A stretch of DNA of 64,000 bases, taken from an uncultured Bdellovibrionales bacterium (GTDB taxonomy: Bacteria; Patescibacteriota; Minisyncoccia; Moranbacterales; JAKLHP01). Location: NCBI GenBank assembly GCA_964440305.1, contig CAYTRS010000002.1:4048-68047 (forward strand), in the 5' to 3' direction. A model generated the notes under the pieces. The model did not search any database. It saw nothing but the letters and a program-made list of their open reading frames with translations, and was not told where the DNA came from. Shown here one piece after another: positions 1 through 64,000 of this stretch. How positions within the stretch are numbered: the stretch's first letter is position 1; the number at the start of each line of letters is the position of its first letter. Both the position numbers and the translations under genes were made by a program.

Positions 1-3000
1 CTGATTCCGTTTTTCTCCTCCAACTGATCGATAAAATTTATCTGAGGTAGTTTGCAATATTTTTGACGGATCAATTACTTCCCGGCCAAATCCTCCGAGC
101 AAGCCATTTAATCCATAAGCCAATTTCATCGGTGAAACGCCCAAGGCTCGCCCCACGACCACTGCCGCATACGGCGTTTTATCGTCATATTGCTCCGTCG
201 GCGCAACCTGCTCAAGGCGTCGCGGCACTATCGGTCCTCCAGTGAAGAATGACTTATTGGTAGATAATTCTGCCGGCGTACGCAGGATTGGCGGTAATGC
301 TCCAGATAAAAACTGAGAGGCTGACAGTTCTCCATCCCGGGTAAACGGGATCGGCGCCAACTGACTCATCCATTCAAGCGCAAGCTTGGCAAAGTTATTC
401 GGTTCTCCCTTTCGCACATAGTCAAGAGAATATTCGATCGGATTATAGAAAATCTGGCCGACATCCCCTTTCGGGATAAGCACCATTTTCGGTATTCGAT
501 TACCGTCCGAATCCTTATCCTCTCCGACGATGATGGGAAAATAGGTATCTTTGATCCAGCGCGGTATGTCTTCATACAAATCCGGATAATTCAAAGCGTT
601 CCAAAAATAAGTCGTTACTCCCGGCGTAACAATCAAGGCTCCAGCCTTTACGGAAGATTTTACCGGACTCTCCTTGAAGACGCGTGCGGTATTGAGCAGT
701 GCCTGCCAGCGGGCATTTACAAAGGGCACCCACATATTGATGATTCTCATCTCTTGTCCGGCTTTGGCAAAATCAATCGTCGAGTTCCGAGCCTCAAATG
801 CGGCTTCCAGTGTTGATGCGCCATTTTTCAGAGCCCGTTTATAAACACCGAGACGCGGTGCGAGTTCCACTGCTTCTGCAAAATTACCTACAAGATCAAA
901 CGGATTGATAACAGCCTTGGTTCGTTTCCACCATATCGGTTCAAACAATTGATTTTTCACCCCGCTTATCTCCCTGGCTCCCTGGATAAAACCTCCAAAT
1001 CCTCCGCCATTCCGACCGAATTCTTCTATGAGTTTTGAATCCCACCCGAAGGCGCCTTTCAGCCCGTCTGCGAATCCCTTAACCCAATCAGCCGCATTGA
1101 ACCCGTACTTTGATGTCATGATAGTCATCTGTGCATCTCGCACGGCGTTGGAAAGAGAGAATGGAATATAGAGAGTCGTCGCTCCCTTGCGGAAAGCGGA
1201 GGATGTGAATTTGACAAAGTTGCCGAGTATGCCGGCTTCGACCTCGTTCATCTGATGCATCGCCCAGGAAAGCTCTTCCGGTACGATCCATTTTGTATTT
1301 ATTCCATCGGAAAACACGCTAATTGAACCCCAACCTTTCGGAACACGCTCGCTTTTTTCAAGCGGTTTTATGAATTCTTTCGCTTCAGGCATAATTTCCC
1401 TGATATTTATCAGTTTCTGAGCGACTTCATTGCGTTTGGTAAGATTTACCGCATTGCTTAATTTATCAATTATGGATTCGAAAGGATCGCGAATAATCTT
1501 TTCCGTTCCTTCCAGTTCATTTATTATACCCTGCCTTCCTACCGAAAATATCTCCGTGCCTTTCGGAAGAGCATCCAGAGCTGCCGGACCAGGCAACTCA
1601 TCTATCACATGAAATGGCATCCAATGCCTGTTTTTTGCAATAACCGAATTGTAGACATTTTCAGAAATGATTCCGGATTCAACAGCAGGTTTCAGAATTG
1701 CATCATCCGCCCATTTTTGAATCGCCTGCTCAGTCGCTTCGAATTTACTAAAGATCTCCGGGCCGACTTTCGCCTTAAGTTCTTCCACCGCTTGTCTTGC
1801 GGTATCGGATGTTACGCCTGCCGGATTGGCAAATCCTCTTTCCGCTCGCTCAAATGCGCGACGGGACAAAACAAAACGTGTAAAATCGGCACGCTCCTTG
1901 CTAAGAGGTGAAAGAATTTTTTGCAAATTGCCCAAATACGATTCGACTGTTCCCATGCGCCCGGCATACATGCGCGCAGCGATATAGGAACTTGAGTTGA
2001 TATCAATCGGTTTTCCAGCCATGTCACTGATCATTTCTTCGAAACGCTTGATAGGTGCAAACCGATCACTGAATGCTTCGGTAAATTTCTTGGGCGCACC
2101 TTTTATCCATTCAAGTAAATTTTTCGGCTTGCTGATTTTCCCAACCATGCCGTCAATAGCCTCAAGCGCGCTTCCTTCCGGAGAATCGGGAACATTCGAC
2201 AACGGAATTTCTGTCGGCGTCCTCGGAGGCGTTGGCGGAGGACTGATTTCATCCGTTCTTGGATTCTGCGGAGCGATTCTCTTTCCCTCTTTTATGACGG
2301 GATTCCCTTTTTCATTGATCGCTTCCAGCGCATTTTCCGATTTTGAAGTAAGATTGCGCGGACCGACAACTTGGAATTTTTCCGGATTCAAAATTTCAAC
2401 TTCGTCGCCGTAATGGACAGCATCATATCCTCGCTTTCTCAATTCATCCCTGGCAAGTTTTGATTCCTGAGCGTTTTTCGATTTTCCTACGGTCTGAGCC
2501 CATTCCTCACTGGATACGCTCAGTGTCTTTACTTCCTGGGTCGGTTTGACCTTGAGAATATTATTCCCGTACATGGAAGCTTCCTGCACTGTGGGCGCAA
2601 CATAGAAAGAATCTGGTGCTTCCGCGAACCCTTTTTTATTGAGACTTGTGTCGATTCCATTTTTCAGTATGGAGTCCGCATTCTCTTTCGTCGTTCCGTG
2701 ATATAAATCTTTTTCAAGTGTTTCCTTGTTTGCTCTCGCCACATCTATCAATTCCGTTTCTCTTTTTTCTATGCCATCCCTTATTGATCCGATCAAACCC
2801 GCATCTTTGCCTTCGGTCGCTATCTCAAATTTTCGCTTAAGCTCAGGCAAGGACAAATCGGCATTTTCAAATTCCATAAGATTCTTTCCTTCTTTTTCGA
2901 AATACTCAGCCGGCTTTACCGATTTAATTGTTTCTTCAATCTTTTCTACGGTTTGTTCGATAGGTTTTATTTCTTTGGCCAAACGGATGCCTGATTTCTC

Positions 3001-3567
3001 TAGAAGTTTTTCTCCGCCTTCTTTTAAAGTCTGCTCTGCGAAATTCTTTCCACCCTTTTCCATAATCATTTTTGCTACATCATCGCCATATCGTTTTATC
3101 AACTGTTCGCCAACTTCCTCAGCCACTTTTTTCTTTGGGATACCTGGAATAATATCAAGCGCAGTCATGGCAAATCCAAGAGGAAGTCCGTATTTCTGTG
3201 CGGTCTTCTGGCTTCCGCCGAATATTTGAATCGTCTCTTCGCCAGTACCTCGTATGTCCTTGATTGGTTTATCTCCGAAGAGAAACTTCTCAAATTTCGG
3301 CGCAACGCCGGCTCCGGGAATAAATTCCTTTTGATCTTCCACGGAAAGCGTAATCGATGCCGCGGCTCTTGGAGCTGCGCGAAGAACATCTTTGCCGAAA
3401 TTCAGAATGGATGTTCCGACTTTTTCCGTCGCTCCCGGAAGTTCACGCACAAAATCACGCGCCCGCACTTCATCGGGAACAGGCGCGAAAAAATCGCCTA
3501 AAGTCTTTTTTGTTTTTTCAGCTGCCTTTTTGAACGGCGCCGTTATTGTACTCCAAAAATTATTCAT
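1..3567 (-). CDS. Large phage virion-associated protein (>1189 aa, 3' end beyond window start); possible internal virion/ejection or minor head protein
   Basis: ATG at 3565-3567 (minus) opens a frame (coordinate mod 3 = 1) that no stop-containing ORF in the track occupies down to position 1. Hand translation gives MNNFWSTITAPFKKAAEKTKKTLGDFFAPVPDEVRARDFVREL and, around 2400-2640, NKKGFAEAPDSFYVAPTVQEASMYGNNILKVKPTQEVKTL...KRGYDAVHYGDE, which is protein-like. It lies at the distal end of the structural module. No motif I can name. Confidence 0.45.
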   Translation of the reverse strand, partial: MNNFWSTITAPFKKAAEKTKKTLGDFFAPVPDEVRARDFVRELPGATEKVGTSILNFGKDVLRAAPRAAASITLSVEDQKEFIPGAGVAPKFEKFLFGDKPIKDIRGTGEETIQIFGGSQKTAQKYGLPLGFAMTALDIIPGIPKKKVAEEVGEQLIKRYGDDVAKMIMEKGGKNFAEQTLKEGGEKLLEKSGIRLAKEIKPIEQTVEKIEETIKSVKPAEYFEKEGKNLMEFENADLSLPELKRKFEIATEGKDAGLIGSIRDGIEKRETELIDVARANKETLEKDLYHGTTKENADSILKNGIDTSLNKKGFAEAPDSFYVAPTVQEASMYGNNILKVKPTQEVKTLSVSSEEWAQTVGKSKNAQESKLARDELRKRGYDAVHYGDEVEILNPEKFQVVGPRNLTSKSENALEAINEKGNPVIKEGKRIAPQNPRTDEISPPPTPPRTPTEIPLSNVPDSPEGSALEAIDGMVGKISKPKNLLEWIKGAPKKFTEAFSDRFAPIKRFEEMISDMAGKPIDINSSSYIAARMYAGRMGTVESYLGNLQKILSPLSKERADFTRFVLSRRAFERAERGFANPAGVTSDTARQAVEELKAKVGPEIFSKFEATEQAIQKWADDAILKPAVESGIISENVYNSVIAKNRHWMPFHVIDELPGPAALDALPKGTEIFSVGRQGIINELEGTEKIIRDPFESIIDKLSNAVNLTKRNEVAQKLINIREIMPEAKEFIKPLEKSERVPKGWGSISVFSDGINTKWIVPEELSWAMHQMNEVEAGILGNFVKFTSSAFRKGATTLYIPFSLSNAVRDAQMTIMTSKYGFNAADWVKGFADGLKGAFGWDSKLIEEFGRNGGGFGGFIQGAREISGVKNQLFEPIWWKRTKAVINPFDLVGNFAEAVELAPRLGVYKRALKNGASTLEAAFEARNSTIDFAKAGQEMRIINMWVPFVNARWQALLNTARVFKESPVKSSVKAGALIVTPGVTTYFWNALNYPDLYEDIPRWIKDTYFPIIVGEDKDSDGNRIPKMVLIPKGDVGQIFYNPIEYSLDYVRKGEPNNFAKLALEWMSQLAPIPFTRDGELSASQFLSGALPPILRTPAELSTNKSFFTGGPIVPRRLEQVAPTEQYDDKTPYAAVVVGRALGVSPMKLAYGLNGLLGGFGREVIDPSKILQTTSDKFYRSVGGEKRNQ

Positions 3568-3575
3568 ATTGTTTT

Positions 3576-4661
3576 TTATACTCCGATGCGAAAAAGCCGA
3601 CCCAGAAACCCGCTGACGCCTGTAGCATTTTTAATATGCCACTCATCATCGATAATTTCCAAAGGAGATTTTTTCGAATCACTGAAACCCACATTGCCGT
3701 ATGATTGCTTAAGCTGCTCAGGACTGTAGCCCTCTTTCCACGCATCCCTGACTTCGCGCCTGAAAGTGCCCTCGGCCGTTATGCCTTTCTGAGCACTTGA
3801 AGCTGAATCTGTCTGAGGTGATTGTTTTTTGATATAATCCATTTCCGATTCCAGCTGCACCGCCAAATCTCCGGCATAGCCAAGCCGAGTGGGATCGGAA
3901 ACGCCTTGCACAATAAGCCGCTGAGCGGTCGCACGCATAGTCGGATCAGGTTCTAATCCCTGCTCAATGCGCGATGACAACGCGTTGCTTCCATTTTTTT
4001 CACGCTGATTGACTTCCTGCAATTTCAACATGAATTCTTTTTCCCAATGCTGTTCATTATCACTGCGTTCCAATTCGTTTTTTAGCAAATCTTTATAACT
4101 ATTCATCTGTTGAGTGAGATTGCCAAGGCCATATTTAAGCTCATCAACCTCGCGTTCTTTTTCGGCAGTTTCTGTAGCAACTTTTTTGGTTACTTCGTCG
4201 AGAGCGGAATTATAACTGCCAGCCAGGCTATTTCTTTCATCGACATAGTTATTAATTTTAGAATTAGCCAGCCGCTCAATTTCAGATGATTCTCCGGTAA
4301 TGGTTGCGGCTGAATAATATGGATTGAGACGAGTTTTACTGATTGATTCATCGCGGACTCCTTTCTCGCCGGCAATCCTAGAATCAACATCCGTTATTTT
4401 TGCCTTTATGTCTCCCAGCCCCTGTGACTTGTATTCTTGGTCGTATCGCGAGCTATAAAAATTTTTGAGTTTGCCTTGCGCTTTATCAAGCTTTTTCTGA
4501 ACGGTATCAATTTTTTTCTGGAGAGAAGAAAAATTTAATCCGGACGGAGAACCGGCCGTATCTGATGCGGATGTCGATTGAGCGCTGACGTTTCTTCCTA
4601 ATTGCTCCATCTGCTGACGAAATCCATCCCAGTCTATATTTGTTGCACTGTTATCTGCCAT
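3576..4661 (-). CDS. Phage structural protein, coiled-coil rich (361 aa)
   Basis: ORF track; long heptad-like segments (KKLDKAQGKLKNFY..., ELKYGLGNLTQQMNSYKDLLKNELE); packed between the tail fibre and the large virion protein. Confidence 0.4.
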   Translation of the reverse strand: MADNSATNIDWDGFRQQMEQLGRNVSAQSTSASDTAGSPSGLNFSSLQKKIDTVQKKLDKAQGKLKNFYSSRYDQEYKSQGLGDIKAKITDVDSRIAGEKGVRDESISKTRLNPYYSAATITGESSEIERLANSKINNYVDERNSLAGSYNSALDEVTKKVATETAEKEREVDELKYGLGNLTQQMNSYKDLLKNELERSDNEQHWEKEFMLKLQEVNQREKNGSNALSSRIEQGLEPDPTMRATAQRLIVQGVSDPTRLGYAGDLAVQLESEMDYIKKQSPQTDSASSAQKGITAEGTFRREVRDAWKEGYSPEQLKQSYGNVGFSDSKKSPLEIIDDEWHIKNATGVSGFLGRLFRIGV

Positions 4662-4665
4662 AAAT

Positions 4666-4881
4666 TTATGTACTCACTTTTTTGTTTTCCGTTATTTTCC
4701 CTGTTTTTAAATCAAAGATATATTCTTTCACGGGATCAAGACCGTATCTATGAAATCGACCTACAAGATATGTTTGCTTTTGCGTTTCAAGGGCCTGCGC
4801 AATAAGCGTATGTTGATGGATCATTTCCTGCCGTTTACGAAGCTCTTCGAGATCCGTTTTGTCTAATTTTTTTGTGAACAT
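4666..4881 (-). CDS. Small hypothetical protein (71 aa)
   Basis: ORF track; tightly packed in the structural module; ATTAAT-containing motif upstream. Confidence 0.3.
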   Translation of the reverse strand: MFTKKLDKTDLEELRKRQEMIHQHTLIAQALETQKQTYLVGRFHRYGLDPVKEYIFDLKTGKITENKKVST

Positions 4882-4920
4882 AAAAATGAGTTATTTTTTA
4901 TTAATTGCACCAAGCATTTT

Positions 4921-6000
4921 TTAAATGTCGTCATACCAAGCAACTCCATGCCAACTATAACCGTTATAAATCATCAGTCTTCCACCAGAACCCATACCGC
5001 TCGGATCTTTTTCCCAATACATTTGGCCTTCTACGGGATCGCTCGGCTGATCGCTTCCGATGCGCATTGATGTAAGGACATCTACGAATCCCCCGCCGAT
5101 TGCATTGTTTCCATAGAGACGCAGAATATCGTTTCCACTTGATGCTTTGAAAAAGATTCGATCATTACTTGTTGTATCGATAACAAGTGGACGGTTTCCC
5201 GATGTATCAATCCATATTCGAGCGTATCCGTTCGCTCCGTCATCAAGCATAAGCCCGTGTCCGGGACCAGCCTGAAGTCCGTAAGTGGAAACGCCGTTGA
5301 CCTGACGCAGATAACCGATTCGTATTCCGCCGTACGGCGTGGCCAAATATCCGGTCGAAGTCAGATTGATTGTTCCGGCCGTAATCTTGTCGGCACAGAC
5401 ATTGGCGATTTTGGCATTGTCTATGGCAAGATTGGCAATCTTCGCGTTAGTGACGGCCAAATTTTCAATATTGGCATTTTGCACTTCAGCCAAGCCGATC
5501 TTGGCTGACGTTATCTGTCCATCTCCGATTTTGGCATTAATAATTGCGCCGTCTACAATTTTTGCTGAGCTGATGACTGCATTTCCCAAATGCGCGTTTT
5601 GAATGACTCCCGTGCCAATATGCGCTCCGATTATTATCGCCGTATCAATTTGAGCCGATAGAGTCACCACCGCTTCGGTCTGAATAATCTTCGAGGCGTT
5701 AACTGCTCCGTTTCTTATTTTAGCCGTGGCTACCGCCGCATCGGCCAGTTTTTGTTCAGTCACTGACAATGCATCGAGATGCTGGCTGAGAATAGCACTG
5801 TCAATAATCTTGTTGGAGCTCACTGATTCATCCGCTAAAGCCGCTGTTCCGACCGCCCCGGATTTTATCTGAAGCGAATCAATGGAGGAAGGAGCTAATA
5901 ATGGTGAATTGTCCCCATCATGAGTATGCAATGGAGCTTCCGGGAAAGGCTGATCTTCCACTTCCTGATTGCCAAAAATTTTTTGCAAAAAATCGCTCAT
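4921..6000 (-). CDS. Phage tail fibre-like protein with short tandem peptide repeats
   Basis: Repeats such as NAKIGDGQITSAKIGLAEVQNANIENLAVTNAKIANLAIDNAKIAN (NAKI/xAxI periodicity) typical of fibre shafts. C-terminal globular part. Position in the tail region. Confidence 0.5.
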   Translation of the reverse strand: MSDFLQKIFGNQEVEDQPFPEAPLHTHDGDNSPLLAPSSIDSLQIKSGAVGTAALADESVSSNKIIDSAILSQHLDALSVTEQKLADAAVATAKIRNGAVNASKIIQTEAVVTLSAQIDTAIIIGAHIGTGVIQNAHLGNAVISSAKIVDGAIINAKIGDGQITSAKIGLAEVQNANIENLAVTNAKIANLAIDNAKIANVCADKITAGTINLTSTGYLATPYGGIRIGYLRQVNGVSTYGLQAGPGHGLMLDDGANGYARIWIDTSGNRPLVIDTTSNDRIFFKASSGNDILRLYGNNAIGGGFVDVLTSMRIGSDQPSDPVEGQMYWEKDPSGMGSGGRLMIYNGYSWHGVAWYDDI

Positions 6001-6008
6001 GATTTTTT

Positions 6009-7451
6009 TTATAGGATACCTATCGGTTCAAAATAAGTACTGGCTGCCACGATCTCCGGCGTGCTGTTTCCCGACGGATGCAAATCGAATGCGAGCTCGA
6101 ATGTCTCTCCCTTGCCTTTTTCTTCTCCTTCTTCGTCGCCGGTTTCAATGGTGAATACCACCTTCGTATTTCCTTCCCTGTCGAAACTATCTGCGCCGTC
6201 TTCCAGATATGCCTGCTTCCAATCGCCCTGCTCGTTGATTCGATAATATGCTTTTATCCAACATTGGGCTGAAAGCGGCTTAGTCAGGAGCTTGATGTGC
6301 CGAAATTCTTTTTGTAATTCCGGTTCGCCTGCGTCGAAGACCAATCCCTCATATCGAGCATCCGCTTTATTATTCAGATCGATCGTATCCACCCCGTAAA
6401 TTGAACCATCCTTCCATGAAACAAATACTTGATCTCCATAAACCGTCACTGCTCCGATTTCTACGTCAATAAGTTTTCCATGTGAAAGTATGTGTTCGAG
6501 ATTTAACGAATAAGGTTCATTTTTACTTAATCGTCCGTAAGAATAAAGTCCGCATTTGTCAGACCCCGTTACTCCGAAAAGTGCAACGCCTTTTTGATTG
6601 GCCACCGCTCCGGGATTCACCCATCCGCCTCCGGGAAATGCTTTGAAGCGAATAATATTTACCGTATCCCAATAATAGAGTCCTCCGCTGATACCAGCCT
6701 GCGCAATGATAAAGTCAGTCTGTATCATGGCGTTGATTCCCTTTTCGGCAATCATACGGCGCATAATCCATGAGGGCTGTTGCTTATCCCAAGTCCACAG
6801 CCAACCTTCCTCGATTTTGTCGCCCTTAGTCGAGCCGATGATAGCGATCTGATCTTGAGGCAATATAGTTTTTGTCCGATTGCCTGCAATAACATCTAGC
6901 GCTTGATTATTGAAATTACCCTCATAGTCAACCAGTGCAATGTATCGCCCATCACAAATCTGCAAAACTCCGACAGCCATAGTCATCGTGTGCCAAGCCG
7001 GATCACCATTCAGTGTTCCCAATGTTTGCACATCAGTACTCCAATTTCCTGAAAGCGGAATGCGTTTGATTTTTGTCTCAGTCGCCCAATATAAATATGC
7101 GATATAACTTCCTGATCCGTTATTGTTCGTATATTCGTCTGCACCACTGATTCTTCCGTCGGGATCGGTATATATAAGAGACCACGAAGAAGTTAGGGTA
7201 TCCTTGCGATAAATTCTGCCTGCATTCCCGAAACCATACAGTTTTCCATTCGAAGCCGGCACAAAAAATAAAATCAAATCCACAACGACATCCCCTGAGT
7301 CTTTTATGAGTGCTTGATTGCACTTTAGCGTATCCGCTCCGCCCCGAATATCCAGACCATAGCCGAAGCGGAAAGCTCCGGCAACGCCCTTATAGGCATC
7401 GTCTGAAATACCGCCGCGAAAACCTTTTATCCTGTATGCGTTAAGTCCCAT
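6009..7451 (-). CDS. Phage tail protein (480 aa), function unknown
   Basis: ORF track; beta-rich composition; lies between the lysin-containing tail protein and the fibre. Confidence 0.4.
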   Translation of the reverse strand: MGLNAYRIKGFRGGISDDAYKGVAGAFRFGYGLDIRGGADTLKCNQALIKDSGDVVVDLILFFVPASNGKLYGFGNAGRIYRKDTLTSSWSLIYTDPDGRISGADEYTNNNGSGSYIAYLYWATETKIKRIPLSGNWSTDVQTLGTLNGDPAWHTMTMAVGVLQICDGRYIALVDYEGNFNNQALDVIAGNRTKTILPQDQIAIIGSTKGDKIEEGWLWTWDKQQPSWIMRRMIAEKGINAMIQTDFIIAQAGISGGLYYWDTVNIIRFKAFPGGGWVNPGAVANQKGVALFGVTGSDKCGLYSYGRLSKNEPYSLNLEHILSHGKLIDVEIGAVTVYGDQVFVSWKDGSIYGVDTIDLNNKADARYEGLVFDAGEPELQKEFRHIKLLTKPLSAQCWIKAYYRINEQGDWKQAYLEDGADSFDREGNTKVVFTIETGDEEGEEKGKGETFELAFDLHPSGNSTPEIVAASTYFEPIGIL

Positions 7452-7454
7452 ATT

Positions 7455-8111
7455 TTATTGGTTGAAATCTTGCGGATTATTGTTTTTGTACAAGAAGCGC
7501 GAACTTGTCGCCTGTCCGACAAAACCGGCTTCTCCGCCTTCCTCATCCTGTCGGTCTTTTATTTGTTGAAGAATCGCTGTGGCTTCGAGAACCTGTCTGT
7601 CCGCGTCTGTGCTTCGGTTCGGTTCTTTCTTAAGACATATGCCGAGTGCGAATTTTATGATCGCTTCATCCATTTCCTCCGGCGTAATCGGTTCATCGGT
7701 ATCGTTCACAAGCGGAATAAGTCGCCGGCGATAATAAATATCGATGATTTTTCCATCTTCCACGGGAGTCGGTTTGATCAGATATTGATCACCCAAAAGA
7801 CAAAAAACGCTTTCCCACAAATGATTGCCGCTCTGATAATTCTCTATGCTCATTTTTGCATGCTCTTGTCCGTCAACCTTAAGAAACATCATTCCACCCG
7901 GTTTATAATCGAAAGGCAAAAAGTATGTTTCCACATCTTTCTCGGTCAGCTGAGTCGAATGGTGATTAAGAAAATTCCATTTGGCAAAATTACATGCGCG
8001 CACAATGGATTTATTGATCCATCTTTTTTTGTCTGCCTCGTTCCAAAATCCGGTTGTCTTGGCCGCCGACATACGTGCGTTTAGATCTTGTATAAATTCT
8101 TGTAATTGCAT
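7455..8111 (-). CDS. Hypothetical phage protein (218 aa)
   Basis: ORF track; 3-nt spacing to neighbours on both sides. Confidence 0.4.
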   Translation of the reverse strand: MQLQEFIQDLNARMSAAKTTGFWNEADKKRWINKSIVRACNFAKWNFLNHHSTQLTEKDVETYFLPFDYKPGGMMFLKVDGQEHAKMSIENYQSGNHLWESVFCLLGDQYLIKPTPVEDGKIIDIYYRRRLIPLVNDTDEPITPEEMDEAIIKFALGICLKKEPNRSTDADRQVLEATAILQQIKDRQDEEGGEAGFVGQATSSRFLYKNNNPQDFNQ

Positions 8112-8116
8112 ATGCG

Positions 8117-9763
8117 TTAAGGAATAAGTTTGCCCGTATCCCGATATTGATTTAAATATTCCATCAGATTATCGCCTGGGCAGTCGGTTGCATCGGGAAC
8201 TTCACGATGTCCGAGCACCCGGCATTTTGGAATACCGCGTTCTTTTCTGATTTTATCGAGAAGCTCCTGCAGAGTTGCCAGTTGCTCGGAACTGGGTTGC
8301 TCATTACCGCTCGTCGGATGAAAATTACCGCACACAGCGATACCAATCGATCGGTAATTCATTTTTTCGGTGTCGGCATGCGCACCGATCTTGTTTTCCG
8401 GACGCCCAATAATATGCGCTCCTAATCCATCCATCGCTCCCGCAATCCAGTGATGATAGGCGATATCTCCCCAACCGATTCCTATGTGATTATTTTTGAT
8501 CGTGCTGAAGCGAGTTGAGTCGCGTGGCGTTGCCGTGTGATGCACAATGATGAATTCGGGATAATTGGCTTTATCATATTTAGGCACATCTTTTTTCGTC
8601 GAACGAAAAGTGCGAAGCGTATCCCATACAACCACCAGTTTGGCTGCAAATTCCCCGTTGTTTTTTACATAGTCCCAAAGCAATTTATATTGCCCGCCCC
8701 ATGAAGATAAATTTTCCAAAACAAGACCGAGATTATTCGATGTGGTCCAGCCTTCACGATCGACAATCTCCTGAACTATTTCGCGCAAATCGGGCGATTC
8801 ATATACGCTATTGGCCGACCAGTGAATTCCTACGAATACGCCGTCGACCGTTTCACCAATCGTCCATTCTATTTGTGCTTTCGTTTTTATTCGTAATGAC
8901 GGTCGATTTGATCCGTCACTTGCAAATAGCGCCACATTATCTTCTGCGATTCCCTTTATAAGAAGATTCGGAAAACGATTGTTTTGGTCAGCTTGCGTGA
9001 GAAGAAGATGGGCGCCGATAATATTTGCGTAACGCGGAATATTCAATGCGCTGAATATGAAAGCGCCTTCATTTATTGAGATGCCGTCATTGCCAAGCGT
9101 GATAACATTGCCTGTCGGATTTGATTGCCAAGTGGTGCGATCTGTTTCCACGCCGTCACGATCCGTACCTGCAATCGTGCCAATGCTGACATTCTTAGTC
9201 GTGAACAGAACTTCCAATTCCGCTTCGTATCCCTTACCCTTACTGCTGTCATAGCATGTTGCGGCTTGATCGGAAGAAGATCCGTTATCCTCAATCGTCA
9301 GTGCCAGTGAATTGCCCGCCTTCCATCCGGTCTGCGCCACAATTTCTTCGATTATCAGTTTGAGATTCGGCGTTTGTGTCCATTCATGAACTTCCCATTT
9401 TTTGATAATGTGCCACGATACACTATTTACAGTCCTTGTTCGTTGACTTGGACGGGAAGTTTGCGTAAACGGTTTCGTGTCCGATTCTTTCATTCCTTTA
9501 ATAATCAGCTTTACATCCGGATCCACCGAATCGGTAACTGCGGGACGAATTTTTAATCGAGCCAAAACAATCTTGGCATTTCTCGGAATATCAATATTGC
9601 GAAAACGAAATGCTCCGAGATATAACGAACCGCTCATGTTTCCGAACGTGATAATATTACCGGCATTGCCGATGCCATTCCATGAAGTTGCGTCTTGCTC
9701 TCGTCCATCATCTATCGTTTCAGTAATCAGGGCGTTAATTTTGCCGATGTAATTCATTGGCAT
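8117..9763 (-). CDS. Tail/virion protein with C-terminal N-acetylmuramoyl-L-alanine amidase (amidase_2/PGRP, T7-lysozyme-like) domain; N-terminal part internally duplicated
   Basis: C-terminal IIVHHTATPRDS...GIGWGDIAYHHWI...GAHIIGRPENKIGAHADTE...IGIAVCGNFH...DCPG matches the amidase_2 zinc-amidase signature. N-terminal halves show a repeated pattern (NAKIVLARLKIRP.../ANIIGAHLLLTQ...; PNLKLIIEEIVAQTGWKAGNSLALTIEDNG / PDLREIVQEIVDREGWTTSNNLGLVLENLS). Confidence 0.65.
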   Translation of the reverse strand: MPMNYIGKINALITETIDDGREQDATSWNGIGNAGNIITFGNMSGSLYLGAFRFRNIDIPRNAKIVLARLKIRPAVTDSVDPDVKLIIKGMKESDTKPFTQTSRPSQRTRTVNSVSWHIIKKWEVHEWTQTPNLKLIIEEIVAQTGWKAGNSLALTIEDNGSSSDQAATCYDSSKGKGYEAELEVLFTTKNVSIGTIAGTDRDGVETDRTTWQSNPTGNVITLGNDGISINEGAFIFSALNIPRYANIIGAHLLLTQADQNNRFPNLLIKGIAEDNVALFASDGSNRPSLRIKTKAQIEWTIGETVDGVFVGIHWSANSVYESPDLREIVQEIVDREGWTTSNNLGLVLENLSSWGGQYKLLWDYVKNNGEFAAKLVVVWDTLRTFRSTKKDVPKYDKANYPEFIIVHHTATPRDSTRFSTIKNNHIGIGWGDIAYHHWIAGAMDGLGAHIIGRPENKIGAHADTEKMNYRSIGIAVCGNFHPTSGNEQPSSEQLATLQELLDKIRKERGIPKCRVLGHREVPDATDCPGDNLMEYLNQYRDTGKLIP

Positions 9764-9765
9764 AT

Positions 9766-10353
9766 CTATGCTTTACGCAAAGCGATAAGTGGAACAGGCA
9801 GACTCCAATCGGTCGGACTACCCGTCGGAAAAATCAAGGGCAATGCGCCATAAGTTTGCGTTATCGCATAGCCGAGATAAGGCGTGCCTGTCAGCCCGTT
9901 ATCTAATCCAAGGAATGAAGCGAAGGCATCCGCTGCCGGAATTGCGGCGACAGCTAACGATGCCGTGTCTTGACCTATCAAAGTGAGCCAGTACAGCTTC
10001 CCGCCTTTCAAAACTATATTTATTGCTTTTTCCTTGAGCCCGGTCGTGTTCACATCAACTTCGCCCGCATCAAGCGCGAGTGCGCCCGGATAAACACTTC
10101 CGTCTCCCTTGTCTTCATAAATACCAAGACGAACACGTGGCGTAGTGCCAGTGCCCGCAGTAGTCACGCGAATTGCAATTCGATCGAACTTCATTGTTCT
10201 CGGAACGAAAAACGGAAACGCGCGAAGAGAGTTCGCTGAAGATAACGCTTGCGTAGCAACCGTACCGCCCGTAAGAAACGACCCGAAATATCTGCCAGTC
10301 TTTCTTATTCGCAGAAAAGAGAAGTCTCCTTTTTGTGGGATGAATTCAGCCAT
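9766..10353 (-). CDS. Phage structural protein (195 aa; tail-tubular-A-like by position)
   Basis: ORF track; position after the capsid cluster; no motif. Confidence 0.4.
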   Translation of the reverse strand: MAEFIPQKGDFSFLRIRKTGRYFGSFLTGGTVATQALSSANSLRAFPFFVPRTMKFDRIAIRVTTAGTGTTPRVRLGIYEDKGDGSVYPGALALDAGEVDVNTTGLKEKAINIVLKGGKLYWLTLIGQDTASLAVAAIPAADAFASFLGLDNGLTGTPYLGYAITQTYGALPLIFPTGSPTDWSLPVPLIALRKA

Positions 10354-10358
10354 AAATA

Positions 10359-10652
10359 TTATTGTTCGACGATGATTTCGACTTTATCGCCACTTATTTC
10401 CGCGTCTATATATACTTTGTCCGCGTTGCTGATTCGGAGCTTCACCGCTTCGCCCGGCTCCAGAGTGAACTTTCCGGCTTGGGCTTGCACTTCCGACTCG
10501 CCGACCTTGATAATGCCGCTGTTGGTGCGCTTAGCTTTGACAATGAGCTCGCAAGCCTCGCCGACAGAAATATCCGGAAGTTGCACGGCAGTGCCCGCAG
10601 CAGCCACTGTCGCTTCGTTTACGGAAAATTTTGATTTGCTTTCTACTGCCAT
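10359..10652 (-). CDS. Small phage protein (97 aa)
   Basis: ORF track; TTAATTAAT 12 nt upstream of the ATG. Confidence 0.4.
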   Translation of the reverse strand: MAVESKSKFSVNEATVAAAGTAVQLPDISVGEACELIVKAKRTNSGIIKVGESEVQAQAGKFTLEPGEAVKLRISNADKVYIDAEISGDKVEIIVEQ

Positions 10653-10700
10653 AGCATTGTGTTTTTAATTAATCATGATCGTTCAATCGTGATCGATTCG

Positions 10701-11135
10701 CTAAAATTTAGCCTGCTTGCTTTTTGACTTTTCTTTTGTTCTTGCTTCCGTTCCCGCTGATGATTCCGATCCTTCTTCCCTGCCTTTAATTTCCATTTCC
10801 CGACGTTTTAAATCTTCTTCCTTGGCTTTCAACTCGGATTCTCGCTCGGCAAGCGATTTTGTGACGAGAGCTGAAGTTACTTCCTTCGTAACCTCCTGAT
10901 AATCGATGCCGGCGAACGAAGAATTTTCCAGAAATTCCTGTTCCTGCGGATCTTTGGTTTCATAAATGCCGTTTTTGAATTCAATTGTTTTTCCTGGACG
11001 CGTTATTGCGATTCCATTGATAACTTCTGTCACAGTGGGAAGCATCACAATGCTATAGTGCTGGCCATAACGCGTTGCAAAACGCTTGGCCGTTGTTTTT
11101 GATTTTTCGGGCACTGATGTTTTTGTCTTTGCCAT
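10701..11135 (-). CDS. Phage protein (144 aa) with charged C-terminal tail
   Basis: ORF track; immediately downstream of the capsid gene and its stem-loops. Confidence 0.4.
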   Translation of the reverse strand: MAKTKTSVPEKSKTTAKRFATRYGQHYSIVMLPTVTEVINGIAITRPGKTIEFKNGIYETKDPQEQEFLENSSFAGIDYQEVTKEVTSALVTKSLAERESELKAKEEDLKRREMEIKGREEGSESSAGTEARTKEKSKSKQAKF

Positions 11136-11160
11136 ACAAATTAGTTGCTATTTTTTTCTA

Positions 11161-11181
11161 TTAATTAATCGCGGGTCGACC
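11161..11181 (-). promoter_or_regulatory. ATTAATTAAT-containing candidate promoter upstream of the gene at 10701-11135
   Basis: Sense strand GGTCGACCCGCGATTAATTAAT, 24 nt upstream of the ATG. Confidence 0.35.
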
Positions 11182-11247
11182 TTATATCCCGCGAAAACCC
11201 TCAAGGGCTTTCCATTCGGTCAGGCGGGTTTGGAAAGCATGCCCGCC
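11170..11247 (-). terminator. Two GC-rich stem-loops downstream of the capsid gene (ggcggg…cccgcc and cgcggg…cccgcg)
   Basis: Seen directly, 33-110 nt after the capsid stop; no canonical U-tract. Confidence 0.35.
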
Positions 11248-11279
11248 CGACCGAAACTTGAAGGATTATCGAAAAACTC

Positions 11280-12458
11280 TTAGGCAAACTTAACAACTGC
11301 ATGTCGCTCCGGTTGCTCAAGTTGAAGTCCGCATTCCGTCAAATACTCATTGATGTTGGAATCTTCACCAGGCGCCTGTCTGTTTGTGAGAAGTTTCGTA
11401 TCACGATTTGAAAGATATCTGTATGTCAAAGCTTCCATATCCAATCCCACTGCGCTTTTGCCGTACAAATCCCCAGAAAGCAGATCATGCTTAATAATAT
11501 TGAGCGTTCCATGCGGAGAAAAGTATTTGATGATACTGAGCCCGAAGGTTTTCTCTCCCTGCAGAATTTGAAGTTTATCGTGCGCGAAACTGCCGATCTT
11601 ATCTACGACATATCCGGAAGCGAGAAGGTATTTTTCAGAATTTCCATGTGCGAACAAAGTCCTGAGATATCCGTTGAAATCATCGCGTGTCGTCACATTC
11701 GATACTACCTGAGAAATTCTTTGAAAAATTCCGCCAGTGAACCGTTTCGGATGAACACCGCTCATAATAAGTTCTTTCTTACCGAACATGAAAGCACGCT
11801 CCACATCGACTAAATGCTCAATACCCTTTTTTCGGGTTTGATAATCGAAATCACTTTCCTTTGTCCATCCCGTAGTATTGCGCGCGGTTTCAGTGATACC
11901 GATAGTAGTTCGAAAAATTTGGCAATAATTAAGAGCTTCTGCGATGGCCGTAGCCTTTATTTCCCGAATGCTCGCACCTTCCTCGTTGGCATTTCCAATG
12001 ATCCAGATAATATCATTTTGTTGAAGCAATCCTCCACCCAATGCGCTGTCTCCGACTTGGCGCGCCAGTGTCAATGTGTTGGTGTTTACGGCCGTAACAA
12101 GCATAACTTCGCCCGTCGGATTGCTTGTGCCCTGAGTTGACTTCACGCATAACAAAACGTCACCGACACTGAAGTATGATCCATTGGTCACGGCCAGTGA
12201 AGTCGCTCCACCTTGATTGCTTGCCACTATATCCTCGCGTGCTCCGAATTTATCCTCGAACCACTTGAATTCCGGATCTGTCGTTTCTTTTTTCTTAAGT
12301 GCATCGCCTTGCTTTGTCACAGGATCCTTGCCCGCATTCGTGAGAATGGCGAGCATCGGATAGCGAGCCACATCAAGAAGCGAAATTACATCAGCCACGT
12401 CATATTTGCGTGTGGCGCCAAGATTTGCTGTTCCCCTTATTCCATTTGCTGAAGGCAT
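11280..12458 (-). CDS. Putative major capsid protein (392 aa)
   Basis: Size, position directly after the scaffold-like gene, followed by strong stem-loops; no sequence motif I can verify by eye. Confidence 0.55.
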   Translation of the reverse strand: MPSANGIRGTANLGATRKYDVADVISLLDVARYPMLAILTNAGKDPVTKQGDALKKKETTDPEFKWFEDKFGAREDIVASNQGGATSLAVTNGSYFSVGDVLLCVKSTQGTSNPTGEVMLVTAVNTNTLTLARQVGDSALGGGLLQQNDIIWIIGNANEEGASIREIKATAIAEALNYCQIFRTTIGITETARNTTGWTKESDFDYQTRKKGIEHLVDVERAFMFGKKELIMSGVHPKRFTGGIFQRISQVVSNVTTRDDFNGYLRTLFAHGNSEKYLLASGYVVDKIGSFAHDKLQILQGEKTFGLSIIKYFSPHGTLNIIKHDLLSGDLYGKSAVGLDMEALTYRYLSNRDTKLLTNRQAPGEDSNINEYLTECGLQLEQPERHAVVKFA

Positions 12459-12477
12459 ATGTTTTTGTATTATTTTA

Positions 12478-12502
12478 AATTAATTAGTAGGAGGATTCGA
12501 CC
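12478..12502 (-). promoter_or_regulatory. ATTAATTA-containing candidate phage promoter upstream of the capsid gene
   Basis: Sense strand GGTCGAATCCTCCTACTAATTAATT, 20 nt upstream of the ATG. Confidence 0.35.
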
Positions 12503-12512
12503 TGTTTTGAGG

Positions 12513-13427
12513 TTAGACCCCCAAACCTCCCAAGGGACCTTTTGACCCGCTTGTTCCGAAGATTTCTTCGAGGCGGCGTTCTTCCGCGCCCTTGTCTTCG
12601 CCCGGCGAGGTCGGAGCACCCGCTCCTCTCTCAACTTGTGCTTTGGCTTTCTTTAGTCGAATCTTCTCGGTATCGGTAACTTTCGTTTCCCCTTTAACCT
12701 TTCCCGCAAATTCATCCACCTTCGCGCATGCGTCTTTCAATGATATGACCGTTCCTTTTTGAGAGGCGGTATCAATCAGCGACAGCACCAACTCCCTATA
12801 TTCCGGACTGGTTTTTAGAAGCGGATGGTCCTTCTGTGCCTCTCTTATTTCCTGGGTAACAGAATCCCGCATCTGACTTCGCGTATCATAAGTGTTGCTC
12901 ACCATATTTCTTACGGTCACAACCATCCACTCGGCAAATTGCCTAGGTGTCATTTTAGACAACTCTTCATCCGAAGGCACATTGACGCCGTCTCCCAAAT
13001 TTTCATCCTCTTTATCTTTGCTTTTTTTATCTTCAGAATTGGGAGATTTTATTTTGGTTAACGGCTTGTCATCAAGTTCTTCATACATTCGGATCACTTC
13101 TTCACGGCTTTTGCCGTGCCACTTATCTTTTTTATCAGGTGCTTCGCCTTCTTTGTCCTCTTCATCGCCGTCTTCATTTTCGTGATCTTCTGTTCCCTTG
13201 TCAGATTCATCTTCCTCATCATCCTCTTTTGATTTTTCCTTTTCGTCGTTTTTTCCGTCTTCTTCCTCGTCTTCATTTTTATTTTCTTTCGTTTCTGTTT
13301 CAGATTTTTTTATTTCATCATCTTTGGATTTCTCATCAATCTCCTCTTTATTTTCCTTGCCGTCTTTTTCCTCTTCCAAGTTTGTGTTGAGGAGCGTATC
13401 AAGCTCCTTTTTTCTATCTTTATTCAT
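12513..13427 (-). CDS. Putative scaffolding protein (304 aa, extremely acidic/K-rich low-complexity N-terminal half)
   Basis: Composition (EEKDGKENKEEIDEKSKDDE...) and position between portal and capsid. Confidence 0.5.
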   Translation of the reverse strand: MNKDRKKELDTLLNTNLEEEKDGKENKEEIDEKSKDDEIKKSETETKENKNEDEEEDGKNDEKEKSKEDDEEDESDKGTEDHENEDGDEEDKEGEAPDKKDKWHGKSREEVIRMYEELDDKPLTKIKSPNSEDKKSKDKEDENLGDGVNVPSDEELSKMTPRQFAEWMVVTVRNMVSNTYDTRSQMRDSVTQEIREAQKDHPLLKTSPEYRELVLSLIDTASQKGTVISLKDACAKVDEFAGKVKGETKVTDTEKIRLKKAKAQVERGAGAPTSPGEDKGAEERRLEEIFGTSGSKGPLGGLGV

Positions 13428-13456
13428 AAAGCGCTTTTATTAAATTTATATTTTTT

Positions 13457-13477
13457 ATTAATTAATTGGGATCGACC
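13457..13477 (-). promoter_or_regulatory. ATTAATTAA-containing candidate phage promoter upstream of the scaffold gene
   Basis: Sense strand GGTCGATCCCAATTAATTAAT, 29 nt upstream of the ATG. Confidence 0.35.
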
Positions 13478-13514
13478 TTGTTCCAATATTCTTATTTTTT
13501 TGCAGGCTGCAGCG

Positions 13515-13793
13515 CTACTCCCTATTCATCTCGTCTGCCGCTTCGTCCTTTTCGCGAACTGCGAATTCAACCATTGTGAGAACTTTCTCATAAGCATTCG
13601 CATTGGCGCGATGCTGAAGATACTCAGAGGCAATTTCCCCGTCTGTTTTGCTGGCAATATCAAATCCTCTAAGTTCCACGTATTCAATCGCCAGTTCCTC
13701 GCGAATCCTCCCTTCCAGCCACTTCCAACCGGAAGTTCTTATCATCTCCAATACCGCCAATCCCGTTTCGAATTTTTCTTCATTGGTCTGCAT
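13515..13793 (-). CDS. Hypothetical phage protein (92 aa)
   Basis: ORF track; tight spacing. Confidence 0.35.
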   Translation of the reverse strand: MQTNEEKFETGLAVLEMIRTSGWKWLEGRIREELAIEYVELRGFDIASKTDGEIASEYLQHRANANAYEKVLTMVEFAVREKDEAADEMNRE

Positions 13794-13799
13794 AATATT

Positions 13800-14150
13800 T
13801 TATTGCGCTTCTTCCTTAGAATTAGGCTCCGGCTCAGCTGGCAGATCCATCTGAGGACCGCCATAAAGACCGCCTAGTCCCGCACCATTTCCTTCATTGG
13901 CCAGTAAGTCCTGAAAGGTCGCCGCCATGCTCTCGACCACATCATGGAAGCTTGATTTTCCGGACTGATATATTTCTCTTGCGGCGCTCACGATACTTTC
14001 GATTTTTTTCCATTGCACATCCTCATCTTCTTCATTTGCATTATCGGATTTTTGCTTTTTGAGACCGATCTTTTTTTCAACCTCCTGATCCGCGCTTTCA
14101 TCTGCGTTTTCATCAATGACTCCTTTTTCTTTTATTGATTTTGTTTCCAT
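13800..14150 (-). CDS. Hypothetical acidic phage protein (116 aa)
   Basis: ORF track. Confidence 0.35.
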   Translation of the reverse strand: METKSIKEKGVIDENADESADQEVEKKIGLKKQKSDNANEEDEDVQWKKIESIVSAAREIYQSGKSSFHDVVESMAATFQDLLANEGNGAGLGGLYGGPQMDLPAEPEPNSKEEAQ

Positions 14151-14170
14151 ACGAATATTTATAAGATTAA

Positions 14171-14371
14171 TTATGATTTGGATTCTATATTTTCAAGCGT
14201 GATTTTGAGCTTGTATCCCAAATCTATTTTGGAAGACTCTTCACGAGAAAGGTAAACTGTATGCACTCGCCCCTGGTCTTCCTGCAGCGACACGATGCAA
14301 TCACTTCCGCTGAGCGTTTTGCTCAATACGGTAACCGCAACGGACTTTGTCAGGGAATTTATTTTCGCCAT
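14171..14371 (-). CDS. Small hypothetical protein (66 aa)
   Basis: ORF track; short, between portal and downstream genes. Confidence 0.25.
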   Translation of the reverse strand: MAKINSLTKSVAVTVLSKTLSGSDCIVSLQEDQGRVHTVYLSREESSKIDLGYKLKITLENIESKS

Positions 14372-14382
14372 AAATTTATTTT

Positions 14383-16242
14383 TTATTTTATTTTTGATCC
14401 TATAAATGGAATGCGAGACAATACTTTTTTTATAAAACTTGGCTGCGATTGCGGTAGCGTGGGCAGCGATTTTTCAGGCAAGGCCTCCACTTCGGCTGCG
14501 ACGGGCGATTCTTCTGATTTTCTTTCTGTCTGATTTTGTGCCGGCTCCTCCTTTTCTTCGCCGAGGAGTATTGCCCGATAAGCGTCCTTGTCCATTTCCT
14601 CGAGAATCATTTCCTGTATCACTCGCTTGCGTTTTTTCCATTGCTTCAATTCATCGATATTATCTGGATCCGGCTTATCCTGAGCCACTAATTTATCATA
14701 GAGAAGCAGTGTTTGATTCAATCTCATTTGCTGATCCGGCGGCACAACCGGATCAACCGCCACTACGGCATCCACTTTTATTTCCTTATCCGATGATGTA
14801 AATTCCTTGAAACTTACATCATCTCCGACTACGCGATAAAGCTTATCTTCTTCGATAAATTCCTGATTCATTTCAATCAGAATGTTTGCCAGCCTAGTGA
14901 GTGTTTCCGAAAGATTTTGAGCGAATGAGCTCAAGCGCAGATTGCTTTGGCCGATGAGCATTGCCACTTTGCCAAGCGATTCAGTGGATGATTTCGGCAC
15001 GCCTTGGACATATTCGGAAATGGCAAGCGTCTTTTCAATCTCGTCATGGAGCATCCTTTCTTCGTTCACTCCCATAAGAGAAATGTCAGGCAAGCGTTCA
15101 ACCACCACATCATCCATTTTGCGAAGCTCCCATTTTGCGCCGGGAGCGAAAATAATATCGTTTTTTGAGATGCCGGAATCTTTGCGGATTTTAATGACCG
15201 GATCAAGCATCAAAATGACATCATCCATGCGTTGATTCCTGAGATCGGCAATTTCCACGATAGTCGTCTCAACCGGTTCGATATGCCCGATAGCCCACAG
15301 TTCCCAGTTCACCTCATGATCATAAAGATTCAGAAAAATACGGCCGTGATTTACTTCTTGATAGGGATTTTCGTCATTACGCATCAAAATTTCACGGTTG
15401 CCGATCGTAATTAGTTTTCCCTCCTCGAAGTCGTAGCATTCCCATACCTCAATCAGCTTTTCCCGTTCATATTTTTCGCTTGAAACTTTAATGACAGAAT
15501 CGCCTTGCGCGCCTGATCCAGTGCTCTGAATTTGTCCCATCTTTTTGATATTGATGTCATAGCGCTCTTGTTTCCAATCCTCAATCTGCTTCGGCTGAAG
15601 TAAATTTATATTTTTATAAAGAGCATTCTCACCGCGAGCTTTTTCCTCGCGCTCGATCTTTTCCTTTGACTTAAGAACGCGCCGGATGAGCCAAGGGCAA
15701 TCTTCTTCCAAATCTTCAGTTTCGGGAGCGGGCAAAATGTCCCACAGGTCGCAAATCGCAAGAAATGGGTCGTCATGATCGACACTCTCGTCGGTAAGCC
15801 AAGTCACCATAGCGATGCCATTGCCGAAAGTTATCGCCGATTTCACCCACCGCGGAAGCTTTTTTTGGAGCTTCATAATGTCGAAATCATAATTGACAAG
15901 GTCATCCCACGCCTGAATCGATTTCGAATCAACATCTTTTTTCTCGCGTGGAAGTATTCTGGTCTTGCGCTTTGCCGTTACCATGCGGGAGGCCACTGTC
16001 TCCACGATCTGAAATGCAATCGGCGGCATAAGGCGTGTCTGATAGGCATAGTTCACTTTTTCCTGGTAAGCGCGATACAGTTTGTACATGCGAAGCCATT
16101 TTGCGCGATATGGGCGCAAATATGTCTCAGCCCGATTAAACCTCTTTTTCCATTTTTCAATGAGCGCCAATTCGTCGCTGGACGGAAGATATGTTTCATT
16201 GCCTGAAACCCCATCTTTTATTTGTTCATTTGATACCGCCAT
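14383..16242 (-). CDS. Putative portal protein (619 aa)
   Basis: Size and position at the head of the structural gene string (portal, scaffold, capsid order); acidic C-terminal tail. Confidence 0.55.
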   Translation of the reverse strand: MAVSNEQIKDGVSGNETYLPSSDELALIEKWKKRFNRAETYLRPYRAKWLRMYKLYRAYQEKVNYAYQTRLMPPIAFQIVETVASRMVTAKRKTRILPREKKDVDSKSIQAWDDLVNYDFDIMKLQKKLPRWVKSAITFGNGIAMVTWLTDESVDHDDPFLAICDLWDILPAPETEDLEEDCPWLIRRVLKSKEKIEREEKARGENALYKNINLLQPKQIEDWKQERYDINIKKMGQIQSTGSGAQGDSVIKVSSEKYEREKLIEVWECYDFEEGKLITIGNREILMRNDENPYQEVNHGRIFLNLYDHEVNWELWAIGHIEPVETTIVEIADLRNQRMDDVILMLDPVIKIRKDSGISKNDIIFAPGAKWELRKMDDVVVERLPDISLMGVNEERMLHDEIEKTLAISEYVQGVPKSSTESLGKVAMLIGQSNLRLSSFAQNLSETLTRLANILIEMNQEFIEEDKLYRVVGDDVSFKEFTSSDKEIKVDAVVAVDPVVPPDQQMRLNQTLLLYDKLVAQDKPDPDNIDELKQWKKRKRVIQEMILEEMDKDAYRAILLGEEKEEPAQNQTERKSEESPVAAEVEALPEKSLPTLPQSQPSFIKKVLSRIPFIGSKIK

Positions 16243-16568
16243 AATAAAAATAAAATAAGCCGAACCCTTTTAAGAGCTCGGCCTAGTTATTTTCAAGTCG
16301 TGCACATATCGCATCAATGCAAGGCCGAAGCCATAAAAGGATACGGTACTTTTTTTGGCGTCCGCTGACCAAACAAAAAACGAGACTACCACTTCGTGCC
16401 ATCAAAATCCGACCATTGAATTTGGTCAAAAGATTATTGATAACAGAAGTCGTAGCCCCGTCTCGTTTAGTTCCGATAAATCGGAACGCCGTCAGGCGAT
16501 TGCTTTCTGCATTTTTTGTATTTTTATTTTAACAAATGTGATTTAAGCTGTCAATGTCCATTTGATCA

Positions 16569-16835
16569 TTATTCCAAATCTTTCTTCATTTTTTCAAAAT
16601 CTTCTTTGGATATTTCTCCTTTGGCATAACGTTCTTTAAGAATATCCAGAGCGGTATTGCTTTTGTGTCCGTGTTCATCGTGATGATGCCCACCCCAACA
16701 GCCGTGTCCTCCCGCACCACGCACCAAGGCAACAATTCCCCAGATAATCAACCCCCAAAAGACCAACATAAAAATCCAGCCAAAGCCGAAACCTCCACCC
16801 CAGCCCATCATATTGCCCCAAGAATTCCACATCAT
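16569..16835 (-). CDS. SHOCT-domain membrane protein (Gly/Trp-rich N-term, HHHDEHGH, C-terminal [23 protein letters not shown])
   Basis: C-terminal SHOCT signature. His-rich segment. Adjacent to the copper ATPase. Confidence 0.6.
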
Positions 16836-17008
16836 ATATTTTTCTTAGATAAAACCCAGTGCCGATTCGCACTTTGCCAATAGTAATACGATTTATTCCT
16901 GCCTTTATTTCATTTGACTGACCGCATATCTTCTAGTAACAAAAGCGGCCAATGGAGTCAGGATTGTCAATTGCAAAACTGGAATCAAGCCAACTTTTGT
17001 ATACAGAA

Positions 17009-17335
17009 TTATTGGCATAATCTCACTGTATTTCCATCTACCAGTTGTAGGGGCATATTTTTCCACAATAACGGAAAAATGAATCCTAAAATTGTCGCCA
17101 GCACTAATGGCATTGCCTTATTTTTTACAATCCAACACACATCTCTTAAGAGTAATCTCATAAGAGCATAGATAATGAGAAAAATAATCACATCACCCAC
17201 TGTTGCTTTCAGATGGACAGAAACTGAATTCAATACGCCGTTGAAATGAGGTTCGTACAGTCCAGTCTGACTCACCTCCCAAATAAAATTAAGGATGAAT
17301 GAAATAACCAAATAGAAGATGGCGGTTTTTTTCAT
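17009..17335 (-). CDS. Small membrane protein (108 aa)
   Basis: Three hydrophobic helices. 4-nt spacing to the ATPase gene. Confidence 0.4.
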   Translation of the reverse strand: MKKTAIFYLVISFILNFIWEVSQTGLYEPHFNGVLNSVSVHLKATVGDVIIFLIIYALMRLLLRDVCWIVKNKAMPLVLATILGFIFPLLWKNMPLQLVDGNTVRLCQ

Positions 17336-17339
17336 CTAG

Positions 17340-19391
17340 CTATTTGTTAACTTTCAGCATCTTGGCATTTATCGCCACAATTACCGTGGAAAGGGACATA
17401 AAAATAGCTCCCACCGCTGGGGAAAGCAAAATTCCGGAACCTGCCAAAACTCCTGCTGCCAAAGGAATGGCGATGACATTGTAGCCTGTCGCCCAAGCCA
17501 GATTCTGAACCATTTTTTTGTAAGTGGCTTTGCCAAAAAGGACCAGCGACGCAATATCTTTCGGATTGCTGTTTACTAAAATTATATCCGCAGTTTCGGC
17601 GGCAATATCTGTTCCCGAACCGATAGCTATTCCCACATTGGCTTGAGCCAGAGCTGGAGCATCATTGATGCCGTCTCCCACCATTGCCACAAATTCGCCT
17701 TTGGCCTGAAGTTCTTTAACTTTCTCTTGTTTTTGATGAGGCAAAACTCCAGCAAAATATCCGTCCAGTTTTAATGCTTCCGCCACGCTTTTAGCCGAAC
17801 TTTCATTATCGCCAGTGAGCATCCACATCTTAATACCCTCTCTCCGGAGTAGTTTAACAGCATCATAAGACTCGTCTCGGATTGTATCAGAGAGATTCAA
17901 GGCACCAACCAAATTTAATCCGTTATTTTCAACCACCACAAATATCATTGTTCCCTCCACCTGATTCAATAAATCTGGGACGAATAATCCAAGTTCTTTC
18001 AGGTAGCCAGGACTGGCAACTATTATTTTTTTATTGTCCTCCATCGCTTCTATACCCTTGCCTTTAATTGCTTTGAAACTGGTCACTTCCAGTTTTCTAA
18101 TTTTCCTATTTTCCGCTTCGGCAATTATCGCTCTGGCAATGGGGTGTTCGGAGTTTTGTTCCAAGGCTGAAGCGATTTGTAAAATTTTGTTTTCACTGTA
18201 ATTATTACCCAAAGCATAAATTTTCTTTACGCTGAAAGTTCCTTTGGTGAGCGTCCCGGTCTTGTCAAAAATTATTGTCGTAATTTTTCTGGAATTTTCA
18301 AAGGCCGTTCTGTTTCTGATTAAGAGTCCGTTTTGAGCCGATAAGGCTGTGGAGATCGCCACGACCAATGGTACCGCTAATCCCAAAGCGTGAGGACAAG
18401 CGATAATAAGGACAGTAGCTGTTCGCTCAATGGCGAAAGCGATATTTTCGCCCAAAGCAAGCCAAGTTATGAACGTTATCGTGCCAATAGTGATGGCAAT
18501 AAGCGTGAGCCAAAAGGCTGCCTTGTCAGCCAAGAGTTGTGTTTTGGATTTTGAGGATTGAGCGTCTTTGACTAGTTTAATTACTTTAGAAAGATAAGCT
18601 TCCTCACCCACTCCTTCCACTCGTATTTCCAACGATCCTTCTTCCGTGATAGAGCCGCCAATAACTTTTGAACCTGTTTCCTTGGAGACCGGCTTGGCTT
18701 CGCCAGTAAGCATTGATTCATTCACGAAGCTCTCGCCCTTAACCACTATTCCATCTGTTGGAATTTTTTCGCCGGATTTTACTAGAATTATGTCGCCTTT
18801 TTTGAGTTCGCTCACATTCACCTCAACTATTTCACTGTCATTTTTCAAATGAGCTTTGTCTGGAATAAGAGCCGAAAGTTTTTCCAGTGCCATTGACGCA
18901 CCCATTACCGACCTCATTTCCAGCCAGTGCCCTAAAAGCATAATATCAATCAGCGTTGCCAGCTCCCAAAAAAATACTTCGCCCTTGAGTCCGAAAGTCA
19001 CCGCCGAACTATATAGATATGCCACAACGATAGCTAGTGAAATGAGGGTCATCATTCCTAGCGCCTTATTCTTAATTTCACTTAATGCTCCAATAAGAAA
19101 TGGACTGCCTCCAAAGAAAAATATAAAGGATGAAATTAAAAACAAGACCCACTGATCGCCTGGAAACTCAATAGAAATTCCCAATAATCCCTGAATAAAA
19201 GGTGAGAGAAGCAGGATTGGCAAAGTCAGAATAAGAGAAATATAAAATTTCCTTTTGAAATTTTCAATAGAATGCCCCGCGTGCTTATTATATCCGGCTT
19301 GATGATTGTGATCTGCATCTTTGTTGTACTCCATTCCGGCCATATTATGTATAGAATGATCCACCTGTTCGTGATTGTGATTATGTTCCAT
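17340..19391 (-). CDS. copB: Heavy-metal (copper) translocating P1B-type ATPase, CopB-like (His-rich N-terminus, CPH motif)
   Basis: DKTGTLT phosphorylation motif, GDGINDAPAL hinge, TGE actuator, membrane CPH motif (IIACPHALGLAVP), His-rich N-terminus (MEHNHNHEQVDHSIHN...). Confidence 0.9.
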   Translation of the reverse strand: MEHNHNHEQVDHSIHNMAGMEYNKDADHNHQAGYNKHAGHSIENFKRKFYISLILTLPILLLSPFIQGLLGISIEFPGDQWVLFLISSFIFFFGGSPFLIGALSEIKNKALGMMTLISLAIVVAYLYSSAVTFGLKGEVFFWELATLIDIMLLGHWLEMRSVMGASMALEKLSALIPDKAHLKNDSEIVEVNVSELKKGDIILVKSGEKIPTDGIVVKGESFVNESMLTGEAKPVSKETGSKVIGGSITEEGSLEIRVEGVGEEAYLSKVIKLVKDAQSSKSKTQLLADKAAFWLTLIAITIGTITFITWLALGENIAFAIERTATVLIIACPHALGLAVPLVVAISTALSAQNGLLIRNRTAFENSRKITTIIFDKTGTLTKGTFSVKKIYALGNNYSENKILQIASALEQNSEHPIARAIIAEAENRKIRKLEVTSFKAIKGKGIEAMEDNKKIIVASPGYLKELGLFVPDLLNQVEGTMIFVVVENNGLNLVGALNLSDTIRDESYDAVKLLRREGIKMWMLTGDNESSAKSVAEALKLDGYFAGVLPHQKQEKVKELQAKGEFVAMVGDGINDAPALAQANVGIAIGSGTDIAAETADIILVNSNPKDIASLVLFGKATYKKMVQNLAWATGYNVIAIPLAAGVLAGSGILLSPAVGAIFMSLSTVIVAINAKMLKVNK

Positions 19392-19463
19392 GATATTTAG
19401 TTTTAATATTTTCCAGTTTTAGTAATTATACCACAGCGGAACGGAGCAGATTGAGAAAAAACA

Positions 19464-20447
19464 TTACTTTAAATACTTCTCTATATTTGCCTGGTGTTCT
19501 TTAAAAGTTTTCACGCAATGGATTCGCCGATTATTATCGTGAAGATAGTACAAGCAATCCGTTTCGACGGGGTGCAGAACCGCTTCAATCGCCGCAAGAC
19601 TAGGGTTGTCGATTGGATGAGGAGGCAGTCCTTTATTTTTATATGTGTTATACGAAGAATTAATATTTTTTATATCTTCAGCCTTGATTGGCGCCCACCA
19701 GCCAGTATCGGTTTTTCCTCTGGCATACTGAACAGTTGCGTCTATTTCCAAATTCATTCCATCATTAAGTCTATTCCAAATTATTCCGGCAATGAGGGGC
19801 ATATCATCCTTTCCAGCCGCTTCCCGTTGAATGATTGACGCGAGTTTGAGTCCCGTCGTCCACACAATATTTTGCTCAGCAAACTGGCCGATATAGGGAG
19901 CGAATTTTTCATCAAAATTTCTTGTCATTCGCTCAGCGATTTTAAATCCACCTTCATTAACCGGAATAAGATAGGTATCGGGGAAATATGTTCCTTCAAT
20001 ATAATCTATCCTCATTTTGGTATATTCCGTATTCCATTTATCAATTTCTTCATTGCTCCAACCAAATGTATCTGCCAGTTTTTCGCCAATCTGTTCCTTT
20101 CTCCATCCTTCCGGAATCACCACCCATTTCATATCAGGATTATCAGTCAGTTTCTCTGCCAACTGCCAAGCATCCATATTTTTGGATATATTATAACCGC
20201 CCGGCTGTATCGCATCGTGCTTTCGATTGATGGACAACACGAAATTAAAAGCAGGCTTATTTCTTATGAACCCTTGGCTTTTTAGTTTATCCAAAATTTG
20301 CGCTTCATCCTGTTTTAATCCCACTGTAAAAACTTCGTTTTTTTCCTGTACTTGGGGTGCAGCAAAAAATAAACGCTGCGCCACAAATAAGACCGCAACA
20401 AAAATTATGCCCACTCCCAGAATTATACCGATTTTTTTCTTAGTCAT
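19464..20447 (-). CDS. mltG: Endolytic murein transglycosylase MltG (YceG-like)
   Basis: N-terminal TM anchor plus YceG-like domain pattern (…IPEGWRKEQIGEKLA…, …IIQREAAG…IWNRL…). Confidence 0.75.
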   Translation of the reverse strand: MTKKKIGIILGVGIIFVAVLFVAQRLFFAAPQVQEKNEVFTVGLKQDEAQILDKLKSQGFIRNKPAFNFVLSINRKHDAIQPGGYNISKNMDAWQLAEKLTDNPDMKWVVIPEGWRKEQIGEKLADTFGWSNEEIDKWNTEYTKMRIDYIEGTYFPDTYLIPVNEGGFKIAERMTRNFDEKFAPYIGQFAEQNIVWTTGLKLASIIQREAAGKDDMPLIAGIIWNRLNDGMNLEIDATVQYARGKTDTGWWAPIKAEDIKNINSSYNTYKNKGLPPHPIDNPSLAAIEAVLHPVETDCLYYLHDNNRRIHCVKTFKEHQANIEKYLK

Positions 20448-20966
20448 ATATCAAGTTTCTCATAAATGACCCTTCCAGTCAAAACGAATGCTGCTGTTTC
20501 TGACACTTGCGCGCAGTGGATAACTAAATGCTTGCAAAAAAATTACTGTGATTTTATGGCTTTAATATGCCAAATATCTGATTGAAAATATCCTTCCAAT
20601 AGCTCCATTCTTCTTACTTGACTTTACCTTTCAACTATCCTAACATCCGGACACTTCGGAGAAGTGGTGCCTATCGCCAAGCGGTTCAAAAAATTAACCA
20701 AAACTGCACGGCGTCTTTACAGAAACTTTACCGGCATTATTTTATACTGAAGTCACTAATTCAAGATTTGCGCGTTTGATCCATACGGCTATTTGGATGC
20801 CAGCCTGCAACAGCCCGCGATTCGATTGAGCTCATCGAAATCCGGCAAGCAGGTTTAAAAATCAGAGTCGCTTCAAAACAATGCGACTAAAAAATAAACT
20901 GATATTGGCGTCTGAATATCTCGAATGGAAAAATGCGCAAGTCGCATAATAATTAAAGTATTGCAT

Positions 20967-21728
20967 ATGAAAACACAATACTCAAAAAAGCAAATTCTGA
21001 AATTGGCGGGATTCGGTTCCCTTGCACTGATTTTGGGATTAGGCGTAACCAACGCATTCGCTTCCAATGGGGGCGGACAAAGCGTGCAGGAGAAAATCCA
21101 ATCCCTGTTGAGCAAGTTGCAAGTTGCATCACAGCAGGAACAAAAAAGCGGTCGGCTTGTTGATACTCCCCAAGGCAAAGTCTTTGTGGGAGAGTCAGCA
21201 AAAAAGATGGAAACGATGCACAATGACACACAGGCCGAGATAGATGCCTTGATCGCCCGACCGGAAAACGAAAGACAAAAGGCTATTTCTGAAATCAAAA
21301 AATTCTCGGGTAAATCAGACTTGGCCGTCAATTACAAAAACACAAGCAAGTCATCCTACAATGCCAATGTTTCGGCAGAAGTTTACACAACTGATTTTGA
21401 CCAATATGAGGTGGATGCGAGAAATAATCAGATCATCCAATTCGGTCCGAAACCTCTTGAGATTGGACAAGCGTCTAAGAAATTTGATACTACCGCCCGT
21501 TATTCAAAAGCTGAATTAGAAACGCTGGCTCGCCAATTCATCGCCAAAAACGCGCCTGATGTAAAAGTCGATGATCTCACCGCTAAATTCGGTGACAAAG
21601 ATGGCGTAAATTATTTCTTCCGTTGGGAAGATACATCCCGGGAAATCGAGGATATGCATCCGTTTATCCAGGTCGGATTTTCTCGCGGCGGCGACTTGCT
21701 AAGTTACACAAACTCTCTTGGACTTTAA
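20967..21728 (+). CDS. Secreted protein with signal peptide, possible PepSY-like repeats
   Basis: Start moved to the internal Met (MKTQYSKKQILKLAGFGSLALILGLGVTNAFA signal peptide). YEVDARNNQIIQF-type PepSY-like segments. Confidence 0.45.
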   Translation: MKTQYSKKQILKLAGFGSLALILGLGVTNAFASNGGGQSVQEKIQSLLSKLQVASQQEQKSGRLVDTPQGKVFVGESAKKMETMHNDTQAEIDALIARPENERQKAISEIKKFSGKSDLAVNYKNTSKSSYNANVSAEVYTTDFDQYEVDARNNQIIQFGPKPLEIGQASKKFDTTARYSKAELETLARQFIAKNAPDVKVDDLTAKFGDKDGVNYFFRWEDTSREIEDMHPFIQVGFSRGGDLLSYTNSLGL

Positions 21729-21750
21729 TTATTAATCTCAAAACAAAAAT

Positions 21751-22281
21751 ATGGGAAATTTAAAAACATCCAAGCGAGCAATGCTTTTCTCGATGATCGC
21801 AATGGTCGCGGTGCTCGCCGGAGGCGTCAAATCGGCGCACGCTCTTTCTGGAACCTACAACTACGCCAGCAGCGGTTCATACTATACGGAATATGGCCCT
21901 TCTGGGTACTGGCACACAACAACAAATGCGGGCTATTGCGGACACATCAGCGGGAGCTGCAGTCCGAACAGTATGAGATGGACTTATAACAACGGATGTT
22001 TTCCAAGCAACCAAGCTCAATGGAATAACATCGATTCGGCTCAAAACGGAACAGAAAAAGTTTTTATTCCAGGTAGCAGTGCAACAACTACCCGAGCGCC
22101 ATATACCATGACCTATAACGGAGCCAGTACGCACACCTTTACAATAAACCAAAATGCGTATTATGATACTTGGATTTTGGCCGGAACTTATTACGACATC
22201 CGTAACACCTGGCTTTCCGACGCAACCTGCGAAGGAAGTTCAACACAAGTTGGATTCGATGAAATTCGCATCATGTACTAG
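21751..22281 (+). CDS. Secreted Cys-rich protein (176 aa)
   Basis: Signal peptide; 8 Cys; followed by a strong terminator. Confidence 0.5.
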   Translation: MGNLKTSKRAMLFSMIAMVAVLAGGVKSAHALSGTYNYASSGSYYTEYGPSGYWHTTTNAGYCGHISGSCSPNSMRWTYNNGCFPSNQAQWNNIDSAQNGTEKVFIPGSSATTTRAPYTMTYNGASTHTFTINQNAYYDTWILAGTYYDIRNTWLSDATCEGSSTQVGFDEIRIMY

Positions 22282-22303
22282 AAAATTTACTGACTATCAG
22301 ACA

Positions 22304-22340
22304 AAAACAAAACGGGATTAATCCCGTTTTGTTTTTTATT
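22304..22340. terminator. Bidirectional rho-independent terminator
   Basis: acaaaaacaaaacgggattaatcccgttttgttttttatt: perfect stem AACGGGA/TCCCGTT flanked by an A-run and a T-run; sits between convergent genes ending at 22281 (+) and 22352 (-). Confidence 0.8.
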
Positions 22341-22351
22341 GAAGAATGTTT

Positions 22352-23746
22352 TTATTGATTCACAACTTCCCAAAATCCACCCTTATCCGGTCCGATTCTT
22401 TTTATAATTCCCTTGTCTTTTAAGACTTTGACATTATACTCCACTGTTTTTTTCGAAAGCTTGCCCTCTTTCATCATTTCTTCCTTGGAGATGTTTCTAT
22501 TTTTTTCAATCAGACTAACAATGATTTTCTGATTTTCCCTCAATTTTCCTACTCCCTTTTCTACCCCCCGTTCTACTCCCTTTTCTACCCCCTCTTTATA
22601 TTTCTCCATCCTTTGCTCAATGCTCATTTTCTGCAAGTCCGGTCTTTCAAAAGTGATGCTGAAGCGGACATCGCTGACATCCAGTTTTGGATGAGGTAGA
22701 AAATATTCATCCATCATCTCGCTCATTCTCATCAGTCCTGATCCGATCTTTTCCACCAATTCCATTCTTTGCATCAGTCCGAATAGCAGAGTATTTCTGG
22801 GAAAACTTTTTTTGTATAAATCTTCGACTTTGATGTTGCCAATCAAACTCCCCGGATTATCAATTTCTATCCTGTCAGAAAAAATACTGATCTGGATATT
22901 CCCGATGGAAAAATAATCCCTGTGAGCTATCGCATTCAGAAGCGCTTCCCTCAAGGCTTCCGCGGGCAACTCCAAGACTTCTTTTCTTGGACCGCCGCCC
23001 CTGATAATATATTCCGTATTTAATTTTGACTGCAAATAGTTGAAAGCTTCCTGGTAGTTCGCATACAAATCCGCGTCAAATTCTTTACTGTCGATTACCT
23101 TTGTTTTAGATTTGCCACGAAACAAGGCGCAAGTGATCGTGGCGCTGCTGATAAACCGCGAAGCTTTGTTGCAGAACATCAACACTCCTGCATTTTTCAG
23201 CTTATTATCTCCCAATAATTCTAAGTTTCGCAAAACTTCATCCCGGCTCAGTTTGGTCTCTATGCCTATTTTTTTCAAAAAGTTCCCATAAGCATCGTCA
23301 TTGAAATCCTTTTCCAGGTCGAACTTTTTATTCAATTTTTCATCGAAACGAATCAATCCTTCATCCATAAAAAGATCCCTGATTTCGTCTCTTGAGAGCT
23401 GCTGACTGTTGGCGCCTTGGCGCATATAAAATTTTCCTCCGGTTGAATAGGGTTTCTTTTTGCCTTCCGGCACATCAATAATCACCACACCTTCAAATTC
23501 GCTTATATCAACCGAAAAGATCGGATCGAATTTTCTGATCAAATCCTGAATTTCCGATTTCATCCTGTTGTTCAAAGTGACTGGTTTTATTTTACCGTCA
23601 TCAGTAACGCCGATCAAAACCTTGCCCCCATTGGCATTAGCCATGGCGCAGATTTCGCGAGCCAGATTGGAATTATAGCTTTCCTTAAATTCGAGGTTGA
23701 ATCCCTCGCCTTCCTGGATCAAAAAATCAAGTTCTTTATTGTTCAT
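22352..23746 (-). CDS. Schlafen/AlbA_2-domain protein with HATPase_c_4-like middle and C-terminal wHTH (RecG-C-like putative regulator family)
   Basis: N-terminal LIQEGEGFNLEFKESYNSN...ICAMANANGGKVLIGVTDDGKI matches AlbA_2/Schlafen. C-terminal wHTH (IIVSLIEKNRNISKEEMMKEGKLSKKTVEYNVKVLKDKGIIKR). GVEKGVERGVEKGV repeat. Confidence 0.6.
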   Translation of the reverse strand: MNNKELDFLIQEGEGFNLEFKESYNSNLAREICAMANANGGKVLIGVTDDGKIKPVTLNNRMKSEIQDLIRKFDPIFSVDISEFEGVVIIDVPEGKKKPYSTGGKFYMRQGANSQQLSRDEIRDLFMDEGLIRFDEKLNKKFDLEKDFNDDAYGNFLKKIGIETKLSRDEVLRNLELLGDNKLKNAGVLMFCNKASRFISSATITCALFRGKSKTKVIDSKEFDADLYANYQEAFNYLQSKLNTEYIIRGGGPRKEVLELPAEALREALLNAIAHRDYFSIGNIQISIFSDRIEIDNPGSLIGNIKVEDLYKKSFPRNTLLFGLMQRMELVEKIGSGLMRMSEMMDEYFLPHPKLDVSDVRFSITFERPDLQKMSIEQRMEKYKEGVEKGVERGVEKGVGKLRENQKIIVSLIEKNRNISKEEMMKEGKLSKKTVEYNVKVLKDKGIIKRIGPDKGGFWEVVNQ

Positions 23747-24230
23747 AAAATAAAATCATTTTATCCTTTTACTGAATTATATCAAAAAAATATACTTAAA
23801 GCCAGTCGAGATAATGCCAAAATTCGTCCAGATTTTGGTTCACGGGCGATTTTTATTCCACACTCGGACAAGATACCCTTTTAGTCGCACAAATTGCGAA
23901 ATTATCCCTATTTGTGATTTCATCTATTCTTCGGCTCAAAAGAGGCTTTATAGCGGTTATGAACAAGCATCAAATCATCCACTATTCCCTCTAGGATTTT
24001 ATCGTGTTTTTTATTCCATCCCTTAAGGCAAATGCTTTCTCTTACCAACTCCAATATCGTTGCCATTTGGATATGCAGATCATTATTTTTCATTTGAAAT
24101 TCCAGTTGTTTTTTTCGTTGATTACTCAAGGCTTTTACAGTTACCTGGTTAAAAAAATATACAAAAATGGTCTTCCGAACCGGACGACAATCCCTTTCGG
24201 AACTGCCCGATGACCCTTTCGGATCATCGA

Positions 24231-24277
24231 CTCACGTGAATAAGTGCCGGTCAGAAGACCGTTTTTATTCACGTGAG
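24231..24277. other. Long stem-loop (13-bp perfect stem, 21-nt loop with a nested 5-bp hairpin) in the divergent intergenic region
   Basis: ctcacgtgaataa (24231-24243) pairs with ttattcacgtgag (24265-24277); loop holds cggtc-agaa-gaccg; preceded by a direct repeat ccctttcgga x2 (24192-24223). Confidence 0.4.
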
Positions 24278-24538
24278 ATTTTCTATTGAGCCATGCCCGT
24301 GTACGAAGACATAAGTTTAGGCTATATTGTAAATCTATTCTATCGTTTTAAGTCGTATCGGTCAATTCAATTTTGGGTTTTTTCTTGTTGGACAAAATCA
24401 ATCTCTTTAAATTATCTTCCCCTTCCTAAGTCTCCACAATCCGGAAAACGCAGAGCAGAACGGAAAATTGGACCTTGACAAGCATTGAGAGCCCTGCTAA
24501 TGTAGTTATGTAATCTAATAATAAGCTAATATAATTAT

Positions 24539-24976
24539 ATGGAAAATAAAGATTCTTGTGAAAACCGCATTATTTCTTTGATTTTCACGGCCAGTCGTAA
24601 TCTTCGGCAAGAAAGCCGTGAGAATGAGCTTGACGAAGCCGAGCGTCTTTCTATGACTCAGTTGGAGACTCTGAAATTCATAGACGAACGAAAGAACCCC
24701 TTGATGAAAGATGTGGCGGACTATTTATTCATTGCTCCGCCCTCCATTACCCCACTCATTGATGGACTGGAAACAAGAAAATTAGTAAAAAGAGGCTCAT
24801 CCAAAAATGACCGACGAGCCATTCTTATTTCCCTGACTGATAAAGGCAAGGATATTTTAGAAAAGACTATGAATAAAAAAATGAAAAGGATGGGCGATGT
24901 CTTTAAGAAATTAACCAAAGAAGAACAAAAATCACTTATCAGGATATTAGAAAAACTGTCCGCTCCCAAGCAATAA
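24539..24976 (+). CDS. MarR-family transcriptional regulator
   Basis: wHTH pattern SMTQLETLKFIDERKNPLMKDVADYLFIAPPSITPLIDGLETRKLVKRGSSKNDRRAILISLTDKG. Confidence 0.8.
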   Translation: MENKDSCENRIISLIFTASRNLRQESRENELDEAERLSMTQLETLKFIDERKNPLMKDVADYLFIAPPSITPLIDGLETRKLVKRGSSKNDRRAILISLTDKGKDILEKTMNKKMKRMGDVFKKLTKEEQKSLIRILEKLSAPKQ

Positions 24977-24999
24977 TAATTTAATTAAACATAACTTCT

Positions 25000-26076
25000 A
25001 TGAATAGAATTAAAAACATTATCATACCTGTTTCCATCGTAGTATTGCTGGCTGTTTTGGCTGGAGTATCTTTTGCCAGTTCGCAAAGCAATCAAACATC
25101 CAATAAGACCTCTCCTCAAAGGGGCGATATTACCGACCAGCTTAAATTGTCGGGAAATATTCAACCTGAAAATACCTTGGATTTAGGTTTCGAAAGGGCT
25201 GGTAAAGTATCTAAAATTTATGTAAAGGTTGGAGATAATGTTAAAAAAGGGCAACTTTTGGCCGAACTTAATCCCGAAGAGACAAACATTTCTTACGCTC
25301 AGGCTATTAGTGACCAAAGAGTGGCGGAGGCTCAACTTGCACAGGCAAAGGATGACAAAGATGCTCAAAAAGCCAAGCTGAAAAGTGTGGAAAAATCTTC
25401 CACTGCCAATAAGTATGACGAGAAAGCTCAGAAAGAAGTGGTGAATCAATCTGATTCCAATATTAATGCCAAAGAAGCCTTGCTTCAAAAAGCCAATGAG
25501 GCGGTGCAAAACACCAAGGTGCAAGGTGGTAAGACTAAGCTTTATGCACCGACAAATGGAACTATTACCAAGCAATCGCTGGAAGAAGGGGAGATTATTT
25601 CTTCCTATACATCAGCCATATCTTTAATAGGAGACGGCACACTGGAGATTCAGGCATATGTTTCGGAAATTGAAGTGGCAAAAATTTCTTTAGGCGCAAA
25701 AGCTATGATTAAAATTGATGCCAATCAGAAAGAAAATTTGGACGCTACTGTTTCGGCGATTGACCCCGTGGAAACAAATTCTGCCAATGTTTCTTCGTAT
25801 AAAGTCACTCTGATTCCATCTTTTTCTATTGATAAGCTGAAGTCTGGTATGATGGTGGATATAATTCTGAATTTAGGAGAAAAGAAAAATACTCTTATTA
25901 TCCCGACCCAATCTGTTTTTGAAGAAAATGGAAAATCATTCGTGCTGACAATAGCTAATGGTATTCAAACTAAAAAAGAAATCCAACTGGGGGCAAATGA
26001 CCAAGCCGGCAAAGTGGAGGTTTTGTCAGGGATTGGAGAGCAAGATGAAATAGTTTCATTTAATCAGTCTAAATAA
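25000..26076 (+). CDS. Efflux transporter periplasmic adaptor (HlyD/MFP family)
   Basis: N-terminal TM, biotin-lipoyl-like hairpin (…VKVGDNVKKGQLLAEL…), long coiled coil, beta-barrel C-term. Operon with MarR and MFS. Confidence 0.7.
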   Translation: MNRIKNIIIPVSIVVLLAVLAGVSFASSQSNQTSNKTSPQRGDITDQLKLSGNIQPENTLDLGFERAGKVSKIYVKVGDNVKKGQLLAELNPEETNISYAQAISDQRVAEAQLAQAKDDKDAQKAKLKSVEKSSTANKYDEKAQKEVVNQSDSNINAKEALLQKANEAVQNTKVQGGKTKLYAPTNGTITKQSLEEGEIISSYTSAISLIGDGTLEIQAYVSEIEVAKISLGAKAMIKIDANQKENLDATVSAIDPVETNSANVSSYKVTLIPSFSIDKLKSGMMVDIILNLGEKKNTLIIPTQSVFEENGKSFVLTIANGIQTKKEIQLGANDQAGKVEVLSGIGEQDEIVSFNQSK

Positions 26077-26089
26077 TAGAAATAATCAT

Positions 26090-26761
26090 ATGGAGCAAAT
26101 TAAGTCAGCAGAATTTTCGGAAAAGAAAGAACCGAAAAAAATGTTCAAAAGGAAAATGGATAGAAAAATCGCTATTGGCAGTCTTATCCTTATCGTGGCG
26201 ATAGCTATTGGCGGATACGCTTATTGGAGGACAACTTCCAGTCGGATTTACATTGAAAAAGGAGAAGTTTCAGCTCCGCAAATTGACCTGTCTTCCCAAA
26301 ACGGGGGAATTTTGGAAACGCTTTGGGTCAAAGAAGGAGATACTATTTCCAGAAATCAGCCCGTCGCTCAGGTTGGAGATGAGATTATCAGAAGCCGTGA
26401 AGACGGGTTGGTGGTCAAAGTTCAAAATGAAATTGGCAGAAATTTCAATCGGGGCGAAGCGATAGTTGGGATTATAAAACCTTCTGATTTGCGGGTTTTA
26501 GGGACGATTGAAGAAAATAAAGGGCTAAGCGATATCCAGGTGGGACAAAGAGTTATCTTTACGGCTGACGCATATGGATCCAAAGAATACCAAGGCTTTG
26601 TCGATGAAATCAGTCCTAGTTCAAAAGATAAAGGTTTAGCCTTCAGTATTTCTGACAAAAGAGCTACCAGCGAATTTGTAATAAAAGTTCGTTTCAACAA
26701 TGAGGCATATCCCGAGCTTAAAAATGGGATGTCAGCTAAAATCTGGGTATATAAAAATTAA
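26090..26761 (+). CDS. HlyD-family secretion/adaptor protein (short)
   Basis: N-terminal TM plus lipoyl-like motifs (…VKEGDTISRNQPVAQV…, …GQRVIFTADAYG…). Confidence 0.6.
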   Translation: MEQIKSAEFSEKKEPKKMFKRKMDRKIAIGSLILIVAIAIGGYAYWRTTSSRIYIEKGEVSAPQIDLSSQNGGILETLWVKEGDTISRNQPVAQVGDEIIRSREDGLVVKVQNEIGRNFNRGEAIVGIIKPSDLRVLGTIEENKGLSDIQVGQRVIFTADAYGSKEYQGFVDEISPSSKDKGLAFSISDKRATSEFVIKVRFNNEAYPELKNGMSAKIWVYKN

Positions 26762-26779
26762 GGAGTTTCATATACCTTT

Positions 26780-28285
26780 ATGGAAGAAAAAAATTCAGAA
26801 AAACCCCAAAAACATTCGCCTTGGATGGTTCTCATCACGGTTATGGTCGGGACATTGCTTATCGGACTGGATAGGACAGTAGTCAATCTGGGTTTGCCTA
26901 AGATGATTGCTGATTTTGGAATTTCCGTTTCCTTAGCTGGCTGGATTGCCACCGCCTATATTCTTTCCAACGCGGTTTTCGTGCCTGTTTTTGGAAAACT
27001 TGGTGATATGATAGGAGACCGAAAGATTTATCTTTGGAGCTTTGTCGCCTTTATCGGCACTTCGGTTTTGGCAGGACTTTCCTGGAACATTTCCTCAATG
27101 ATATTTTTTAGGGCTTTGCAGGGGCTGGTAGGAGCCGCCGTTTATCCAACAGCAATGTCTCTGATTGTCAAAAATTTTCCTGACCAAAAAGCGCGCGCGC
27201 AAGCATTGGGAATTTGGTCGGCCTCTTTTGCGGCTTCGGCCGTCTTTGGACCTCTGGTTGGTGGACCGCTGATTGACCTTTATTCTTGGCGGATGTTGTT
27301 TTATATCAATCTTCCTATTGGTATCATCGGTATTTTTATGGTGCTTTTCTATCTTCCGAATGACAAAGGAAAAGAGAAAAAAGGCTTTGATATTTATGGA
27401 GCTATCACGCTTGCCATTGCCCTTTCTAGTCTGGTTCTAGTTTTGGAAAAGGGACGAGAATGGGAATGGACATCGCTTACCAGTATCTTATGTTATGTGC
27501 TGGTTCTAACTTTTGGATTTTGGTTTGTCCAGATTGAGAAAAAACATCCCAGCCCGATGGTGGATTTGAAATTTTTTAAAAATCCAACTTTTGTTTCCGC
27601 TCTGCTGGTTTCTTTTATTTCCTTCGGAGGAATGATGGGCGCAATGTTTTTGCTTCCTATCTTTGTCCAGACCTATTTGGGTTTTGACGCTACTCAAACA
27701 GGATTCCTATTTCTGCCAATGGCTTTGACTATGTTTGTGGCCGCTCCGCTTGGAGCAAAACTTGCTCAGAAAATTCATGTTCGGTATAGTGTTTCATTAG
27801 GAATGCTCCTAGTGGCGTTGGCTATTTATCTTCTCACTGGGCTGGATGCCAGAACTACAGCCTCGGAACTCACACTTCCCTTGATGGTATTGGCTGTCGG
27901 AATGGGCATCGGAATGGCTCCGCTTACCAATGCGGTTGCCAGTTCGGTGCCTGCTCACGAAGTAGGCATTGCCTCAGCTGTCCTTAATCTGACAAGAAAT
28001 ATCGCTGGGGCGGTAGCAATCGCGCTTTTTGGAACACTGCTTAGTAATGTGACCGAGTCAAAAGTTTTGGAAGTTGGAGCTAATACAATAATCAATGATC
28101 CTAAATTTGCTTCACTTTTGCCAGCATTGGTCATACTTAAATCCCAAATTCTAGCTTATCGTGAAGTATTTCTTGTCGCTTCGCTTGTGACGGTAGTCGG
28201 GGCTTTTGTCGCCTTGACGCTCAGGGATTCAAGCAAGATTAAGGATGAAAAAAATGAGTTTGTTCACTTAGAGGGAGGCACTTAA
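26780..28285 (+). CDS. MFS transporter, DHA2 (EmrB-like, 14-TMS) drug efflux
   Basis: 14 predicted TM helices; MFS motif GKLGDMIGDRKIY; EmrB-like topology. Confidence 0.85.
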   Translation: MEEKNSEKPQKHSPWMVLITVMVGTLLIGLDRTVVNLGLPKMIADFGISVSLAGWIATAYILSNAVFVPVFGKLGDMIGDRKIYLWSFVAFIGTSVLAGLSWNISSMIFFRALQGLVGAAVYPTAMSLIVKNFPDQKARAQALGIWSASFAASAVFGPLVGGPLIDLYSWRMLFYINLPIGIIGIFMVLFYLPNDKGKEKKGFDIYGAITLAIALSSLVLVLEKGREWEWTSLTSILCYVLVLTFGFWFVQIEKKHPSPMVDLKFFKNPTFVSALLVSFISFGGMMGAMFLLPIFVQTYLGFDATQTGFLFLPMALTMFVAAPLGAKLAQKIHVRYSVSLGMLLVALAIYLLTGLDARTTASELTLPLMVLAVGMGIGMAPLTNAVASSVPAHEVGIASAVLNLTRNIAGAVAIALFGTLLSNVTESKVLEVGANTIINDPKFASLLPALVILKSQILAYREVFLVASLVTVVGAFVALTLRDSSKIKDEKNEFVHLEGGT

Positions 28286-28334
28286 GAGTAATCTTCTTAA
28301 ATTTACCACGAGTCACCTCCTTTCTAGGGAAATA

Positions 28335-28349
28335 CGGTTGAGACCTCCG
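28335..28349. terminator. Weak hairpin between convergent operons
   Basis: ctccgattttcggag hairpin without a good U-run. Confidence 0.25.
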
Positions 28350-28480
28350 ATTTTCGGAGTTAAGAACCCATATGGTCGTTATAGACTTTAGCATCAGGGC
28401 AACCGCAAAAGTTTGCTATAAAAACAAAGACATTATTTCCGATCGTTTCTTTTTTGAAAAAATATCAACCATCTTCCGAT

Positions 28481-30214
28481 TTACTTGCCTTTTTTAACAG
28501 CTTGTTCATTTAGTCTTTCAATGTATTTGATAACATTTTTTATTTTATCCCATCGCAAAACCTCATCAGTTATTTCGTTTGTATGCATTACCGGATTTCT
28601 TACCGGATTTATTTCTTTAGCATCATTATTCAAGCCTTTTTGATTTTTTTTCTTTTTATTCTGAACTTTATGTATTTTCATGTCTATGATCCCGGCTAAG
28701 CCACAAAGATCTAAATAATTCAAATAACTTTCATTCTTAATGATTTTTCCTTTCAGGGCGTGCCTCTCTTCGTCTTCTTCTCTGAATTTCTTTATCATAT
28801 TAAGACTATCCAAAACATCTTTTTCCTCTTCCACTGACACATCTAAATCGCCTTCCTCAATACCTTTTATTTTTATGTATTCTCTAAAAATATTTTCAAG
28901 GATGAAAAGATCCTGATAAACAAGGGTGTTTTTGTAAGAGAGCAACTTGAGTCTATTTTTTAATTTCTTCTTTGCGTCACTGTCACTAATGGTTGCATTC
29001 AACTTATCTTGAAAATCTTTCTCGCGTCGATTTCGACTCTCTTCCATCCTCACCTCGTACCCAGGTCTGGAATCTTGGTCTATATCAACATCTTGTCGTA
29101 ACTCGCGCCTCCACGGAGTCCAATCTTGTACTATCGTGAATAAGATCTTATTTAGTTCTTTCAAAAATTCTTGATACAAAGGATCACTTTTGATAATCCC
29201 TTCGCGAGAACTTGTAAATCTATCAATTTTCTCATCCTCAAATCCATCGACGTGAATTTCTCCATATAAATATTCTTCGGTAACCGTTTGTCTCGTCACC
29301 TCTTCAAAAATATCTTCCTGCCTCAAGCGACCATTAGTAAACAAGTTAACACTTGCCTTAAAATCGCCCTTGGAACCCCTGAGGAGTATTTGCTTAGCGT
29401 GTTCAACAGAAGCAACAAATCCTTTTATTTGAATCTCTTTTCCATCAAATTTAAAAGAAGTATCTTTGATAGTTTTCTCTCTTTTTAAATTTTTATACCT
29501 GTCTGCAAATCGTTTGTCTTTTGTCCCAATATACCAAATAAACTGAGTATTGGTGTTTAGCTCCTCCAGATCCTTTAGTGTTACTGGTTTATCATTTACC
29601 TTTATAACAAATGAGTCGCCTTTTTTTAGGCTAAAAATAAAATTAAATTGAGTGGCGAGATATTTTCTTATTACATCCTCACTATTGAGTCTTATGTTAA
29701 TCGTGTTGAAAATGATTTTCGTTCCACTCTTTTTGTTTGAAGGAAATAATTTATTTTTCTGATGGTCAGTCAAATTCTCAAGTAAATAGTTACCGCGTTT
29801 TTTAATTTCATCATCAAGTTCAGTGTTGTTTATAATCCCCCCCGTGGTTTCTAATCCACTCTTTTTCGATACTATCGTTACCTTATCGGAAATGGACAAC
29901 ATGGCTAATTTACCTATACCTTTTCTGCCAATTACTTTGCGTTTTGATTTATTGTCTTTGTCATCCCGTCTTGAATATCCAACATTTAAAAACTTGCCCT
30001 GAAAGTCATGGGAATCCATTCCCTTGCCATTGTCTTCAACCACGAGTTGATTTTTACTGATTGTTACTTCGACAACCTTTGCTTCCGCATCCCAGGCGTT
30101 CGAAATAGCCTCTGCGATAACGGTTGCGAAACTCCTATAGAGACCTCTTCCCAAATGGTTTAGAACCTCAAGAGAGAACTCGAACTTAAAAGATTCATCT
30201 TGTACTTCTTTCAT
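28481..30214 (-). CDS. GHKL (HATPase_c_3/MORC-like) ATPase with C-terminal HEPN-like RNxxxH motif; putative effector partner of the adjacent m5C methyltransferase
   Basis: Bergerat-fold motifs: N-box EAISNAWDA, G1 VEDNGKGM, G2 GRKGIGKLA. C-terminal …NPVRNPVMHTNEITDEVLRWDKIKNVIKYIERL contains R-N-x3-H within 30 aa of the end (HEPN-like). Overlaps the Dcm gene by 20 nt. Confidence 0.6.
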   Translation of the reverse strand: MKEVQDESFKFEFSLEVLNHLGRGLYRSFATVIAEAISNAWDAEAKVVEVTISKNQLVVEDNGKGMDSHDFQGKFLNVGYSRRDDKDNKSKRKVIGRKGIGKLAMLSISDKVTIVSKKSGLETTGGIINNTELDDEIKKRGNYLLENLTDHQKNKLFPSNKKSGTKIIFNTINIRLNSEDVIRKYLATQFNFIFSLKKGDSFVIKVNDKPVTLKDLEELNTNTQFIWYIGTKDKRFADRYKNLKREKTIKDTSFKFDGKEIQIKGFVASVEHAKQILLRGSKGDFKASVNLFTNGRLRQEDIFEEVTRQTVTEEYLYGEIHVDGFEDEKIDRFTSSREGIIKSDPLYQEFLKELNKILFTIVQDWTPWRRELRQDVDIDQDSRPGYEVRMEESRNRREKDFQDKLNATISDSDAKKKLKNRLKLLSYKNTLVYQDLFILENIFREYIKIKGIEEGDLDVSVEEEKDVLDSLNMIKKFREEDEERHALKGKIIKNESYLNYLDLCGLAGIIDMKIHKVQNKKKKNQKGLNNDAKEINPVRNPVMHTNEITDEVLRWDKIKNVIKYIERLNEQAVKKGK

Positions 30215-31247
30215 ATTCTTTTATATGCTCTTTAATCGCCTTACCTATTATGACCCCCAGTTGTGGAGGCACTGCATTTCCTATGTGACGACACAGCTGA
30301 GTCATCGGTAAATTCCCGAAATCATACGAAACGGGAAATGTTTGCAACATTGCTCCTTCCCTCAAAGAAATCGCCCTATCCTGCTCCGGATGTCCGAAGC
30401 GACCCGATCCGTAACTGGCAAATTGCGTCGTGATTGTGGGAGAGACTTCATTCCATCGCATGCGACCGTAGACCGATGTATATGTTTGACCGCTGTCTTT
30501 CTTGTAACATTCAGGTAACAATTTTTTATCCCAATCCTTCCAAGAGCCGCCCGGCTTGGATTGGTTGATTCTCTTCATATTAGTTTCGGAAAGACTTTTG
30601 GCTTGATGCATCGGATCTTTTTTGTCCTTTTGCCCGGCTTTCAGTTTCGGTAATTTTTTTATTATATCACCCACCGTAACATAATTTTCTTTCGAATGTG
30701 TTTCTTTGGGGACTTTGATTTCCCCAAGCCGCGAGGCAAGCAATATGAGACGGCTTCTGTTTTGCGGCACTCCGTAATCAGGTGCATACACAACCTTGTA
30801 ATCAACCTTATATCGCATTTCTTCTAATCTCTTCACGAAATTTTCAAAGACATCCTCTTTTGTCACGCCGCGCACATTTTCCATCGATACCAAATCCGGC
30901 TTTACGACTTCAATCGCTCGCACGAAGTGATCCAACATATTCCACCTTTCATCCTTACCTTTCTTTCGCTGCTTGAATGCATGCGATGAAAACGGCTGAC
31001 ATGGCGCGCATCCTACCAAAACTTTGTAACTGTCCTTGGAAAACATTTTTTTCAACTCCTTGAAATCGTACTTTGAAACATCGGCTAATATGAATTCCGC
31101 TTTGTTGTTTTTTTTATAGGCGACGGCACAAGACTCGTCATTGTCAAGACCGGCCAAAACATCAATTCCCGCCTTTTTCAGACCATAGGTAAGTCCGCCT
31201 ATGCCGCTGAACAAATCTATTGCTTCTATTTTTGTTTTATTTCTCAT
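30195..31247 (-). CDS. DNA (cytosine-5)-methyltransferase
   Basis: Motif I DLFSGIGG, motif IV GCAPCQPFS, motif VI ENV, C-terminal GNAVPPQL (motif X). Confidence 0.85.
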   Translation of the reverse strand: MRNKTKIEAIDLFSGIGGLTYGLKKAGIDVLAGLDNDESCAVAYKKNNKAEFILADVSKYDFKELKKMFSKDSYKVLVGCAPCQPFSSHAFKQRKKGKDERWNMLDHFVRAIEVVKPDLVSMENVRGVTKEDVFENFVKRLEEMRYKVDYKVVYAPDYGVPQNRSRLILLASRLGEIKVPKETHSKENYVTVGDIIKKLPKLKAGQKDKKDPMHQAKSLSETNMKRINQSKPGGSWKDWDKKLLPECYKKDSGQTYTSVYGRMRWNEVSPTITTQFASYGSGRFGHPEQDRAISLREGAMLQTFPVSYDFGNLPMTQLCRHIGNAVPPQLGVIIGKAIKEHIKEYERSTR

Positions 31248-31330
31248 TGATGATTGTTTTTAATTTTGTGACTACTTGCCATTTTAGGTTCAAACTCTTA
31301 CCTTCTTTAATTTTACTCTTAATCGGTCGC

Positions 31331-31456
31331 AGAGTAAAGAAAAACGGCCCGTATTTCGTCAAATTTCGCCCACAGGGGCGACTTTCGCGTCGAAAGGGTA
31401 TGGAAGTGCCAATATGCCAGAAACCGGAGTAAACCACTCCGGTTTGGCTGATTTCA
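31331..31456 (-). repeat. Conserved intergenic element copy 1 (upstream of the Dcm/GHKL operon), with extra hairpin ccggagtaaaccactccgg
   Basis: agtaaagaaaaacggcccgtatttcgtcaaatttcgcccacaggggcgactttcgcgtcgaaagggt is homologous to sequences at 35876-35935 and 42625-42700; internal hairpin cgccc-acag-gggcg. Confidence 0.55.
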
Positions 31457-31558
31457 TATAAGCGTCGCGAATCTGTCCCAACATTCGCATTTATTAACCG
31501 TCATGCGCTCATTGCGCTCACTTGCAATAAGCATAATCTTTGTTATGCCTACACAAAG

Positions 31559-32671
31559 TCATGCCTTTTTTATGGCAGACTCAATTAAATCATCGAAAGA
31601 TAGTTCGCCTTTTTTATAGGCGTCAAATGCAGCATCAAGTTCTTTATTTGTAAGAAATCCGTCATATCTAAGTTTTGGAACTGAATCAAAATTATTCTTC
31701 TTGGCTACAACTTTCATAACTTGTCTATTAAATTCATGAATCAAATATGATCTCATTGTATTTAAAAACTTTTTGTATCTCATGACTCTATATACATCAT
31801 AATATTGAGTCATTTTTAAATTATTTCCTTCTGTAAGGTAATGGAAGATAGTTCTTATCTTACTTTTTGCAAGATCATATTTTCTATTTTCGTCTGCATA
31901 GGCTACATATCTTGTTTTTTCAACAGAAAGCGCATGATCATCAGGATCCGCTCCGCTTTTAGCCTTATCCAAACCGAAATCCCAGAATTTTTTTATTTGC
32001 TTTAAATATTTCAAACTCGCTTTTGCTGGAGAATCGCTTGAAATAGGATATTTGCAATAAAAAACTTCTTCTGGCAAAAAGCTAACTTTTCTTGGGATTT
32101 CCTTGTCGCCGTATCCTTTAAAGTAATTCTTATTGGTAAAATAATAAGTTATAATACTATACTTCTGTAAATATTCAGCAATATGTCCATTTCTTTTTTT
32201 GATTTTCATTGTAGAATCACGCAAATAATCAAAATCTACTGGAAGGACATACTTATTGCTCTTAACATCAATCTCATCCCAGCATGTTCTATAAAAAGAA
32301 ATACCAGTGACCATGAGTTGATAAGCAATCATATTTAAAAACCCTCCAAGATCATCACCATTCCCATATAAATTGTCTCGGTATCGGGAATATTTATCAG
32401 TAAAATATTTTTCTAAATCTTCTTTTATTGTTAGGTTGTCACATTCAAATGAAAAATAATCTCTTTCATGCGTTATATATCCTGGTCTATCTGAAACTGG
32501 CACATCGCGAAGTGGAAATAATGAATTTCTTATAAACATTGTTTCGTTAAATAAGCCCATGGAATCACGAGAAGCAGCTTCTAGCCTAGAGTAGCCCTTG
32601 ATATAGCTCAAGAATGGATCGTCGATTGAGCTTCCATCTTTATCAAATATAGTTTTATTTCTTCGTTTCAT
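31559..32671 (-). CDS. Hypothetical protein (370 aa), third gene of an uncharacterized three-gene operon
   Basis: ORF track; 17-nt overlap with the upstream gene; no recognisable motif. Confidence 0.5.
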   Translation of the reverse strand: MKRRNKTIFDKDGSSIDDPFLSYIKGYSRLEAASRDSMGLFNETMFIRNSLFPLRDVPVSDRPGYITHERDYFSFECDNLTIKEDLEKYFTDKYSRYRDNLYGNGDDLGGFLNMIAYQLMVTGISFYRTCWDEIDVKSNKYVLPVDFDYLRDSTMKIKKRNGHIAEYLQKYSIITYYFTNKNYFKGYGDKEIPRKVSFLPEEVFYCKYPISSDSPAKASLKYLKQIKKFWDFGLDKAKSGADPDDHALSVEKTRYVAYADENRKYDLAKSKIRTIFHYLTEGNNLKMTQYYDVYRVMRYKKFLNTMRSYLIHEFNRQVMKVVAKKNNFDSVPKLRYDGFLTNKELDAAFDAYKKGELSFDDLIESAIKKA

Positions 32672-35126
32672 TGATTTTTGATAATACGGTTACAAAGCTT
32701 AAAACCTCCTCTCTTCTTTTTATAAATTCTACAAATTTTTCAACGCTATCATCTTCAATATTTCCAAGTCCATAACTAACTTCTCTGATAAATTTACTAG
32801 GATGATTGGCTACTTCCTGCATTCCAGAATAAAACCTAACATGGTCATATGTTTTTGGCATCTCAAGTATTTTATGATGAATCTGCGTATACCAATTGTG
32901 ATATTTCGTGGTTTCCCACTGGATAAGCTTAGTGGTTAAGTCAATGCCTCCAATGTTTCTTGCGTCTCCAAGGATTTCTATGGATTTTATGAAATAGCCT
33001 GGTCTGTAAGATTTTTCAAAAATTTTCACATACTCAATGAGCATTTTTTTATTTTGCTCCAATTCTGAGTGCAGAAACAAAAATCCTCCCAAGATAACTA
33101 CTAATCGATTTCTTAATATAAACATATCCGTGTTTGTTTCATTCACATTAAGCACGGATATTATTAGCGATAATATCTTGGATAGCTCTACAAATAATGC
33201 CTTTCTTTTTTTAAGAATAGATTGAAAAATAATCTTTTCTATTTCTTCAAGCAACTCGAGTTTAATGAGTATTTCTTTTGGGATGGTAAGTATGTAGGCA
33301 GCACACTTCGAAATGTCCTGAGAAAATTCATTTGCAAGAGTGAATTTATTTAGGTAAAACATTCTACTAATCCACTCGAATCTGATCTTTATAAAATGCG
33401 CACAATTTTCGTAATCTTTCTTCTTGATTAAATCAATTATGACATCTTCTTGATGATGAAGCATTTCACTAAAAAACTTCTTAAAAAGTTCTTTTTCTCT
33501 GCTTTTGACGCTACCCAACATTTCTTCCTCAAGATTTTTTACAGGAGTCATGATTTTGCCTTCGCACCCTTGTTCCAATTCCAAACGTTTCCAATAATCT
33601 ATAAATTGTTCATAGAAAATTGATGGCAGATCAATATTTTCTACAAAACCCTGACCATTTGAAAGCTTTCCATCATTACCAACTAAGGATCTGATGATCT
33701 CCTTGTATTTCTTGTATTTGAACCCGTCTATCAATACCAGTCCTGTTGTAAAATATGCATTCAAATAATCGTTTAGGTCTTCTTGCTTGGTTATATTTTT
33801 ATACAAATCCAAAAATGATCTAAAGAATTTATCATAAGTTTCAATTTCTTGATTTTCATAGATTCCATAAATCTTTTTCTGTCCACTATTAGTTTTTGAA
33901 TAATCACCACTTAATATGGTTTGATAAGATTTGATAACATGACTTAACAAATCTGGATTACTATTTATTGCATGGGATTGAATCTTTTGAAAAAGGGTAA
34001 AAGCATTATCTTCAAACCATGATAAATCTGGTTTTGGTAAAAATAACGGTCCAGTTCCTTGTAGCTCATAGTTGAGTTTTATAATGCTTTCAGATGAGCT
34101 ACCAGATTTTGCCAAATCGTGCTTTTGGTAAAACCACCATCCATTCTCCCTATCTATATACTTTTTATTTCCCGCGTACTCCGTAATGACAAAAGCAAGC
34201 ACAGTTGGAGCATAGATCGCATCACTATTGTTTTTAATTTTCAACAAATCATCAAATAAATTTTCGAGTAATCGCAACAATTTTCTAGTATTATTTCGAG
34301 CGTGCTGTACAAGGCTCCAACTTTTATACTTATAGGAAGATTTATCAGAAGCCGTTTTTATATTATCTCGAATATCACTCCAAAGTCTTTCAAATAGATG
34401 CTTGGGCTTAATTGTAACTATATAATGACTTTTGAAAATTATAATTCCCAATAAAGAAATAACGACCATCAAGCAAGCTATGGCAAAGCTAAATATTGGT
34501 TCAGGATAATCAAAAAATTCTGTTCGCAATAAAACAGAGATAGCCAGTAAATCAGTGAACACTAAAAGTTTAAAATAAAAGCTACCGACAGTTTCCTCAT
34601 TAACATAATCAGATACTTCCGATGAATATTTATCTGTACTTAATTGGAAGCCAACGGCGTATAAGGCAAATAATAAACCGAGAACCGCCGATATTGCACC
34701 AATAGATATCTCCAAAAACAACTCGATAAAATCTCGCCCAGGCACTCTGATGAAAGACAGGCTATTTGAAAATCCTTGTAATTGATCAAGTCCGATTAGC
34801 CATGCGGATGTTTTTGAAATAAGCAAGTCAATCGCAAATGAAACAACTATAAAAATAATAATCAGTGATATGATTTCACCCGACAACCTCACTATTTCAT
34901 TAACAATTTTATACTCCTTAATGCGCAATTGAAGTTTGAAGCTACTGACCCTAAAGCCCTCCTTCCTTTTTTGAAATTGATAATAAATAAATCCAAACAA
35001 TCTTGAAAAAAATTGATAAAATATATTACCATTTTCATCGCCAGGGTATGAATACTTTTTCTTTCTCTTTATCAGTCTGCTGATAAAGAGGAGCAAGAGG
35101 TATTTTATTGTTTTTAGATATCGCAT
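32655..35126 (-). CDS. Hypothetical 823-aa protein: N-terminal about 4 TM helices plus large helical cytoplasmic domain
   Basis: Hydrophobic segments about aa 75-230 (IISLIIIFIVVSFAIDLL, IGAISAVLGLLFALYAV, LLAISVLL, IACLMVVISLLGIIIF); rest K/E/L/I/F-rich helical; no NTPase or nuclease motif seen. Confidence 0.5.
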   Translation of the reverse strand: MRYLKTIKYLLLLFISRLIKRKKKYSYPGDENGNIFYQFFSRLFGFIYYQFQKRKEGFRVSSFKLQLRIKEYKIVNEIVRLSGEIISLIIIFIVVSFAIDLLISKTSAWLIGLDQLQGFSNSLSFIRVPGRDFIELFLEISIGAISAVLGLLFALYAVGFQLSTDKYSSEVSDYVNEETVGSFYFKLLVFTDLLAISVLLRTEFFDYPEPIFSFAIACLMVVISLLGIIIFKSHYIVTIKPKHLFERLWSDIRDNIKTASDKSSYKYKSWSLVQHARNNTRKLLRLLENLFDDLLKIKNNSDAIYAPTVLAFVITEYAGNKKYIDRENGWWFYQKHDLAKSGSSSESIIKLNYELQGTGPLFLPKPDLSWFEDNAFTLFQKIQSHAINSNPDLLSHVIKSYQTILSGDYSKTNSGQKKIYGIYENQEIETYDKFFRSFLDLYKNITKQEDLNDYLNAYFTTGLVLIDGFKYKKYKEIIRSLVGNDGKLSNGQGFVENIDLPSIFYEQFIDYWKRLELEQGCEGKIMTPVKNLEEEMLGSVKSREKELFKKFFSEMLHHQEDVIIDLIKKKDYENCAHFIKIRFEWISRMFYLNKFTLANEFSQDISKCAAYILTIPKEILIKLELLEEIEKIIFQSILKKRKALFVELSKILSLIISVLNVNETNTDMFILRNRLVVILGGFLFLHSELEQNKKMLIEYVKIFEKSYRPGYFIKSIEILGDARNIGGIDLTTKLIQWETTKYHNWYTQIHHKILEMPKTYDHVRFYSGMQEVANHPSKFIREVSYGLGNIEDDSVEKFVEFIKRREEVLSFVTVLSKINETKK

Positions 35127-35130
35127 GACC

Positions 35131-35838
35131 TTATTTCAATCTAGCATATTCTTCTTTTAATCTGATTAACATCTCCGGATAATACCGAAAAAAGCTTTGT
35201 ATCTTTTTGATATCGCCGTTGGAAATTTTCCCTTTTTTCATACTGTCAAACTCCAATGTATTTATATCGAACCGCGCATCAATATTTCTTTGCTTTGAAA
35301 TTACATGGAAATGTGCAGGCGGGTGGTCTTTCGGATGCAACTCCATTCTTAAATCACCGGCAGCAGCTATAAATCTTTTTATTTTATAGACCGTGCCATC
35401 CGGCAACACCTGCGTCGAATCAAGGTGTACTTCCAATAAGTCCGCGACACTCCTCTTTAATCTTGGCGCGATTAACTCATCCCTCGTGTTATCCTTGGTA
35501 TTGGTTTTGTCGTCGAGAGTGAGAGCTAGCTCTTTCGGATCAAGATATTTCTTGCAATCTGACCATATAGTGTTTTTATTTCCCTTTTTAAAATTTTCAA
35601 ATTCGGATTCGACTTCAAATAATCCCACAACGACACCAAGCGCGTATTCACCGTCTTTTAATCGAAATACTTCTCCGTAAAAAACAGTGCCGACATGTTT
35701 GTCCCAATCATGCTCTATGAGATAAGGAATATATTTGCTATTGATCTGGTCGGCCATACCCTCAAGCGCATTTTTGGACATACGTTCTCCATGCCTGTCC
35801 ACATGGGTAGTGCTCATTATTCCAGTAATAATCCTCAT
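35131..35838 (-). CDS. Fusion protein: unknown N-terminal domain (~150 aa) plus C-terminal DUF4160 (HxPxHFH) domain
   Basis: C-terminal LRMELHPKDHPPAHFHVISKQRNIDARFDINTLEFDSMKKGKISNGDIKKIQSFFRYYPEMLIRLKEEY matches the DUF4160 pattern (…RDHNPPHFHA…G…I…L…W). 5-nt gap to the next gene. Confidence 0.5.
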   Translation of the reverse strand: MRIITGIMSTTHVDRHGERMSKNALEGMADQINSKYIPYLIEHDWDKHVGTVFYGEVFRLKDGEYALGVVVGLFEVESEFENFKKGNKNTIWSDCKKYLDPKELALTLDDKTNTKDNTRDELIAPRLKRSVADLLEVHLDSTQVLPDGTVYKIKRFIAAAGDLRMELHPKDHPPAHFHVISKQRNIDARFDINTLEFDSMKKGKISNGDIKKIQSFFRYYPEMLIRLKEEYARLK

Positions 35839-35875
35839 TTTTTATAAATGTCAAATCAATTAACCTTAGCTAGGC

Positions 35876-35935
35876 TCTATTTCGCCAAATTTCGCCCACA
35901 GGGGCGATTACCACCCGAAAGCGTCCGAACATGCT
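35876..35935 (-). repeat. Conserved intergenic element copy 2 (upstream of the three-gene operon)
   Basis: ctatttcgccaaatttcgcccacaggggcgattaccacccgaaagcg: 33/34-nt identity with copy 1 core. Confidence 0.55.
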
Positions 35936-35977
35936 TATTTACTGGAAATCGGTCCAAACTCGCTCAAAGCCAAAAAG

Positions 35978-36715
35978 CTATCTTATCGAATTCCAATTAT
36001 CCAAAAAGTAGTCCATCTCATGATCCATATTCCCGAGGTATACGTGATTGTCTCTGAATTTTATATTCACGCGATAGCGTTTGCCTTGTCCCACTTCCAA
36101 TATTGCTTTTTCATGTACCTTCTTTTCTATCTCAAGAAAAGGCAAGATTAAAAAATGATTCTGTTTTTCTCCATGTAAAACAAAAATGTAAAATACACTG
36201 CCACTATTGTGACGTTCGAATGATACTTTTCTGATATCGAAAACATAGGCATCAAAACGGTTTAGGTTGGAGGTTTTCACTTGTATTCCAAAAAGTTGAG
36301 TTCCTTTTACTGCCACGATATCCATTCCGACATCTACGCTCATAATACTGGCGTTGAAACCGCGAAAAAGCAGTTCGCTGCAAACCAAGTGCTCGCCGCC
36401 TTTCCCTGTGAATCCACTTTCTACAACCAGTCTCTCTTCCGCCTCTTTTTCGGCTTCTATAATTTTCGGCGTTTGCTTTACCTCTTTTTTATCATGATTA
36501 AGCGTAAAAGTTCCGGGTGCGGTTTTCATGAAATCCGAGCCCTTGCCCTTGTTTTTAATATCTACCGTAATTTGGGCGTTCATTGAAGCTTCAGGCGTTG
36601 CTCCTTCGGTCTCTAAAATTCCCGATTCCAAAGCCAACCGCGTGATTTCGGTGTAATGCAAAGACTTTCCTGCTTTTTTCAGCACTTTGATTGCTGATTG
36701 TTTGAATGTGTTCAT
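35978..36715 (-). CDS. Mrr_N/HARE-type winged-helix plus Hjc-like PD-(D/E)xK nuclease fusion (putative restriction-type endonuclease), last gene of the Type I R-M operon
   Basis: N-terminal SAIKVLKKAGKSLHYTEITRLALESGILETEGATPEASMNAQI (Mrr N-terminal-like wHTH). C-terminal GEHLVCSELLFRGFNASIMSVDVGMDIVAVKGTQLFGIQVKTSN resembles archaeal Hjc (…ER.L…L…GF.A.R…PDI.A.K……IE.K.S) with E…D…(I/V)QVK. 3-nt gap to hsdR. Confidence 0.5.
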   Translation of the reverse strand: MNTFKQSAIKVLKKAGKSLHYTEITRLALESGILETEGATPEASMNAQITVDIKNKGKGSDFMKTAPGTFTLNHDKKEVKQTPKIIEAEKEAEERLVVESGFTGKGGEHLVCSELLFRGFNASIMSVDVGMDIVAVKGTQLFGIQVKTSNLNRFDAYVFDIRKVSFERHNSGSVFYIFVLHGEKQNHFLILPFLEIEKKVHEKAILEVGQGKRYRVNIKFRDNHVYLGNMDHEMDYFLDNWNSIR

Positions 36716-36718
36716 ATT

Positions 36719-39700
36719 TTATTCTGTAAATTTACCACCCGATATATCAAAGAATCTTTCAAAGAAATTCGTGAGTTTCGTTAAAACACTCTCACGCTTT
36801 TTGGAACGCTCGCCGGTCGGAGAAAAGCGGGATACAGGAGGCAAGACCTTAGTAATAGCAGTACCGGTTGTCGCTACACTACCGTCACGGAAAGCATTTT
36901 TTACAAACGCATAAGTTGCATCGTGATCCAAACCTTCATTGTCAATAATTTTTTCAAGCTCCTCAATCTTTTTCTTATTCACGAATTTCTGCCAATCATC
37001 ATCAACCACCGAATGAATATCAAGTGAAGTGATAAACTGATTAATGAGATCTTTCTTATTGCGTAGTTCAATGCTTGAGTCTATTGCTTTATTAATATCA
37101 ACCAAAATCTCGCGATTTTTATTGTGGTCTTCGTGATATTTCTTGATGAGTCCCAACACAAAGTCAATATTTATTTCTACCTGCTTGATAAGCTCCATCT
37201 CAAACACTAAATCATCGTTAATATTTTCCTGATCAATGTCTGCATTTTTACGAAATTCATTGTACAGATCAATGTACATACTATGATAATCTTGAATATC
37301 GCGCTCAGTTAAAATCTCATTGCCGGCAAACTCATCAAAAGTTGTCAAAATGTTACGAACTCGTAATATCCCGCCATAGAGCTTGATAAAATCTTTCTGT
37401 TTTTGTTCGCCAATGATTTGCTCACCGACTGGGAATTTTTCCAGGAGCTCTGCCACTAAACCTGTATATCCGCGCACTTCCTTGTTACCGTCTTTGTAGC
37501 CGTTATAATACTCCTCGTATGATTTAAGAAGTACAATACCGCCCGCTTCTTTATCGCCAAATAGAGCTATGGATTCGTTTGTCGCTTTCTCTAGGTTACG
37601 GAAGCAAACAATGTTTCCAAAGGTCTTTACGCTATTTAAAATACGATTGGTACGCGAAAATGCCTGCAAGAGTCCATGCAGTCTCAAGTTTTTATCCACC
37701 CAAAGCGTGTTCAGCGTTGTGGCGTCAAAGCCGGTCAAAAACATATTGACCACAATCAGGACATCAATCTCGCGGTTTTTCACTCTCAAACTCACGTCTT
37801 TGTAATAATTTTGAAACTTATCCGATGAAGTATCAAAAGACGTTCCAAACATCGCATTGTAATCAATAATTGCATTATCAAGAAAATCTCTTGAACTCAC
37901 ATCGAGTCCGCTCGTATCTTCTGAGTTTTCGTCTATCATTCCATCGGCGTCTTCATCATTCACGCCGAAGCTATAAATTGTTGCTATCTTGAGTTGTTTG
38001 TCACTCGGTACATTTGTGAGTTGTTTTTTAAATTCGGCATAATACTTTTTTGCGACATCAATGGACGAAACCGCAAATATAGAATTAAAGCCTGCTAATC
38101 TTCTGTCCTTCAGTTTATAAAAACTGTTACGCTTGGTCTTTTGGTCAAAATGTTCGCGAATGTAGCTGACGATATTTGCTAAGCGCTCTGGCGAAGCAAG
38201 TACCGCCTCTCGATCGATATCACTGACTTTCTTATCTTCAATATTTTCAGCTTCACGAACAGTAGAAACATAATCCACTTTAAACGGCAAAACATTTTTA
38301 TCAGCGATGGCATTTACAATGGTGTAGGTATGCAGTTTTTCACCAAAGGCTTGCTCGGTGGTTTTCAAGTCCGGTCGTCCGCTAGAAGACGCGTTCATGG
38401 CAAAAATTGGTGTACCGGTAAAACCAAAGAGGTTGTAATTCTTGAATGTTTTGGTAATAGCGGCGTGCATATCGCCAAACTGTGAACGGTGACATTCGTC
38501 AAAGATAAGCACTACATGCCCATCAAAAATAGTATGCCCGGAATTGCGCCCAATAAAACGATCGAGTTTCTGGATAGTGGTGATGATAATTCGTGCGTTC
38601 GGATTTTCCAATTGTTTCTTCAAAATCGCCGTACTGGTATTACTATTGGCCGCACCTTTCTCAAACTTATCGTATTCTCGCATGGTCTGATAGTCCAAGT
38701 CCTTGCGGTCAACCACAAACATCACCTTATCCACATACGTCAATCTACTCACGAGCTGGGCAGTCTTGAAACTGGTCAAAGTTTTTCCCGATCCGGTCGT
38801 GTGCCAAATGTACCCTCCAGCCTCAACCGTGCCAAGTTTCTTGTAGTTCGTGCTGACTTCAATGCGACTCAATATTCTCTCTGTCGCCACTATCTGATAT
38901 GGTCGCATCGCCAAAAGCTGTCGTTCAGTGGTAAAAACACAATAGCGGGTCAAAATATTTAAAAGCGCGTGTTTGGCAAAAAATGTCTTGACAAAATCCA
39001 TCAGATCCGTAATTGGTCGATTGGTAGCATCTGCCCACCAACTGGTAAATTCAAAACTGCTGCTAGAGCGCTTACCTTTTTTCACCGCACCCTCACTGGC
39101 TTCTTTGATATGCTCCGAACGGACGGTGTTGCTATAATATTTTGTATGCGTGCCATTGGAAATTATAAATAGTTGAACATATTCAAAAAGCCCCGCCGAA
39201 GCCCAAAAACTTTCGCGTTGATAACGGTTAATCTGATTGAATGCCTCGGCAATAGCGACTCCACGGCGCTTGAGCTCGACATGCACCATCGGCAAACCAT
39301 TAACAAGAATCGTTACATCATAGCGATTAGCGCGTTGCCCATCTTCAGTCGCATATTGATTGATGACCTGCAAGCTATTGTCGTGAATGTTGTCTTTTTT
39401 TATAAGATACACATTTTTGACTGTTCCGTCCTCGCGCGTCAGGTTTCTAATATGATCTTCTTGGATCGTTGCTGTTTTTTCTGCAATGCTTTGGTTTGGA
39501 TTGGCAATTTCACTTGCAAAGAAATTCTCCCATTCAGCATCAGCAAAAGTAAACCCATTGAGTTTCTCCAATTGCAAACGGAGGTTCGATACCAAATCAG
39601 ATTCAGATGTGATAGCTAGATATTCGTACGCTTGCGTTTCGAGTTGTTTTATAAAAGCACGCTCCAGATCCGCCTCGCTTTGATAAGAAACACCATCCCG

Positions 39701-39793
39701 TACCCGATCTGCGAGCTTATAATACTCAGCGACAACGGTGCTTTGAGGATTTTCTGCAACTAGATTGTATTTTTTATTATTTGGCATATTCAT
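36719..39793 (-). CDS. hsdR: Type I restriction enzyme R subunit (HsdR)
   Basis: 1024 aa; SF2 helicase motifs TTGSGKTLTSF (Walker A), DECHRSQ (DEAH); HsdR_N-like N-terminus; operon with hsdM/hsdS. Confidence 0.9.
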   Translation of the reverse strand: MNMPNNKKYNLVAENPQSTVVAEYYKLADRVRDGVSYQSEADLERAFIKQLETQAYEYLAITSESDLVSNLRLQLEKLNGFTFADAEWENFFASEIANPNQSIAEKTATIQEDHIRNLTREDGTVKNVYLIKKDNIHDNSLQVINQYATEDGQRANRYDVTILVNGLPMVHVELKRRGVAIAEAFNQINRYQRESFWASAGLFEYVQLFIISNGTHTKYYSNTVRSEHIKEASEGAVKKGKRSSSSFEFTSWWADATNRPITDLMDFVKTFFAKHALLNILTRYCVFTTERQLLAMRPYQIVATERILSRIEVSTNYKKLGTVEAGGYIWHTTGSGKTLTSFKTAQLVSRLTYVDKVMFVVDRKDLDYQTMREYDKFEKGAANSNTSTAILKKQLENPNARIIITTIQKLDRFIGRNSGHTIFDGHVVLIFDECHRSQFGDMHAAITKTFKNYNLFGFTGTPIFAMNASSSGRPDLKTTEQAFGEKLHTYTIVNAIADKNVLPFKVDYVSTVREAENIEDKKVSDIDREAVLASPERLANIVSYIREHFDQKTKRNSFYKLKDRRLAGFNSIFAVSSIDVAKKYYAEFKKQLTNVPSDKQLKIATIYSFGVNDEDADGMIDENSEDTSGLDVSSRDFLDNAIIDYNAMFGTSFDTSSDKFQNYYKDVSLRVKNREIDVLIVVNMFLTGFDATTLNTLWVDKNLRLHGLLQAFSRTNRILNSVKTFGNIVCFRNLEKATNESIALFGDKEAGGIVLLKSYEEYYNGYKDGNKEVRGYTGLVAELLEKFPVGEQIIGEQKQKDFIKLYGGILRVRNILTTFDEFAGNEILTERDIQDYHSMYIDLYNEFRKNADIDQENINDDLVFEMELIKQVEINIDFVLGLIKKYHEDHNKNREILVDINKAIDSSIELRNKKDLINQFITSLDIHSVVDDDWQKFVNKKKIEELEKIIDNEGLDHDATYAFVKNAFRDGSVATTGTAITKVLPPVSRFSPTGERSKKRESVLTKLTNFFERFFDISGGKFTE

Positions 39794-40952
39794 TGAATGT
39801 TAGAAGCTTTCCTTGATAGTATTCATATTGTTGTCTGCGAGCAGAAAGTTCTGCTGGCAAACCAATTGAGATGTCGTTCACCAGCGCTTCAAGTTTATCA
39901 AGTATAGCCACAACGCTGTTCTGATGTGATAGATCAGGAATTTGCACAGTCGCTTTCTTTAAAATATCGTATGAAATAAAGGGCTGTGAACCTGCATGTG
40001 CTTGTGATCTAAAATCTTGTAAAAGTAAAAGATAATAACCATACCTTGGATTAATATTTGTCTTAATTTTACAGATTACTCCGTTATATGTAACAAAGTG
40101 TTTTCCCTTAACCCAATTAACAATACCCGCATATGCGCCAATATGGCCTATTACAGGCGCATCCTCACTATTATATTGATCATGTTGACCAGCTAAACGA
40201 TTACCACCATATACTGGATATTTTCCTCCTGTGTTCGGGATAGTATTGCCTTCGCCATATTGAAAATCGTAAATATCACCTAATGCTTTCCAATCCCCCT
40301 TATTGCTAGACAGCATTAAATCTTTTCTATAATACTCATACTGTTTCTTTCTTGCTTCTAGCTCTGCTTCTAGCTCTGCTTCTAGCTCTGTGAAATTATT
40401 AAGTACCTTAATAATTTCCTCTTGCACCGCAATCGGCGGGAGAGGTATTATAATTTTTGCAAAACGCTTTTTTGAAACATTAAATCGCGTTACACCACTT
40501 GCAGTTTTTGCAATTTGTTTTCTCATCTGTTCATCCCTAAATAAATATTTTGAAAATTCTGGTAAAAGCAGATTGGTATTATGAAAACGAAAACCAAAAC
40601 AGAAACTATTTAGATACAATGAACCATCGGCTTCTTTAGTTAAAACAGATGACATTCCGCACTCGTTCGGTGTTTCGGACGATCCTGTAAATAACACGTC
40701 CCCGTATTCAATTTTGTTCTGGTTTTCATCTTTACTCACCTTTACAAAAGTATTAATATCAGTATTGACTGCAATATTAGAAAAGATATTCATGTAGGTA
40801 ACAAATTTTGCGTTACCATTACTAAAATCATCCTTGCTCTTTCCAGACAGTCCGCCATAAAAATCGCCGAGTTTTCCCAACTCCTTAAACTCCACCCCAT
40901 TCGGGCAGAGTTCGGCGATCAGCTTTTCGATTTTGCTTACATGTTTAGTCAT
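39777..40952 (-). CDS. hsdS: Type I restriction-modification specificity subunit (HsdS), two target-recognition domains
   Basis: Start placed at the in-frame ATG at 40950-40952 (MTKHVSKIEKL…), 1 nt after the hsdM stop. Central conserved coiled-coil ELEAELEAELEARKKQYEYYRKDLM and C-terminal …RRQQYEYYQGKLLTF. Confidence 0.8.
   Translation of the reverse strand: MTKHVSKIEKLIAELCPNGVEFKELGKLGDFYGGLSGKSKDDFSNGNAKFVTYMNIFSNIAVNTDINTFVKVSKDENQNKIEYGDVLFTGSSETPNECGMSSVLTKEADGSLYLNSFCFGFRFHNTNLLLPEFSKYLFRDEQMRKQIAKTASGVTRFNVSKKRFAKIIIPLPPIAVQEEIIKVLNNFTELEAELEAELEARKKQYEYYRKDLMLSSNKGDWKALGDIYDFQYGEGNTIPNTGGKYPVYGGNRLAGQHDQYNSEDAPVIGHIGAYAGIVNWVKGKHFVTYNGVICKIKTNINPRYGYYLLLLQDFRSQAHAGSQPFISYDILKKATVQIPDLSHQNSVVAILDKLEALVNDISIGLPAELSARRQQYEYYQGKLLTFNEYAK
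40351..40390 (-). repeat. 12-bp tandem repeat (GAGCTAGAAGCA)x3 encoding (ELEA)x3 in the HsdS central spacer
   Basis: Plus-strand cttctagctctg repeated three times at 40361-40390. Confidence 0.7.
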
Positions 40953-40953
40953 A

Positions 40954-42564
40954 TTATTTTGTTCCTTCAATATCAGCCACAATTTTATCAATTGAAATAC
41001 GCAGTTCATTTTGCCTTGCGACAATCTGAGCAATTTTTGAGTTGAGAGAAGTGATGTCCACCACCTCACGCATGTCCTCCCTCACAACATAGCTTGATAC
41101 AGCGATATTGTAGTCGTTCTCAGTAATAGCTTTGTTTTCAACAAGTTTGGTAAAATAGTCTGTGTCTTTACGAGTCGTAAACGCTTCCAAAATCTTGAGG
41201 CGATTTGCCTCGCTCAATTTGTTTTTATTGCCACCACGAACAAATTCGGCAGATGCATCAATAAAAAGTGTTTTATTATCCTTCTTACTTTTTTTGAGAA
41301 CGATGATGCAGGTGGCGATAGTAGTGCCGAAAAAGAGATCAGGCGGCAGTTGAATGACCGCATCAACATAATTATTGTCTATCAGATACTTTCGAATTTT
41401 ACCCTCTGCACCACCACGATAAAGAACGCCAGGAAATTCAACAATCGCCGCCGTTCCGCTCGTTGATAGCCATGCAAGCATATGCATGGTAAAAGCGAGG
41501 TCGGCTTTGCTCTTTGGTGCTAATACTCCTGCTGGCGAGAAACGAGGATCGTTAATGAGAAGAGGATTCGCGTCACCCTCCCAATGAATTGAATACGGCG
41601 GATTGGAAACGATAGCATCAAACGGCTCGTCATCCCAATGCTTTGGATCTATGAGTGTATCACCGTGAGCAATATCAAAATTGTTGTAGTTGATGTCGTG
41701 CAGGAACATGTTAATACGACAAAGATTGTAGGTGGTGAGGTTAATTTCCTGTCCAAAAAAGCCTTGCCTAACATTTTCTCTGCCTAGGACCTTGGCAAAC
41801 TTGAGAAGCAAGGAGCCAGAACCACAAGCTGGATCATAGACCTTGTTCACTTCTTTTTTGCCAACCGTTGTGATTTCAGCCAGAAGTTCACTGACTTCCT
41901 GGGGAGTATAAAATTCACCACCAGACTTACCGGCGTTTGAAGCATACATGGTCATCAAAAACTCATACGCATCACCGAAAGCATCTATGGTATTGTCTGA
42001 ATAGTCACCAAGTCGTAGATCGCCAATAGATTCAAAAAGTTTTGTAAGTTTCTGATTTCTTTTTTCTACCGTACCACCAAGTTTATTGGAATTTACATCA
42101 AGATCTGCAAACAACCCTTTGATGTCATCTTCGCTGTCTGCACCCTTTGCGGAATTTTCAATATTTCTAAAAACGGCGGTAAGCGTTTCGTTAAGATTGG
42201 CATCATTACGAGCGTTCTTACGAACATTAATAAAAAGCTCACTCGGTAAAATATAAAACCCTTTTTCTACTACGGTATCGGATCGACCGAACTCTGCTTC
42301 TTTATTGGAAAGTGTGGCATAGTCAAAATCTTTTTTACCAGCACGATGTTCTTCAGTATTAATATGATTGGTCAAATTCTCACTTATGAAGCGATAAAAG
42401 AGTATTCCAAGCACATACTGCTTAAAGTCCCAACCGTCCACGCTTCCACGCAAATCATTGGCAATCTGCCAAATAGCACGATGTAATTCTGAGCGCTCTT
42501 GCTCCTTGGTCATGTTCAAATCTTTATCTTTTTTGCTCATAAAATTATTTTTTTCTAAACGCAA
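40954..42564 (-). CDS. hsdM: Type I R-M N6-adenine DNA methyltransferase subunit (HsdM)
   Basis: NPPY motif (VSNPPYSIHWEG), SAM motif DPACGSGSLL, HsdM N-terminal domain. Confidence 0.9.
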   Translation of the reverse strand: MRLEKNNFMSKKDKDLNMTKEQERSELHRAIWQIANDLRGSVDGWDFKQYVLGILFYRFISENLTNHINTEEHRAGKKDFDYATLSNKEAEFGRSDTVVEKGFYILPSELFINVRKNARNDANLNETLTAVFRNIENSAKGADSEDDIKGLFADLDVNSNKLGGTVEKRNQKLTKLFESIGDLRLGDYSDNTIDAFGDAYEFLMTMYASNAGKSGGEFYTPQEVSELLAEITTVGKKEVNKVYDPACGSGSLLLKFAKVLGRENVRQGFFGQEINLTTYNLCRINMFLHDINYNNFDIAHGDTLIDPKHWDDEPFDAIVSNPPYSIHWEGDANPLLINDPRFSPAGVLAPKSKADLAFTMHMLAWLSTSGTAAIVEFPGVLYRGGAEGKIRKYLIDNNYVDAVIQLPPDLFFGTTIATCIIVLKKSKKDNKTLFIDASAEFVRGGNKNKLSEANRLKILEAFTTRKDTDYFTKLVENKAITENDYNIAVSSYVVREDMREVVDITSLNSKIAQIVARQNELRISIDKIVADIEGTK

Positions 42565-42624
42565 ATTAACAACGCGTCTCTCGTCATTTCAATATTTTAA
42601 TAATACTCCCGAACGACGATAAAG

Positions 42625-42700
42625 TAAAGAAAAACAGCCCTTATTCGGCCAAATTCGGTCCAACGGGCGATTTTTATGCCGAAAGGGTGCAACTACCCCG
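42625..42700 (-). repeat. Conserved intergenic element copy 3 (upstream of hsdM)
   Basis: agtaaagaaaaacagcccttattcggccaaattcggtccaacgggcgatttttatgccgaaagggtg aligns with copy 1. Confidence 0.55.
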
Positions 42701-42747
42701 AAGCCGGGATTCTTTCTGCCACGCCCTCAATTTTTCCTTCAGCCCTT

Positions 42748-44712
42748 TTACCTGTATTCTTCCAAAAATTCCAGCATTTCTTTCTGCTCGGCAAGAGCTT
42801 CTTTGGCTGAATTTTCGACGGATGCGAGCATGCCTTCAAAAGCCGTCTTATTTTCCATTACGGTTATATCTAGCAAATGCTTCCGAGCCTTCTTGACGTG
42901 AAAAAGTGTTTTGTCGCACATTTCCTGAATCACTTCGTACCAAAATATTTTTTGCAATTCCTTGATTTCTTTTTTCAGATCCAATTCTTTTGTGCTTTTG
43001 TTTCCCCTTCGTCTTGAATGCTTCTTCAAAACCGCCACCACCGTCGGGCTCAGCTGTCCTTTTTTGAGATCATCTTCCCAGTCATGTGCGTCATCATTGA
43101 GCTGCCGGGCGATTATATAATTTTCAAAAAATGCCATCAGCTTTTTTATTTCTGAAGATTCGACATTTCCGATACGAAGATACAGCACGGCCACTGGTCC
43201 TAGTGCATGGCCGATGGAACGATCGGCAAGTCTTTCCAATTTTCCAAAATCAGGCAATTGATTTGGGATCGTCACATGTGATCCGGATATTTTCGCCCGG
43301 CAGTTACTCGTCTCCCAAGCATTGGCCGAATCAATCCTATCCATCGTGTTCTTGAAAAATTGCAAAAATTTTTCATTCTTCGCAAAATTATCGCCGTATA
43401 TTGATGTCAGTTCACGAAGGCAGATATTGGCCAAGGAAAGAAGTTCCCGATTACCCTCGCCATCAAAAAAGTCATCATATATCGTGTATGCCATCCAGCC
43501 ATAGAGACTGGCTGCTCCCAACTCCACCAAGATATTTTCATTCACGGCCTTATTGTTCTTCAATGATTTTTGAAAATAATATGGCAAGAGCGTTATTTGA
43601 TTTGCCCTGTCTCCTTTCAATATCTTTTTTCTGACAGCCAAAAATTTTTCATTGAGCTCAGGGTTGAAATTGGAGAACCTTCGGTCGGTAAAATTGATTA
43701 TTTTCCTGTGTATCTTTTTCGGCTTGTCGTCTATTCCTGCTTTTCGTTTGTTTTCTATCAATTTATCTTTAGCTGAAAATTTCCCCAAAGCCTCTAGGCA
43801 GAATGCTGTTGTAAGCTCTGCGCTGCCTGAATAATGTTTTTGTTTATTTTTAACCAATTCAATTATCAACGGGCATGCCCGCCATTCCCCCTCAATTTGA
43901 TTTTTTAATATATACCCGATGCTTTTCTCTAGTTTTTCTTTTTCGTATCCGAAGTTAATAAGCGCACTGACAGCCAAAGCGGTTTCCAAGGGATTGCCCC
44001 AGGAATCATTCTCAAGCCTCTTTTTCAAAAGGTATGAGATTATTTTGTCTTTCTTCTTTCCCTTGTACCAGCGGGAAATAAAATAAATGACAGAATATTG
44101 AGAATGGTAATACGGAGAAGCGTATTCTCCGGAATCAATCGCTTTTTCAGTGAGCGCGATCAGGCTTTTCAAGGTCACTTCCTGAAGCGAAAGAAAAAAA
44201 GCGATGTTACTGTTGACCGCTAAATCAATGTCTTTCCAGCCCTTGTCCGCATCCGGCGGAGTAAGCCAGCTATAATACGGCCCGCCCTCTTTGCTTTCGC
44301 AAAATGTGAGCAAATTGACGACCTTGGAAACCGCTTTGATAGAAATGCTTTTTGGATCATGCTTAATCAGCGCAACCATGGCGCAACAAGTATCATCCAA
44401 GTCGTCCGGGTACGGCGCGTCCTTGCTTTCAGGGGAATTTCTTTTCCAATAATTCCATGACCAAAAATCGCTTTTTTGACTCAGCAGAAATTTTGCGGAT
44501 TTGCTTTTTACCTTCCCGAGAACCTTTGACTGAGGAAGACTGTCAAGACTCGCCAGGATCAGGCATGCCGGAAATATGGATCGGTTCTCTTTGGGATTTT
44601 CAAAACGCTTCGAGACTGAAATGAAATTGGAAAAACTCCCGTCTTCCTTTTGGGTGCGGGACAGATACTTGATGCCTGATTTTATCGCTTCGCTTACATC
44701 GCTATGATTCAT
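42748..44712 (-). CDS. Terpene cyclase/synthase-like protein: N-terminal squalene-cyclase-like domain (QW motifs, YPDDLDDTCCAMVAL) plus C-terminal helical domain with two DDxxD motifs
   Basis: Start moved to the internal Met (MNHSDV…) to avoid an 89-nt overlap with the kinase. KSGIKYLSRTQKEDGSFS and KSIGYILKNQIEGEW fit the QW motif. YPDDLDDTCCAMVAL matches the squalene-hopene cyclase catalytic segment. IYDDFFDGEG and, about 148 aa later, LNDDAHDWEDD are Asp-rich class I/prenyltransferase-like motifs. Confidence 0.45.
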   Translation of the reverse strand: MNHSDVSEAIKSGIKYLSRTQKEDGSFSNFISVSKRFENPKENRSIFPACLILASLDSLPQSKVLGKVKSKSAKFLLSQKSDFWSWNYWKRNSPESKDAPYPDDLDDTCCAMVALIKHDPKSISIKAVSKVVNLLTFCESKEGGPYYSWLTPPDADKGWKDIDLAVNSNIAFFLSLQEVTLKSLIALTEKAIDSGEYASPYYHSQYSVIYFISRWYKGKKKDKIISYLLKKRLENDSWGNPLETALAVSALINFGYEKEKLEKSIGYILKNQIEGEWRACPLIIELVKNKQKHYSGSAELTTAFCLEALGKFSAKDKLIENKRKAGIDDKPKKIHRKIINFTDRRFSNFNPELNEKFLAVRKKILKGDRANQITLLPYYFQKSLKNNKAVNENILVELGAASLYGWMAYTIYDDFFDGEGNRELLSLANICLRELTSIYGDNFAKNEKFLQFFKNTMDRIDSANAWETSNCRAKISGSHVTIPNQLPDFGKLERLADRSIGHALGPVAVLYLRIGNVESSEIKKLMAFFENYIIARQLNDDAHDWEDDLKKGQLSPTVVAVLKKHSRRRGNKSTKELDLKKEIKELQKIFWYEVIQEMCDKTLFHVKKARKHLLDITVMENKTAFEGMLASVENSAKEALAEQKEMLEFLEEYR

Positions 44713-46192
44713 CTCTAATTGGAATTTCAATGATAAATTTGCTGCCCTGTCCCCAGACGCTCTCAACCTTGATTGTTCCGCCAAAATCATTCTCGACTAT
44801 GTTTTTGACTGTCGTAAGTCCGATTCCGGTTCCCTTTTGCGGACCCTTGGTGGTAAAAAACGGCTCGAATATTTTTTCTTGAATATCTTCGGAAATTCCG
44901 CCGGCCCAGTCTTCAATGGAGATAATCGCCTTTTTGCCGAGCCTGTCCAATTTTACATCTATTTCTTTTTCCCCTTCATCGCTTATTTCATAAGCATCCA
45001 AGGCGTTGAGAATAATATTGATTATCACATGGTTGAACCTCACATCGTTCCCGTAAGTGATGATATCGAAGTCGCCTTTCAAATTTATTTTGACTTTTTC
45101 TGTCGTTAATTTGTAATTTAACAGTTTGGTGATATTTAAAATTTCTTTTTTCATGGAAAACAATGAATCCACTTTTTGATTTTGAAATTGTTTTTTGACG
45201 GCTTCGATATATTCCACCAATAAATCTTTGGTTTCATTGGCTTGTTTCAGATATTCTTTCGTCTGAGTATGCTCCTTCTCGCCAGCATCATTGGCTTTTT
45301 CGATATCAAAAAACAAAAATGTTATATGATTTATCAAATCGTGGAAAAGTCCGGAGGAAATTTTTCCGAACTCGATAAACCTGGCTGTCTGGTTTATTTT
45401 TTCCATTTGGGATTTTTCCAATTCTTTTGTTCTTTCTTGAACTCTCACTTCCAGCGTATCCCTTTCTTCCTTAAGCTCCGCCTCGGATTTTCTAGCGCGC
45501 TTCAATGATCTTTCGATTTCGCGGTTCGACAACCATGAAACGACGGCGATAATGGAAAATATTATAGAATGCCCGATAGGGTCGTTCATTTGAAATAATT
45601 CTGTCTTCCAATAAACTTTAGGGGAAATAATGTGATTCAACTGAAGATAACCAAGAATAAGAGTCACCAAAAGAATAATAAAATTTATCTCAAAAGCGAA
45701 TCGGGTACTGATAAGTATTCCTGATATTACTATCAGAAGGGCAAAAGTCAGTAATGCCATAGGTAAATCTACGCCCCATACATACACGGCATAACTCGCC
45801 GTAATCAAATAAGCATAAACGAAAATATAAGAAGCGATAACAAAAAATCCCTTTCTTGAAAGATAGTGCAAGAACACAAAAAAACAGAACAGCACCAGGG
45901 GCACCAGAGGAGAAATCGCTCTGTCATTATGCCTGACCAAAGAATGGTATAACGAAAAAAGGCTGAATACGCAAAAGAGAACACTTGATCCTGACACTAT
46001 AACATTAAAAATGAACTCTTGACGTTTCAAATCTTCTCCGTTCGATTTCGGTAATAAAAGTTTTCCATATAAAAAACGAGTAACCATAATTAAAAAGCTA
46101 TACTTTCCCTCCTCTTTTGACATATGGTTACTCGTTAAATATCTAAGCGACATCAGTCCACGGATTTGCGACACTGGCCATTGAAACAACAA
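44702..46192 (-). CDS. Sensor histidine kinase (multi-TM sensor, HisKA + HATPase_c)
   Basis: 6-7 N-terminal TM helices; H-box FGKISSGLFHDLINHITFL; G-boxes …GTGIGLTTVKNIV… and GQGSKFIIEIP. Confidence 0.8.
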   Translation of the reverse strand: MLFQWPVSQIRGLMSLRYLTSNHMSKEEGKYSFLIMVTRFLYGKLLLPKSNGEDLKRQEFIFNVIVSGSSVLFCVFSLFSLYHSLVRHNDRAISPLVPLVLFCFFVFLHYLSRKGFFVIASYIFVYAYLITASYAVYVWGVDLPMALLTFALLIVISGILISTRFAFEINFIILLVTLILGYLQLNHIISPKVYWKTELFQMNDPIGHSIIFSIIAVVSWLSNREIERSLKRARKSEAELKEERDTLEVRVQERTKELEKSQMEKINQTARFIEFGKISSGLFHDLINHITFLFFDIEKANDAGEKEHTQTKEYLKQANETKDLLVEYIEAVKKQFQNQKVDSLFSMKKEILNITKLLNYKLTTEKVKINLKGDFDIITYGNDVRFNHVIINIILNALDAYEISDEGEKEIDVKLDRLGKKAIISIEDWAGGISEDIQEKIFEPFFTTKGPQKGTGIGLTTVKNIVENDFGGTIKVESVWGQGSKFIIEIPIRDES

Positions 46193-46370
46193 AAGCGCTC
46201 AATGCCACCGCCCTCCTGATCTTCTTGCACATTAGAATTTTTTTTATGATTTTCTTTTTCATTTCTTTTTTCGTTTAGGTTTTGATAAAAAATAATCCCT
46301 CGACCTGGAATTATAGCCTGCCTGAATTATATCAAAATCAGGTAAAGAAAAAGTAAAGGAATTGTAAAGA

Positions 46371-47042
46371 CTATTCCGGCTCCATTTTATATCCCCTGCC
46401 GTTGACTGTCTGAATGATGCTTGTTTTCCTTCCGCCGTCTATCTTGGCGCGCAGATTCCTGACATGCGATTTCAAAGTCTGAGAAAAAGAATCCAATTCC
46501 ATATCCCACACGTGCTCCATTATATCTATTTGCGTCAATGTTCGTCCGGCATTCTTGGCCAGATACTCGAGAAGCATGAATTCTTTTCGTGTCAAACCGA
46601 TGTTCTTTTTTCCCCGCGTCACTTCGTGATTATTGGTGTTAATAATCAAATCACCGATCTTTATCACTTCTTCGGTCGAAACGGTTGGGCGACGAAGCAA
46701 TGCTTTTACTCTCGACAAAAGCTCCCGAAAAGAAAAAGGTTTGGTCAGATAATCGTCCGCGCCGTTGTCCAAGAGATCCACTTTAGTCGTTATATCCGAA
46801 AGCGCCGAAAGCATTATAATTTTTACCCCTTTCTTTTTCTCGCGAATCTCCCTACAGACTTCCAACCCGTTTTTCTTCGGCAACACGTTATCCAGAACGA
46901 TCAAGTCATAATCGTTGCAGCGGCCGAGGTACGCGCCCTTCTCACCGTCCGTCGCTACATCGACGGCAAAAAGCTCCGCCTCGAGATTGTTCTTGAGAAA
47001 GTCGGAAATTTTCGGATCATCATCTATAACCAAAATTCGCAT
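46371..47042 (-). CDS. OmpR-family response regulator (REC + winged-helix)
   Basis: MRILVIDDDPK…D…LIVLDNVLP (phospho-acceptor Asp); C-terminal trans_reg_C (…LTRKEFMLLEYLAKNAGRTLTQIDIMEHVW…TVNGRGYKM). Confidence 0.85.
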   Translation of the reverse strand: MRILVIDDDPKISDFLKNNLEAELFAVDVATDGEKGAYLGRCNDYDLIVLDNVLPKKNGLEVCREIREKKKGVKIIMLSALSDITTKVDLLDNGADDYLTKPFSFRELLSRVKALLRRPTVSTEEVIKIGDLIINTNNHEVTRGKKNIGLTRKEFMLLEYLAKNAGRTLTQIDIMEHVWDMELDSFSQTLKSHVRNLRAKIDGGRKTSIIQTVNGRGYKMEPE

Positions 47043-47173
47043 ACCTTTGGAATGCTTAATGTTTCACTGGACAGCTATATTCTAAAGTCTAATATTAATT
47101 TTCTCACATTAGTTAAGTAATCTGCATAAGAAATTATTTTAGACAAATTTCGTGACAAATATTCAATCTTACT

Positions 47174-47521
47174 TTATCTTTTCATGTTTCTTTCGGATCT
47201 TCTTTCTCGTATGCGCACTATATTTTCTTCTCTTCTTGACAAGTATCGGCCGCCTATAATGGTAATTGCGGCAATACTGATTGATACACCTACTAAAATA
47301 AAAAATACCGTGAACAAGCGGCTCATTTCACTGGTAGGATGTAAATCTCCATAGCCAACAGTAGTTAGTGTTGCAACAGTGAAATATAGAGCATCTATCC
47401 ATGTCCACTTTTCCAGAAAATGATAAGCAACAGTCCCAATTATCAACAGCGAAGCTAACGCGCTGGCAGCAGCGATAAAATATGTGCTGATTTTCACATT
47501 TTCTTCGGTGTTTTTTTTCAT
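47174..47521 (-). CDS. Minimal 2-TM KcsA-like potassium channel (115 aa)
   Basis: Selectivity-filter signature TVGYGD preceded by pore helix WIDALYFTVATLT and flanked by two TM helices. Confidence 0.7.
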   Translation of the reverse strand: MKKNTEENVKISTYFIAAASALASLLIIGTVAYHFLEKWTWIDALYFTVATLTTVGYGDLHPTSEMSRLFTVFFILVGVSISIAAITIIGGRYLSRREENIVRIRERRSERNMKR

Positions 47522-47586
47522 ATGATAGACAATAATACAATCACGGAATCTTTTTATTGATTTAATTATATCACAAACTTGCCAGC

Positions 47587-48300
47587 TTATCCTTTTAACG
47601 ATTCATCCCCGTCATTAAAACCGACTCGTATATGAGTAGCATCACAAAACGGCTTATTCGCAGACTTGCCGCAACGGCAAAGTGTTACGCGATTTCTTTT
47701 TTCATAAATATGCCCGTCCGATGATTCCACCTGCACTTTTCCTTTGACCCAAATCGGTCCACTGGCTTGAGCTTGGGGATCTTCTACGACACTTAATGAT
47801 TCATTAAATTCAGGTTCGTAAGCTTTTTTTGTTTTTTTATCCCAAGTCACCAGTCTGCCCGAAGGACAATTGCAAGATTGTCCTATTGCCATTTTTTTCT
47901 TCTGCGGGTCATTGGAATTTTCCGTAAGATTCCATGTGCCTTCTTTTCTGTCGCAAAAACGTCCGCTGGAACAAAGGCTTTGTACGTCGGTAAGCTCAAG
48001 TTCCGGACCTTCTATTTTCAAATCCACCTGCTCAAGATATTTTTTTCTGCCAGCCGTTTCTGTCCCGTCAAAGTTGTCAGCCACGTGCGAACCATCGCAA
48101 TATGGTTTGTTTTTTGATTTTCCGCAACGGCAGAGAGCGTATGCTTCCTGATCTGGATATTTTTCCCCTTTTTTCCACTCGTAGGAAAAACCTTCCTCGT
48201 CAGGCATAATTATTTCTTTTTCCAAAGGCAATTTTCCCGAAACAATATACGGTCCGTTCTTCGAAATAACGACCTTTCCTTTTTTAATTTCTTTTTTCAT
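47587..48300 (-). CDS. CDGSH iron-sulfur domain protein (two CDGSH motifs)
   Basis: CRCGKSKNKPYCDGSH and CRCGKSANKPFCDATH fit C-x-C-x2-S-x3-P-x-C-D-G-(S/A)-H. Extra Cys cluster CNCPSGR. Confidence 0.7.
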   Translation of the reverse strand: MKKEIKKGKVVISKNGPYIVSGKLPLEKEIIMPDEEGFSYEWKKGEKYPDQEAYALCRCGKSKNKPYCDGSHVADNFDGTETAGRKKYLEQVDLKIEGPELELTDVQSLCSSGRFCDRKEGTWNLTENSNDPQKKKMAIGQSCNCPSGRLVTWDKKTKKAYEPEFNESLSVVEDPQAQASGPIWVKGKVQVESSDGHIYEKRNRVTLCRCGKSANKPFCDATHIRVGFNDGDESLKG

Positions 48301-48426
48301 ACTTCTGCCTTTTTAATTGATTAAAATTTATTGATACAGCTTATGCGCTAACTACATCTCGTTTTGTGAGCTGGCGACAGATTCCGTAAACTGATCTATT
48401 TGCTGACTTCAATTCAAATTTTTATT

Positions 48427-48846
48427 TCATCTAATCTTTTCTTTAATTTCAGCCAAATCAACAGCCATTTTTTTAATTTCTTTTTTGATGTTTTCCACCT
48501 CTTCCATTTCCTCTTGAATTTCGATTTCAGTTTTTTCAGTGATTTTCTTTTCTCCTTTAATCCCAGAAATAATTATTTCATTTCCGATAAATGTTGAGAC
48601 CATGAGCCCTGTGAGAAGAAGAATAAATATCCCAATTAATACAGAAAGGGGTCCATCCCACCAAGGAGAATCTGTAATCGGTTGCTTGTTCAAAAAACCG
48701 ACAATCGCATCCATCGTATGCCAGATTCCTCTCCAAAATATAACCACCCCCATTCCACCGACTAAAGCATAAAAAATCGGACTATGACTCAGCCAAGCCC
48801 TTATTTTGTCTTCAAATTTATCAAAAAATTTTATTACTTCTTTCAT
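48427..48846 (-). CDS. Membrane protein with C-terminal coiled coil (139 aa)
   Basis: Two hydrophobic helices plus EIEIQEEMEEVENIKKEIKK. Confidence 0.4.
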   Translation of the reverse strand: MKEVIKFFDKFEDKIRAWLSHSPIFYALVGGMGVVIFWRGIWHTMDAIVGFLNKQPITDSPWWDGPLSVLIGIFILLLTGLMVSTFIGNEIIISGIKGEKKITEKTEIEIQEEMEEVENIKKEIKKMAVDLAEIKEKIR

Positions 48847-49043
48847 TTTTTTAACAACTTAAATAAATTTTTGGAGAAGTTCTACTGCACACAAAAGTTA
48901 ATTTAGTATCTGATAAATCTTGAGTTTTTTTGTTTCTTTCCTGAATTTTTTCCAAAAATGCAATCCCCTTCTTCTTCATCAGAAGTCCGTATTTTTTTCT
49001 AAGCTGTAAATATTTTTTAACGCTTTATTTAATGAGTCTATGT

Positions 49044-50087
49044 TTATTGCTCGGCTATAATTTTCTCGTAAACTGAAACATAATCCTCGGCCATTTTTTC
49101 CGAAGAAAAATTTTTCTTAACATGTTCGAAGCAAGCTTTTCGGTCGATCTCGCCAACTCTTTTTATTTTCTCCGCCATCTCGTCCACACTATCACAAATA
49201 AAGCCGGTTTTTTCGTCTATTACAATTTCCGGAACCGATCCTCGTCTCATTGCAAATACTGGCGCTCCGCAAGCCATCGCTTCGGTAAAAAACAAACCGA
49301 AAGGTTCTTCCCATTGAATCGGAGCAATCAAAGCCTTGGCATTTCCGAGAAGCTCCACTTTTTCTTCGTGGTCAACTTCCCCGATAAATTTAATTCGCTC
49401 TCCATCAATCAGTGGTTCCACTTCTTTTTTAAAATATTCTTCGTCAACTAAATCAACTTTGGCTGCCATAATTAGTTTTACCCCAGCTTTTTTTGCCACT
49501 TCTATAGCCTGAACCGGTCCTTTTTCTGGGGACATTCTGCCAAGAAACGCAAAATAATCTTTTGGCTTGTAATTTTGCTTGAATTTTTCCATATCCAGAC
49601 CGTTGTAAGCGTTAGCCACGAAATTGAGTTCGGGCATCGGTTTTCTCTGATTCATGCTGATACTTATGTAATTTGCCTGACTGAATTCGCCGTAAACTTT
49701 TTGCTGATAAGGAACATCCAGTGGCCCGTGAAGAGTTGTAACCACTGGACATTTGATAATTTTTTCAAAAGGAAGCAATCGCCAGCCTATATGATTATGA
49801 ACAATATCAAAATTATTCCCGTTCAAATATGTAACCACTTTTCCTATTCCCATAAACTTATATGCTTCTCTCAGTTTCATATCGGTAAGATCGGGAATAC
49901 TTCGGAGTGATCTCTTGAAAATAATTTCCAACTTGGCGCTTGTTTGGGAATCTCCGGTTGCGATAAGAGTAACGTTATGACCCGTCTTAACCAGCTGTTC
50001 CGTTAAATTATAGACGACGAGTTCCGTTCCGCCATATTTATGCGGAGGGACTCTTTCCTCAAATGGCGCTACTATTGCAATTTTCAT
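49044..50087 (-). CDS. Glycosyltransferase family 4
   Basis: GT-B signature EPFGLFFTEAMACGAPV; N-terminal GGTE motif. Confidence 0.75.
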   Translation of the reverse strand: MKIAIVAPFEERVPPHKYGGTELVVYNLTEQLVKTGHNVTLIATGDSQTSAKLEIIFKRSLRSIPDLTDMKLREAYKFMGIGKVVTYLNGNNFDIVHNHIGWRLLPFEKIIKCPVVTTLHGPLDVPYQQKVYGEFSQANYISISMNQRKPMPELNFVANAYNGLDMEKFKQNYKPKDYFAFLGRMSPEKGPVQAIEVAKKAGVKLIMAAKVDLVDEEYFKKEVEPLIDGERIKFIGEVDHEEKVELLGNAKALIAPIQWEEPFGLFFTEAMACGAPVFAMRRGSVPEIVIDEKTGFICDSVDEMAEKIKRVGEIDRKACFEHVKKNFSSEKMAEDYVSVYEKIIAEQ

Positions 50088-51334
50088 TTTTTTGTTTTGC
50101 TTATTAACTGATTAAAAAAATTTTCATATTGGTCGGCTATTTTTTCCCATCGAAATTCATCGCTGATCCGTTTCAAACAGTTTCTGACATAAAAGTCTTT
50201 TCTATTTTTTAGAACAATGTTTATTTTTTCGGCTAAATCTACATAGTTTCTCGGTTTAAAAAGATGTCCTGTTATTTTGTCTTTTACGGTATACTGCAAT
50301 CCTCCGGTACGGGAAGCAATCACGGGAGTTCCGCAGGTCATTGATTCCAAAGGAACTATTCCGAATGGTTCATAATACGAGGGAACAACGCATACGTCGG
50401 CAGCTGAATAATATTTATATAATTCGTTCTGCTTCTTGGGTCCTAAAAAGCTTACCCTCTTTTCTATTCCCAGTTCTTGAGAGATTTTTTTCAGTCGCTC
50501 ATGTTCGGCATCTTCCAGCTTTCTTGCCGATTTGCTTCTGCCTCCGCCGATAATATACAGCTTGGCATTCGGGTGATTTTTAATAACTTCGCGAAAAGCA
50601 TAAAGCAAAGTTCCGATTCCTTTTCTCCATTCGATTCTGCCAACATAAAGAATGACTTTCCCTTTATTTTCCATTCTTGCTAGTTTTCTAGCTCTTTCGG
50701 TTTTGATCGGCCTGAATATTTTTGTATCCACCCCGATAGTTATGGTTTTTATTTTTTCCCCGCTGATTCCGAAAAGATTTTTTATAATTTCTTTTTCCAC
50801 CGGACTGGTCGTAATTATCCGGTCCGCTTTTTGGGCTATTTCCTTTTCGGAAATTGTTCTTTGCTTGAAAAATTTGTTATTGATTTCCTGAAGTTTGTAA
50901 TTCTTCAGGCTTTCAAATCTGACTTGTCCGATAGAATGATAAATATGAACAAGCGGTTTTTTAATTTCTTTGGTAACTCTTAAGCCGATAAGTCCTGAAA
51001 ACCAGTAGTTTGTATGAATTATATCATAATTTATCTTTTCTTTTTTTATTCTTTTTAATATATTGCCCGTAAATTCATCCACAACACCCAAGAAATTATC
51101 TCTGGGCATATACTTTTTCGGACCCGCCTTCACCCTTATGATTCTCAAATGATTGTTAAATTTAACAATTTCGTTTTTGTTTTTTCTGTCCCAGCGGGTA
51201 TATACATCCACCAAAATTCCCAACCGGCATAAAAATTTTGCCAGGTAAAAAACATAGATATTTTGTCCCCCGGCTTCTTTTGATCCGATTTCCGCCAATG
51301 GATCGGCGTGATCGGAGATTAGAAGAATACGCAT
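50084..51334 (-). CDS. Glycosyltransferase family 4 (MshA/BshA/SPS-like N-terminus GGQNIYV)
   Basis: EPFGIVPLESMTCGTPVIASRTGGL; N-terminal EAGGQNIYV; 4-nt overlap with the downstream GT4. Confidence 0.75.
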   Translation of the reverse strand: MRILLISDHADPLAEIGSKEAGGQNIYVFYLAKFLCRLGILVDVYTRWDRKNKNEIVKFNNHLRIIRVKAGPKKYMPRDNFLGVVDEFTGNILKRIKKEKINYDIIHTNYWFSGLIGLRVTKEIKKPLVHIYHSIGQVRFESLKNYKLQEINNKFFKQRTISEKEIAQKADRIITTSPVEKEIIKNLFGISGEKIKTITIGVDTKIFRPIKTERARKLARMENKGKVILYVGRIEWRKGIGTLLYAFREVIKNHPNAKLYIIGGGRSKSARKLEDAEHERLKKISQELGIEKRVSFLGPKKQNELYKYYSAADVCVVPSYYEPFGIVPLESMTCGTPVIASRTGGLQYTVKDKITGHLFKPRNYVDLAEKINIVLKNRKDFYVRNCLKRISDEFRWEKIADQYENFFNQLISKTKK

Positions 51335-51417
51335 AAAGTAAATTTAATCCCAGAAAATACTTTTTGAGTCATGCTTTTAATACGCTTTAGAAACTATTTT
51401 AGCGCGATAATTTTTTA

Positions 51418-52416
51418 TTATTTCTCTATCGCTATCTGATCGCCTTCCTTGAGTCCTGAAACCACTTCCGCCATTCCATCGTCTCCTTCCAGTCCGGTTT
51501 GTATTTCTCTTTTCTCCACAGTTTTTTCTTTAGCATCAGTTAGAATGGTAACGAATTTTTTGTCTCCGTCTTTTTCTATTACTCCCTTGGGAATCATAAG
51601 CACATTGTCTTTTTGGGCCACTTTATCATAAATTGTGCAGTTCATGCCGTATCTGAAACCTACATCCGGATTGTCAACCTGCATTTTGACCACATAATAA
51701 ACGACATTCTGGACGGTAACCGGAGTCGGATCTATTTCTGTTACCCCTGCATCAAATCTTTGATTTTCCGGATAAGCATCAAATTTGACACTTATTTTCT
51801 GGCCGACTCTGACTCCGGCAATATCCACTTCCGGAACCCTGGCTTCAATTCTCATTTCGTCTTCCCTGACAATCTTAATCACCGGGCTTCCGGCCTGGAC
51901 TATTTCTCCTATATTCACATTTTTTTCAGCCACTGTTCCGCTAATCGGCGCATTGATATTGGCATATTGAAATTGTTTGGAAATTTCATCAACAACAGCC
52001 TCGGCTTGTTGGACCGCCGCCTTTTGAGCACTGCGTTGATCCTTAGTATATAAATCATCCTTATCTTTTTGATAAGCCAAAGTTTTTTTCTGGATCGTAA
52101 CCGCTTTTTTTGCTTGTTCCAATTTTTCCGTTAAAGTGCCCGTATCAACACTGGCTAAAAATTGTCCCTGTTTCACTTTGTCCCCAACATCCACTTTAAC
52201 GTTGATGAGCGGTCCGGATATTCGAAAACTGACATTAGCTTCGTCTTTAGATAAATATTCTCCGTTGGCTGAAATGGTCCGGGTTAGCGTCCCCTTGCTA
52301 ACCGGAGTAAGTGTATAATCCGCTTTCTTGTTCTTATTTCCCCAAATTATGGATCCTATCGTTATCACAATAGCGACAACAATGATCCAATAAATTGCTT
52401 TCTTAACTTTTGGCAT
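51418..52416 (-). CDS. Efflux ABC/RND periplasmic adaptor subunit (MacA/HlyD-like)
   Basis: N-terminal TM, lipoyl-like hairpins, coiled coil, beta-barrel; follows the ABC ATPase and permease. Confidence 0.65.
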   Translation of the reverse strand: MPKVKKAIYWIIVVAIVITIGSIIWGNKNKKADYTLTPVSKGTLTRTISANGEYLSKDEANVSFRISGPLINVKVDVGDKVKQGQFLASVDTGTLTEKLEQAKKAVTIQKKTLAYQKDKDDLYTKDQRSAQKAAVQQAEAVVDEISKQFQYANINAPISGTVAEKNVNIGEIVQAGSPVIKIVREDEMRIEARVPEVDIAGVRVGQKISVKFDAYPENQRFDAGVTEIDPTPVTVQNVVYYVVKMQVDNPDVGFRYGMNCTIYDKVAQKDNVLMIPKGVIEKDGDKKFVTILTDAKEKTVEKREIQTGLEGDDGMAEVVSGLKEGDQIAIEK

Positions 52417-52445
52417 ATTTTTTAATTTATAAATTTAAAAATTAT

Positions 52446-53117
52446 TTATTGTAAAATCCCGTCTTTCATATGGATTACCCTATCAACATATTCCTCATCT
52501 TCCGATTCATGAGTTACCAAAATCACGGTTTGATTAAGTTCTTTGTTGAGTTTTCTAAAAAGTTCCAATATTACGGTTGACGTTTCCGAATCCAAGTTGG
52601 CACAAGGTTCGTCGGCAAAAAGAATTTTCGGATTATTGACCAAGGCCCTGGCAACCGCCACTCTTTGTTGTTCGCCTCCTGACATTTCGGACGGAAAATG
52701 TTTTATCCGATCACCAAGTTGAACCATCTCAAGTATTTCTCTGGCACGTTTTTTGCTTTCCCGTATGGAGCAACCTTGCAAAATAAGGGGCAAACTGACG
52801 GCTTCTTCGGCACTGAATCCCGGCAGGAGAGCGTATTCCTGAAAAACATAACCGAAGTGTTGAAGACGAAATTTTGTTTTTTCGCTGTCTGAAAGGGCAG
52901 TCAGTTCTTGCCCTTCAACAATTATTTCTCCTTCGTCCGCGTTATCCAAAAGGCTAAGTTGATGAAGCAAGGTGGATTTTCCACTGCCGCTTCTGCCCAT
53001 AATCGCCACAAATTCCCCTTCCTTTACAGAAAAACTCACGCCCTTAAGAACATGCAGCGGAACTTCCCCTGAATAAGTTTTGTGCAAATTTTTTACGGTT
53101 ATAATATCTTTCTCCAT
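52446..53117 (-). CDS. ABC transporter ATP-binding protein (MacB/LolD-type)
   Basis: Walker A GRSGSGKSTL, signature LSGGEQQRVAVARAL, Walker B ILFADEP, H-loop VTHE. Confidence 0.85.
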   Translation of the reverse strand: MEKDIITVKNLHKTYSGEVPLHVLKGVSFSVKEGEFVAIMGRSGSGKSTLLHQLSLLDNADEGEIIVEGQELTALSDSEKTKFRLQHFGYVFQEYALLPGFSAEEAVSLPLILQGCSIRESKKRAREILEMVQLGDRIKHFPSEMSGGEQQRVAVARALVNNPKILFADEPCANLDSETSTVILELFRKLNKELNQTVILVTHESEDEEYVDRVIHMKDGILQ

Positions 53118-53121
53118 TGTT

Positions 53122-54354
53122 TTATTTGAATATTGAATCTAAAATATTTTTTCTGGCAATTTGAACGGATGGGATGAATCCGGCAATAAGCGATACGACT
53201 ACCATGCTTATTTCCGTGCGCATAAGATCAAGGCTTTCAATATTAAGGCTGATATATCCGATAGGAAGCTCCAGCGGGTGCTTGAGAAAATATGGAGAGA
53301 TTGCGTATTCAAGCAGGAATCTTCCCAAAATCACCCCCATAAGTCCATAAAAAAATGCTTGCAATACATAGGAAATAACAATAGTTTTGCTTTCCATTCC
53401 GATCGCTTTCAAGATTCCGATTTGTTTTTTCTGATTAAGCAAGTCGATATAGATGATTATGAAAATGCTGGCGCCGGAAACAGCCAGTCCGATAGCGTAA
53501 AAAATTAATTTTACAAAATCAAAGCTGTTTGTAACGGTTGACATGGCGCCCAAAAAATCGCTCCAGATATAAAGTTTCAGTTTTTGCTCCAATACATTTT
53601 CTATTTTTGAAATATACTTATTCTCATCTCCCATAGTTGCAGTTTTTACAATTATCTCGTCGGCCAGGTCATGCTGTCCCAAAACATCTTCCATTTCATC
53701 TTTTGTTACATAAGCCTGCGCATCAGCCAGGAAACTCTTGGTAGCAAAAATTCCAGCTACCGTATATTTTCGGCTTATTCCATTGGGATAATAAACATAA
53801 ACTTCATCTCCAACTCGGACCCCTCCCAAAGATGCTCTTTCAAGAGTAGCTTCGAAGCCTCCGCTGATTTCCCGTCCGAGAAGTATCTTGCCTCGATCTC
53901 CATCTTCCAGATATCTTCCGGAAACAATTTTTGAATTTATTTTAAGAACATTTGATTCCTCTGAAGGGATTACGGAATATAAGTATCCGCTGAAGTCTTT
54001 AACGTTAGTTCCTTCTTTCTTCTGATCATATGTGATTTTGACGCCTTCTTTATAGTGCTCTACCGCCCCAATAACACCTGGTATGCTTCTGATGTCATTT
54101 AATGTTTGATTCGCTTGTTTAATATAGTTGTCACTTTCACTTTCCTTGGTCGGTTCGATTACAATGTTTCCGTATTGATAATCTATAACCTGATTGTTTA
54201 TAGTTTTTATAAGTCCGGACATCATGGACGCGATAAAAAGAATATTGATGAAAAGTAAACTTACCACCACTATGGTCATCACGACACTTTTCTTGTTGCT
54301 GCGTGTTAGCTGTTTAAAGCTGAACCAGCAGGCGATGAAAAAATTTCTAAGCAT
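53122..54354 (-). CDS. ABC transporter permease, FtsX/MacB-type
   Basis: TM1, about 200-aa extracytoplasmic domain, then 3 TMs (…IGILKAIGMESKTIVISYVLQAFFYGLMGVILG…). Confidence 0.75.
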   Translation of the reverse strand: MLRNFFIACWFSFKQLTRSNKKSVVMTIVVVSLLFINILFIASMMSGLIKTINNQVIDYQYGNIVIEPTKESESDNYIKQANQTLNDIRSIPGVIGAVEHYKEGVKITYDQKKEGTNVKDFSGYLYSVIPSEESNVLKINSKIVSGRYLEDGDRGKILLGREISGGFEATLERASLGGVRVGDEVYVYYPNGISRKYTVAGIFATKSFLADAQAYVTKDEMEDVLGQHDLADEIIVKTATMGDENKYISKIENVLEQKLKLYIWSDFLGAMSTVTNSFDFVKLIFYAIGLAVSGASIFIIIYIDLLNQKKQIGILKAIGMESKTIVISYVLQAFFYGLMGVILGRFLLEYAISPYFLKHPLELPIGYISLNIESLDLMRTEISMVVVSLIAGFIPSVQIARKNILDSIFK

Positions 54355-54359
54355 TTTGA

Positions 54360-55205
54360 TTATAATTTAAGAAAATCTAAAAACTTACTCAGAACGTCCT
54401 TGTTTTCCCGATGTATCGATTCTTTCAATTGTGATAATTTTATTTTTGTCGCTTTTTCTCCAGCTGAAATTATATCTTTTCCGTCCAGAAATTTTCCCCA
54501 ATGCGCATTTCCAACCCTGGGACTGATAACAATGTCGGCATTTTCGACATTTCGATAGGCCAGGTGATGCCGCAGGAGATTGATTGAATTTTCAGCCATT
54601 TTATAAAAACCGAATTTATTGTTTTCGCTGTTGTTGTCGGCAAAGTAATCGGCATCCAAATTAACCGCTATTACCAAATCCGCTCCCATTTTTCTCACCA
54701 CTTCGACTGGAACGGGCAAAGATAATCCTCCGTCGACCAATAATTTTCCTTCCCTTTCCACGGGCCTAAAAACCAATGGCAAAGAAATACTGGCTCTGAT
54801 TGCCGAGGCAACGTCGCCTTTGTTTATAACAACCGCGTCGCCGTTCTTAAAATTTGTCGCTACTACCGAAAGGGGAACTTTTAAATCCTTAAAATCCATT
54901 TTGTCGATATGATCTTCGATAAAATTGTTTACCTTTTTACCTCCCAGCAATCCCTGGCGAAAAGAAGGATCTATCAATGCTAAAATCATTTTCCAGTTAG
55001 TTCCCAACGCTATCTTTTCCACTTGTCCTATATCTTTGGTAGCGGCATAAAATCCGCCGACCATAGCGCCGATACTTGAACCGGCGATAAAATCGATCGG
55101 AATATTATTTTCTTTCAGAACTTTGATTACGCCGATATGCGCCAGCCCCCTGGGACCGCCGCTTCCCAACGCCAAACCGATTTTAGGTCGTTTTAGTTTT
55201 GCCAT
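54360..55205 (-). CDS. Patatin-like phospholipase
   Basis: GSGGPRG oxyanion motif, GxSxG nucleophile GSSIGAMVGG, DGG(L) catalytic Asp. Confidence 0.8.
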   Translation of the reverse strand: MAKLKRPKIGLALGSGGPRGLAHIGVIKVLKENNIPIDFIAGSSIGAMVGGFYAATKDIGQVEKIALGTNWKMILALIDPSFRQGLLGGKKVNNFIEDHIDKMDFKDLKVPLSVVATNFKNGDAVVINKGDVASAIRASISLPLVFRPVEREGKLLVDGGLSLPVPVEVVRKMGADLVIAVNLDADYFADNNSENNKFGFYKMAENSINLLRHHLAYRNVENADIVISPRVGNAHWGKFLDGKDIISAGEKATKIKLSQLKESIHRENKDVLSKFLDFLKL

Positions 55206-55209
55206 AATT

Positions 55210-56313
55210 TTAATCTGATTCTGCGGGATTATTTTTTACGTTGCCTACCAAAGCCGAAGCCTTATTCTTCATAGACGAAATAACCCGGCTCGCTGTTTTT
55301 CCTATTTCATCTCTGATATATTTTGCATTGTTATATTGCGATGGATAACCGACTAGTTCCATAAAACCAACACCGTTTACTTTTTTATCTTCGAATAATC
55401 CGCTGACCGTAAGCGGTCCCTCCCAATAATTGATTGAACCGAACAGCATTTCCTGATTTTCAATTTTTGCCGACAGAAGCAGATGTATATTTTTTGCCGG
55501 TATTTTGATTTCCCATAACATCGGATAAATAGCCTTGCTTTTAGGGCTTGTCCAATGTCCTTTCAGGGGAATAATTTTAATATTGTCATAATGCTCTTGC
55601 GTATTATCCGGATAAGAGATACTGGCCAAATAAGTTTTTTTCTGGCCGTCATCATACATAAAGCAAACCATTTCCGTATTATTGTCCAATTGCACCGAGA
55701 ACCAATCCCACCTGTCTTTGGAATAACTGGCATCCGCCCACTGATGATCCACCCATGACTTGCCGGTAATATTCACCCATTTATCTTTAATTTTTATTCT
55801 GCCTTCTGTTTTCAGGTTGGTTAAGGAATAATAATAGGTTGCTTTAGAATGAAGATCAAGAAAACCCTTCCCGCCTTCCAGCAAGGGCTTTTTAATTGAA
55901 GTTAATATCAAATCCATATCTTCATTTTTTAAGCGGTATTTTGATTCGTCTGTTTTTTCAATAGCGCAGTTAGTATAACCGTTCTTAATTTCCGGATTGA
56001 TGTAATTTATATGAAGCAGGGATTTGGAAAAACTGTCATCAGAAACAACAGAAAAGGGAGATATCCTATGCTGAAAACTTTTATTATTTATGTCTGAAAC
56101 GAGTGAATGTGAGAAGTAGGATGTTTTAAGCGGAATCTTACTTAAAAAAGGTATTTTTACTTTTTTGACATCCACTTTGAACAGGCAATCCATATATGAA
56201 TATTCGTTGCCATATTTGTCTTTAAGATGGCCGTTAAAATACCACCATTCAACAATGGCGTCATGAGCCGATTCGTCTTCTGGGAACTTTATAGGTTCAT
56301 ATTCTTTATACAT
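55210..56313 (-). CDS. CrtC/AttH-like lipocalin-fold protein (hydroxyneurosporene-synthase-like/secreted hydrolase family)
   Basis: N-terminal FPEDESAHDAIVEWWYFNGHL matches the CrtC/AttH hallmark FPxDHxxHxxxxxEWWYxTGxL. 4-nt spacing to patatin. Confidence 0.45.
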   Translation of the reverse strand: MYKEYEPIKFPEDESAHDAIVEWWYFNGHLKDKYGNEYSYMDCLFKVDVKKVKIPFLSKIPLKTSYFSHSLVSDINNKSFQHRISPFSVVSDDSFSKSLLHINYINPEIKNGYTNCAIEKTDESKYRLKNEDMDLILTSIKKPLLEGGKGFLDLHSKATYYYSLTNLKTEGRIKIKDKWVNITGKSWVDHQWADASYSKDRWDWFSVQLDNNTEMVCFMYDDGQKKTYLASISYPDNTQEHYDNIKIIPLKGHWTSPKSKAIYPMLWEIKIPAKNIHLLLSAKIENQEMLFGSINYWEGPLTVSGLFEDKKVNGVGFMELVGYPSQYNNAKYIRDEIGKTASRVISSMKNKASALVGNVKNNPAESD

Positions 56314-56599
56314 AAATTGCTTTCAAATTATTAAAATCATTAAAAGACGCTCCATTTATTAGTTTAGATAGCTACGAAAATGAAGCGCCCAAAATGCTTT
56401 ACATATTATCAAATGGCGGCTTTTTTTCTTGCCAAGCCCACACTAGATATCCGGCAATAGCAATAACCGCGACGACTCCAATTCCGATTCCAATTGTCAT
56501 GGGACTTGACCAATCAATGTTTGCTAGAAAATTTGTTGGCATATTTTTATTTTTATTAACTCATTTATTAAGTCCTTGAGGCGGACTGGTCCTCGACCT

Positions 56600-57187
56600 T
56601 TAAAATAAAGCGGCAATAATTTGATCTGATATTTTTGCCGAATTTATTTTTTTATTAAGAAACGAATATTCCAAAAGCAATCCGTCCATCATGCCGGTAA
56701 GCATGGAAGTTAGAAGTTGGCTATCAACTTTACCGGTTAGTTTCTTACTTGCGAAAGCTTCTTCAATTATTGGTTGAATCAGATCAGCAACCCGTTCTCT
56801 TAATTGAGTAATGTGTTTTGTTATCTGTCTATCGGCCGGCGATAATTTTAACACTATAGATTTGATAAGATTTTTTTCTCTAAATCCAAACTCTAAGTAA
56901 TTCTTAATCAGTTTGTGTAATTTTTTATCAATCGTGGTTTCGTTCATCGCTTCGGTAATAGCCAAACTCAAATCATCAAAAACTTCATCCAGTACTTTTT
57001 CATAAATTTCGGCTTTACCAGTGAAATGATAGTAAAGCGCAGCTTTGGTTATATCCAGTTTTTTGGCGATATCGCTCATAGAAACACCCAAATAACTATA
57101 TTCGGAAAAAAACTGGCGGGCTGTGTCAACAATATATTTCTTGGTGTCTTGAATAACGTCTTCTGGTTGTTTTGCGATTGTTTTCAT
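56600..57187 (-). CDS. TetR/AcrR-family transcriptional regulator
   Basis: HTH ARQFFSEYSYLGVSMSDIAKKLDITKAALYYHFTGK. Confidence 0.8.
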   Translation of the reverse strand: MKTIAKQPEDVIQDTKKYIVDTARQFFSEYSYLGVSMSDIAKKLDITKAALYYHFTGKAEIYEKVLDEVFDDLSLAITEAMNETTIDKKLHKLIKNYLEFGFREKNLIKSIVLKLSPADRQITKHITQLRERVADLIQPIIEEAFASKKLTGKVDSQLLTSMLTGMMDGLLLEYSFLNKKINSAKISDQIIAALF

Positions 57188-57211
57188 GCTTTCTTGGTTA
57201 CTTCTTATTTA

Positions 57212-57227
57212 CTTACCGATAGGTAAG
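57212..57227. promoter_or_regulatory. Candidate TetR operator palindrome cttacc-gata-ggtaag
   Basis: Perfect 6-bp inverted arms with a 4-nt spacer, 25 nt upstream of the tetR start. Confidence 0.45.
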
Positions 57228-57387
57228 CTATTTTCAGTATGCCTTAGGTGCAATTATTTGTCAAGCACATGTACGGGTTTAGGCACAGGGTTTTAGATCA
57301 TAAATAAAAAAAGAAACACTTGTAATTAACAAGAGCTTCTTTTATCAGACTGAAACTAATTTGATAACCTATAAGTTATTGATACGA

Positions 57388-57430
57388 CTACAAAGAAAGG
57401 CGCGCACTCCGAAGAGTATTTTCTTTGTAG
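57388..57430. other. Stem-loop with 11-bp perfect inverted repeat (ctacaaagaaa/tttctttgtag) and 21-nt GC-rich loop
   Basis: Seen directly; lies in a 500-nt non-coding stretch between the cargo genes and the terminase module; no U-run. Confidence 0.4.
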
Positions 57431-57677
57431 AGCATTCATGTCGGAATGAGAATTGCTATGTGATTGATATCATGAATATATTTTGATGAAGTTAAGAATT
57501 ATATTTTTCCTGGACATTCGGTCTCTGTCGACCCCCTCTTGCATTTCTCCTCAAATACTCCAAGCAAAGACCTGATTATATTTCCAGGAATCTTAATCGG
57601 CTGAAACAATTATATCTCGGAGCGCGATAAGTTACGGTAAAAATCCGGTAAAGATTTCGTCAATTTTGCAGAGCACT

Positions 57678-57893
57678 TCAATAATCGATATTCTTCATCT
57701 TTTTGAAAAAACTGCGCCGGGTGCGCGACGCCACTTTCCACCAATTGACTATTTGTTTGTTTTTTATTTCAATCACCACTCTGCCGAATCCTTCTTTCTC
57801 GATGGATGCAAGATCTCTCGCAATCTCCGAAAGCAGTAGGTTGCGTTCCTGCTCGTCCGACATATTCGTTTTTCGTTTATTTGTTCGGTTCAT
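57678..57893 (-). CDS. Small basic hypothetical protein (71 aa)
   Basis: ORF track; overlaps the terminase stop by 17 nt. Confidence 0.3.
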   Translation of the reverse strand: MNRTNKRKTNMSDEQERNLLLSEIARDLASIEKEGFGRVVIEIKNKQIVNWWKVASRTRRSFFKKMKNIDY

Positions 57894-59439
57894 ACTTCAT
57901 TCTTTTTTTAAAAGCTATATGCCAATAAATCAGGGCGTGCCAAGCGTGATCCGTGCCGGTCGTCGATTCCCATTCCCGCTTTTCCTGTCCGAATTGATTG
58001 GTGACAGTTCGAGCATACATTGTCTGGGCGTGGTCTATCAGCATACGGAAAGTCGCATTATCCGGTTTCATGGCGAACTTTATTTCGCCGCGCCGCAGAG
58101 AAGAAATTGTGTCGTCGATGATGCGATTGCGCGAAGAGAGCACTTTGACTTCTTCCTCGAAAGCTTTGTCGTCCTCTTCTTTCTCGTCATTCCACCGGAT
58201 CACTTCCAGCATCTTCGGATCTTCCTTGTAAAAATTTACGTATACGCGGTACGGAAATTGGCGGGCCAGACGCAGAGCCTCCTCCGTCCATGGCATAGCG
58301 TCGATAACGCATACCCGCACGTCATAGAATTGGATAAGTTCCGCCATATATTCCCAGCGCGTTTTGTTCGGATGATCTTTTATTTTACCGATCCAAAAAA
58401 TTCCCTTGGCATTGCCGATTACGATGTGATTCTCATCCCCGGTATCCGCGCCCATCACATTCCAGCCGGATGTTTCAACTTCTTCATTTGTAATATTGCG
58501 AAGAAACAAGCTTTGTGAAACTTTTTGATCCGATGCGATATATGGCAATCCGAGGACGAAATTGTAGAAATATTTTTGGTCTTCGGCGCTGGCTTCTTCA
58601 TCAAGAAGATCGGCCGCACTGCGCCATGGACATATCATCTGGCTGATCCAATATCCGCTTATTGGCTCTCCCGGATACCGGGCTTTCCATCGGCCGGTAT
58701 CGCAGACCCAGCGAGGAGTGATTTCCTTCCGACATTTCTGGCAGACATAAATCCTTCGCTCGCGATCGACATTCTTTTCCCAATCCATATGCTGTTCATA
58801 ATCGCAATGAGGACAATTAAACCGCCAGTGTTTTTGGTCTGATTGTCCGAACAGACGATCTATTCCTACATCCGGAACTGTCGGGGTTGAAAAATAATGC
58901 TGGCTTCTTATTTTCGAAAATCCCATACGGCTGGTATAGTCGCGAATGACCTCGGGCTTGGATTTGTCGAGTTCATCATGAATGTTGCGGTCCGAGGTAA
59001 GCATAATGGCTTCCTTTTCTGTATATGTCCCCTTAAAAAACAGGAATGATTTTCCGATCTGTTTTTGCTCTATTGAATCCACATCTCTTCCGCTCACTCC
59101 TTCCAAAACGCAAGGATTTGTTTTCACGATCCTGTTCACTTTGCTTTTTACAAACTCGGCCACGTCATCCGCCGTCGGCAAAGTGTAAATTTGATTGATA
59201 CCCCAGAAGCGCGCCGCGTGGATCGCCCGCAAAATTTCCATCGTGCTCGCTCCGATCTGCGAACCTTTGCGTATGGCTTGCATCGGGGTTCTGTCCGAAT
59301 AAATATCCAGCATAAAACGGTGGTCAGAAAATTCGATTGGTTCTCCGCTTTCGCTTTTTATTTTATTCCGCTTGATCCAATACAGAATGCTACTTTTTTG
59401 TTTTTCCTTTTCGTCCATAGAAATCTTTGATGGTTTCAT
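57877..59439 (-). CDS. Phage terminase large subunit (GpA/lambda-like family)
   Basis: N-terminal ATPase region (…IRKGSQIGASTMEI…), Zn-ribbon-like CPHCDYEQ…CQKCRKEI, C-terminal nuclease region with acidic residues; 520 aa. Confidence 0.65.
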   Translation of the reverse strand: MKPSKISMDEKEKQKSSILYWIKRNKIKSESGEPIEFSDHRFMLDIYSDRTPMQAIRKGSQIGASTMEILRAIHAARFWGINQIYTLPTADDVAEFVKSKVNRIVKTNPCVLEGVSGRDVDSIEQKQIGKSFLFFKGTYTEKEAIMLTSDRNIHDELDKSKPEVIRDYTSRMGFSKIRSQHYFSTPTVPDVGIDRLFGQSDQKHWRFNCPHCDYEQHMDWEKNVDRERRIYVCQKCRKEITPRWVCDTGRWKARYPGEPISGYWISQMICPWRSAADLLDEEASAEDQKYFYNFVLGLPYIASDQKVSQSLFLRNITNEEVETSGWNVMGADTGDENHIVIGNAKGIFWIGKIKDHPNKTRWEYMAELIQFYDVRVCVIDAMPWTEEALRLARQFPYRVYVNFYKEDPKMLEVIRWNDEKEEDDKAFEEEVKVLSSRNRIIDDTISSLRRGEIKFAMKPDNATFRMLIDHAQTMYARTVTNQFGQEKREWESTTGTDHAWHALIYWHIAFKKRMKYEPNK

Positions 59440-59962
59440 CTATTGCCAATCCCAATTCCTCTTCTTCCGCAGTCGGCGGCTTTTGCTCTTCTTCCTTGAT
59501 GCTCAATTCATGTTTGCCGAGGGACTCGCCCATCTCGGTGCGGAACATTTCCCATAGCTTTTTTATCTCATCCACCGTCGACCCCTCTCCCTTTTTTATC
59601 TGTTTTTTGAGAACCTGCAATTTTTCCCAAAATATCTCAGCAATAACACCAACTTTCTTCTGTTTAATTTCCTGGGCCTTTTTATGAAGACTCTCCAAAT
59701 CTTCGGTTAGTTTCAGGTCTTTTCGTTCGACCCAGCGAAATTTTGAAGACCATTCGGCAATAGTTCTGAGTGTCGGCGGAGCTCCTAATCGCCCCCTGAG
59801 ACCGGCCATTTCCGATGAAGAGTCAATGAAGCCTTGATGAAGTCCTTCCCACATGCGGTGGAGCTTCTCCAAGCTCCCTGATTCGCAATACAAAAGCCAG
59901 GCAGTGTATTGCTGTTCTGTCTCTTTCGGCATTTTGGAGGTTGTAAGAATTGGCTTGCTCAT
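59390..59962 (-). CDS. Putative terminase small subunit / DNA-packaging protein (by position)
   Basis: 190 aa; overlaps the TerL start by 50 nt; charged C-terminal half; preceded by direct repeats. Confidence 0.35.
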   Translation of the reverse strand: MSKPILTTSKMPKETEQQYTAWLLYCESGSLEKLHRMWEGLHQGFIDSSSEMAGLRGRLGAPPTLRTIAEWSSKFRWVERKDLKLTEDLESLHKKAQEIKQKKVGVIAEIFWEKLQVLKKQIKKGEGSTVDEIKKLWEMFRTEMGESLGKHELSIKEEEQKPPTAEEEELGLAIDETIKDFYGRKGKTKK

Positions 59963-59977
59963 AATCGACCGGAGACC

Positions 59978-60028
59978 ATGGTGAACCCTGGTGAAAATTA
60001 ACCAGAGGTCATAGTGAACCCGGGTGCT
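59978..60028. repeat. Two direct repeats CAT(G/A)GTGAACCC(T/G)GGTG flanking a small inverted repeat ctggtgaaaattaaccag; candidate pac/TerS-binding site
   Basis: catggtgaaccctggtg (59978-59994) and catagtgaacccgggtg (60010-60026), immediately upstream of the TerS-like gene. Confidence 0.4.
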
Positions 60029-61300
60029 TTAGTTTTTTATTTTGACTTTTTCCCAACGCTTTCTGATCACATCGCACCAGCGCGGATCCAGCTCCAACAG
60101 ATAGCATGTTCGACCCAATTTATTGGCGGCAAAAAGCGTGCTGCCCGATCCGCCGAAAAAATCGACGACAGTGTTTCCGACCCGACTGGAATTTTTGATG
60201 GCTCGCATGATGAGCCACTCCGGTTTTTCGGTCGGATGCGCCATCTTGGTGACAGCCTTTCTCGGCATATCCCATACGTCGCTTTCGTTGTTGTCTCCAT
60301 AGAAATAATGTCGCTCTCCCTTTTTCCAGCCGTACATAATCGGCTGAGCTTTCGTTTTGCTTTTGCTTCTTTTAGCCTTCATGATTTGCTCGTATTGCTT
60401 CTTGTAGTCGCCCCAGCCGATGGAAAAAGACGGTTTCACCCATACGAGTGTCGATGAAAATTCAAAACCTGAATTGAGCATCTCGTAGTACCACAGAGAA
60501 TAACTGGTATAGCCGGTGCAGACATAAATCACTGCGCCCGGCTTCAGAATTTCATGATAATTTTCAAACACCTTTTTGCTGAATGCCTCGAAATCTTCCT
60601 GACTTTGCTGATCGCCAAGAATCCTGCCCTGCTCGGTCGGAAATTTTCCTTTCTTTTCATGACTGATGTGATCCACATTGTATGGCGGATCGGTAAAGAC
60701 CATATCGGCTTTTACCTCCCCCATTAGTTTTTTTACATCTTCGATTTTCGTCGCGTCTCCGCACATGAGACGATGCTTTCCGAGTTTATAAATTTCGCCA
60801 TACTTCGATTCCGGCTTTTTTATTTCCTCGTATTCTTCTTCGACAGTTTTCTCCTCTTCATCAAGCTCATCAAGTATCCGACTGTCAAGAAGATTGCTGA
60901 TTTCCACTTCATTGAAACCGGTAACCGAAAGATCAAAATCTGAATGGTTAAGTTCCACCATGAGATCGGCCAACTTCTCATCATTCCAATCTCGCCGCTC
61001 GGCAATCTTATTCAAGGCTAGACTCAGCGCCTTTTCTTCTTCTTCAGGCAAATCCACCAAATCCACATTTTCCTTCGGTATCGTTTCCCAGCCCAACTCC
61101 TTGAGAACCATGACGGTCATATTACCGCCAATAATGAATCCTGTGCGGTTTTTATGAGCATTGACCGTTATCAATCCTCGGAGTCCGAATCTTTCGACTG
61201 ATTTCTTCAATGCATCTATATCTTCTTGTTTGATATCCCGCGGATTGTAAGGCGGATGTTTGAGATCAGATATTTTTATTGTTTTCGTATTTTTATCCAT
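60029..61300 (-). CDS. ParB-like nuclease domain + DNA N6-adenine/N4-cytosine methyltransferase fusion (phage-type)
   Basis: N-terminal ParBc pattern (…HPPYNPRD…ALKKSVERFGL…); methyltransferase motif IV VFTDPPYN; C-terminal SAM-binding …VVDFFGGSGSTL. Confidence 0.8.
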   Translation of the reverse strand: MDKNTKTIKISDLKHPPYNPRDIKQEDIDALKKSVERFGLRGLITVNAHKNRTGFIIGGNMTVMVLKELGWETIPKENVDLVDLPEEEEKALSLALNKIAERRDWNDEKLADLMVELNHSDFDLSVTGFNEVEISNLLDSRILDELDEEEKTVEEEYEEIKKPESKYGEIYKLGKHRLMCGDATKIEDVKKLMGEVKADMVFTDPPYNVDHISHEKKGKFPTEQGRILGDQQSQEDFEAFSKKVFENYHEILKPGAVIYVCTGYTSYSLWYYEMLNSGFEFSSTLVWVKPSFSIGWGDYKKQYEQIMKAKRSKSKTKAQPIMYGWKKGERHYFYGDNNESDVWDMPRKAVTKMAHPTEKPEWLIMRAIKNSSRVGNTVVDFFGGSGSTLFAANKLGRTCYLLELDPRWCDVIRKRWEKVKIKN

Positions 61301-61521
61301 AGGCGTGTTAAAAATAATTTAAAACGAATCCTTGTGCGCACCCACTTCGGAAGATCAGTGAATCTTTCCACAATATTTTCTCGCTGGATCAATTCTATGC
61401 GTCTTCTCCGTGCTTCAACCAGCAAGGCAGAAGGGATGCGAATATCTTCCGATGGACTATTCCCCCTTTGAGGAAGGATCTTCCTTCGGTAAAATTTTGG
61501 TTCTGACATATTCTTCTTCAA
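61276..61521 (-). CDS. Small basic hypothetical protein (81 aa)
   Basis: ORF track; overlapping arrangement in the phage module. Confidence 0.3.
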   Translation of the reverse strand: MKKNMSEPKFYRRKILPQRGNSPSEDIRIPSALLVEARRRRIELIQRENIVERFTDLPKWVRTRIRFKLFLTRLWIKIRKQ

Positions 61522-61753
61522 TTAATTTTTTTGTTGTTAGGATGGCGTGTTCGACTTTTTCGGTTCGCTCGTTATATTCTGCCACCATTTCCTTCTTGGT
61601 TTTTTGACCGTCTAAATTGAATGGAGTCAAACGAGGAATCACCACGTCATCATCTTCGCGGTCTTCAAGATTGCGAATCGCAATTTCCAACCGCAACATT
61701 TCTTCCAATAGCGAGTCGTGAATCGACTCTAAAATTTCAAGTCTGGTTTTCAT
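61457..61753 (-). CDS. Hypothetical protein (98 aa, helical)
   Basis: ORF track. Confidence 0.3.
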   Translation of the reverse strand: MKTRLEILESIHDSLLEEMLRLEIAIRNLEDREDDDVVIPRLTPFNLDGQKTKKEMVAEYNERTEKVEHAILTTKKLIEEEYVRTKILPKEDPSSKGE

Positions 61754-62055
61754 ATTGTTGTAATTTCGAACTTATCTGTTTTCTCATTCCAACGCCAATA
61801 TTCTTTTGATGTATGCGGAGGTCTTGGAAATGCAAACATTCGTTCCTGGTCAGCTCTTGATCGGGAACTGAAGCGCTCCGAACTGACTTGAATAAAACGA
61901 ATTTCTTTTTTCCCCACTGCTACCAAATCCCAACACCCAAAAAGATCCTGCGGTTGAAATTTTGCAACACGGGCTTTTTCGATCCAATAGCCTTCCTGAG
62001 AAATAATATCCTGCGCTTTTTTCTCGATAATTTTTCCTTTTTGAGTTCGATTCAT
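61750..62055 (-). CDS. Small PD-(D/E)xK-like nuclease candidate (101 aa)
   Basis: …EGYWIEKARVAKFQPQDLFGCWDLVAVGKKEIRFIQVSS… resembles an E…D…(E/Q)VK core; weak. Confidence 0.3.
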   Translation of the reverse strand: MNRTQKGKIIEKKAQDIISQEGYWIEKARVAKFQPQDLFGCWDLVAVGKKEIRFIQVSSERFSSRSRADQERMFAFPRPPHTSKEYWRWNEKTDKFEITTI

Positions 62056-62120
62056 AATTATTTAATATGGCGGATTTTGTTTTTTTGTCCCGCCCTTAGC
62101 GGCAAGGCCGCCGATGCCTG

Positions 62121-62402
62121 TTAAAGTCCGACTGACGTCGGTCTGGCACTGCGCGGAAGTTCCGGCACGTCAAGCCGAACACTGACTCGAGCTTTGCTTC
62201 TGCGACCGACAAGATTCATGATCGAGCGTATCGCTTTGATAGCGCGTCCGTCTTTCCCGATCACGATTCCCGCATCGCCTTCGCCAAGCTTCACTGAAAG
62301 GAGAACGCCCATCTCATCAACATGCCTTGCTACCTGCACCTGTTCCGGATAAGTAACAATGGCCTGCAAAATCGCCTCCAATAAATTTTGATCTTGTTCC
62401 AT
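62121..62402 (-). CDS. KH-domain RNA-binding protein (KhpA-like)
   Basis: …LGEGDAGIVIGKDGRAIKAIRSIMNLVG… KH GXXG-loop signature. Confidence 0.6.
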   Translation of the reverse strand: MEQDQNLLEAILQAIVTYPEQVQVARHVDEMGVLLSVKLGEGDAGIVIGKDGRAIKAIRSIMNLVGRRSKARVSVRLDVPELPRSARPTSVGL

Positions 62403-62506
62403 AGCTTTTTTCTTTATGATTTTTTATCTTTTAGCCGCCTGTCGACCGCAGGCAGAAATGTGGATTAGCCACACTTGGAGAGTCAGACTTTCCGATTCCG
62501 AACACC

Positions 62507-63787
62507 TCAGGTGTCGCCAATGCTTTCTTCGGTTTTTCTTATTGCTCTCATAATCTCAATTGCCACTTGCGGGACAATCGCATTTCCGAGAGCCTTCAGT
62601 CTCTCTATCCGATGTCTTGATTTTGACAATTCAAGTCCGTCCAGTTCTGCGGATAGCCCATCATCCACTCCACAAAGTTCGGTTGCAACCTCAAGCCAGG
62701 AGCGTTCCCAACTTTTTCTCTCAAATTTGAACACCCACCTTTTTTTGCCTGATCGCTTCTTTCTTCCGGCTTTCTGATATCGTTCCGCATATCCATCACG
62801 CTCGGAGTGGGAAGCATGGCCAATACATCTTTTACTTTCACACCGAATCTCACTCCTTTTCGATTTACTCTGCTCCATCGTCCGTTTTTCAATTCCGCGT
62901 TCTTTACCGGCGACCCTTCTTTTTCGCTCACTCTCGGTGTCGGAAGCAACGCATTTATCGCTTCCTGAACTTGTTCTCCCATATTGTGTTTTCCCCTGTC
63001 TCTCATCGCCGCTCGACTGTCTTGCGCCTTCGGCGTTCCCAAAAGCTGCGGCCACAAGCGAGTTTTTCTCAAATCGCTCGCCCCTCCCGCCAAAAGCTGT
63101 TCGTAAAGATTGCCGGGCGGAACCGTGTTGCGCCCTGACTTGTTTCTGTTTGCCTGACGCTTCAGATAGCTTTCCGGATTTTTTCTTTCTATCGGCCGTA
63201 TCGCCGACGGCGTGAGCAACAAACCAGATTCGGTCTCTTCGGTGCGGAGCGTTGACGGCGACAGCTGGAATAATAAACGGCTGGATTTCGTAACCGGAAT
63301 TTTCCAGGTCAAGACACACTTGCTCGAATACCATTCCGTTTTGCATAGTAAACAATCCGCGCACATTTTCAGCGATGACCCAGCGCGGTTTTGTAAGGCG
63401 GATGACTCGAAGCATTTCCGGCCAGAGATAGCGGTCGTCATCGGTTCCCCGTCTTTTTCCGGCTTGGGAGAACGGTTGACACGGAAAGCCGCCCGTGAGG
63501 AGGTCAATACATCCCAAATTTCTGGATTGCTCAACACAAAATTCGTTGCTCCTTTTGCTTTCCAACTCTTGCTTGTTTTTCGTTGTATGTGGTCGCTTGC
63601 CGAAGGAGTTGGCAATAGATTTGATTTCTTTGATGTCCTCATATATTTTTGAATTTGGAAATCTTAATTTCAATAATCTCTGGCAGTAGGAATCGTTATC
63701 GCAAAAAACATGTTCCGAATTGGGCCAGACTTCTTCGACTGCCAGAGCGAAGCCGCCGATGCCTGAAAATAAATCAAGATGTTTCAT
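62507..63787 (-). CDS. DNA (cytosine-5)-methyltransferase whose conserved motifs are split across two overlapping reading frames (possible frameshift, pseudogene or recoding)
   Basis: Frame A (426-aa ORF): motif I DLFSGIGG, motif IV GGFPCQPFSQAG, motif VI ENVRGL, motif VIII-like APHRRDRIWFVA, then about 190 aa of R/K/E/S low-complexity, then C-terminal motif X LKALGNAIVPQV. Frame B (ORF 62605-63642): LLPTPSASD / LLLTPSAIRP / LLPTPRVSE / MLPTPSVMD repeats and motif-IX-like FVEWMMGYPQNWT. Confidence 0.55.
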   Translation of the reverse strand: MKHLDLFSGIGGFALAVEEVWPNSEHVFCDNDSYCQRLLKLRFPNSKIYEDIKEIKSIANSFGKRPHTTKNKQELESKRSNEFCVEQSRNLGCIDLLTGGFPCQPFSQAGKRRGTDDDRYLWPEMLRVIRLTKPRWVIAENVRGLFTMQNGMVFEQVCLDLENSGYEIQPFIIPAVAVNAPHRRDRIWFVAHAVGDTADRKKKSGKLSEASGKQKQVRAQHGSARQSLRTAFGGRGERFEKNSLVAAAFGNAEGARQSSGDERQGKTQYGRTSSGSDKCVASDTESERKRRVAGKERGIEKRTMEQSKSKRSEIRCESKRCIGHASHSERDGYAERYQKAGRKKRSGKKRWVFKFERKSWERSWLEVATELCGVDDGLSAELDGLELSKSRHRIERLKALGNAIVPQVAIEIMRAIRKTEESIGDT

Positions 63788-63799
63788 ATGCTTTTCTTT

Positions 63800-64000
63800 T
63801 TATTTTCGCGAAATACTGAATGATTCCTTCAGCTTCTTGAGCGCCTCGACCATTACGCTCATCGCGTTCGCTTCATTTTCGGTTTTCAGTTTTCTGCCAT
63901 TGCCATACTGCAAAGCAATTCTTTCCAGGTTTCCGTAGAAACCATATTCTCGGGAACTTGCTTTGATGAAATCCCTGATCACTTCTTTGCAAAGCGCCGC
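63800..64000 (-). CDS. Hypothetical protein, probably 5'-truncated by the window end
   Basis: ORF 63800-63982 (60 aa) in the track; a longer true gene beyond the window is possible. Confidence 0.25.
   Translation of the reverse strand, partial: AALCKEVIRDFIKASSREYGFYGNLERIALQYGNGRKLKTENEANAMSVMVEALKKLKESFSISRK

What the first reader, a model, noticed from the sequence alone, without database searches (positions are those of the whole stretch)
28481..31247. m5C methyltransferase paired with a GHKL/MORC-like ATPase carrying a C-terminal HEPN-like RNxxxH motif
The 577-aa protein has a complete Bergerat ATP-binding fold at its N-terminus (EAISNAWDA, EDNGKGM, GRKGIGKLA). Its last 30 residues read NPVRNPVMHTNEITDEVLRWDKIKNVIKYIERL, i.e. 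R-N-x3-H in a helical C-terminal segment. That is the canonical placement of the HEPN RNase motif.

The gene overlaps the Dcm gene by 20 nt (Dcm first), so the two are translationally coupled like an R-M pair.

GHKL/MORC ATPases are known components of prokaryotic restriction-type systems (Iyer, Abhiman & Aravind 2008). A GHKL ATPase fused to a HEPN-like module and guarded by an m5C methyltransferase would be an unusual effector combination: ATP-driven, with RNA or DNA targeting, toxic unless the DNA is methylated.
Basis: partly seen in the sequence, partly recalled or inferred. Interest (0 to 1): 0.7.

Follow-up and report, generated by a model that had tools for sequence, protein, structure and literature searches.

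The report
Methylase paired with ATPase–HEPN RNase effector
A DNA cytosine methylase gene overlaps a gene whose product looks like a known restriction enzyme, except that its DNA-cutting end has been replaced by a predicted RNA-cutting (HEPN) domain; this looks like a mobile, untested variant of a predicted kind of bacterial anti-virus system.

Summary
A 350-aa m5C methyltransferase (30195-31247, minus strand) overlaps by 20 nt a 577-aa protein (28481-30214, minus strand).

- **N-terminal two thirds.** This part is a complete GHKL ATPase plus an S5-type transducer. It is homologous to the BbrUII/HgiDII ("paraMORC3") family of type II restriction enzymes.
- **C-terminus.** That family's C-terminal nuclease region is replaced by a divergent Swt1-like HEPN domain.
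 - In 38 sequences down to about 20% identity, the only invariant residues are Y433, E440, N441, R444, R539 and H544.
 - A profile comparison with Pfam-validated HEPN_Swt1 proteins gives 98.8% probability.
- **Gene context.** 62 of 63 related loci have an m5C methylase beside the ATPase gene. Nothing else is consistently conserved. Copies occur in phages, on a plasmid and next to serine recombinases.
- **Not housekeeping.** It is not MutL or HtpG.
- **Prior knowledge.** GHKL-HEPN fusions in restriction-modification neighbourhoods were predicted in 2013, for the Ymh type of HEPN, so the theme is known.

This Swt1-type family, a direct effector swap on a proven restriction-enzyme chassis, appears undescribed and untested. 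The trigger (unmethylated DNA, or loss of the methylase) is inferred, not shown.

The parts
30195..31247 (-). m5C DNA methyltransferase (350 aa), first gene of the pair
   Evidence: Pfam DNA_methylase 1e-62 over residues 8-339. TIGR00675 dcm scores 150.7 bits against a cut-off of 100.65. PADLOC MTase_II 1.8e-96. Its target-recognition region (residues 176-290) is 44-70% identical to those of 50 of the 56 partner methylases compared, from all three ATPase classes.
30195..30214 (-). 20-nt overlap between the methylase stop codon and the ATPase start codon
   Evidence: Read directly from the sequence. The upstream, same-strand, overlapping or abutting arrangement recurs in most related loci.
28481..30214 (-). 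GHKL-S5-HEPN protein (577 aa; stop codon at 28481-28483)
   Evidence: ORF. 120 listed full-length homologues of 54-87% identity, 1662 matches in all. NCBIfam NF050001 (BbrUII/HgiDII restriction enzyme) matches residues 9-425 only: 291 bits against a cut-off of 550.
29690..30187 (-). GHKL (Bergerat-fold) ATP-binding domain, residues about 10-175
   Evidence: HATPase_c_3 5.6e-22. Motif I-IV residues are invariant or nearly invariant. Translation checked.
29186..29689 (-). S5-type transducer domain, residues about 176-343, including the invariant GEIH (318-321) and DRFTSSRE (331-338) motifs
   Evidence: The full-length model aligns over about 420 columns to the N+M domains of TRAP1/Hsp90, the MORC2/3/4 ATPase modules and GyrB 43K, E about 1e-12. 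The motifs are shared with the BbrUII/HgiDII class. The boundaries are approximate.
28925..29185 (-). Long helical linker, residues about 344-430
   Evidence: Helices 345-371, 385-408 and 412-449 in the models. The NCBIfam match to BbrUII/HgiDII ends at residue 425.
28484..28924 (-). Divergent Swt1-like HEPN domain, residues about 431-577
28883..28897 (-). E-N-x-x-R motif (ENIFR, residues 440-444) in the first core HEPN helix
   Evidence: E440, N441 and R444 are invariant in 38 diverse sequences. Translation checked.
28583..28600 (-). R-x4-H catalytic motif of HEPN (RNPVMH, residues 539-544)
   Evidence: R539 and H544 are invariant in 38 diverse sequences. The motif is also present in the class B genomic loci aligned, and in the viral, plasmid and prophage copies. 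Translation checked.

Best explanation
This is a mobile two-gene module derived from a type II restriction-modification system.

- Gene 1 is an m5C methyltransferase of the type that partners BbrUII/HgiDII-family enzymes.
- Gene 2 keeps the ATPase chassis of the BbrUII/HgiDII ('paraMORC3') restriction enzymes, that is a GHKL domain, an S5 transducer and a helical linker. Its C-terminal DNA-nuclease region has been exchanged for a Swt1-like HEPN domain, a metal-independent RNase.

Proposed mechanism:
1. The protein dimerises through its GHKL domains when it binds ATP, as GHKL/MORC/MutL ATPases do.
2. This clamp responds to target DNA that lacks the partner's cytosine methylation.
3. It then brings the two HEPN domains together into an active composite R-x4-H site.
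4. The output is RNA cleavage, with growth arrest or abortive infection, rather than DNA cleavage.
5. The methylase keeps the host's own DNA from triggering it.

Shown here: the domain identities, the conserved catalytic residues, the effector swap, the near-obligate linkage to the methylase, and the mobility. Inferred: RNase activity, ATP-driven dimer activation, and the nature of the trigger.
For: - ATPase identity: HATPase_c_3 and invariant ATP-binding motifs. A GHKL+S5 fold like Hsp90, MORC and GyrB.
- Relation to a known restriction enzyme: residues 9-425 match positions 1-419 of the 659-position BbrUII/HgiDII model. Longer relatives from the same loci search pass that model's equivalog cut-off (734 and 689 bits against 550). 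They carry a C-terminal 'LDIAYR...H.IVELKRP' (D...ExK-like) region instead of the HEPN domain.
- Linkage to the methylase: an m5C methylase is adjacent in 62 of 63 loci, and no other gene is consistently conserved.
- Related methylases across classes: the partner methylases of the HEPN-type and the nuclease-type ATPases share a related target-recognition region, mostly 44-70% identical.
- Partner exchange: methylase and ATPase lineages have been exchanged. The window and L004 share 75% ATPase identity but 47% methylase identity. The window and L015 share 42% and 64%. This fits communication through the DNA mark better than a co-adapted protein contact, though only weakly.
- Mobility and defence setting: an 87%-identical copy lies inside a phage head module. 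Ten viral contigs and a conjugative plasmid carry the 35-38%-identical class. The window copy sits next to a type I R-M system.
- Natural decay: in a near-identical genome a 1-nt deletion splits the effector gene while the methylase is intact, as expected for a costly or toxic effector.
Against: - No experiment exists for this family or, as far as the searched literature shows, for any GHKL-HEPN fusion.
- No DNA-recognition element has been identified in the 577-aa protein. If sequence reading in BbrUII/HgiDII enzymes resides in the lost C-terminal region, the HEPN version may not sense DNA itself.
- In the full-length model the motif region has low confidence.
- The direct Pfam hit is below threshold.
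- GTCGAC, the site I recall for HgiDII, is not avoided in the window: 6 observed against 9.1 expected. The actual target site is unknown.
Confidence: 0.55

Rival explanations
1. PrrC-like guard or addiction module. The HEPN RNase is held inactive by direct contact with the methylase protein. It fires when the methylase is inhibited by a phage product or is lost with the element. It does not read DNA methylation. This is the model Anantharaman et al. proposed for paraMORC-Ymh HEPN fusions.
For: - The literature proposal for analogous fusions (PMC3710099).
- Tight, usually overlapping gene order with the methylase first.
- No recognisable DNA-reading domain in the effector.
- The pair is carried by phages, a plasmid and recombinase-flanked elements, where addiction would pay.
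Against: - Methylase and ATPase lineages have been swapped repeatedly, which is harder to reconcile with a co-adapted inhibitory interface.
- The same ATPase chassis works as a bona fide restriction enzyme in the BbrUII/HgiDII class.
- The methylase target-recognition region stays as conserved as the catalytic core.
Confidence: 0.25
2. An ordinary type II restriction endonuclease. The protein still cuts unmethylated DNA, either through an unrecognised DNase site or through an atypical DNA-directed activity of the HEPN-like domain.
For: - PADLOC REase_II models (3.3e-46, 7.7e-33) and the NCBIfam BbrUII/HgiDII model hit the protein.
- The gene organisation is that of a classical R-M pair, sometimes with Vsr.
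Against: - Those hits cover only the ATPase two thirds (residues 6-425).
- The D...ExK-like region of the true family members is absent.
- No PD-(D/E)XK, HNH, GIY-YIG or PLD family is found.
- By established knowledge of the fold, HEPN catalysis uses the RNA 2'-OH, so DNA cleavage is not expected.
Confidence: 0.1
3. The HEPN-like domain is non-catalytic, serving for dimerisation or nucleic-acid binding. The protein is then an accessory ATPase for some other nuclease.
For: - Some HEPN domains are inactive, for example eukaryotic Swt1 and human sacsin (PMC3710099).
- A few loci carry a second GHKL protein next to the same methylase.
Against: - The residues that are invariant are exactly the catalytic signature: E-N-x-x-R and R-x4-H.
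- No other gene is consistently linked.
Confidence: 0.08
4. A housekeeping GHKL protein, that is a MutL or HtpG paralogue.
For: Weak sequence hits to MutL and Hsp90 in the ATP-binding domain.
Against: - Scores are 15-31 bits against cut-offs of 180-750.
- The phyletic spread is patchy, with phage and plasmid carriage and methylase linkage.
Confidence: 0.02

Closest known systems
BbrUII/HgiDII-family type II restriction enzymes (NCBIfam NF050001; the family annotated 'ParaMORC3' in E. coli phage PhiR44_1; paraMORC3 of Iyer, Abhiman & Aravind 2008)
   Same: - Homologous GHKL + S5 + linker: residues 9-425 match model positions 1-419, 2e-86.
- Shared GEIH and DR.T.SRE motifs.
- An adjacent, related m5C methylase, often with Vsr.
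   Different: - The C-terminal roughly 240 residues of that family are absent and replaced by a roughly 150-residue HEPN domain. That region holds the D...ExK-like motif, and Iyer et al. assigned the paraMORC3 C-terminus to the restriction-endonuclease fold (PMC2292703).
- The score of 291 bits is below the equivalog cut-off of 550.
- The expected substrate is RNA, not DNA.
paraMORC GHKL ATPases fused to Ymh-family HEPN domains in R-M neighbourhoods (Anantharaman et al. 2013; R.NmeAIP in Orlowski & Bujnicki 2008)
   Same: The same architecture logic: an N-terminal GHKL ATPase, a C-terminal HEPN domain, and an R-M gene context. A PrrC/RloC-like role was predicted for them (PMC3710099; PMC2441816).
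   Different: The HEPN domain here is of the Swt1/Abi2 type, not Ymh. None of 22 family members hits Pfam Hypoth_Ymh at E up to 1, while 8 hit HEPN_Swt1. So this is an independent fusion or a domain exchange. Whether the ATPase parts are the same paraMORC family was not tested.
Swt1-like HEPN (Pfam PF18731) and the Abi2/AbiF/AbiD clade
   Same: - The E-N-x-x-R and R-[ND]-x3-H signatures.
- hhalign 98.8% to validated members.
   Different: - Too divergent to pass the Pfam cut-off directly (15.8 bits against 27.5).
- Fused to a GHKL ATPase rather than standing alone or fused to HTH or AAA+ modules.
PrrC and RloC anticodon nucleases
   Same: An ATPase N-terminus regulating a C-terminal HEPN RNase. 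PrrC is embedded in, and silenced by, an R-M system (PMC3710099).
   Different: - Those use an ABC ATPase, not a GHKL ATPase.
- PrrC's partner is a complete type I R-M system, not a lone m5C methylase.
- There is no sequence relationship outside the HEPN fold.
Sacsin (eukaryotic Hsp90-like GHKL repeats with a C-terminal HEPN domain)
   Different: Sacsin is a giant eukaryotic chaperone with HEPN-T type HEPN, no methylase context, and a human HEPN domain that lacks the motif. This is an analogy, not orthology.
PADLOC defence candidate PDC-M34 (component B)
   Same: Residues 391-551 match the 192-position PDC-M34B model at 3.3e-7. This is probably the stand-alone Swt1-HEPN proteins also found.
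   Different: PDC-M34B is a stand-alone protein of about 190 aa in a different candidate system. No literature on it was found.

Membership tests
GHKL (Bergerat-fold) ATPase superfamily | Four ATP-binding motifs: E-x3-N-x2-D; D-x-G-x-G; the glycine-rich lid; G-T | tested here: met
   HATPase_c_3 5.6e-22. E35, N39, D42, D61, G96, G101 and T165 are invariant, and G63, G65, G99 and G164 nearly so, in 65 sequences.
MORC / paraMORC-type GHKL+S5 module | An S5-fold transducer domain directly after the GHKL domain | tested here: met
   The model aligns over about 400-445 columns to the MORC2/3/4 ATPase modules, TRAP1 N+M and GyrB 43K, E about 1e-10 to 1e-12, with target-normalised TM-scores mostly 0.31-0.54. 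The basic 'finger' residue was not assigned; the candidate R337 lies in a low-confidence loop.
BbrUII/HgiDII family restriction enzyme (NCBIfam NF050001, equivalog) | Whole-protein score of at least 550 bits over the full 659-position model, including the C-terminal region | tested here: not met
   291 bits, and only model positions 1-419 are matched. True members from the same loci search score 734 and 689 bits over positions 1-659.
paraMORC3 (Iyer et al. 2008) | A C-terminal restriction-endonuclease-fold domain with E-D-ExK motifs | tested here: not met
   The D...ExK-like segment of the long class has no counterpart here. The C-terminus is all-helical.
HEPN superfamily | A conserved R-x4-6-H motif | tested here: met
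   R539-x4-H544 is invariant in 65 close sequences and 38 diverse sequences. It is present in every aligned HEPN-type relative from genomes, and in the viral and plasmid copies.
HEPN superfamily | An all-alpha up-and-down helical bundle with HEPN topology | tested here: inconclusive
Swt1-like HEPN (Pfam PF18731) | Score at or above the Pfam gathering cut-off (27.5 bits) | tested here: not met
   15.8 bits, E 0.018. 8 of 22 family members give sub-threshold hits.
Swt1-like HEPN (Pfam PF18731) | Homology to validated members, with shared E-N-x-x-R and R-N-x3-H motifs | tested here: met
   The family profile retrieves six proteins that pass PF18731 (33-59 bits) at library-wide E values from 8e-7 to 6e-4. 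hhalign gives 98.8% probability, E 1.2e-16. Caveat: those six were selected by the same profile.
Ymh-type HEPN (Pfam PF09509) fused to paraMORC | The C-terminal domain matches Hypoth_Ymh | tested here: not met
   No Hypoth_Ymh hit at E up to 1 in any of 22 members.
Type II restriction-modification system | A cognate methyltransferase encoded next to the restriction component | tested here: met
   A methylase is adjacent in 62 of 63 loci, mostly upstream on the same strand and overlapping.
Type II restriction-modification system | The restriction component has a DNA endonuclease domain and cuts unmethylated DNA | tested here: not met
   No DNase family was detected. Cleavage activity itself cannot be tested with these tools.
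MutL / HtpG housekeeping ATPases | NCBIfam equivalog scores above the cut-offs | tested here: not met
   MutL models score 15-26 bits against cut-offs of 180-750, and the HSP90-family model scores 31 bits against 455.
PrrC/RloC anticodon nucleases | An ABC-type ATPase N-terminal domain | tested here: not met
   The N-terminus is GHKL, not ABC. The resemblance is functional only.

The most novel reading that the evidence does not exclude
A restriction-modification system whose 'restriction' arm is an RNase. The GHKL-S5 clamp inherited from a sequence-specific restriction enzyme detects DNA that lacks the partner's 5-methylcytosine mark. It answers by switching on a HEPN RNase, giving abortive infection or dormancy, instead of cutting the DNA. 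Self/non-self discrimination by DNA methylation would then be wired directly to an RNA-level suicide response. Relatives on the same chassis carry a D...ExK-like nuclease region, or a third, unassigned C-terminal domain. This suggests a general 'methylation-sensing ATPase with exchangeable effector' design.
Probability: 0.35. Interest if true: 0.8.

Novelty: new variant of a known kind. Interest (0 to 1): 0.55.

Why it matters
HEPN RNases are often found beside restriction-modification genes, but how they are controlled there is largely conjecture based on PrrC.

Here nature has done a clean swap. The ATPase chassis and the partner methylase family are the same as in proven type II enzymes (BbrUII/HgiDII), and the DNA nuclease has been replaced by a HEPN domain. 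Comparing the two versions side by side could show:
- what the GHKL-S5 module senses;
- whether DNA methylation status can gate an RNase;
- how effectors are exchanged on a common sensor.

The system has only two genes and a 577-aa effector. It is phage- and plasmid-borne, and it is abundant among candidate-phyla-radiation (CPR) bacteria, whose defence biology is little known. It is therefore experimentally tractable.

Tried and rejected
- A word-indexed homologue search with the C-terminal 193 aa returned only fragments of the same family. It was superseded by the exhaustive profile search.
- Searching the C-terminal profile against PDB sequences gave nothing meaningful.
- Foldseek of the C-terminal model against the PDB gave no hit. 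The afdb50 library was unavailable.
- The full-length AlphaFold model gave low confidence and odd strands at the R-x4-H region. The domain-only model with a more diverse alignment was used instead.
- Pfam finds no family for the C-terminus of the BbrUII/HgiDII-class relatives. Its nuclease assignment therefore rests on the D...ExK-like motif and on Iyer et al. 2008.
- Pfam also finds nothing for a third C-terminal type in L073 and L024. My by-eye impression of a TIR-like start is unsupported.
- An Rfam scan of 27500-32500 found no RNA family, so there is no sign of an AbiF-style antitoxin RNA.
- The promoter and terminator scan was not above chance.
- GTCGAC is not depleted in the window, so there is no hint about the target site.
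- Literature searches found no experimental work on GHKL-HEPN fusions or on PDC-M34.
- One paper describes M.BbrUII as an adenine methylase. That conflicts with the m5C partners seen here. I could not resolve this and did not rely on it.
- The housekeeping MutL/HtpG reading was rejected on scores and gene context.
Full report
**1. The observation**

A 350-aa protein is encoded at 30195-31247 and a 577-aa protein at 28481-30214, both on the minus strand. The junction reads ...gaatATGaaagaagtacaagaTGA. The ATG of the second gene therefore lies 20 nt inside the first.

The first protein is an m5C DNA methyltransferase: Pfam DNA_methylase 1e-62, and TIGR00675 above its cut-off. The second protein carries HATPase_c_3 at residues 28-154 (5.6e-22).

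The quoted C-terminal string is correct. RNPVMH occupies residues 539-544, that is 34-39 residues from the end.

**2. The ATPase part**

All four Bergerat motifs are invariant or nearly so in 65 full-length homologues.

A full-length AlphaFold model (pLDDT 76) aligns over about 420 columns with the N+M domains of TRAP1/Hsp90, the MORC2/3/4 ATPase modules and GyrB 43K (E about 1e-12). The protein is therefore a GHKL domain followed by an S5-type transducer, as in MORC, MutL, Hsp90 and GyrB.

It is not a housekeeping enzyme. MutL and HSP90-family NCBIfam models score 15-31 bits against cut-offs of 180-750.

The informative hit is NCBIfam NF050001, 'BbrUII/HgiDII family restriction enzyme'. Residues 9-425 match model positions 1-419 of 659, at 2e-86 and 291 bits, below the 550-bit equivalog cut-off. 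PADLOC type II restriction-enzyme models likewise match only residues 6-374.

**3. Three classes on one chassis**

A scan of one genome per species returned 61 loci. Together with two metagenomic loci these fall into three classes.

- **Class A:** about 570 aa, 54-76% identical to the window protein, mostly from Patescibacteria (CPR) genomes.
- **Class B:** about 550-577 aa, 35-39% identical, matched through residue about 552.
- **Class C:** about 660-720 aa, about 30% identical over the first 370-430 residues only.

Class C proteins pass the BbrUII/HgiDII equivalog cut-off over the whole model (734 and 689 bits). A class C homologue is annotated 'ParaMORC3' next to 'Dcm' in the E. coli P2-like phage PhiR44_1.

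The class C C-terminus has a conserved 'HLWLLDPTWDR ... LDIAYR..GRH.IVELKRP' segment. This is a D...ExK-like motif. It agrees with the restriction-endonuclease fold that Iyer et al. assigned to the paraMORC3 C-terminus (PMC2292703). Pfam itself finds nothing there, and Orlowski & Bujnicki left the R.HgiDII C-terminus unassigned (PMC2441816).

Classes A and B lack this segment and end in a shorter all-helical domain.

**4. The C-terminal domain is a divergent Swt1-like HEPN**

*Direct scan.* The direct Pfam hit is sub-threshold: HEPN_Swt1 at 15.8 bits, E 0.018, residues 494-551. 8 of 22 family members give such hits, and none hits the Ymh family. PADLOC PDC-M34B matches residues 391-551 at 3.3e-7.

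*Exhaustive profile search.* A profile of residues 385-577 from 22 class A proteins was searched against 1.84 billion representatives. It found only 55 proteins at E up to 1e-3.
- Most of the longer hits are the C-termini of 550-590-aa GHKL proteins.
- Several are short proteins, and six of these pass Pfam HEPN_Swt1 (33-59 bits against 27.5).
- hhalign of the class A profile against those six gives 98.8% probability, E 1.2e-16, spanning both motifs. The six were selected by the same profile, but their Pfam membership is independent evidence.

*Conservation.* In a 38-sequence alignment reaching about 20% identity, the only invariant columns are Y433, E440, N441, R444, R539 and H544. These are the E-N-x-x-R helix and the R-x4-H motif that define catalytically active HEPN domains of the Swt1/Abi2 type. 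Class B proteins from genomes, viral contigs and a plasmid all keep both motifs.

*Structure.* A domain-only AlphaFold model is confident (pLDDT 87.5, pTM 0.79) and all-alpha.
- Foldseek found nothing.
- Fold evidence therefore supports the assignment but is not decisive. The sequence-profile evidence carries the claim.

**5. Gene context**

An m5C methylase lies beside the ATPase gene in 62 of 63 loci. In classes A and B it is almost always immediately upstream on the same strand, overlapping or abutting. No other gene is consistently conserved.

Vsr is present in 1 of 13 class A loci, 7 of 9 class B loci and 18 of 34 class C loci. It is absent from the window.

The partner methylases of all three classes are related throughout, including the target-recognition region. 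That region is 44-70% identical to the window enzyme in 50 of 56 partners, about as conserved as the catalytic core. This suggests similar specificities, but I could not determine the site.

Methylase and ATPase lineages have been recombined.
- The window ATPase is 75% identical to that of L004, while their methylases are 47% identical.
- The window methylase is 64% identical to that of class B locus L015, while the ATPases are 42% identical.

**6. Mobility and setting**

Exact-sequence look-ups name the source as Candidatus Moranbacteria / Moraniibacteriota.

In the window the pair lies at the edge of a defence island. The island holds a type I R-M system (hsdM, hsdS, hsdR), a HARE-HTH/PD-(D/E)XK-like protein, a DUF4160 protein, and a DUF2254 membrane protein with a 370-aa partner.

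Evidence for mobility:
- An 87%-identical homologue sits, together with Vsr, between the portal and prohead-protease genes of a phage.
- Ten IMG/VR viral contigs and a conjugative Paracoccus plasmid carry class B pairs.
- Seven of 13 class A loci have a large serine recombinase nearby.

In a near-identical MAG the effector gene is split into 305-aa and 272-aa products. The cause is a 1-nt deletion at a GG dinucleotide, not a long homopolymer, and the methylase there is intact.

**7. How it most likely works**

*Shown here:*
- a methylase plus a GHKL-S5 ATPase with intact ATP-binding motifs;
- a C-terminal HEPN domain with an intact catalytic signature;
- replacement of the nuclease region found in a proven restriction-enzyme family;
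- near-obligate linkage to the methylase;
- horizontal mobility.

*Inferred from established knowledge.* GHKL ATPases dimerise on ATP binding. HEPN RNases need a dimer to form the composite R-x4-H site and use the RNA 2'-OH. I therefore propose that the ATPase clamp controls juxtaposition of two HEPN domains, and that the output is RNA cleavage with growth arrest or abortive infection.

*The trigger is the weakest step.*
- I favour unmethylated target DNA (R-M logic with an RNase output). The same chassis and methylase family operate as a true R-M system in class C. The methylase recognition region stays conserved. Partners are freely exchanged.
- The main rival is the PrrC-like guard or addiction model that Anantharaman et al. 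proposed for analogous fusions.
- Against my favoured model, no DNA-reading element has been identified in the 577-aa protein.

**8. Comparison with what is known**

The general theme is known. Iyer et al. 2008 showed paraMORC GHKL+S5 ATPases in R-M operons with variable C-terminal domains, such as the restriction-endonuclease fold in paraMORC3 and TIR in paraMORC4. Orlowski & Bujnicki 2008 listed R.NmeAIP as GHKL + Hypoth_Ymh. Anantharaman et al. 2013 recognised Ymh as HEPN and noted its fusion to paraMORCs in R-M neighbourhoods.

What I did not find described is this family. It is a BbrUII/HgiDII-type chassis with a Swt1-type HEPN, forming a two-gene unit with an HgiDII-type m5C methylase.

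I therefore file it as a new variant of a known kind. It is not a member of NF050001 or paraMORC3, because the C-terminal criterion was tested and not met. It is not a Ymh fusion either.

**9. Verdict**

The novelty was overstated, and the mechanism remains untested.

Interest is moderate to good at 0.55. The finding offers a natural, compact, comparable pair of systems (DNase against RNase on one sensor) for asking how HEPN RNases linked to R-M systems are controlled.

Noticed in passing
window 29300-29320 (codons about 299-305 of the 577-aa gene): In a near-identical Candidatus Moranbacteria MAG (HOX10594.1 and HOX10593.1, seen on 6 contigs) this gene is split into 305-aa and 272-aa products. 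The cause is a 1-nt deletion at 'cagGaa'. The neighbouring methylase there (HOX10595.1) has exactly the window enzyme's sequence. This looks like natural inactivation of the effector with the methylase retained.
   Followed up: partly
L070 6689-10125 (ENA ERZ15185467 contig): An 87%-identical Dcm + GHKL-HEPN + Vsr cassette is inserted in a phage head module, between the portal/Mu_F gene and the S78 prohead protease and capsid genes. Ten IMG/VR viral contigs (L072-L081) carry the 35-38%-identical class with the same gene order.
   Followed up: partly
L073 3056-4942 and L024 3908-5818: A third kind of GHKL protein (628 and 636 aa) sits beside the methylase and near the GHKL-HEPN gene. In L073 the order is Dcm, this protein, then GHKL-HEPN. 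Its C-terminal region of about 250 aa is neither the HEPN domain nor the D...ExK-like domain, and it has no Pfam hit. It suggests a further effector swap, or a two-effector system on one methylase.
   Followed up: partly
window 31559-35126, minus strand: A 370-aa protein with no family hit and an 823-aa DUF2254-like membrane protein overlap by 17 nt. They lie directly upstream of the methylase. They travel with the pair in the Moranbacteria contigs but not in other homologous loci, and they have no PADLOC match. This is possibly a separate, uncharacterised defence pair.
   Followed up: no
window 35131-42564, minus strand: This stretch is a defence island. It holds a DUF4160 protein (35131-35838), a HARE-HTH protein with a weak PD-(D/E)XK_5 hit (35978-36715), and a complete type I R-M system: hsdR 36719-39793, hsdS 39777-41069 and hsdM 40954-42564.
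   Followed up: partly
window 22352-23746, minus strand: A 464-aa protein with Schlafen AlbA_2, HATPase_c_4 and winged-helix domains. It has PADLOC hits to the N-terminal regions of pAgo and Aga-type proteins. It lies about 4.7 kb from the pair, beyond a MarR/HlyD/MFS efflux operon.
   Followed up: no
L003, L004, L007, L008, L009, L010, L019 (class A loci): A large serine recombinase (Resolvase + Recombinase + Zn_ribbon_recom) lies near the Dcm/GHKL-HEPN pair in 7 of 13 class A loci, in varying position and orientation. This suggests carriage on integrative elements.
   Followed up: partly
literature, PMC5829577: This paper states that M.BbrUII is an N6-adenine methylase. That does not fit the m5C methylases found next to every BbrUII/HgiDII-family protein here, including one in a Bifidobacterium MAG (L025). 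It may be a naming mix-up between the BbrU systems; I did not resolve it.
   Followed up: no

What the first reader, a model, noticed from the sequence alone, without database searches (positions are those of the whole stretch)
31331..31456. Conserved ~70-120 nt intergenic element present upstream of all three defense operons (copy 1 of 3)
The sequence agtaaagaaaaacGGCCCgtatttcgtcaaatttCGCCCacagGGGCGactttcgcgtcgaaagggt at 31339-31400 recurs with high identity at 35876-35935 and 42625-42700. Each copy lies 45-100 nt upstream, in the minus/sense orientation, of the first gene of a defense module: Dcm-GHKL, the three-gene operon, and hsdM-hsdS-hsdR-mrr-like. I found it nowhere else in the window.

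It contains a conserved hairpin (cgccc-acag-gggcg). In copy 1 it has an extra strong hairpin, ccggagtaaaccactccgg.

Possible roles: a shared promoter or operator that co-regulates the defense genes; a terminator/insulator unit; a small RNA; or a cassette-boundary recombination site, making the island a modular, attC-like array of swappable defense cassettes.
Basis: seen in the sequence. Interest (0 to 1): 0.65.

Follow-up and report, generated by a model that had tools for sequence, protein, structure and literature searches.

The report
Repeated promoter-linked element in defence hotspot
A conserved DNA block of about 50 bases, fixed just upstream of a promoter, marks the entrance to and the internal joints of a variable anti-phage gene island in Moranbacteria (candidate phyla radiation); it is real and conserved across this lineage, and is most likely a protein-binding control and junction site, not an RNA or a generic genome repeat.

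Summary
The repeat is real. A profile built only from copies in other genomes finds four hits in the window: the three reported copies and a degenerate fourth at 23820-23859. The window comes from a Candidatus Moranbacteria (Patescibacteria) chromosome.

In ten related lineages one copy lies about 55 nt after the stop codon of a conserved 654-aa gene (response regulator, kinase, 654-aa gene). Each lineage has different defence genes downstream, so this is a hotspot entrance. Two more distant relatives have no defence genes there and lack the element.

The element is a roughly 50-bp core, cTTTCG-N8/9-TCGCCC-N3/4-GGRCnnAATTTGGnnnAAWA. It is as conserved as the neighbouring coding sequence. In 13 of 15 distinct copies a -35-like TTTACT follows 12-13 nt later (9 in one copy), then 17 nt, then a TAnnnT -10.

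There is no conserved RNA fold, no Rfam match, no integrase, no attC signature and no sign of a genome-wide repeat. One relative (L009) has a single chimeric copy where the window has c3 and c1 flanking 11.3 kb. A second genome shows the same two-copy architecture.

Best reading: a promoter with an upstream protein-binding site, reused as the joint where defence modules are added or lost. The binding protein and any regulation are inferred, not shown.

The parts
42642..42688 (-). Copy c3, the primary (A-type) core. Sense strand: ACCCTTTCGGCATAAAAATCGCCCGTTGGACCGAATTTGGCCGAATA. It lies about 55 nt after the stop codon of the conserved 654/680-aa gene.
   Evidence: E 2.4e-19; same position in ten related lineages
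42600..42628 (-). Promoter-like site of c3: TTTACT, 17 nt, TATTAT. It would drive hsdM-S-R plus HARE-HTH.
   Evidence: conserved in relatives although the downstream genes differ
42696..42708 (-). Hairpin CCCGGCTTCGGGG after the 654-aa gene. It is terminator-like, is replaced by different hairpins in relatives, and is not part of the shared core.
35878..35924 (-). Copy c2, the internal (B-type) core. Sense strand: ACGCTTTCGGGTGGTAATCGCCCCTGTGGGCGAAATTTGGCGAAATA.
   Evidence: E 1.2e-11; 91-93% identical to B-type copies in other genomes (L004, L018) whose flanks are unrelated
35925..35977 (-). B-type left arm. It runs from the stop codon of the HARE-HTH gene to the core and is shared with L004 and L018.
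31352..31399 (-). Copy c1 core. Sense strand: ACCCTTTCGACGCGAAAGTCGCCCCTGTGGGCGAAATTTGACGAAATA.
   Evidence: E 6.8e-19
31310..31338 (-). Promoter-like site of c1: TTTACT, 17 nt, TAAAAT. It would drive the Dcm gene and the GHKL restriction-enzyme-like gene.
   Evidence: the same right arm is found in relative L009
31425..31443 (-). Strong hairpin CCGGAGTGGTTTACTCCGG followed by TTTC. It is a terminator-like end of the three-gene operon.
   Evidence: -24 kcal/mol for the region
23815..23859 (-). Copy c4, degenerate. Sense strand: AAATCGCCCGT-GAACCAAAATC-TGGACGAATTTTGGCA, with three repeat units instead of two.
   Evidence: D5; E 4e-4
23758..23785 (-). Promoter-like site downstream of c4 (TTGATA, 16 nt, TAAAAT), ahead of the SLFN_AlbA_2/HATPase_c_4/HTH gene.
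42748..44790 (-). Conserved 654/680-aa gene (named 'terpene cyclase/mutase family' in source records). It is the left anchor of the hotspot and is preceded by an OmpR-type response regulator (46371-47042) and a histidine kinase (44702-46192).
35978..42564 (-). Module 1, between c3 and c2: hsdM, hsdS, hsdR and a HARE-HTH gene.
31559..35838 (-). Module 2, between c2 and c1: three genes of 235 aa (DUF4160), 823 aa (DUF2254) and 370 aa. There is no PADLOC match.
   Evidence: the homologous operon sits in another genome without the element
28481..31247 (-). Module 3, after c1: Dcm methyltransferase plus a GHKL protein that matches type II restriction enzyme models.

Best explanation
The element works as DNA, not RNA. 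It is a compact intergenic module made of a roughly 50-bp conserved core, then 12-13 bp, then a sigma-70-type promoter (TTTACT, 17 nt, TAnnnT). The core is cTTTCG, an inner palindrome TCGCCC-N3/4-GGGCGA, and two 10-bp direct units around an invariant AATTTGG.

The primary copy sits immediately after a conserved chromosomal gene cluster (response regulator, kinase, 654-aa gene). From there it drives whatever defence operon occupies the first slot of a defence-gene hotspot. The core, at roughly -50 to -100 from the predicted start site, is most likely the binding site of a regulator, so operons that carry a copy would share that control.

Because the module is repeated in direct orientation, it also serves as the joint at which defence modules have been inserted, lost or exchanged. 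This could be insertion with duplication of the module, Campbell-type integration of a circle, or deletion between copies.

Shown: repetition, lineage-wide conservation, hotspot position, promoter-like hexamers at fixed spacing, absence of an RNA fold, and one recombinant genome.
Inferred: protein binding, regulation, and the way the duplications arose.
For: 1. There are four copies in the window, all upstream of and in the same orientation as defence-type operons.

2. In ten lineages, with 654-aa proteins 67-88% identical to the window's, one copy follows that gene. It precedes ten different defence contents: type I R-M variants, SNF2/MTase/ResIII, DUF5655 plus EcoRI-type MTase plus GmrSD, RadC plus hsd, PLD-SNF2 plus MmeI-like, CTD10/MC6/DUF2326, Dcm plus GHKL, and an AbiJ-like gene.

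3. Relatives L040 and L042 have the same gene cluster, no defence genes downstream and no element.

4. Mean pairwise identity per region:
- coding sequence: about 0.8
- hairpin after the stop codon: 0.44-0.65
- core: about 0.8
- -35: 0.82
- from about 10 nt past the -10: 0.16-0.4

5. In 13 of 15 distinct copies TTTAC[TA] or TTTAAA lies 12-13 nt after the core (9 nt in one copy) and TAnnnT lies 17 nt further on. The spacers fall into unrelated sequence classes. The tool scan calls the same sites in c1 and c3.

6. Indels of 1 nt inside the core rule out coding.

7. No RNA structure is supported.

8. Evidence for the joint role:
- L009 has a single copy. It matches c3 on the left (93% over 414 nt) and c1 plus Dcm on the right (94% over 350 nt). 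The two matches overlap by about 65 nt inside the element.
- Contig JAKLFF010000001 has a primary copy and a B-type copy 12.9 kb apart on one strand, around other defence genes.
Against: - No binding protein has been identified.
- Sub-motifs of the core do not occur at other promoters in about 260 kb of related sequence, so this is not a broad regulon site.
- The adjacent OmpR-type regulator has no such motif at its own promoter. It also exists without the element in L040 and L042.
- Copies c2 and L018 lack the TTTACT promoter. The c2 promoter is unresolved.
- Many defence operons in the same islands have no copy, for example in L034.
- Presence of the element is confounded with phylogeny. The two negative genomes are also the most distant.
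- Promoter hexamers are consensus matches only. No transcription data were available.
Confidence: 0.5

Rival explanations
1. The element is a site-specific recombination site, as in an integron-like platform. The A-type copy beside the 654-aa gene would act like attI with a resident promoter. Internal B and C-type copies would act like attC. A recombinase encoded elsewhere would insert and excise the defence cassettes.
For: - Copies are in direct orientation at module boundaries in two lineages that carry unrelated cassettes.
- L009 has a chimeric single copy.
- In both array genomes the primary copy is A-type and an internal copy is B-type. B-type copies are 86-93% identical across genomes while both flanks differ.
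- The core is roughly dyad-symmetric, with inner and outer inverted motifs.
- The variable region starts just past a resident promoter, as at attI/Pc.
Against: - No integrase, resolvase or transposase is found in the scanned ORFs of the 64-kb window or within 10 kb either side of the hotspot in relatives.
- No paired RYYYAAC/GTTRRRY sites.
- The central spacer is 3 nt in c3 and 4 nt in c1 and c2, and its sequence differs. That is hard to reconcile with strand exchange between them.
- The right half of the palindrome is degenerate in c3-type copies.
- Homology breakpoints to the right of the core are graded rather than at one nucleotide.
- The three-gene cassette in L045 and the 97%-identical HARE-HTH gene in L031 have no element beside them.
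- Many operons inside the islands lack a copy.
Confidence: 0.15
2. The copies are passive scars. [quoted passage not shown] The repeated sequence would simply be the resident promoter region, with no function of its own beyond the promoter.
For: - All criteria of Furuta et al. 2010 (PMC2853133) are met. R and M genes lie inside the insert. The inserts are 6.7 and 11.3 kb. The repeat is longer than 30 bp. A related genome has a single copy. No mobility genes are present.
- Patescibacteria are widely thought to take up DNA (my own knowledge, not tested here).
Against: - The part that is shared between copies is the core upstream of the promoter, not the promoter itself. c2 and L018 keep the core and have lost TTTACT.
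- The core is conserved at coding-sequence level across lineages whose neighbouring intergenic DNA has diverged.
- B-type copies in different genomes are more alike than the primary copies of those same genomes. This argues for transfer or constraint, not local duplication.
- c1-c3 identity is 78%. The published examples have far higher repeat identity (about 90% or more; 44/46 to 417/423 in the rows read).
Confidence: 0.17
3. The element is a structured RNA: a small RNA, a cis-regulatory leader, or a 3' UTR or terminator element of the upstream gene.
For: - Several short palindromes are present: CTTTCG/CGAAAG, CGCCC/GGGCG and GAAATAnG/CnTATTTC.
- One terminator-like call in c3 overlaps the 3' part.
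Against: - The RNAalifold consensus energy is -0.9 kcal/mol on the sense strand and -7.2 on the antisense strand, where only the inner hairpin folds.
- In the named helices 75.0% of cells are paired, against 74.3% in shuffles. Covariation is reached by 149 of 500 shuffles.
- Single-sequence z-scores range from -0.2 to -1.9.
- There is no Rfam match even at E up to 10.
- The core lies upstream of the predicted promoter and downstream of a terminator-like hairpin.
Confidence: 0.05
4. The core is the operator of the adjacent two-component system. The OmpR-type response regulator encoded two genes upstream would bind the tandem 10-bp units (GGCGAAAT-TTGGCGAAAT) and switch the defence operons in response to a signal sensed by the kinase. 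This is a specific version of the best explanation.
For: - The response regulator, kinase and 654-aa gene precede every primary copy.
- The direct repeats have a 10-bp period. c4 has a third unit. That geometry is typical of OmpR/PhoB-family sites (my own knowledge).
Against: - No similar motif is conserved at the regulator's own promoter.
- The same gene trio exists without the element in L040 and L042.
- The repeat units are the less conserved part. The invariant positions (TTCG, CGCCCGT, AATTTGG) do not form a simple two-unit repeat.
- Secondary copies lie up to 19 kb away.
Confidence: 0.1
5. The element is a generic dispersed repeat (REP, BIME or MITE) that only by chance sits in this island.
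For: It is short, intergenic, partly palindromic and multi-copy in the window.
Against: - A scan of 185,579 species genomes found only one exact-pattern match per genome, in three Patescibacteria MAGs.
- No further copies occur in about 260 kb of related sequence outside hotspot islands.
- There are no terminal inverted repeats.
- Every copy found is in the same orientation as, and upstream of, a defence-type gene.
Confidence: 0.03

Closest known systems
Insertion of restriction-modification gene complexes with long target duplication (Nobusato and Kobayashi; Furuta, Abe and Kobayashi 2010, PMC2853133)
   Same: - R-M genes are flanked by direct repeats longer than 30 bp, with no mobility gene.
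- A related genome carries a single copy that aligns with both repeats. In the window versus L009, c3 and c1 flank 11.3 kb.
   Different: - Here the repeated unit is not an arbitrary target. It is one specific element conserved across lineages and reused at least three to four times in one island.
- It is also found as an internal joint in another genome around unrelated systems.
- The repeats are only 78-97% identical over 30-67 nt.
Integrons (attI plus Pc promoter, attC-bounded cassettes), including integrons that store phage-defence cassettes (bioRxiv 10.1101/2024.07.02.601719; PMC12614218)
   Same: - A fixed entry point with a resident promoter sits next to a conserved gene.
- An array of co-oriented defence modules is separated by a recurring, partly palindromic element of 50-100 nt that starts right after stop codons.
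- The entry copy and the internal copies are of different sub-types.
   Different: - No intI gene.
- No R''/R' core sites.
- Sequence conservation rather than structural conservation.
- Modules are multi-gene operons, usually with their own promoter.
- Not every module has a copy.
- The central spacer varies in length.
Defence-island hotspots between conserved core genes, such as chromosomal hotspots in Enterobacteria, Pseudomonas and Vibrio, and the P2/P4 prophage hotspots (my own knowledge, not tested here)
   Same: A conserved flanking gene cluster has a different set of defence systems at the same locus in each lineage.
   Different: As far as I know, those hotspots are defined by their flanking genes. 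No conserved non-coding element has been described that is duplicated at internal joints and tied to a promoter.
Tandem-repeat operators of winged-helix or OmpR/PhoB-type and CtsR-type regulators (my own knowledge)
   Same: Two (three in c4) direct units with a 10-bp period lie upstream of a -35 box. GGCGAAA-N3-GGCGAAA has the geometry of heptad-N3-heptad operators.
   Different: - The sequence differs from any operator I know.
- The most invariant positions lie outside or between the units.
- No cognate regulator has been identified.

Membership tests
Integron attC/attI | An integron integrase (intI, tyrosine recombinase) next to the array | tested here: not met
   No integrase or recombinase domain was found in the window ORFs scanned. 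None appears in the precomputed Pfam lists within 10 kb either side of the hotspot in relatives.
Integron attC/attI | Paired core sites R'' (RYYYAAC) and R' (GTTRRRY) at the ends of each attC | tested here: not met
   none in c1, c2, L004 or L018 on either strand. c3 has a single unpaired GTTGGAC.
Integron attC/attI | Conserved folded single-strand hairpin (structure conserved, sequence variable) | tested here: not met
   The sequence is conserved and the structure is not. There is no covariation, fold z-scores are -0.2 to -1.9, and the right palindrome arm is degenerate in c3-type copies.
Integron attC/attI | The element stays attached to its cassette when the cassette is found elsewhere | tested here: not met
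   The three-gene cassette in L045 is 81% identical in nucleotide sequence from the start codon to 86 nt past the last stop, and has no element on either side. The HARE-HTH gene in L031 (97% identical) has no element after it.
Insertion with long target duplication (criteria of PMC2853133) | R and M genes lie inside the insert, and the insert is shorter than 20 kb | tested here: met
   hsdM, hsdS and hsdR lie between c3 and c2 (6.7 kb) and between c3 and c1 (11.3 kb).
Insertion with long target duplication (criteria of PMC2853133) | Direct repeat longer than 30 bp that aligns with a single copy in a compared genome, with no mobility genes | tested here: met
   c1-c3 align over 67 nt at 78%. 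L009 has one copy that aligns with both, with continuous flanks. No mobility genes were found.
Insertion with long target duplication (criteria of PMC2853133) | The repeat is an otherwise unremarkable, locus-specific target sequence | tested here: not met
   The same element recurs in ten lineages, at internal joints in another genome, and with unrelated flanks.
Sigma-70-type promoter | -35-like and -10-like hexamers 16-18 nt apart, upstream of a gene on the same strand | tested here: met
   c1 has TTTACT-17-TAAAAT and c3 has TTTACT-17-TATTAT. The pair is kept in 13 of 15 copies with unrelated spacers. It is not found for c2.
Sigma-70-type promoter | Transcription starts about 7 nt downstream of the -10 hexamer | not testable with these tools
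   No transcriptome data were available.
Structured RNA family (Rfam or new) | Match to a curated covariance model | tested here: not met
   At gathering threshold the whole window gives only LOOT at 24186-24323. Scans of c1 and c3 at E up to 10 give only weak hits that look like chance.
Structured RNA family (Rfam or new) | Conserved secondary structure with compensatory changes | tested here: not met
REP/BIME/MITE dispersed repeat | Many copies dispersed over the genome | tested here: inconclusive
   The complete source genome was not available. The evidence points against this family: one exact-pattern match per genome in three MAGs, and no copies outside islands in about 260 kb of related DNA.
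REP/BIME/MITE dispersed repeat | Terminal inverted repeats or target-site duplication (MITE) | tested here: not met
   8-11 of 20 terminal positions match, which looks like chance level (no control was run).
OmpR/PhoB-type response-regulator operator | Tandem direct repeats with a 10-11 bp period near the -35 box | tested here: met
   The units GGGCGAAAT and TTGGCGAAAT are present, and c4 has three units.
OmpR/PhoB-type response-regulator operator | The same motif at other targets of the regulator, such as its own promoter, and co-occurrence of regulator and site | tested here: not met
   No conserved motif lies upstream of the regulator gene. The regulator is present without the element in L040 and L042.
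Phage or integrative-element attachment site | Overlaps a tRNA or tmRNA gene, or is present in a phage or plasmid record | tested here: not met
   The window has no tRNA. There is no true match in IMG/VR, INPHARED phages or PLSDB plasmids.

The most novel reading that the evidence does not exclude
Moranbacteria may carry a previously undescribed cassette platform for defence genes. A specific site of about 50 bp beside a conserved gene, with a resident promoter, would be the entry point. Sub-types of the same site would separate the stored modules. A recombinase or DNA-binding factor encoded elsewhere would move modules in and out at these sites. That factor could belong to the conserved terminase / ParB-methyltransferase block, which precedes the regulator-kinase-654-aa cluster in the element-bearing genomes whose upstream flank was recovered. 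This would be a functional analogue of an integron without IntI or attC.
Probability: 0.12. Interest if true: 0.8.

Novelty: new variant of a known kind. Interest (0 to 1): 0.5.

Why it matters
Candidate-phyla-radiation bacteria have tiny genomes and mostly lack CRISPR. How they acquire, organise and control their restriction and other defence genes is poorly known.

This element provides three things:
- A sequence marker for a defence hotspot in one of these lineages.
- A concrete candidate promoter and operator in organisms for which I know of few mapped promoters.
- A testable model in which one conserved non-coding module both expresses newly arrived defence genes and acts as the joint for adding and removing them.

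If a dedicated recombination or regulatory protein recognises it, that would be a new way of building defence islands. If not, it is still a clean natural example of 'insertion with long target duplication' that repeatedly reuses one functional sequence.

Tried and rejected
- **tRNA or tmRNA-derived attachment site:** the window has no tRNA.
- **Known RNA family:** none.
- **Conserved RNA fold on either strand:** none. This includes a long-range pairing of ACCCTTTCG with CGAAATA-GGG seen in the single-sequence folds of c1 and c3. L035 and L037 break it without compensation.
- **Sigma-54 or ECF-type promoter reading of the core:** judged by eye only. Spacing and key bases do not fit.
- **First promoter idea:** TTGNCG as -35 with TTTACT as -10. 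This was replaced by TTTACT as -35 plus TAnnnT as -10, which the scan tool and the comparative data support.
- **Regulon idea:** core sub-motifs do not occur elsewhere in about 260 kb.
- **Autoregulatory site for the neighbouring response regulator:** a look-alike (CGAAATTTGTC) upstream of the window's regulator gene is not conserved in relatives.
- **Phage attP, cos or pac site:** no true copy in 2.9 million viral contigs, 50,697 phage records or 72,556 plasmids.
- **Coding sequence:** 1-nt indels between copies.
- **MITE:** no terminal inverted repeats.
- **Chance hits:** eight of the eleven genome-scan hits (Verrucomicrobiota, Desulfobacter and others) match only the pattern, with no extended similarity.
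- **Missing data:** the locus for P0034 returned no DNA, so that lineage could not be scored.
Full report
**1. Observation**

The three reported copies are real. They lie on the minus (sense) strand upstream of minus-strand operons.

- A pattern that summarises them (TCGCCC-N3/4-GGRCSRAATTTGRCSRAATA) matches only 31352-31381, 35878-35907 and 42642-42670. None is expected in shuffles.
- To avoid circularity I built a profile from 12 copies found in other genomes only. In the window it finds c3 at 42620-42690 (E 2.4e-19), c1 at 31333-31401 (E 6.8e-19), c2 at 35868-35925 (E 1.2e-11) and a fourth, degenerate copy at 23820-23859 (E 4e-4). Everything else has E of 0.39 or more.
- Pairwise, c1-c2 are 97% identical over 30 nt and c1-c3 are 78% identical over 67 nt. 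c2-c3 are related only at profile level.
- The fourth copy (c4) has an extra 10-11-nt unit (GAACCAAAATC) inside the repeat part. It lies upstream of a SLFN_AlbA_2/HATPase_c_4/HTH gene.
- So 'nowhere else in the window' is wrong and 'high identity' is only partly right. The core observation stands.

**2. Surroundings**

The downstream genes are defence-type:
- c3: hsdM, hsdS, hsdR and a HARE-HTH gene.
- c2: three genes of unknown function (DUF4160-like 235 aa, DUF2254 823 aa, 370 aa), with no PADLOC match.
- c1: Dcm plus a GHKL protein that matches type II restriction-enzyme models.

Immediately upstream of c3 lie a 654/680-aa gene, a histidine kinase and an OmpR-type response regulator. No integrase, resolvase or transposase domain was found in any window ORF that I scanned. 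The window has no tRNA.

**3. Where else the element occurs**

- A degenerate pattern scan of one genome per species (185,579 species) gave 11 hits. Eight are chance matches with no extended similarity. Three are true copies, all in Patescibacteria/Moraniibacteriota MAGs, one per genome.
- A metagenome scan gave six more true copies.
- Source records name the 654-aa protein as coming from Candidatus Moranbacteria.
- Viral contigs, phage records and plasmids hold no true copy.

**4. A hotspot entrance**

I fetched the loci of homologues of the 654-aa protein.

In every lineage whose protein is 67-88% identical to the window's, one copy of the element lies about 55 nt after the stop codon (E 1e-12 to 1e-21). 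This covers L005, L009, L014/L031-33, L016, L019, L034, L035/36, L037, L038/39 and L044.

The genes that follow differ in each lineage:
- hsdMSR
- SNF2 plus N6/N4 methyltransferase plus ResIII
- DUF5655 plus EcoRI-type methylase plus GmrSD/HNH
- hsdR-M-S plus nSTAND
- RadC plus hsdMSR
- PLD-SNF2 plus MmeI-like methylase
- CTD10/MC6/DUF2326
- Dcm plus GHKL
- an AbiJ-like gene

Two more distant relatives (L040, 66%; L042, 47%) keep the regulator-kinase-654-aa trio. It is followed there by housekeeping or polysaccharide genes, and the element is absent. The element therefore belongs to the hotspot and not to the 3' end of the 654-aa gene. This contrast is confounded with phylogenetic distance.

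**5. Anatomy**

Alignment of 14 distinct copies gives this order in the sense orientation:
- The stop codon of the upstream gene.
- A hairpin that differs in sequence between copies, followed by TTTC.
- The shared core: AC(C/G)C-TTTCG-N8/9-TCGCCC-N3/4-GGRCnn-AATTTGG-nnnAAWA.
- 12-13 nt.
- TTTACT, then 17 nt, then TAnnnT.

Invariant positions are TTCG, CGC.C.T, GG.C, AATTTG and AA.A.

Mean pairwise identity along the primary copies:
- about 0.8 in the coding sequence
- 0.44-0.65 in the hairpin after the stop codon
- about 0.8 in the core
- 0.82 at the -35
- 0.16-0.4 from about 10 nt beyond the -10

The core is therefore under constraint comparable to the gene. The variable region begins at about the predicted transcription start.

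**6. Promoter**

The scan tool calls TTTACT-17-TAAAAT (31338-31310) for c1 and TTTACT-17-TATTAT (42628-42600) for c3. It calls TTGATA-16-TAAAAT for c4 and nothing for c2.

Across 15 distinct copies, 13 keep TTTAC[TA] or TTTAAA at 12-13 nt from the core (9 nt in L044) and a TAnnnT hexamer 17 nt further on. The spacers fall into unrelated sequence classes. Conserved hexamers with free spacers are the expected signature of a working promoter. The start sites remain inferred.

**7. Not an RNA**

- The RNAalifold consensus is -0.9 kcal/mol on the sense strand. On the antisense strand it is -7.2 kcal/mol, and only the inner hairpin folds.
- In the three palindromes I could name, 75.0% of cells are paired, against 74.3% in shuffles. 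Covariation is no better than shuffles (149 of 500).
- Single-copy fold z-scores are -0.2 to -1.9.
- Rfam has nothing, even at E up to 10.
- The right arm of the cgccc/gggcg hairpin decays in c3-type copies (GGACCG, GGACCA, GGACAA) while the left arm stays invariant. That is sequence conservation, not structural conservation.
- One-nucleotide indels between copies exclude a coding role.

**8. Joint between modules**

- Relative L009 (MAG JBAQNP01) matches the window continuously from the kinase through the 654-aa gene into the element (window 46181-42623). From the element it continues into c1's right arm and the Dcm gene (window 31398-29963; Dcm is 98% identical at protein level). The two matches overlap by about 65 nt inside the element. 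So L009 has one copy where the window has c3 and c1 around 11.3 kb.
- On contig JAKLFF010000001 the primary copy (about 260.48 kb) and a B-type copy (about 247.55 kb) lie 12.9 kb apart on one strand. Between them are PLD-SNF2, an MmeI-like methylase, nSTAND and FtsK-like genes. After the B-type copy come a methyl-directed restriction-enzyme-like gene and a PDC-S53 helicase. The array architecture is thus seen twice, with unrelated contents.
- The B-type copies (c2, L004 = L015 = L017, L018) share only 57-95 nt at 86-93% identity. Both flanks are unrelated.
- The element is not attached to particular cassettes. The three-gene operon occurs in L045 at 81% nucleotide identity, from its start codon to 86 nt past its last stop. 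There it sits behind an AAA_13 gene with no element on either side. The 97%-identical HARE-HTH gene of L031 is not followed by a copy. Several operons inside the island of L034 have none.

**9. Mechanism**

The best-supported reading is a DNA-level module. A protein-binding core at about -50 to -100 is fixed to a sigma-70-type promoter. It sits at the hotspot entrance, where it expresses the first resident operon. It has been duplicated at internal joints when modules were added.

The duplications fit 'insertion with long target duplication' as defined by Furuta et al. 2010 (PMC2853133; criteria read). They also fit Campbell-type integration of a circle that carries one copy. Deletion between copies would give the L009-type state.

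What binds the core is unknown:
- Its sub-motifs are not found at other promoters in about 260 kb.
- The obvious candidate, the neighbouring OmpR-type regulator, has the right kind of target geometry: 10-bp direct units, three of them in c4. But it has no such motif at its own promoter, and it exists without the element in L040 and L042.

A true site-specific system (integron-like) is not excluded but fails every membership test that I could run:
- No integrase.
- No RYYYAAC/GTTRRRY pair.
- No structural conservation.
- Central spacers of unequal length.
- Graded right-hand breakpoints.
- Cassettes found without the element.

**10. Novelty and score**

I found no description of this element. 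Literature searches were limited. It is absent from Rfam and from the phage and plasmid collections.

It combines three known themes: a defence hotspot, long target duplication around R-M genes, and an integron-like entry promoter. The specific form, in a little-studied phylum, is new, so I rate it a new variant of a known kind.

Interest is 0.5. The function remains inferred, and the most ordinary reading (a conserved promoter region reused by recombination) explains most of the data.

Noticed in passing
window 23815-23859 (-): A fourth, degenerate copy of the element with three 10-11-nt repeat units instead of two. It lies upstream of a SLFN_AlbA_2/HATPase_c_4/HTH gene (22352-23746).
   Followed up: yes
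window 24186-24323 (-): The only Rfam match above gathering score in the window: LOOT RNA (RF03000, 58.8 bits). It lies between the MarR-HlyD-MFS operon and copy c4. Its function is unknown to me, and a literature search found nothing useful.
   Followed up: partly
window 57877-63787 (-) and 4921-16242 (-): Phage-type genes, all on the minus strand.
- Upstream block: terminase large subunit (phrog_675, E 1e-103), a possible small subunit, ParB_N-N6/N4 methyltransferase and Dcm.
- About 41 kb further on: portal, major head, adaptor, tail, amidase and tail fibre.
- The hotspot, the two-component system and many housekeeping-type genes lie in between.

In relatives the terminase block directly precedes the response regulator. 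The two relatives that lack the element also lack this block. A possible link, such as a prophage remnant or a transduction platform, is unresolved.
   Followed up: partly
window 31559-35838 (-); L045 9289-13653: A three-gene operon (DUF4160-like 235 aa, DUF2254 membrane protein 823 aa, 370 aa). It has no PADLOC match and only 38 homologues of the 823-aa protein in 5.8 billion sequences, mostly from Patescibacteria plus one Scalindua. In L045 it follows an AAA_13 ATPase gene. It may be an uncharacterised defence system.
   Followed up: partly
window 35978-36715 (-); L014 9321-10058; L037 19113-19850: A HARE-HTH gene, 97% identical to its L014/L031 homologue, ends R-M operons of different kinds: type I here and SNF2/MTase/ResIII in L031. 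In L031 and L037 it is followed by an SMC-like gene of 961-992 aa that is absent from the window. This suggests module shuffling with a breakpoint right at its stop codon.
   Followed up: partly
L021-L030 (strains with an identical 654-aa protein), hsdS gene: The specificity subunit differs in length between strains of the same species (391, 397 and 418 aa called, against a 430-aa ORF in the window). The neighbouring genes are the same. This looks like ordinary hsdS target-recognition-domain variation.
   Followed up: no
window about 46200-46370; L021 8451-8570: A 38-47-aa ORF is called between the response regulator and the kinase in most relatives fetched, including the distant L040 and L042. 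It may be a small peptide partner of the two-component system.
   Followed up: no
window 35815-35860 (-): The start of the first gene after c2 is ambiguous: 235 aa from the first ATG at 35838, or 228 aa from the second. Different strains are called differently. No convincing promoter was found between the core and the first ATG. A TTGACA-18-TATTAC pair would imply a near-leaderless transcript for the second ATG.
   Followed up: partly

What the first reader, a model, noticed from the sequence alone, without database searches (positions are those of the whole stretch)
35978..36715. Mrr_N-like winged-helix fused to an Hjc-like PD-(D/E)xK nuclease, translationally coupled to hsdR
The 245-aa protein starts with a HARE/Mrr-N-type wHTH (…LKKAGKSLHYTEITRLALESGILETEGATPEASMNAQI…) and ends with GEHLVCSELLFRGFNASIMSVDVGMDIVAVKGTQLFGIQVKTSN. 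That C-terminal segment aligns motif-for-motif with archaeal Holliday-junction resolvase Hjc (E…D…EVK core).

It begins 3 nt after hsdR ends, so it is the fourth gene of the hsdM-S-R operon. An Mrr-like domain order but with an Hjc-type rather than Mrr_cat nuclease, attached to a Type I system, suggests an auxiliary restriction activity riding on the Type I operon, for example a modification-dependent or structure-specific nuclease.
Basis: partly seen in the sequence, partly recalled or inferred. Interest (0 to 1): 0.55.

Follow-up and report, generated by a model that had tools for sequence, protein, structure and literature searches.

The report
DNA-reader nuclease riding restriction-modification operons
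The gene encodes a small two-part protein, a DNA-binding "reader" joined to an intact DNA-cutting domain, that sits as an optional last gene behind many kinds of bacterial restriction systems; proteins of this kind have been described from genome analysis before, and this family has never been tested in the laboratory.

Summary
A 245-aa ORF lies at 35978-36715 on the minus strand and starts 3 nt after hsdR, as the last gene of a tightly packed hsdM-hsdS-hsdR cluster.

Residues 3-72 are a HARE-HTH domain (Pfam E=1.8e-17). Residues 104-245 model confidently as a PD-(D/E)xK nuclease. Its best solved-structure matches are archaeal Hjc resolvases and the homing endonuclease I-Ssp6803I (Pfam PDDEXK_5).

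The invariant residues are E108, D128, D132, Q145, with K147 nearly invariant. The motif is therefore E…D…QVK, not EVK.

The gene is not specific to Type I systems. Homologues, mostly from Patescibacteria, follow a same-strand gene within 30 nt in 58 of 74 loci. That gene may belong to a Type I, IIB/IIG, II or III R-M system, or be a pAgo or reverse-transcriptase gene. An N6-adenine methyltransferase lies within five genes upstream in 37 of 61 loci and downstream in 0 of 60.

The gene evolves independently of HsdR. It is missing behind 63 of 65 close HsdR relatives and has decayed to a stub in one.

It most likely acts as an accessory or back-up restriction nuclease whose HARE-HTH reads DNA modification state. 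HARE-HTH-nuclease fusions in R-M neighbourhoods were already described computationally, so this is a new member of a known kind with unproven biochemistry.

The parts
35978..36715 (-). Complete ORF of 245 aa plus stop. It encodes a HARE-HTH domain fused to a PD-(D/E)xK nuclease and is identical to NCBI HOX10599.1.
   Evidence: ORF list, exact-sequence look-up, and 771 homologues at E<=1e-3.
36500..36709 (-). HARE-HTH winged-helix domain, residues 3-72.
   Evidence: Pfam PF05066, E=1.8e-17. The model shows helices 4-15, 21-30 and 41-59 and strands 62-66 and 69-72. A family profile weakly matches the ASXL1 HARE-HTH in PDB 8h1t (E=0.088).
36407..36499 (-). Charged, poorly conserved linker, residues 73-103.
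   Evidence: pLDDT falls to 57-68 and is below 50 at residues 98-103. This is the least conserved segment, with 38% mean pairwise identity against 74% for the nuclease core.
35981..36406 (-). PD-(D/E)xK nuclease domain, residues 104-245, resembling PDDEXK_5, I-Ssp6803I and Hjc.
   Evidence: Pfam PDDEXK_5 gives E=0.0049, below the cut-off, for this protein, but 50 of 74 relatives hit it with best E=2.2e-10. Foldseek against PDB returns Hjc 2wcw (E=1.7e-4), 2eo0, 4tkd and 1ob8, and I-Ssp6803I 2ost with TM 0.60-0.62 over 142-160 columns. phrog_5018 matches at E=7.7e-8.
36392..36394 (-). E108, a predicted catalytic or metal-binding glutamate at the start of helix 108-117.
   Evidence: Invariant in 74 diverse relatives.
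36320..36322 (-). D132, the predicted catalytic aspartate (the 'PD' position) just before strand 133-137. D128, four residues earlier, is also invariant.
   Evidence: Invariant. hhalign places it opposite D33 of P. furiosus Hjc.
36275..36283 (-). Q145-V146-K147, the '(D/E)xK' motif in its QxK variant, within strand 140-150.
   Evidence: The codons read CAA GTG AAA. Q145 is invariant and V146 and K147 are conserved in at least 90% of relatives. hhalign places them opposite E46-V-K48 of Hjc.
36716..36718 (-). The 3-nt spacer between the hsdR stop codon and the target ATG.
   Evidence: Sequence read. The same TAA-AAT-ATG junction, with ATG changed to ATA, is kept in the decayed copy in L087.
36719..39793 (-). 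hsdR, a Type I restriction subunit with its own nuclease domain. It is context, not a partner that co-evolves with the target.
   Evidence: Pfam HSDR_N 1.8e-42, SWI2_SNF2 5.6e-56, T1R_D3-like 1.7e-59 and EcoR124_C 2e-68.
39777..41069 (-). hsdS specificity subunit, given as the longest ORF. The true start is probably the ATG near 40955, which overlaps the hsdM stop; this is my inference.
   Evidence: Pfam Methylase_S, 1.5e-29, two stretches.
40954..42564 (-). hsdM, an N6-adenine DNA methyltransferase and the first gene of the cluster.
   Evidence: Pfam N6_Mtase 4e-113 and HsdM_N 9.8e-20.

Best explanation
The gene encodes a free-standing two-domain nuclease. An N-terminal HARE-HTH winged helix is joined by a flexible linker to a compact PD-(D/E)xK nuclease of the I-Ssp6803I/Hjc type (Pfam PDDEXK_5 neighbourhood), with a complete E108…D132…Q145-x-K147 active site.

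Shown here:
- The gene is under strong purifying selection.
- It is typically the promoter-distal gene packed directly behind another gene, most often part of an R-M system that methylates adenine N6.
- Each upstream R-M system whose components were identified here already has its own nuclease.
- The gene is exchanged and lost independently of those systems.

Inferred:
- It is co-transcribed with the upstream operon, and in this window probably translationally coupled to hsdR.
- The HARE-HTH docks the protein on duplex DNA and reads its modification state.
- The nuclease domains then pair up, as Hjc does in dimers and I-Ssp6803I and the SPARDA DREN domain do in tetramers, and cut the DNA.
- This gives the host a second, Type IV-like or back-up restriction layer. 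It would act against DNA that escapes the neighbouring R-M system, for example phage DNA with modified bases.

It is not a subunit of the Type I enzyme.
For: Domains and fold:
- HARE-HTH hits at E=1.8e-17.
- The AlphaFold model has mean pLDDT 85.6, with both domains well defined.
- Foldseek top hits are Hjc, I-Ssp6803I, Hje, the SPARDA DREN nuclease and SSV D212, all at probability 1.0.
- 50 of 74 relatives hit PDDEXK_5.

Active site:
- E108, D128, D132 and Q145 are invariant and K147 is conserved in at least 90% of 74 sequences that are only 24-64% identical to the query.
- hhalign registers D132 and QVK on Hjc D33 and EVK. The Hjc sequence used was verified as PDB 1gef.

Selection:
- dN=0.024 and dS=0.545 against L001, a ratio of about 0.04.

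Context:
- 58 of 74 loci have a same-strand upstream gene within 30 nt, against 359 of 924 background gene pairs (p=3e-11). The downstream side matches background.
- An N6A methyltransferase lies within 5 genes upstream in 37 of 61 loci and downstream in 0 of 60.
- Upstream genes include HsdR, HsdS, Type III Res, BcgI-like nuclease-methylase fusions, AlwI, D12 methylases, pAgo, a reverse transcriptase and a ThsB TIR protein.

Independence from HsdR:
- In L001 the target is 95% identical but HsdR only 26%. In L071 HsdR is 86% identical but the target only 62%.
- DNA homology with syntenic relatives L001 and L006 covers only the ORF (35971-36716), while the upstream cassette has been replaced.
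- Among 65 close HsdR relatives with downstream sequence, one has a distant family member and one has a stub whose start codon is now ATA.

Literature:
- HARE-HTH fused to REase domains has been proposed as a modified-DNA discriminator in R-M, Dnd and BREX neighbourhoods (PMC4738411, PMC10853773, PMC12839542).
Against: - No member of this family has been tested, so DNA binding, cleavage, oligomeric state and modification dependence are all inferred.
- The window protein scores below the Pfam cut-off for PDDEXK_5 (17.3 against 26.1 bits) and has no NCBIfam hit; its only PADLOC hit is a weak partial match to Csx1 (E=0.0066).
- Typical Type IV enzymes are solitary. For the wH-nuclease fusions studied in PMC11037411, 87% had no methyltransferase among the three genes on either side. 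This family is instead strongly and directionally linked to N6A methyltransferases. That fits functional dependence on methylation, or simple use of a borrowed promoter, at least as well as it fits an independent Type IV role.
- A modification-dependent enzyme sitting next to m6A methylases cannot be targeting m6A in those sequence contexts, so its target modification is unknown.
- One Saccharibacteria MAG appears to carry two copies, each behind its own Type I system (L020, L071). That is unexpected for a general-purpose Type IV enzyme.
Confidence: 0.55

Rival explanations
1. The protein is a methylation-state-reading restriction arm that depends on the upstream methylase. The HARE-HTH would distinguish adenine-methylated self DNA from unmethylated DNA, and the nuclease would cut only the unmethylated form. 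Any m6A R-M system placed upstream would then license it. This is the reading given by Iyer, Zhang and Aravind for HARE-HTH-endonuclease fusions.
For: - The link to N6A methylases is strong and one-directional: 37 of 61 loci upstream against 0 of 60 downstream.
- The gene is tightly packed behind the upstream gene in 58 of 74 loci.
- One MAG has two copies, each behind its own Type I system.
- PMC4738411 states that such fusions 'serve as restriction enzymes in N6A-modifying R-M systems'.
Against: - The neighbouring methylases differ in type and sequence specificity (Type I with varied HsdS, BcgI-like, MmeI/Eco57I-like, D12). A protein conserved at 60-95% identity cannot match each specificity. 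It would have to sense m6A density in general, and no precedent is known to me.
- 19 of 61 loci have no R-M component detected in the five upstream genes.
- Each upstream R-M system whose components were identified here already has a nuclease.
- The gene is lost without loss of the R-M system in L087.
Confidence: 0.15
2. The gene is a selfish, free-standing endonuclease gene of the homing type. It would insert itself at the 3' ends of operons, borrowing their promoters, and spread with or between mobile R-M cassettes without benefiting the host.
For: - The only characterised member of PDDEXK_5 is a homing endonuclease (PMC3384342, PMC3424549).
- 5 of 74 relatives carry the homing-endonuclease-associated HNH_repeat in place of HARE-HTH.
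- DNA homology between related loci stops at the ORF ends.
- The gene's phylogeny is decoupled from its neighbours'.
- It is spread patchily across phyla at high identity.
- Large serine recombinases lie directly downstream in 3-4 loci.
- A decayed copy exists in L087.
Against: - There is no conserved insertion target, because the upstream genes are unrelated to one another.
- No intron or intein context was found, and no group I intron appears in 28-43 kb.
- Purifying selection is strong and uniform (dN/dS about 0.04), with 33 invariant residues across 60 subfamily members. Homing endonuclease genes usually degenerate quickly.
- dS for the target (0.55) is similar to dS for the syntenic dcm gene (0.63). 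This argues against a recent separate arrival at this locus.
- No match was found in the plasmid or phage collections.
Confidence: 0.1
3. The protein is a structure-specific nuclease, a Holliday-junction or fork resolvase as some JGI annotations say. It would either be a housekeeping enzyme or would process branched DNA produced when translocating R-M motors stall.
For: - The best solved-structure matches are Hjc and Hje resolvases.
- JGI names several homologues 'Holliday junction resolvase'.
Against: - No Pfam Hjc (PF01870) hit appears for this protein or among the 16 families matched by 74 relatives.
- The fold is equally close to I-Ssp6803I and to the SPARDA DREN nuclease, which cut duplex DNA.
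- The fused reader domain and the defence-gene neighbourhoods do not suit a housekeeping resolvase.
- The family is rare: 138 confirmed hits among 185,579 species genomes, a lower bound from a pattern scan.
- It has been lost in L087.
Confidence: 0.08
4. The protein is a dedicated fourth subunit or partner of this Type I enzyme. It might be an alternative nuclease recruited by HsdR or HsdM, or a PrrC-like effector that fires when the Type I enzyme is inhibited.
For: - The gap to hsdR is 3 nt.
- 16 of 61 loci have a full M+S+R set within five genes upstream.
- The PrrC/EcoprrI pair is a precedent for effectors embedded in hsd loci (recalled from my own knowledge).
Against: - Most loci are not Type I.
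- The target and HsdR have decoupled histories.
- 63 of 65 close relatives of this HsdR lack the gene.
- The same conserved protein follows HsdR, HsdS, HsdM, Res, AlwI, D12 methylases or pAgo, so a specific protein-protein interface is unlikely.
Confidence: 0.05

Closest known systems
HARE-HTH-restriction-endonuclease fusions of prokaryotic R-M, Dnd and BREX neighbourhoods. These were defined computationally by Aravind & Iyer 2012 and discussed in PMC4738411, PMC10853773, PMC12839542 and PMC3417536.
   Same: - An N-terminal HARE-HTH is fused to a PD-(D/E)xK REase-fold domain.
- The gene is encoded immediately downstream of DNA-modification genes.
- It is linked to N6-adenine methylases.
- It is interpreted as an auxiliary or back-up nuclease that discriminates modification state.
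   Different: - I could not read the 2012 paper, so I do not know whether this particular subfamily (PDDEXK_5/Hjc-like nuclease, 245 aa, mainly Patescibacteria) is listed there.
- The figures measured here do not appear in the passages of those papers that I read: the upstream-only methylase association, the decoupling from HsdR and the loss in a close relative.
I-Ssp6803I (PDB 2ost; Pfam PDDEXK_5, PF11645), a cyanobacterial intron-encoded homing endonuclease.
   Same: - It has the best full-domain structural overlap, with TM 0.60-0.62 over 142-160 columns.
- It belongs to the closest Pfam family.
- It is a compact PD-(D/E)xK core that is itself structurally closest to Hjc and PvuII (PMC3384342).
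   Different: - I-Ssp6803I is a single-domain tetramer encoded in a group I intron, and it recognises a long specific site.
- This protein has an added HARE-HTH domain, is free-standing behind R-M genes, and has no intron context.
- It scores below the family cut-off.
Archaeal Holliday-junction resolvase Hjc/Hje (PDB 2wcw, 2eo0, 4tkd, 1gef, 1ob8; Pfam PF01870).
   Same: - These are the top Foldseek hits, with E=1.7e-4 and probability 1.0.
- The order and spacing of catalytic elements are the same. hhalign puts D132 opposite D33 and QVK opposite EVK.
   Different: - Q replaces the second acidic residue.
- There is no PF01870 hit.
- This protein has two domains and 245 aa, against about 120-140 aa for Hjc.
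- It has about 55 further C-terminal residues (193-245) that form an extra sheet.
- It sits in defence contexts rather than recombination contexts.
- Junction specificity has not been tested.
E. coli Mrr, a Type IV enzyme with Mrr_N wHTH plus Mrr_cat, encoded beside hsdR in the immigration control region. This comparison is recalled from my own knowledge.
   Same: - The domain order is a winged helix followed by a PD-(D/E)xK nuclease.
- It uses the QxK variant of the motif.
- It is encoded next to a Type I hsd locus.
- 5-10 of 74 relatives give weak Mrr_cat or Mrr_cat_2 hits.
   Different: - The wHTH here is HARE-HTH, not Mrr_N.
- The window protein has no Mrr_cat hit at E<=10.
- mrr is transcribed separately from hsdR, whereas this gene is packed into the operon.
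DREN nuclease domain (DUF4365) of SPARDA short-pAgo systems (PDB 9qcc, 9jsz, 9vx6).
   Same: - It is a structural neighbour, with probability 0.99-1.0.
- 8 of 74 relatives hit DUF4365.
- It is a defence nuclease activated by oligomerisation. The SPARDA papers found mention I-Ssp6803I, which I did not read them to confirm as the comparison made.
- Two Chitinophagaceae homologues sit directly behind pAgo genes.
   Different: - DREN is fused to APAZ and controlled by an Argonaute.
- Here the nuclease is fused to a HARE-HTH, and no activating partner is evident.

Membership tests
HARE-HTH-REase fusion proteins of R-M neighbourhoods (Aravind & Iyer 2012) | HARE-HTH domain (Pfam PF05066) present | tested here: met
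   E=1.8e-17, 63.9 bits against a cut-off of 25.9, residues 3-72.
HARE-HTH-REase fusion proteins of R-M neighbourhoods (Aravind & Iyer 2012) | Fused restriction-endonuclease-fold domain with catalytic residues intact | tested here: met
   Model pLDDT is 85.6. Foldseek hits to PD-(D/E)xK nucleases have probability 1.0. E108, D132 and Q145 are invariant and K147 is conserved in at least 90% of relatives.
HARE-HTH-REase fusion proteins of R-M neighbourhoods (Aravind & Iyer 2012) | Encoded in R-M or DNA-modification gene neighbourhoods, notably with N6A methylases | tested here: met
   In the window it follows hsdMSR. An N6A methylase lies within 5 upstream genes in 37 of 61 loci.
HARE-HTH-REase fusion proteins of R-M neighbourhoods (Aravind & Iyer 2012) | HARE-HTH discriminates modified from unmodified DNA | not testable with these tools
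   This needs binding assays. It remains a prediction in the literature as well (PMC10853773, PMC11037411).
PDDEXK_5 (PF11645; I-Ssp6803I family) | Score at or above the Pfam gathering cut-off | tested here: not met
   The window protein scores 17.3 bits against a cut-off of 26.1, E=0.0049. However, 50 of 74 relatives match at E<=0.01 with best E=2.2e-10. Homologues 52-78% identical carry precomputed PF11645 hits.
PDDEXK_5 (PF11645; I-Ssp6803I family) | Fold superposes on I-Ssp6803I over the whole domain | tested here: met
   2ost chains A-C give TM (target-normalised) 0.60-0.62 over 142-160 columns at probability 1.0.
PDDEXK_5 (PF11645; I-Ssp6803I family) | Intron-encoded homing endonuclease with a long specific target | tested here: not met
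   The ORF is free-standing between hsdR and a DUF4160 gene. No group I intron or other Rfam family was found in 28000-43000. Target specificity cannot be tested here.
Archaeal Hjc resolvase (PF01870) | PD-(D/E)xK fold with E…D…E-x-K catalytic residues | tested here: inconclusive
   The fold and the register of motifs match. The second acidic residue is Q145 in every one of the 74 relatives.
Archaeal Hjc resolvase (PF01870) | Sequence membership (Pfam Hjc model) | tested here: not met
   PF01870 is absent from the window protein's hits at E<=10 and from the 16 families hit by 74 relatives. A family profile finds no Hjc chain in the PDB at E<=10.
Archaeal Hjc resolvase (PF01870) | Homodimer that cleaves four-way junctions specifically | not testable with these tools
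   This needs biochemistry or a multimer model.
Mrr-type Type IV restriction enzyme | Mrr_N wHTH plus Mrr_cat nuclease (Pfam) | tested here: not met
   Neither family is among the window protein's hits at E<=10. Mrr_cat matches 5 of 74 and Mrr_cat_2 matches 10 of 74 relatives, only weakly.
Mrr-type Type IV restriction enzyme | Cleaves only modified DNA and has no cognate methylase | tested here: inconclusive
   Cleavage cannot be tested here. The gene is usually co-operonic with methylases (37 of 61 loci), which is unlike typical solitary Type IV genes.
Type I R-M system component (a fourth subunit) | Consistent co-occurrence with hsdR, hsdM and hsdS | tested here: not met
   A full M+S+R set lies upstream in 16 of 61 loci. 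Only 1 intact copy and 1 decayed copy were found behind 65 close HsdR relatives.
Type I R-M system component (a fourth subunit) | Co-evolution with the partner subunits | tested here: not met
   In L001 the target is 95% identical and HsdR 26%. In L071 HsdR is 86% identical and the target 62%.

The most novel reading that the evidence does not exclude
The family is a portable, promoter-less tail-end nuclease that can plug into any adenine-methylating restriction system. Its HARE-HTH would read the m6A state written by whichever methylase lies upstream, and so license or block cutting. That would give very different R-M systems (Type I, IIB/IIG, III) a shared second restriction arm or fail-safe. 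The one-directional methylase linkage, the two copies behind two Type I systems in one MAG, and the retention of the gene while upstream cassettes are swapped would all follow from this.
Probability: 0.12. Interest if true: 0.65.

Novelty: new member of a known kind. Interest (0 to 1): 0.3.

Why it matters
If the proposed function is right, this is a widespread and untested accessory nuclease of restriction systems. At least 770 cluster representatives (clustered at 90% identity) were found, and the nuclease domain has 515 family representatives at 50% clustering. It is especially common in Patescibacteria, whose defence repertoire is poorly known.

It would also offer a simple test of what a prokaryotic HARE-HTH domain actually reads. 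That question bears on the eukaryotic ASXL and HB1 proteins that carry the same domain.

The practical outcome for annotation is modest. Database labels such as 'winged helix-turn-helix domain-containing protein' and 'Holliday junction resolvase' could be replaced by 'HARE-HTH/PD-(D/E)xK nuclease, R-M associated'.

The class is already in the comparative-genomics literature, so this does not open a new category.

Tried and rejected
Searches that found nothing or could not run:
- Sequence searches of the PDB with the protein and with a 74-sequence profile gave no nuclease hit. Only a weak ASXL1 HARE-HTH match appeared.
- NCBIfam gave no hit.
- PADLOC gave only a weak partial Csx1 match for the window protein. 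Among relatives, 8 of 74 weakly match the candidate PDC-S01 and 1 matches PD-T4-1. The family is therefore not a catalogued defence system in PADLOC v2.
- tblastn against the plasmid and phage collections found no match.
- The Aravind & Iyer 2012 paper is not held.

Methods that were replaced:
- A first neighbour survey with single-sequence phmmer missed many HsdR genes. I replaced it with Pfam scans of neighbour sets and iterated HMMs.

Ideas considered and set aside:
- Cognate Type II endonuclease of the adjacent D12 methylase. Rejected because the same conserved protein follows methylases of unrelated types and specificities.
- Recent independent horizontal arrival at this locus. Not supported, because the target's dS (0.55) is close to that of syntenic dcm (0.63).
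- The repeated intergenic element as a general cassette junction. It is absent from L006, is not at the corresponding junction in L001, and the exact 18-mer core is absent from the 85 loci held at that point.
- A conserved downstream partner gene. Downstream neighbours are heterogeneous.
Full report
**1. The observation**

The six-frame ORF list shows a 245-aa ORF at 35978-36715 on the minus strand. The raw sequence puts the hsdR stop codon (TAA) at 36719-36721 and the target ATG at 36713-36715, which leaves a 3-nt spacer.

Pfam identifies the three genes upstream on the same strand:
- hsdM, 40954-42564 (N6_Mtase, 4e-113).
- hsdS, 39777-41069 (Methylase_S, 1.5e-29).
- hsdR, 36719-39793 (HSDR_N 1.8e-42, SWI2_SNF2, T1R_D3-like, EcoR124_C 2e-68).

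These genes overlap or abut, so the target is the fourth and last gene of a compact cluster. The next gene, a DUF4160 protein at 35131-35838, follows after 139 nt. The simple promoter and terminator scan found nothing significant between hsdR and the target. It cannot rule out an internal promoter.

The exact protein is in NCBI as HOX10599.1, 'winged helix-turn-helix domain-containing protein [Candidatus Moranbacteria bacterium]'.

**2. The protein**

Residues 3-72 match HARE-HTH (PF05066) at E=1.8e-17. Residues 104-197 match PDDEXK_5 (PF11645) at E=0.0049, which is below the curated cut-off. NCBIfam and PDB sequence searches gave nothing, and PADLOC gave only a weak partial Csx1 match (E=0.0066).

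A search of 1.84 billion cluster representatives with the C-terminal 156 residues found 515 relatives at E<=1e-3. Most are 240-260 aa with the domain at the C-terminus. Some are stand-alone proteins of about 155 aa, and a few are longer.

I aligned 74 of these, which are 24-64% identical to the query. E108, D128, D132 and Q145 are invariant. G104, G107, E114, N121, G130, V146, K147 and Y176 are conserved in at least 90%.

When the 74 relatives were scanned individually, the hits were as follows:

| Pfam family | Relatives hitting (of 74) |
|---|---|
| PDDEXK_5 | 50 (best E=2.2e-10) |
| HARE-HTH | 38 |
| Mrr_cat_2 | 10 |
| DUF4365 | 8 |
| Mrr_cat | 5 |
| HNH_repeat (homing-endonuclease-associated) | 5 |

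The nuclease core is thus combined with several different N-terminal DNA-binding modules.

**3. Structure**

An AlphaFold2 model built from a 60-sequence alignment has mean pLDDT 85.6. Two well-defined domains are joined by a low-confidence linker at residues 73-103.

The catalytic residues fall where a PD-(D/E)xK nuclease has them. E108 opens helix 108-117, D132 precedes strand 133-137, and Q145 and K147 lie in strand 140-150.

Foldseek against the PDB ranks the following at probability 1.0:
- A. fulgidus Hjc (2wcw, E=1.7e-4) and Sulfolobus Hjc (2eo0, 4tkd).
- I-Ssp6803I (2ost), with TM 0.60-0.62 over 142-160 columns, which is the whole domain.
- Hje (1ob8), the SPARDA DREN nuclease (9qcc, 9jsz) and the fusellovirus nuclease D212.

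Against viral models the matches are stand-alone phage PD-(D/E)xK proteins and resolvases. phrog_5018 matches at E=7.7e-8.

hhalign of the family profile against it is weak (E=0.011). It does align D132 with D33 and Q145-V-K147 with E46-V-K48.

I-Ssp6803I is itself reported as structurally closest to Hjc and PvuII (PMC3384342), so the Hjc-like and PDDEXK_5-like descriptions agree with each other.

**4. Is it a Type I feature?**

It is not. A scan of one genome per GTDB species gave 138 confirmed relatives, of which 80 loci were fetched. Most come from Patescibacteria. Others come from Chitinophagaceae, Maribacter, Omnitrophota and further groups. One homologue is labelled as a Woesearchaeota archaeon.

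*Position.* In 58 of 74 non-redundant loci the gene lies within 30 nt downstream of a same-strand gene. The background rate among other gene pairs in the same loci is 359 of 924 (Fisher p=3e-11). The downstream spacing is no different from background.

*Upstream genes.* The immediately upstream gene varies widely:
- ResIII helicases in 15 loci, 10 of them with HSDR_N and at least 3 being Type III Res proteins with RE_endonuc.
- N6_Mtase or Eco57I-type methylases in 7 loci.
- D12 methylases in 6 loci.
- HsdS in 6 loci.
- AlwI in 2 loci.
- T5orf172-helicase fusions.
- BcgI-like HSDR_N_2 plus N6_Mtase fusions with a separate S subunit.
- KilA-N, a trypsin-like peptidase, a reverse transcriptase, a ThsB TIR protein, pAgo, and once a malic enzyme.

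*Methylase linkage.* I built iterated HMMs from these loci. With them, an N6-adenine methylase lies within five genes upstream in 37 of 61 loci and within five genes downstream in 0 of 60. A complete M+S+R set is present in 16 of 61 loci, and 19 of 61 have no R-M component detected.

*Downstream genes.* Downstream neighbours are heterogeneous. The only recurring type is large serine recombinases, in 3-4 loci.

**5. Independence from HsdR**

- In locus L001, a related genome with syntenic flanks, the target is 95% identical in protein (90% in DNA). Its HsdR is only 26% identical and its HsdM 31%.
- In L071 the HsdR is 86% identical but the target only 62%.
- blastn of the window against L001 and L006 finds homology at 35971-36716, which is the ORF and nothing more, and in distant flanks (30078-31399 and 42594-45600).
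- The cassette between those flanks has been replaced, by a different Type I system in L001 and by a 969-aa ResIII/TnsA-like helicase-nuclease in L006.
- The target is under strong purifying selection, with dN=0.024 and dS=0.545. Its dS is similar to that of the syntenic dcm gene (0.63).

I also looked from the HsdR side. A metagenome scan with the C-terminal 350 residues of this HsdR returned 80 loci at 59-88% identity. Of the 65 with at least 800 nt downstream, only two show any trace of the family:
- L096 carries a family member right after hsdR. It is a distant 262-aa HARE-HTH/E…D…QVK protein (E=3.5e-23).
- L087 keeps the TAA-AAT junction followed by ATA in place of ATG, then about 95 nt of the target's 5' end, after which homology stops.

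The gene is therefore an optional add-on that can be lost while the Type I system stays.

**6. Mechanism**

The following points are shown:
- The protein combines an intact, selected reader domain with an intact nuclease domain.
- The gene is tightly packed at the distal end of operons that usually encode m6A-type R-M systems.
- Each upstream R-M system whose components were identified here has its own nuclease.
- The gene is inherited and lost independently of those systems.

The following steps are inferred:
- The gene is co-transcribed, and here translationally coupled, with the upstream operon.
- The HARE-HTH binds duplex DNA and senses its modification state.
- The nuclease domains act as dimers or tetramers, by analogy with Hjc, I-Ssp6803I and DREN.
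- The host gains a second restriction layer, Type IV-like or back-up.

This matches what the Aravind group proposed for HARE-HTH-REase fusions in N6A R-M, Dnd and BREX neighbourhoods (PMC4738411, PMC10853773, PMC12839542).

The main difficulty is the directional methylase link. It is much stronger than for characterised wH-nuclease Type IV enzymes, of which 87% have no methylase nearby (PMC11037411). That link also fits two other readings: a nuclease that depends on the upstream methylase, or a promoter-less gene that borrows expression.

If the enzyme depends on modification, it cannot be targeting m6A in the contexts written by its neighbours. I rate the rivals as follows:

| Rival | Confidence |
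|---|---|
| Methylase-dependent restriction arm | 0.15 |
| Selfish homing-type gene | 0.10 |
| Junction resolvase | 0.08 |
| Dedicated Type I partner | 0.05 |

**7. Comparison with known families and novelty**

- The protein meets the testable criteria for the published class of HARE-HTH-REase fusions in R-M neighbourhoods.
- It falls just below the Pfam cut-off for PDDEXK_5 but shares its fold.
- It does not meet sequence membership of Hjc or of Mrr_cat.
- It fails both tests for being a Type I subunit.
- I found no experimental work on this family.

It is therefore a new member of a known kind. The new details are the measured polarity, the upstream-only methylase link, the decoupling from HsdR and the decayed copy. 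These are useful but not surprising to a specialist. I score interest at about 0.3.

Noticed in passing
window 31352-31381, 35878-35907 and 42641-42670: A 30-nt intergenic element (TATTTCGyCAAATTTCGCCCACAGGGGCGA) occurs twice at 97% identity, with a weaker third copy at 67%. The copies lie near the points where DNA homology with related loci L001 and L006 starts or stops, that is, at the edges of swapped cassettes. There is no Rfam match. One diverged copy exists in L001 (14031-14051) and none in L006. It could be a terminator or promoter, or a recombination junction.
   Followed up: partly
window 31559-35838 (minus strand): Directly after the target lies a block of three genes: a DUF4160 protein (235 aa), a DUF2254-like membrane protein (823 aa) and a 370-aa protein with no family. 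In L001 this block is replaced by a 992-aa SMC-like protein, and in L006 by other genes. It may be an uncharacterised defence cassette in a variable hotspot.
   Followed up: no
window 28481-31247 (minus strand): A C5 cytosine methylase (350 aa) overlaps a HATPase_c_3 (MORC/MutL-like) ATPase (577 aa). From my own knowledge this resembles a MORC-type R-M pair. Against L001 the methylase is 95% identical in protein but the ATPase only 40%, so the partner has been swapped or has diverged very fast.
   Followed up: partly
L087 4050-4150: This is a decayed copy of the target behind an HsdR 87% identical to the window's. The start codon is ATA and only about the first 95 nt are kept. Further downstream (5155-5847) lies a gene that, from reading its translation, looks like an Mrr_cat-like nuclease with a zinc ribbon; no domain search was run on it.
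   Followed up: partly
L096 4038-4826: A distant 262-aa relative with the same architecture (HARE-HTH plus an E…D…QVK nuclease) overlaps the stop codon of an HsdR 82% identical to the window's. This suggests that the same kind of gene was recruited separately to the same position.
   Followed up: partly
L053 3787-5844 and L055 7352-9421: In two Chitinophagaceae genomes the homologue sits just downstream of a prokaryotic Argonaute (Piwi-domain) gene. In L055 that gene in turn follows an M+S pair. The nuclease domain also resembles the SPARDA DREN domain.
   Followed up: no
L009 6801-8300; L007 2973-3860: Other defence-type genes are wedged between hsdS and the target homologue. L009 has a reverse transcriptase (RVT_1). 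L007 has a trypsin-like peptidase, and L014 has a same-length (296 aa) gene in that position that was not scanned on its own.
   Followed up: no
L020 and L071 (contigs CAZNUY010000016.1 and CAZNUY010000001.1): One Saccharibacteria MAG appears to carry two diverged copies of the gene, 80% and 62% identical to the window protein. Each sits directly behind its own Type I HsdR. A binning error cannot be excluded.
   Followed up: partly
L025 10726-12183 and other loci: Large serine recombinases (Resolvase, Recombinase and Zn_ribbon_recom domains) lie immediately downstream of the homologue in 3-4 loci, and one lies upstream in L035. This suggests that some of these R-M-plus-target units sit on integrative elements.
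   Followed up: no
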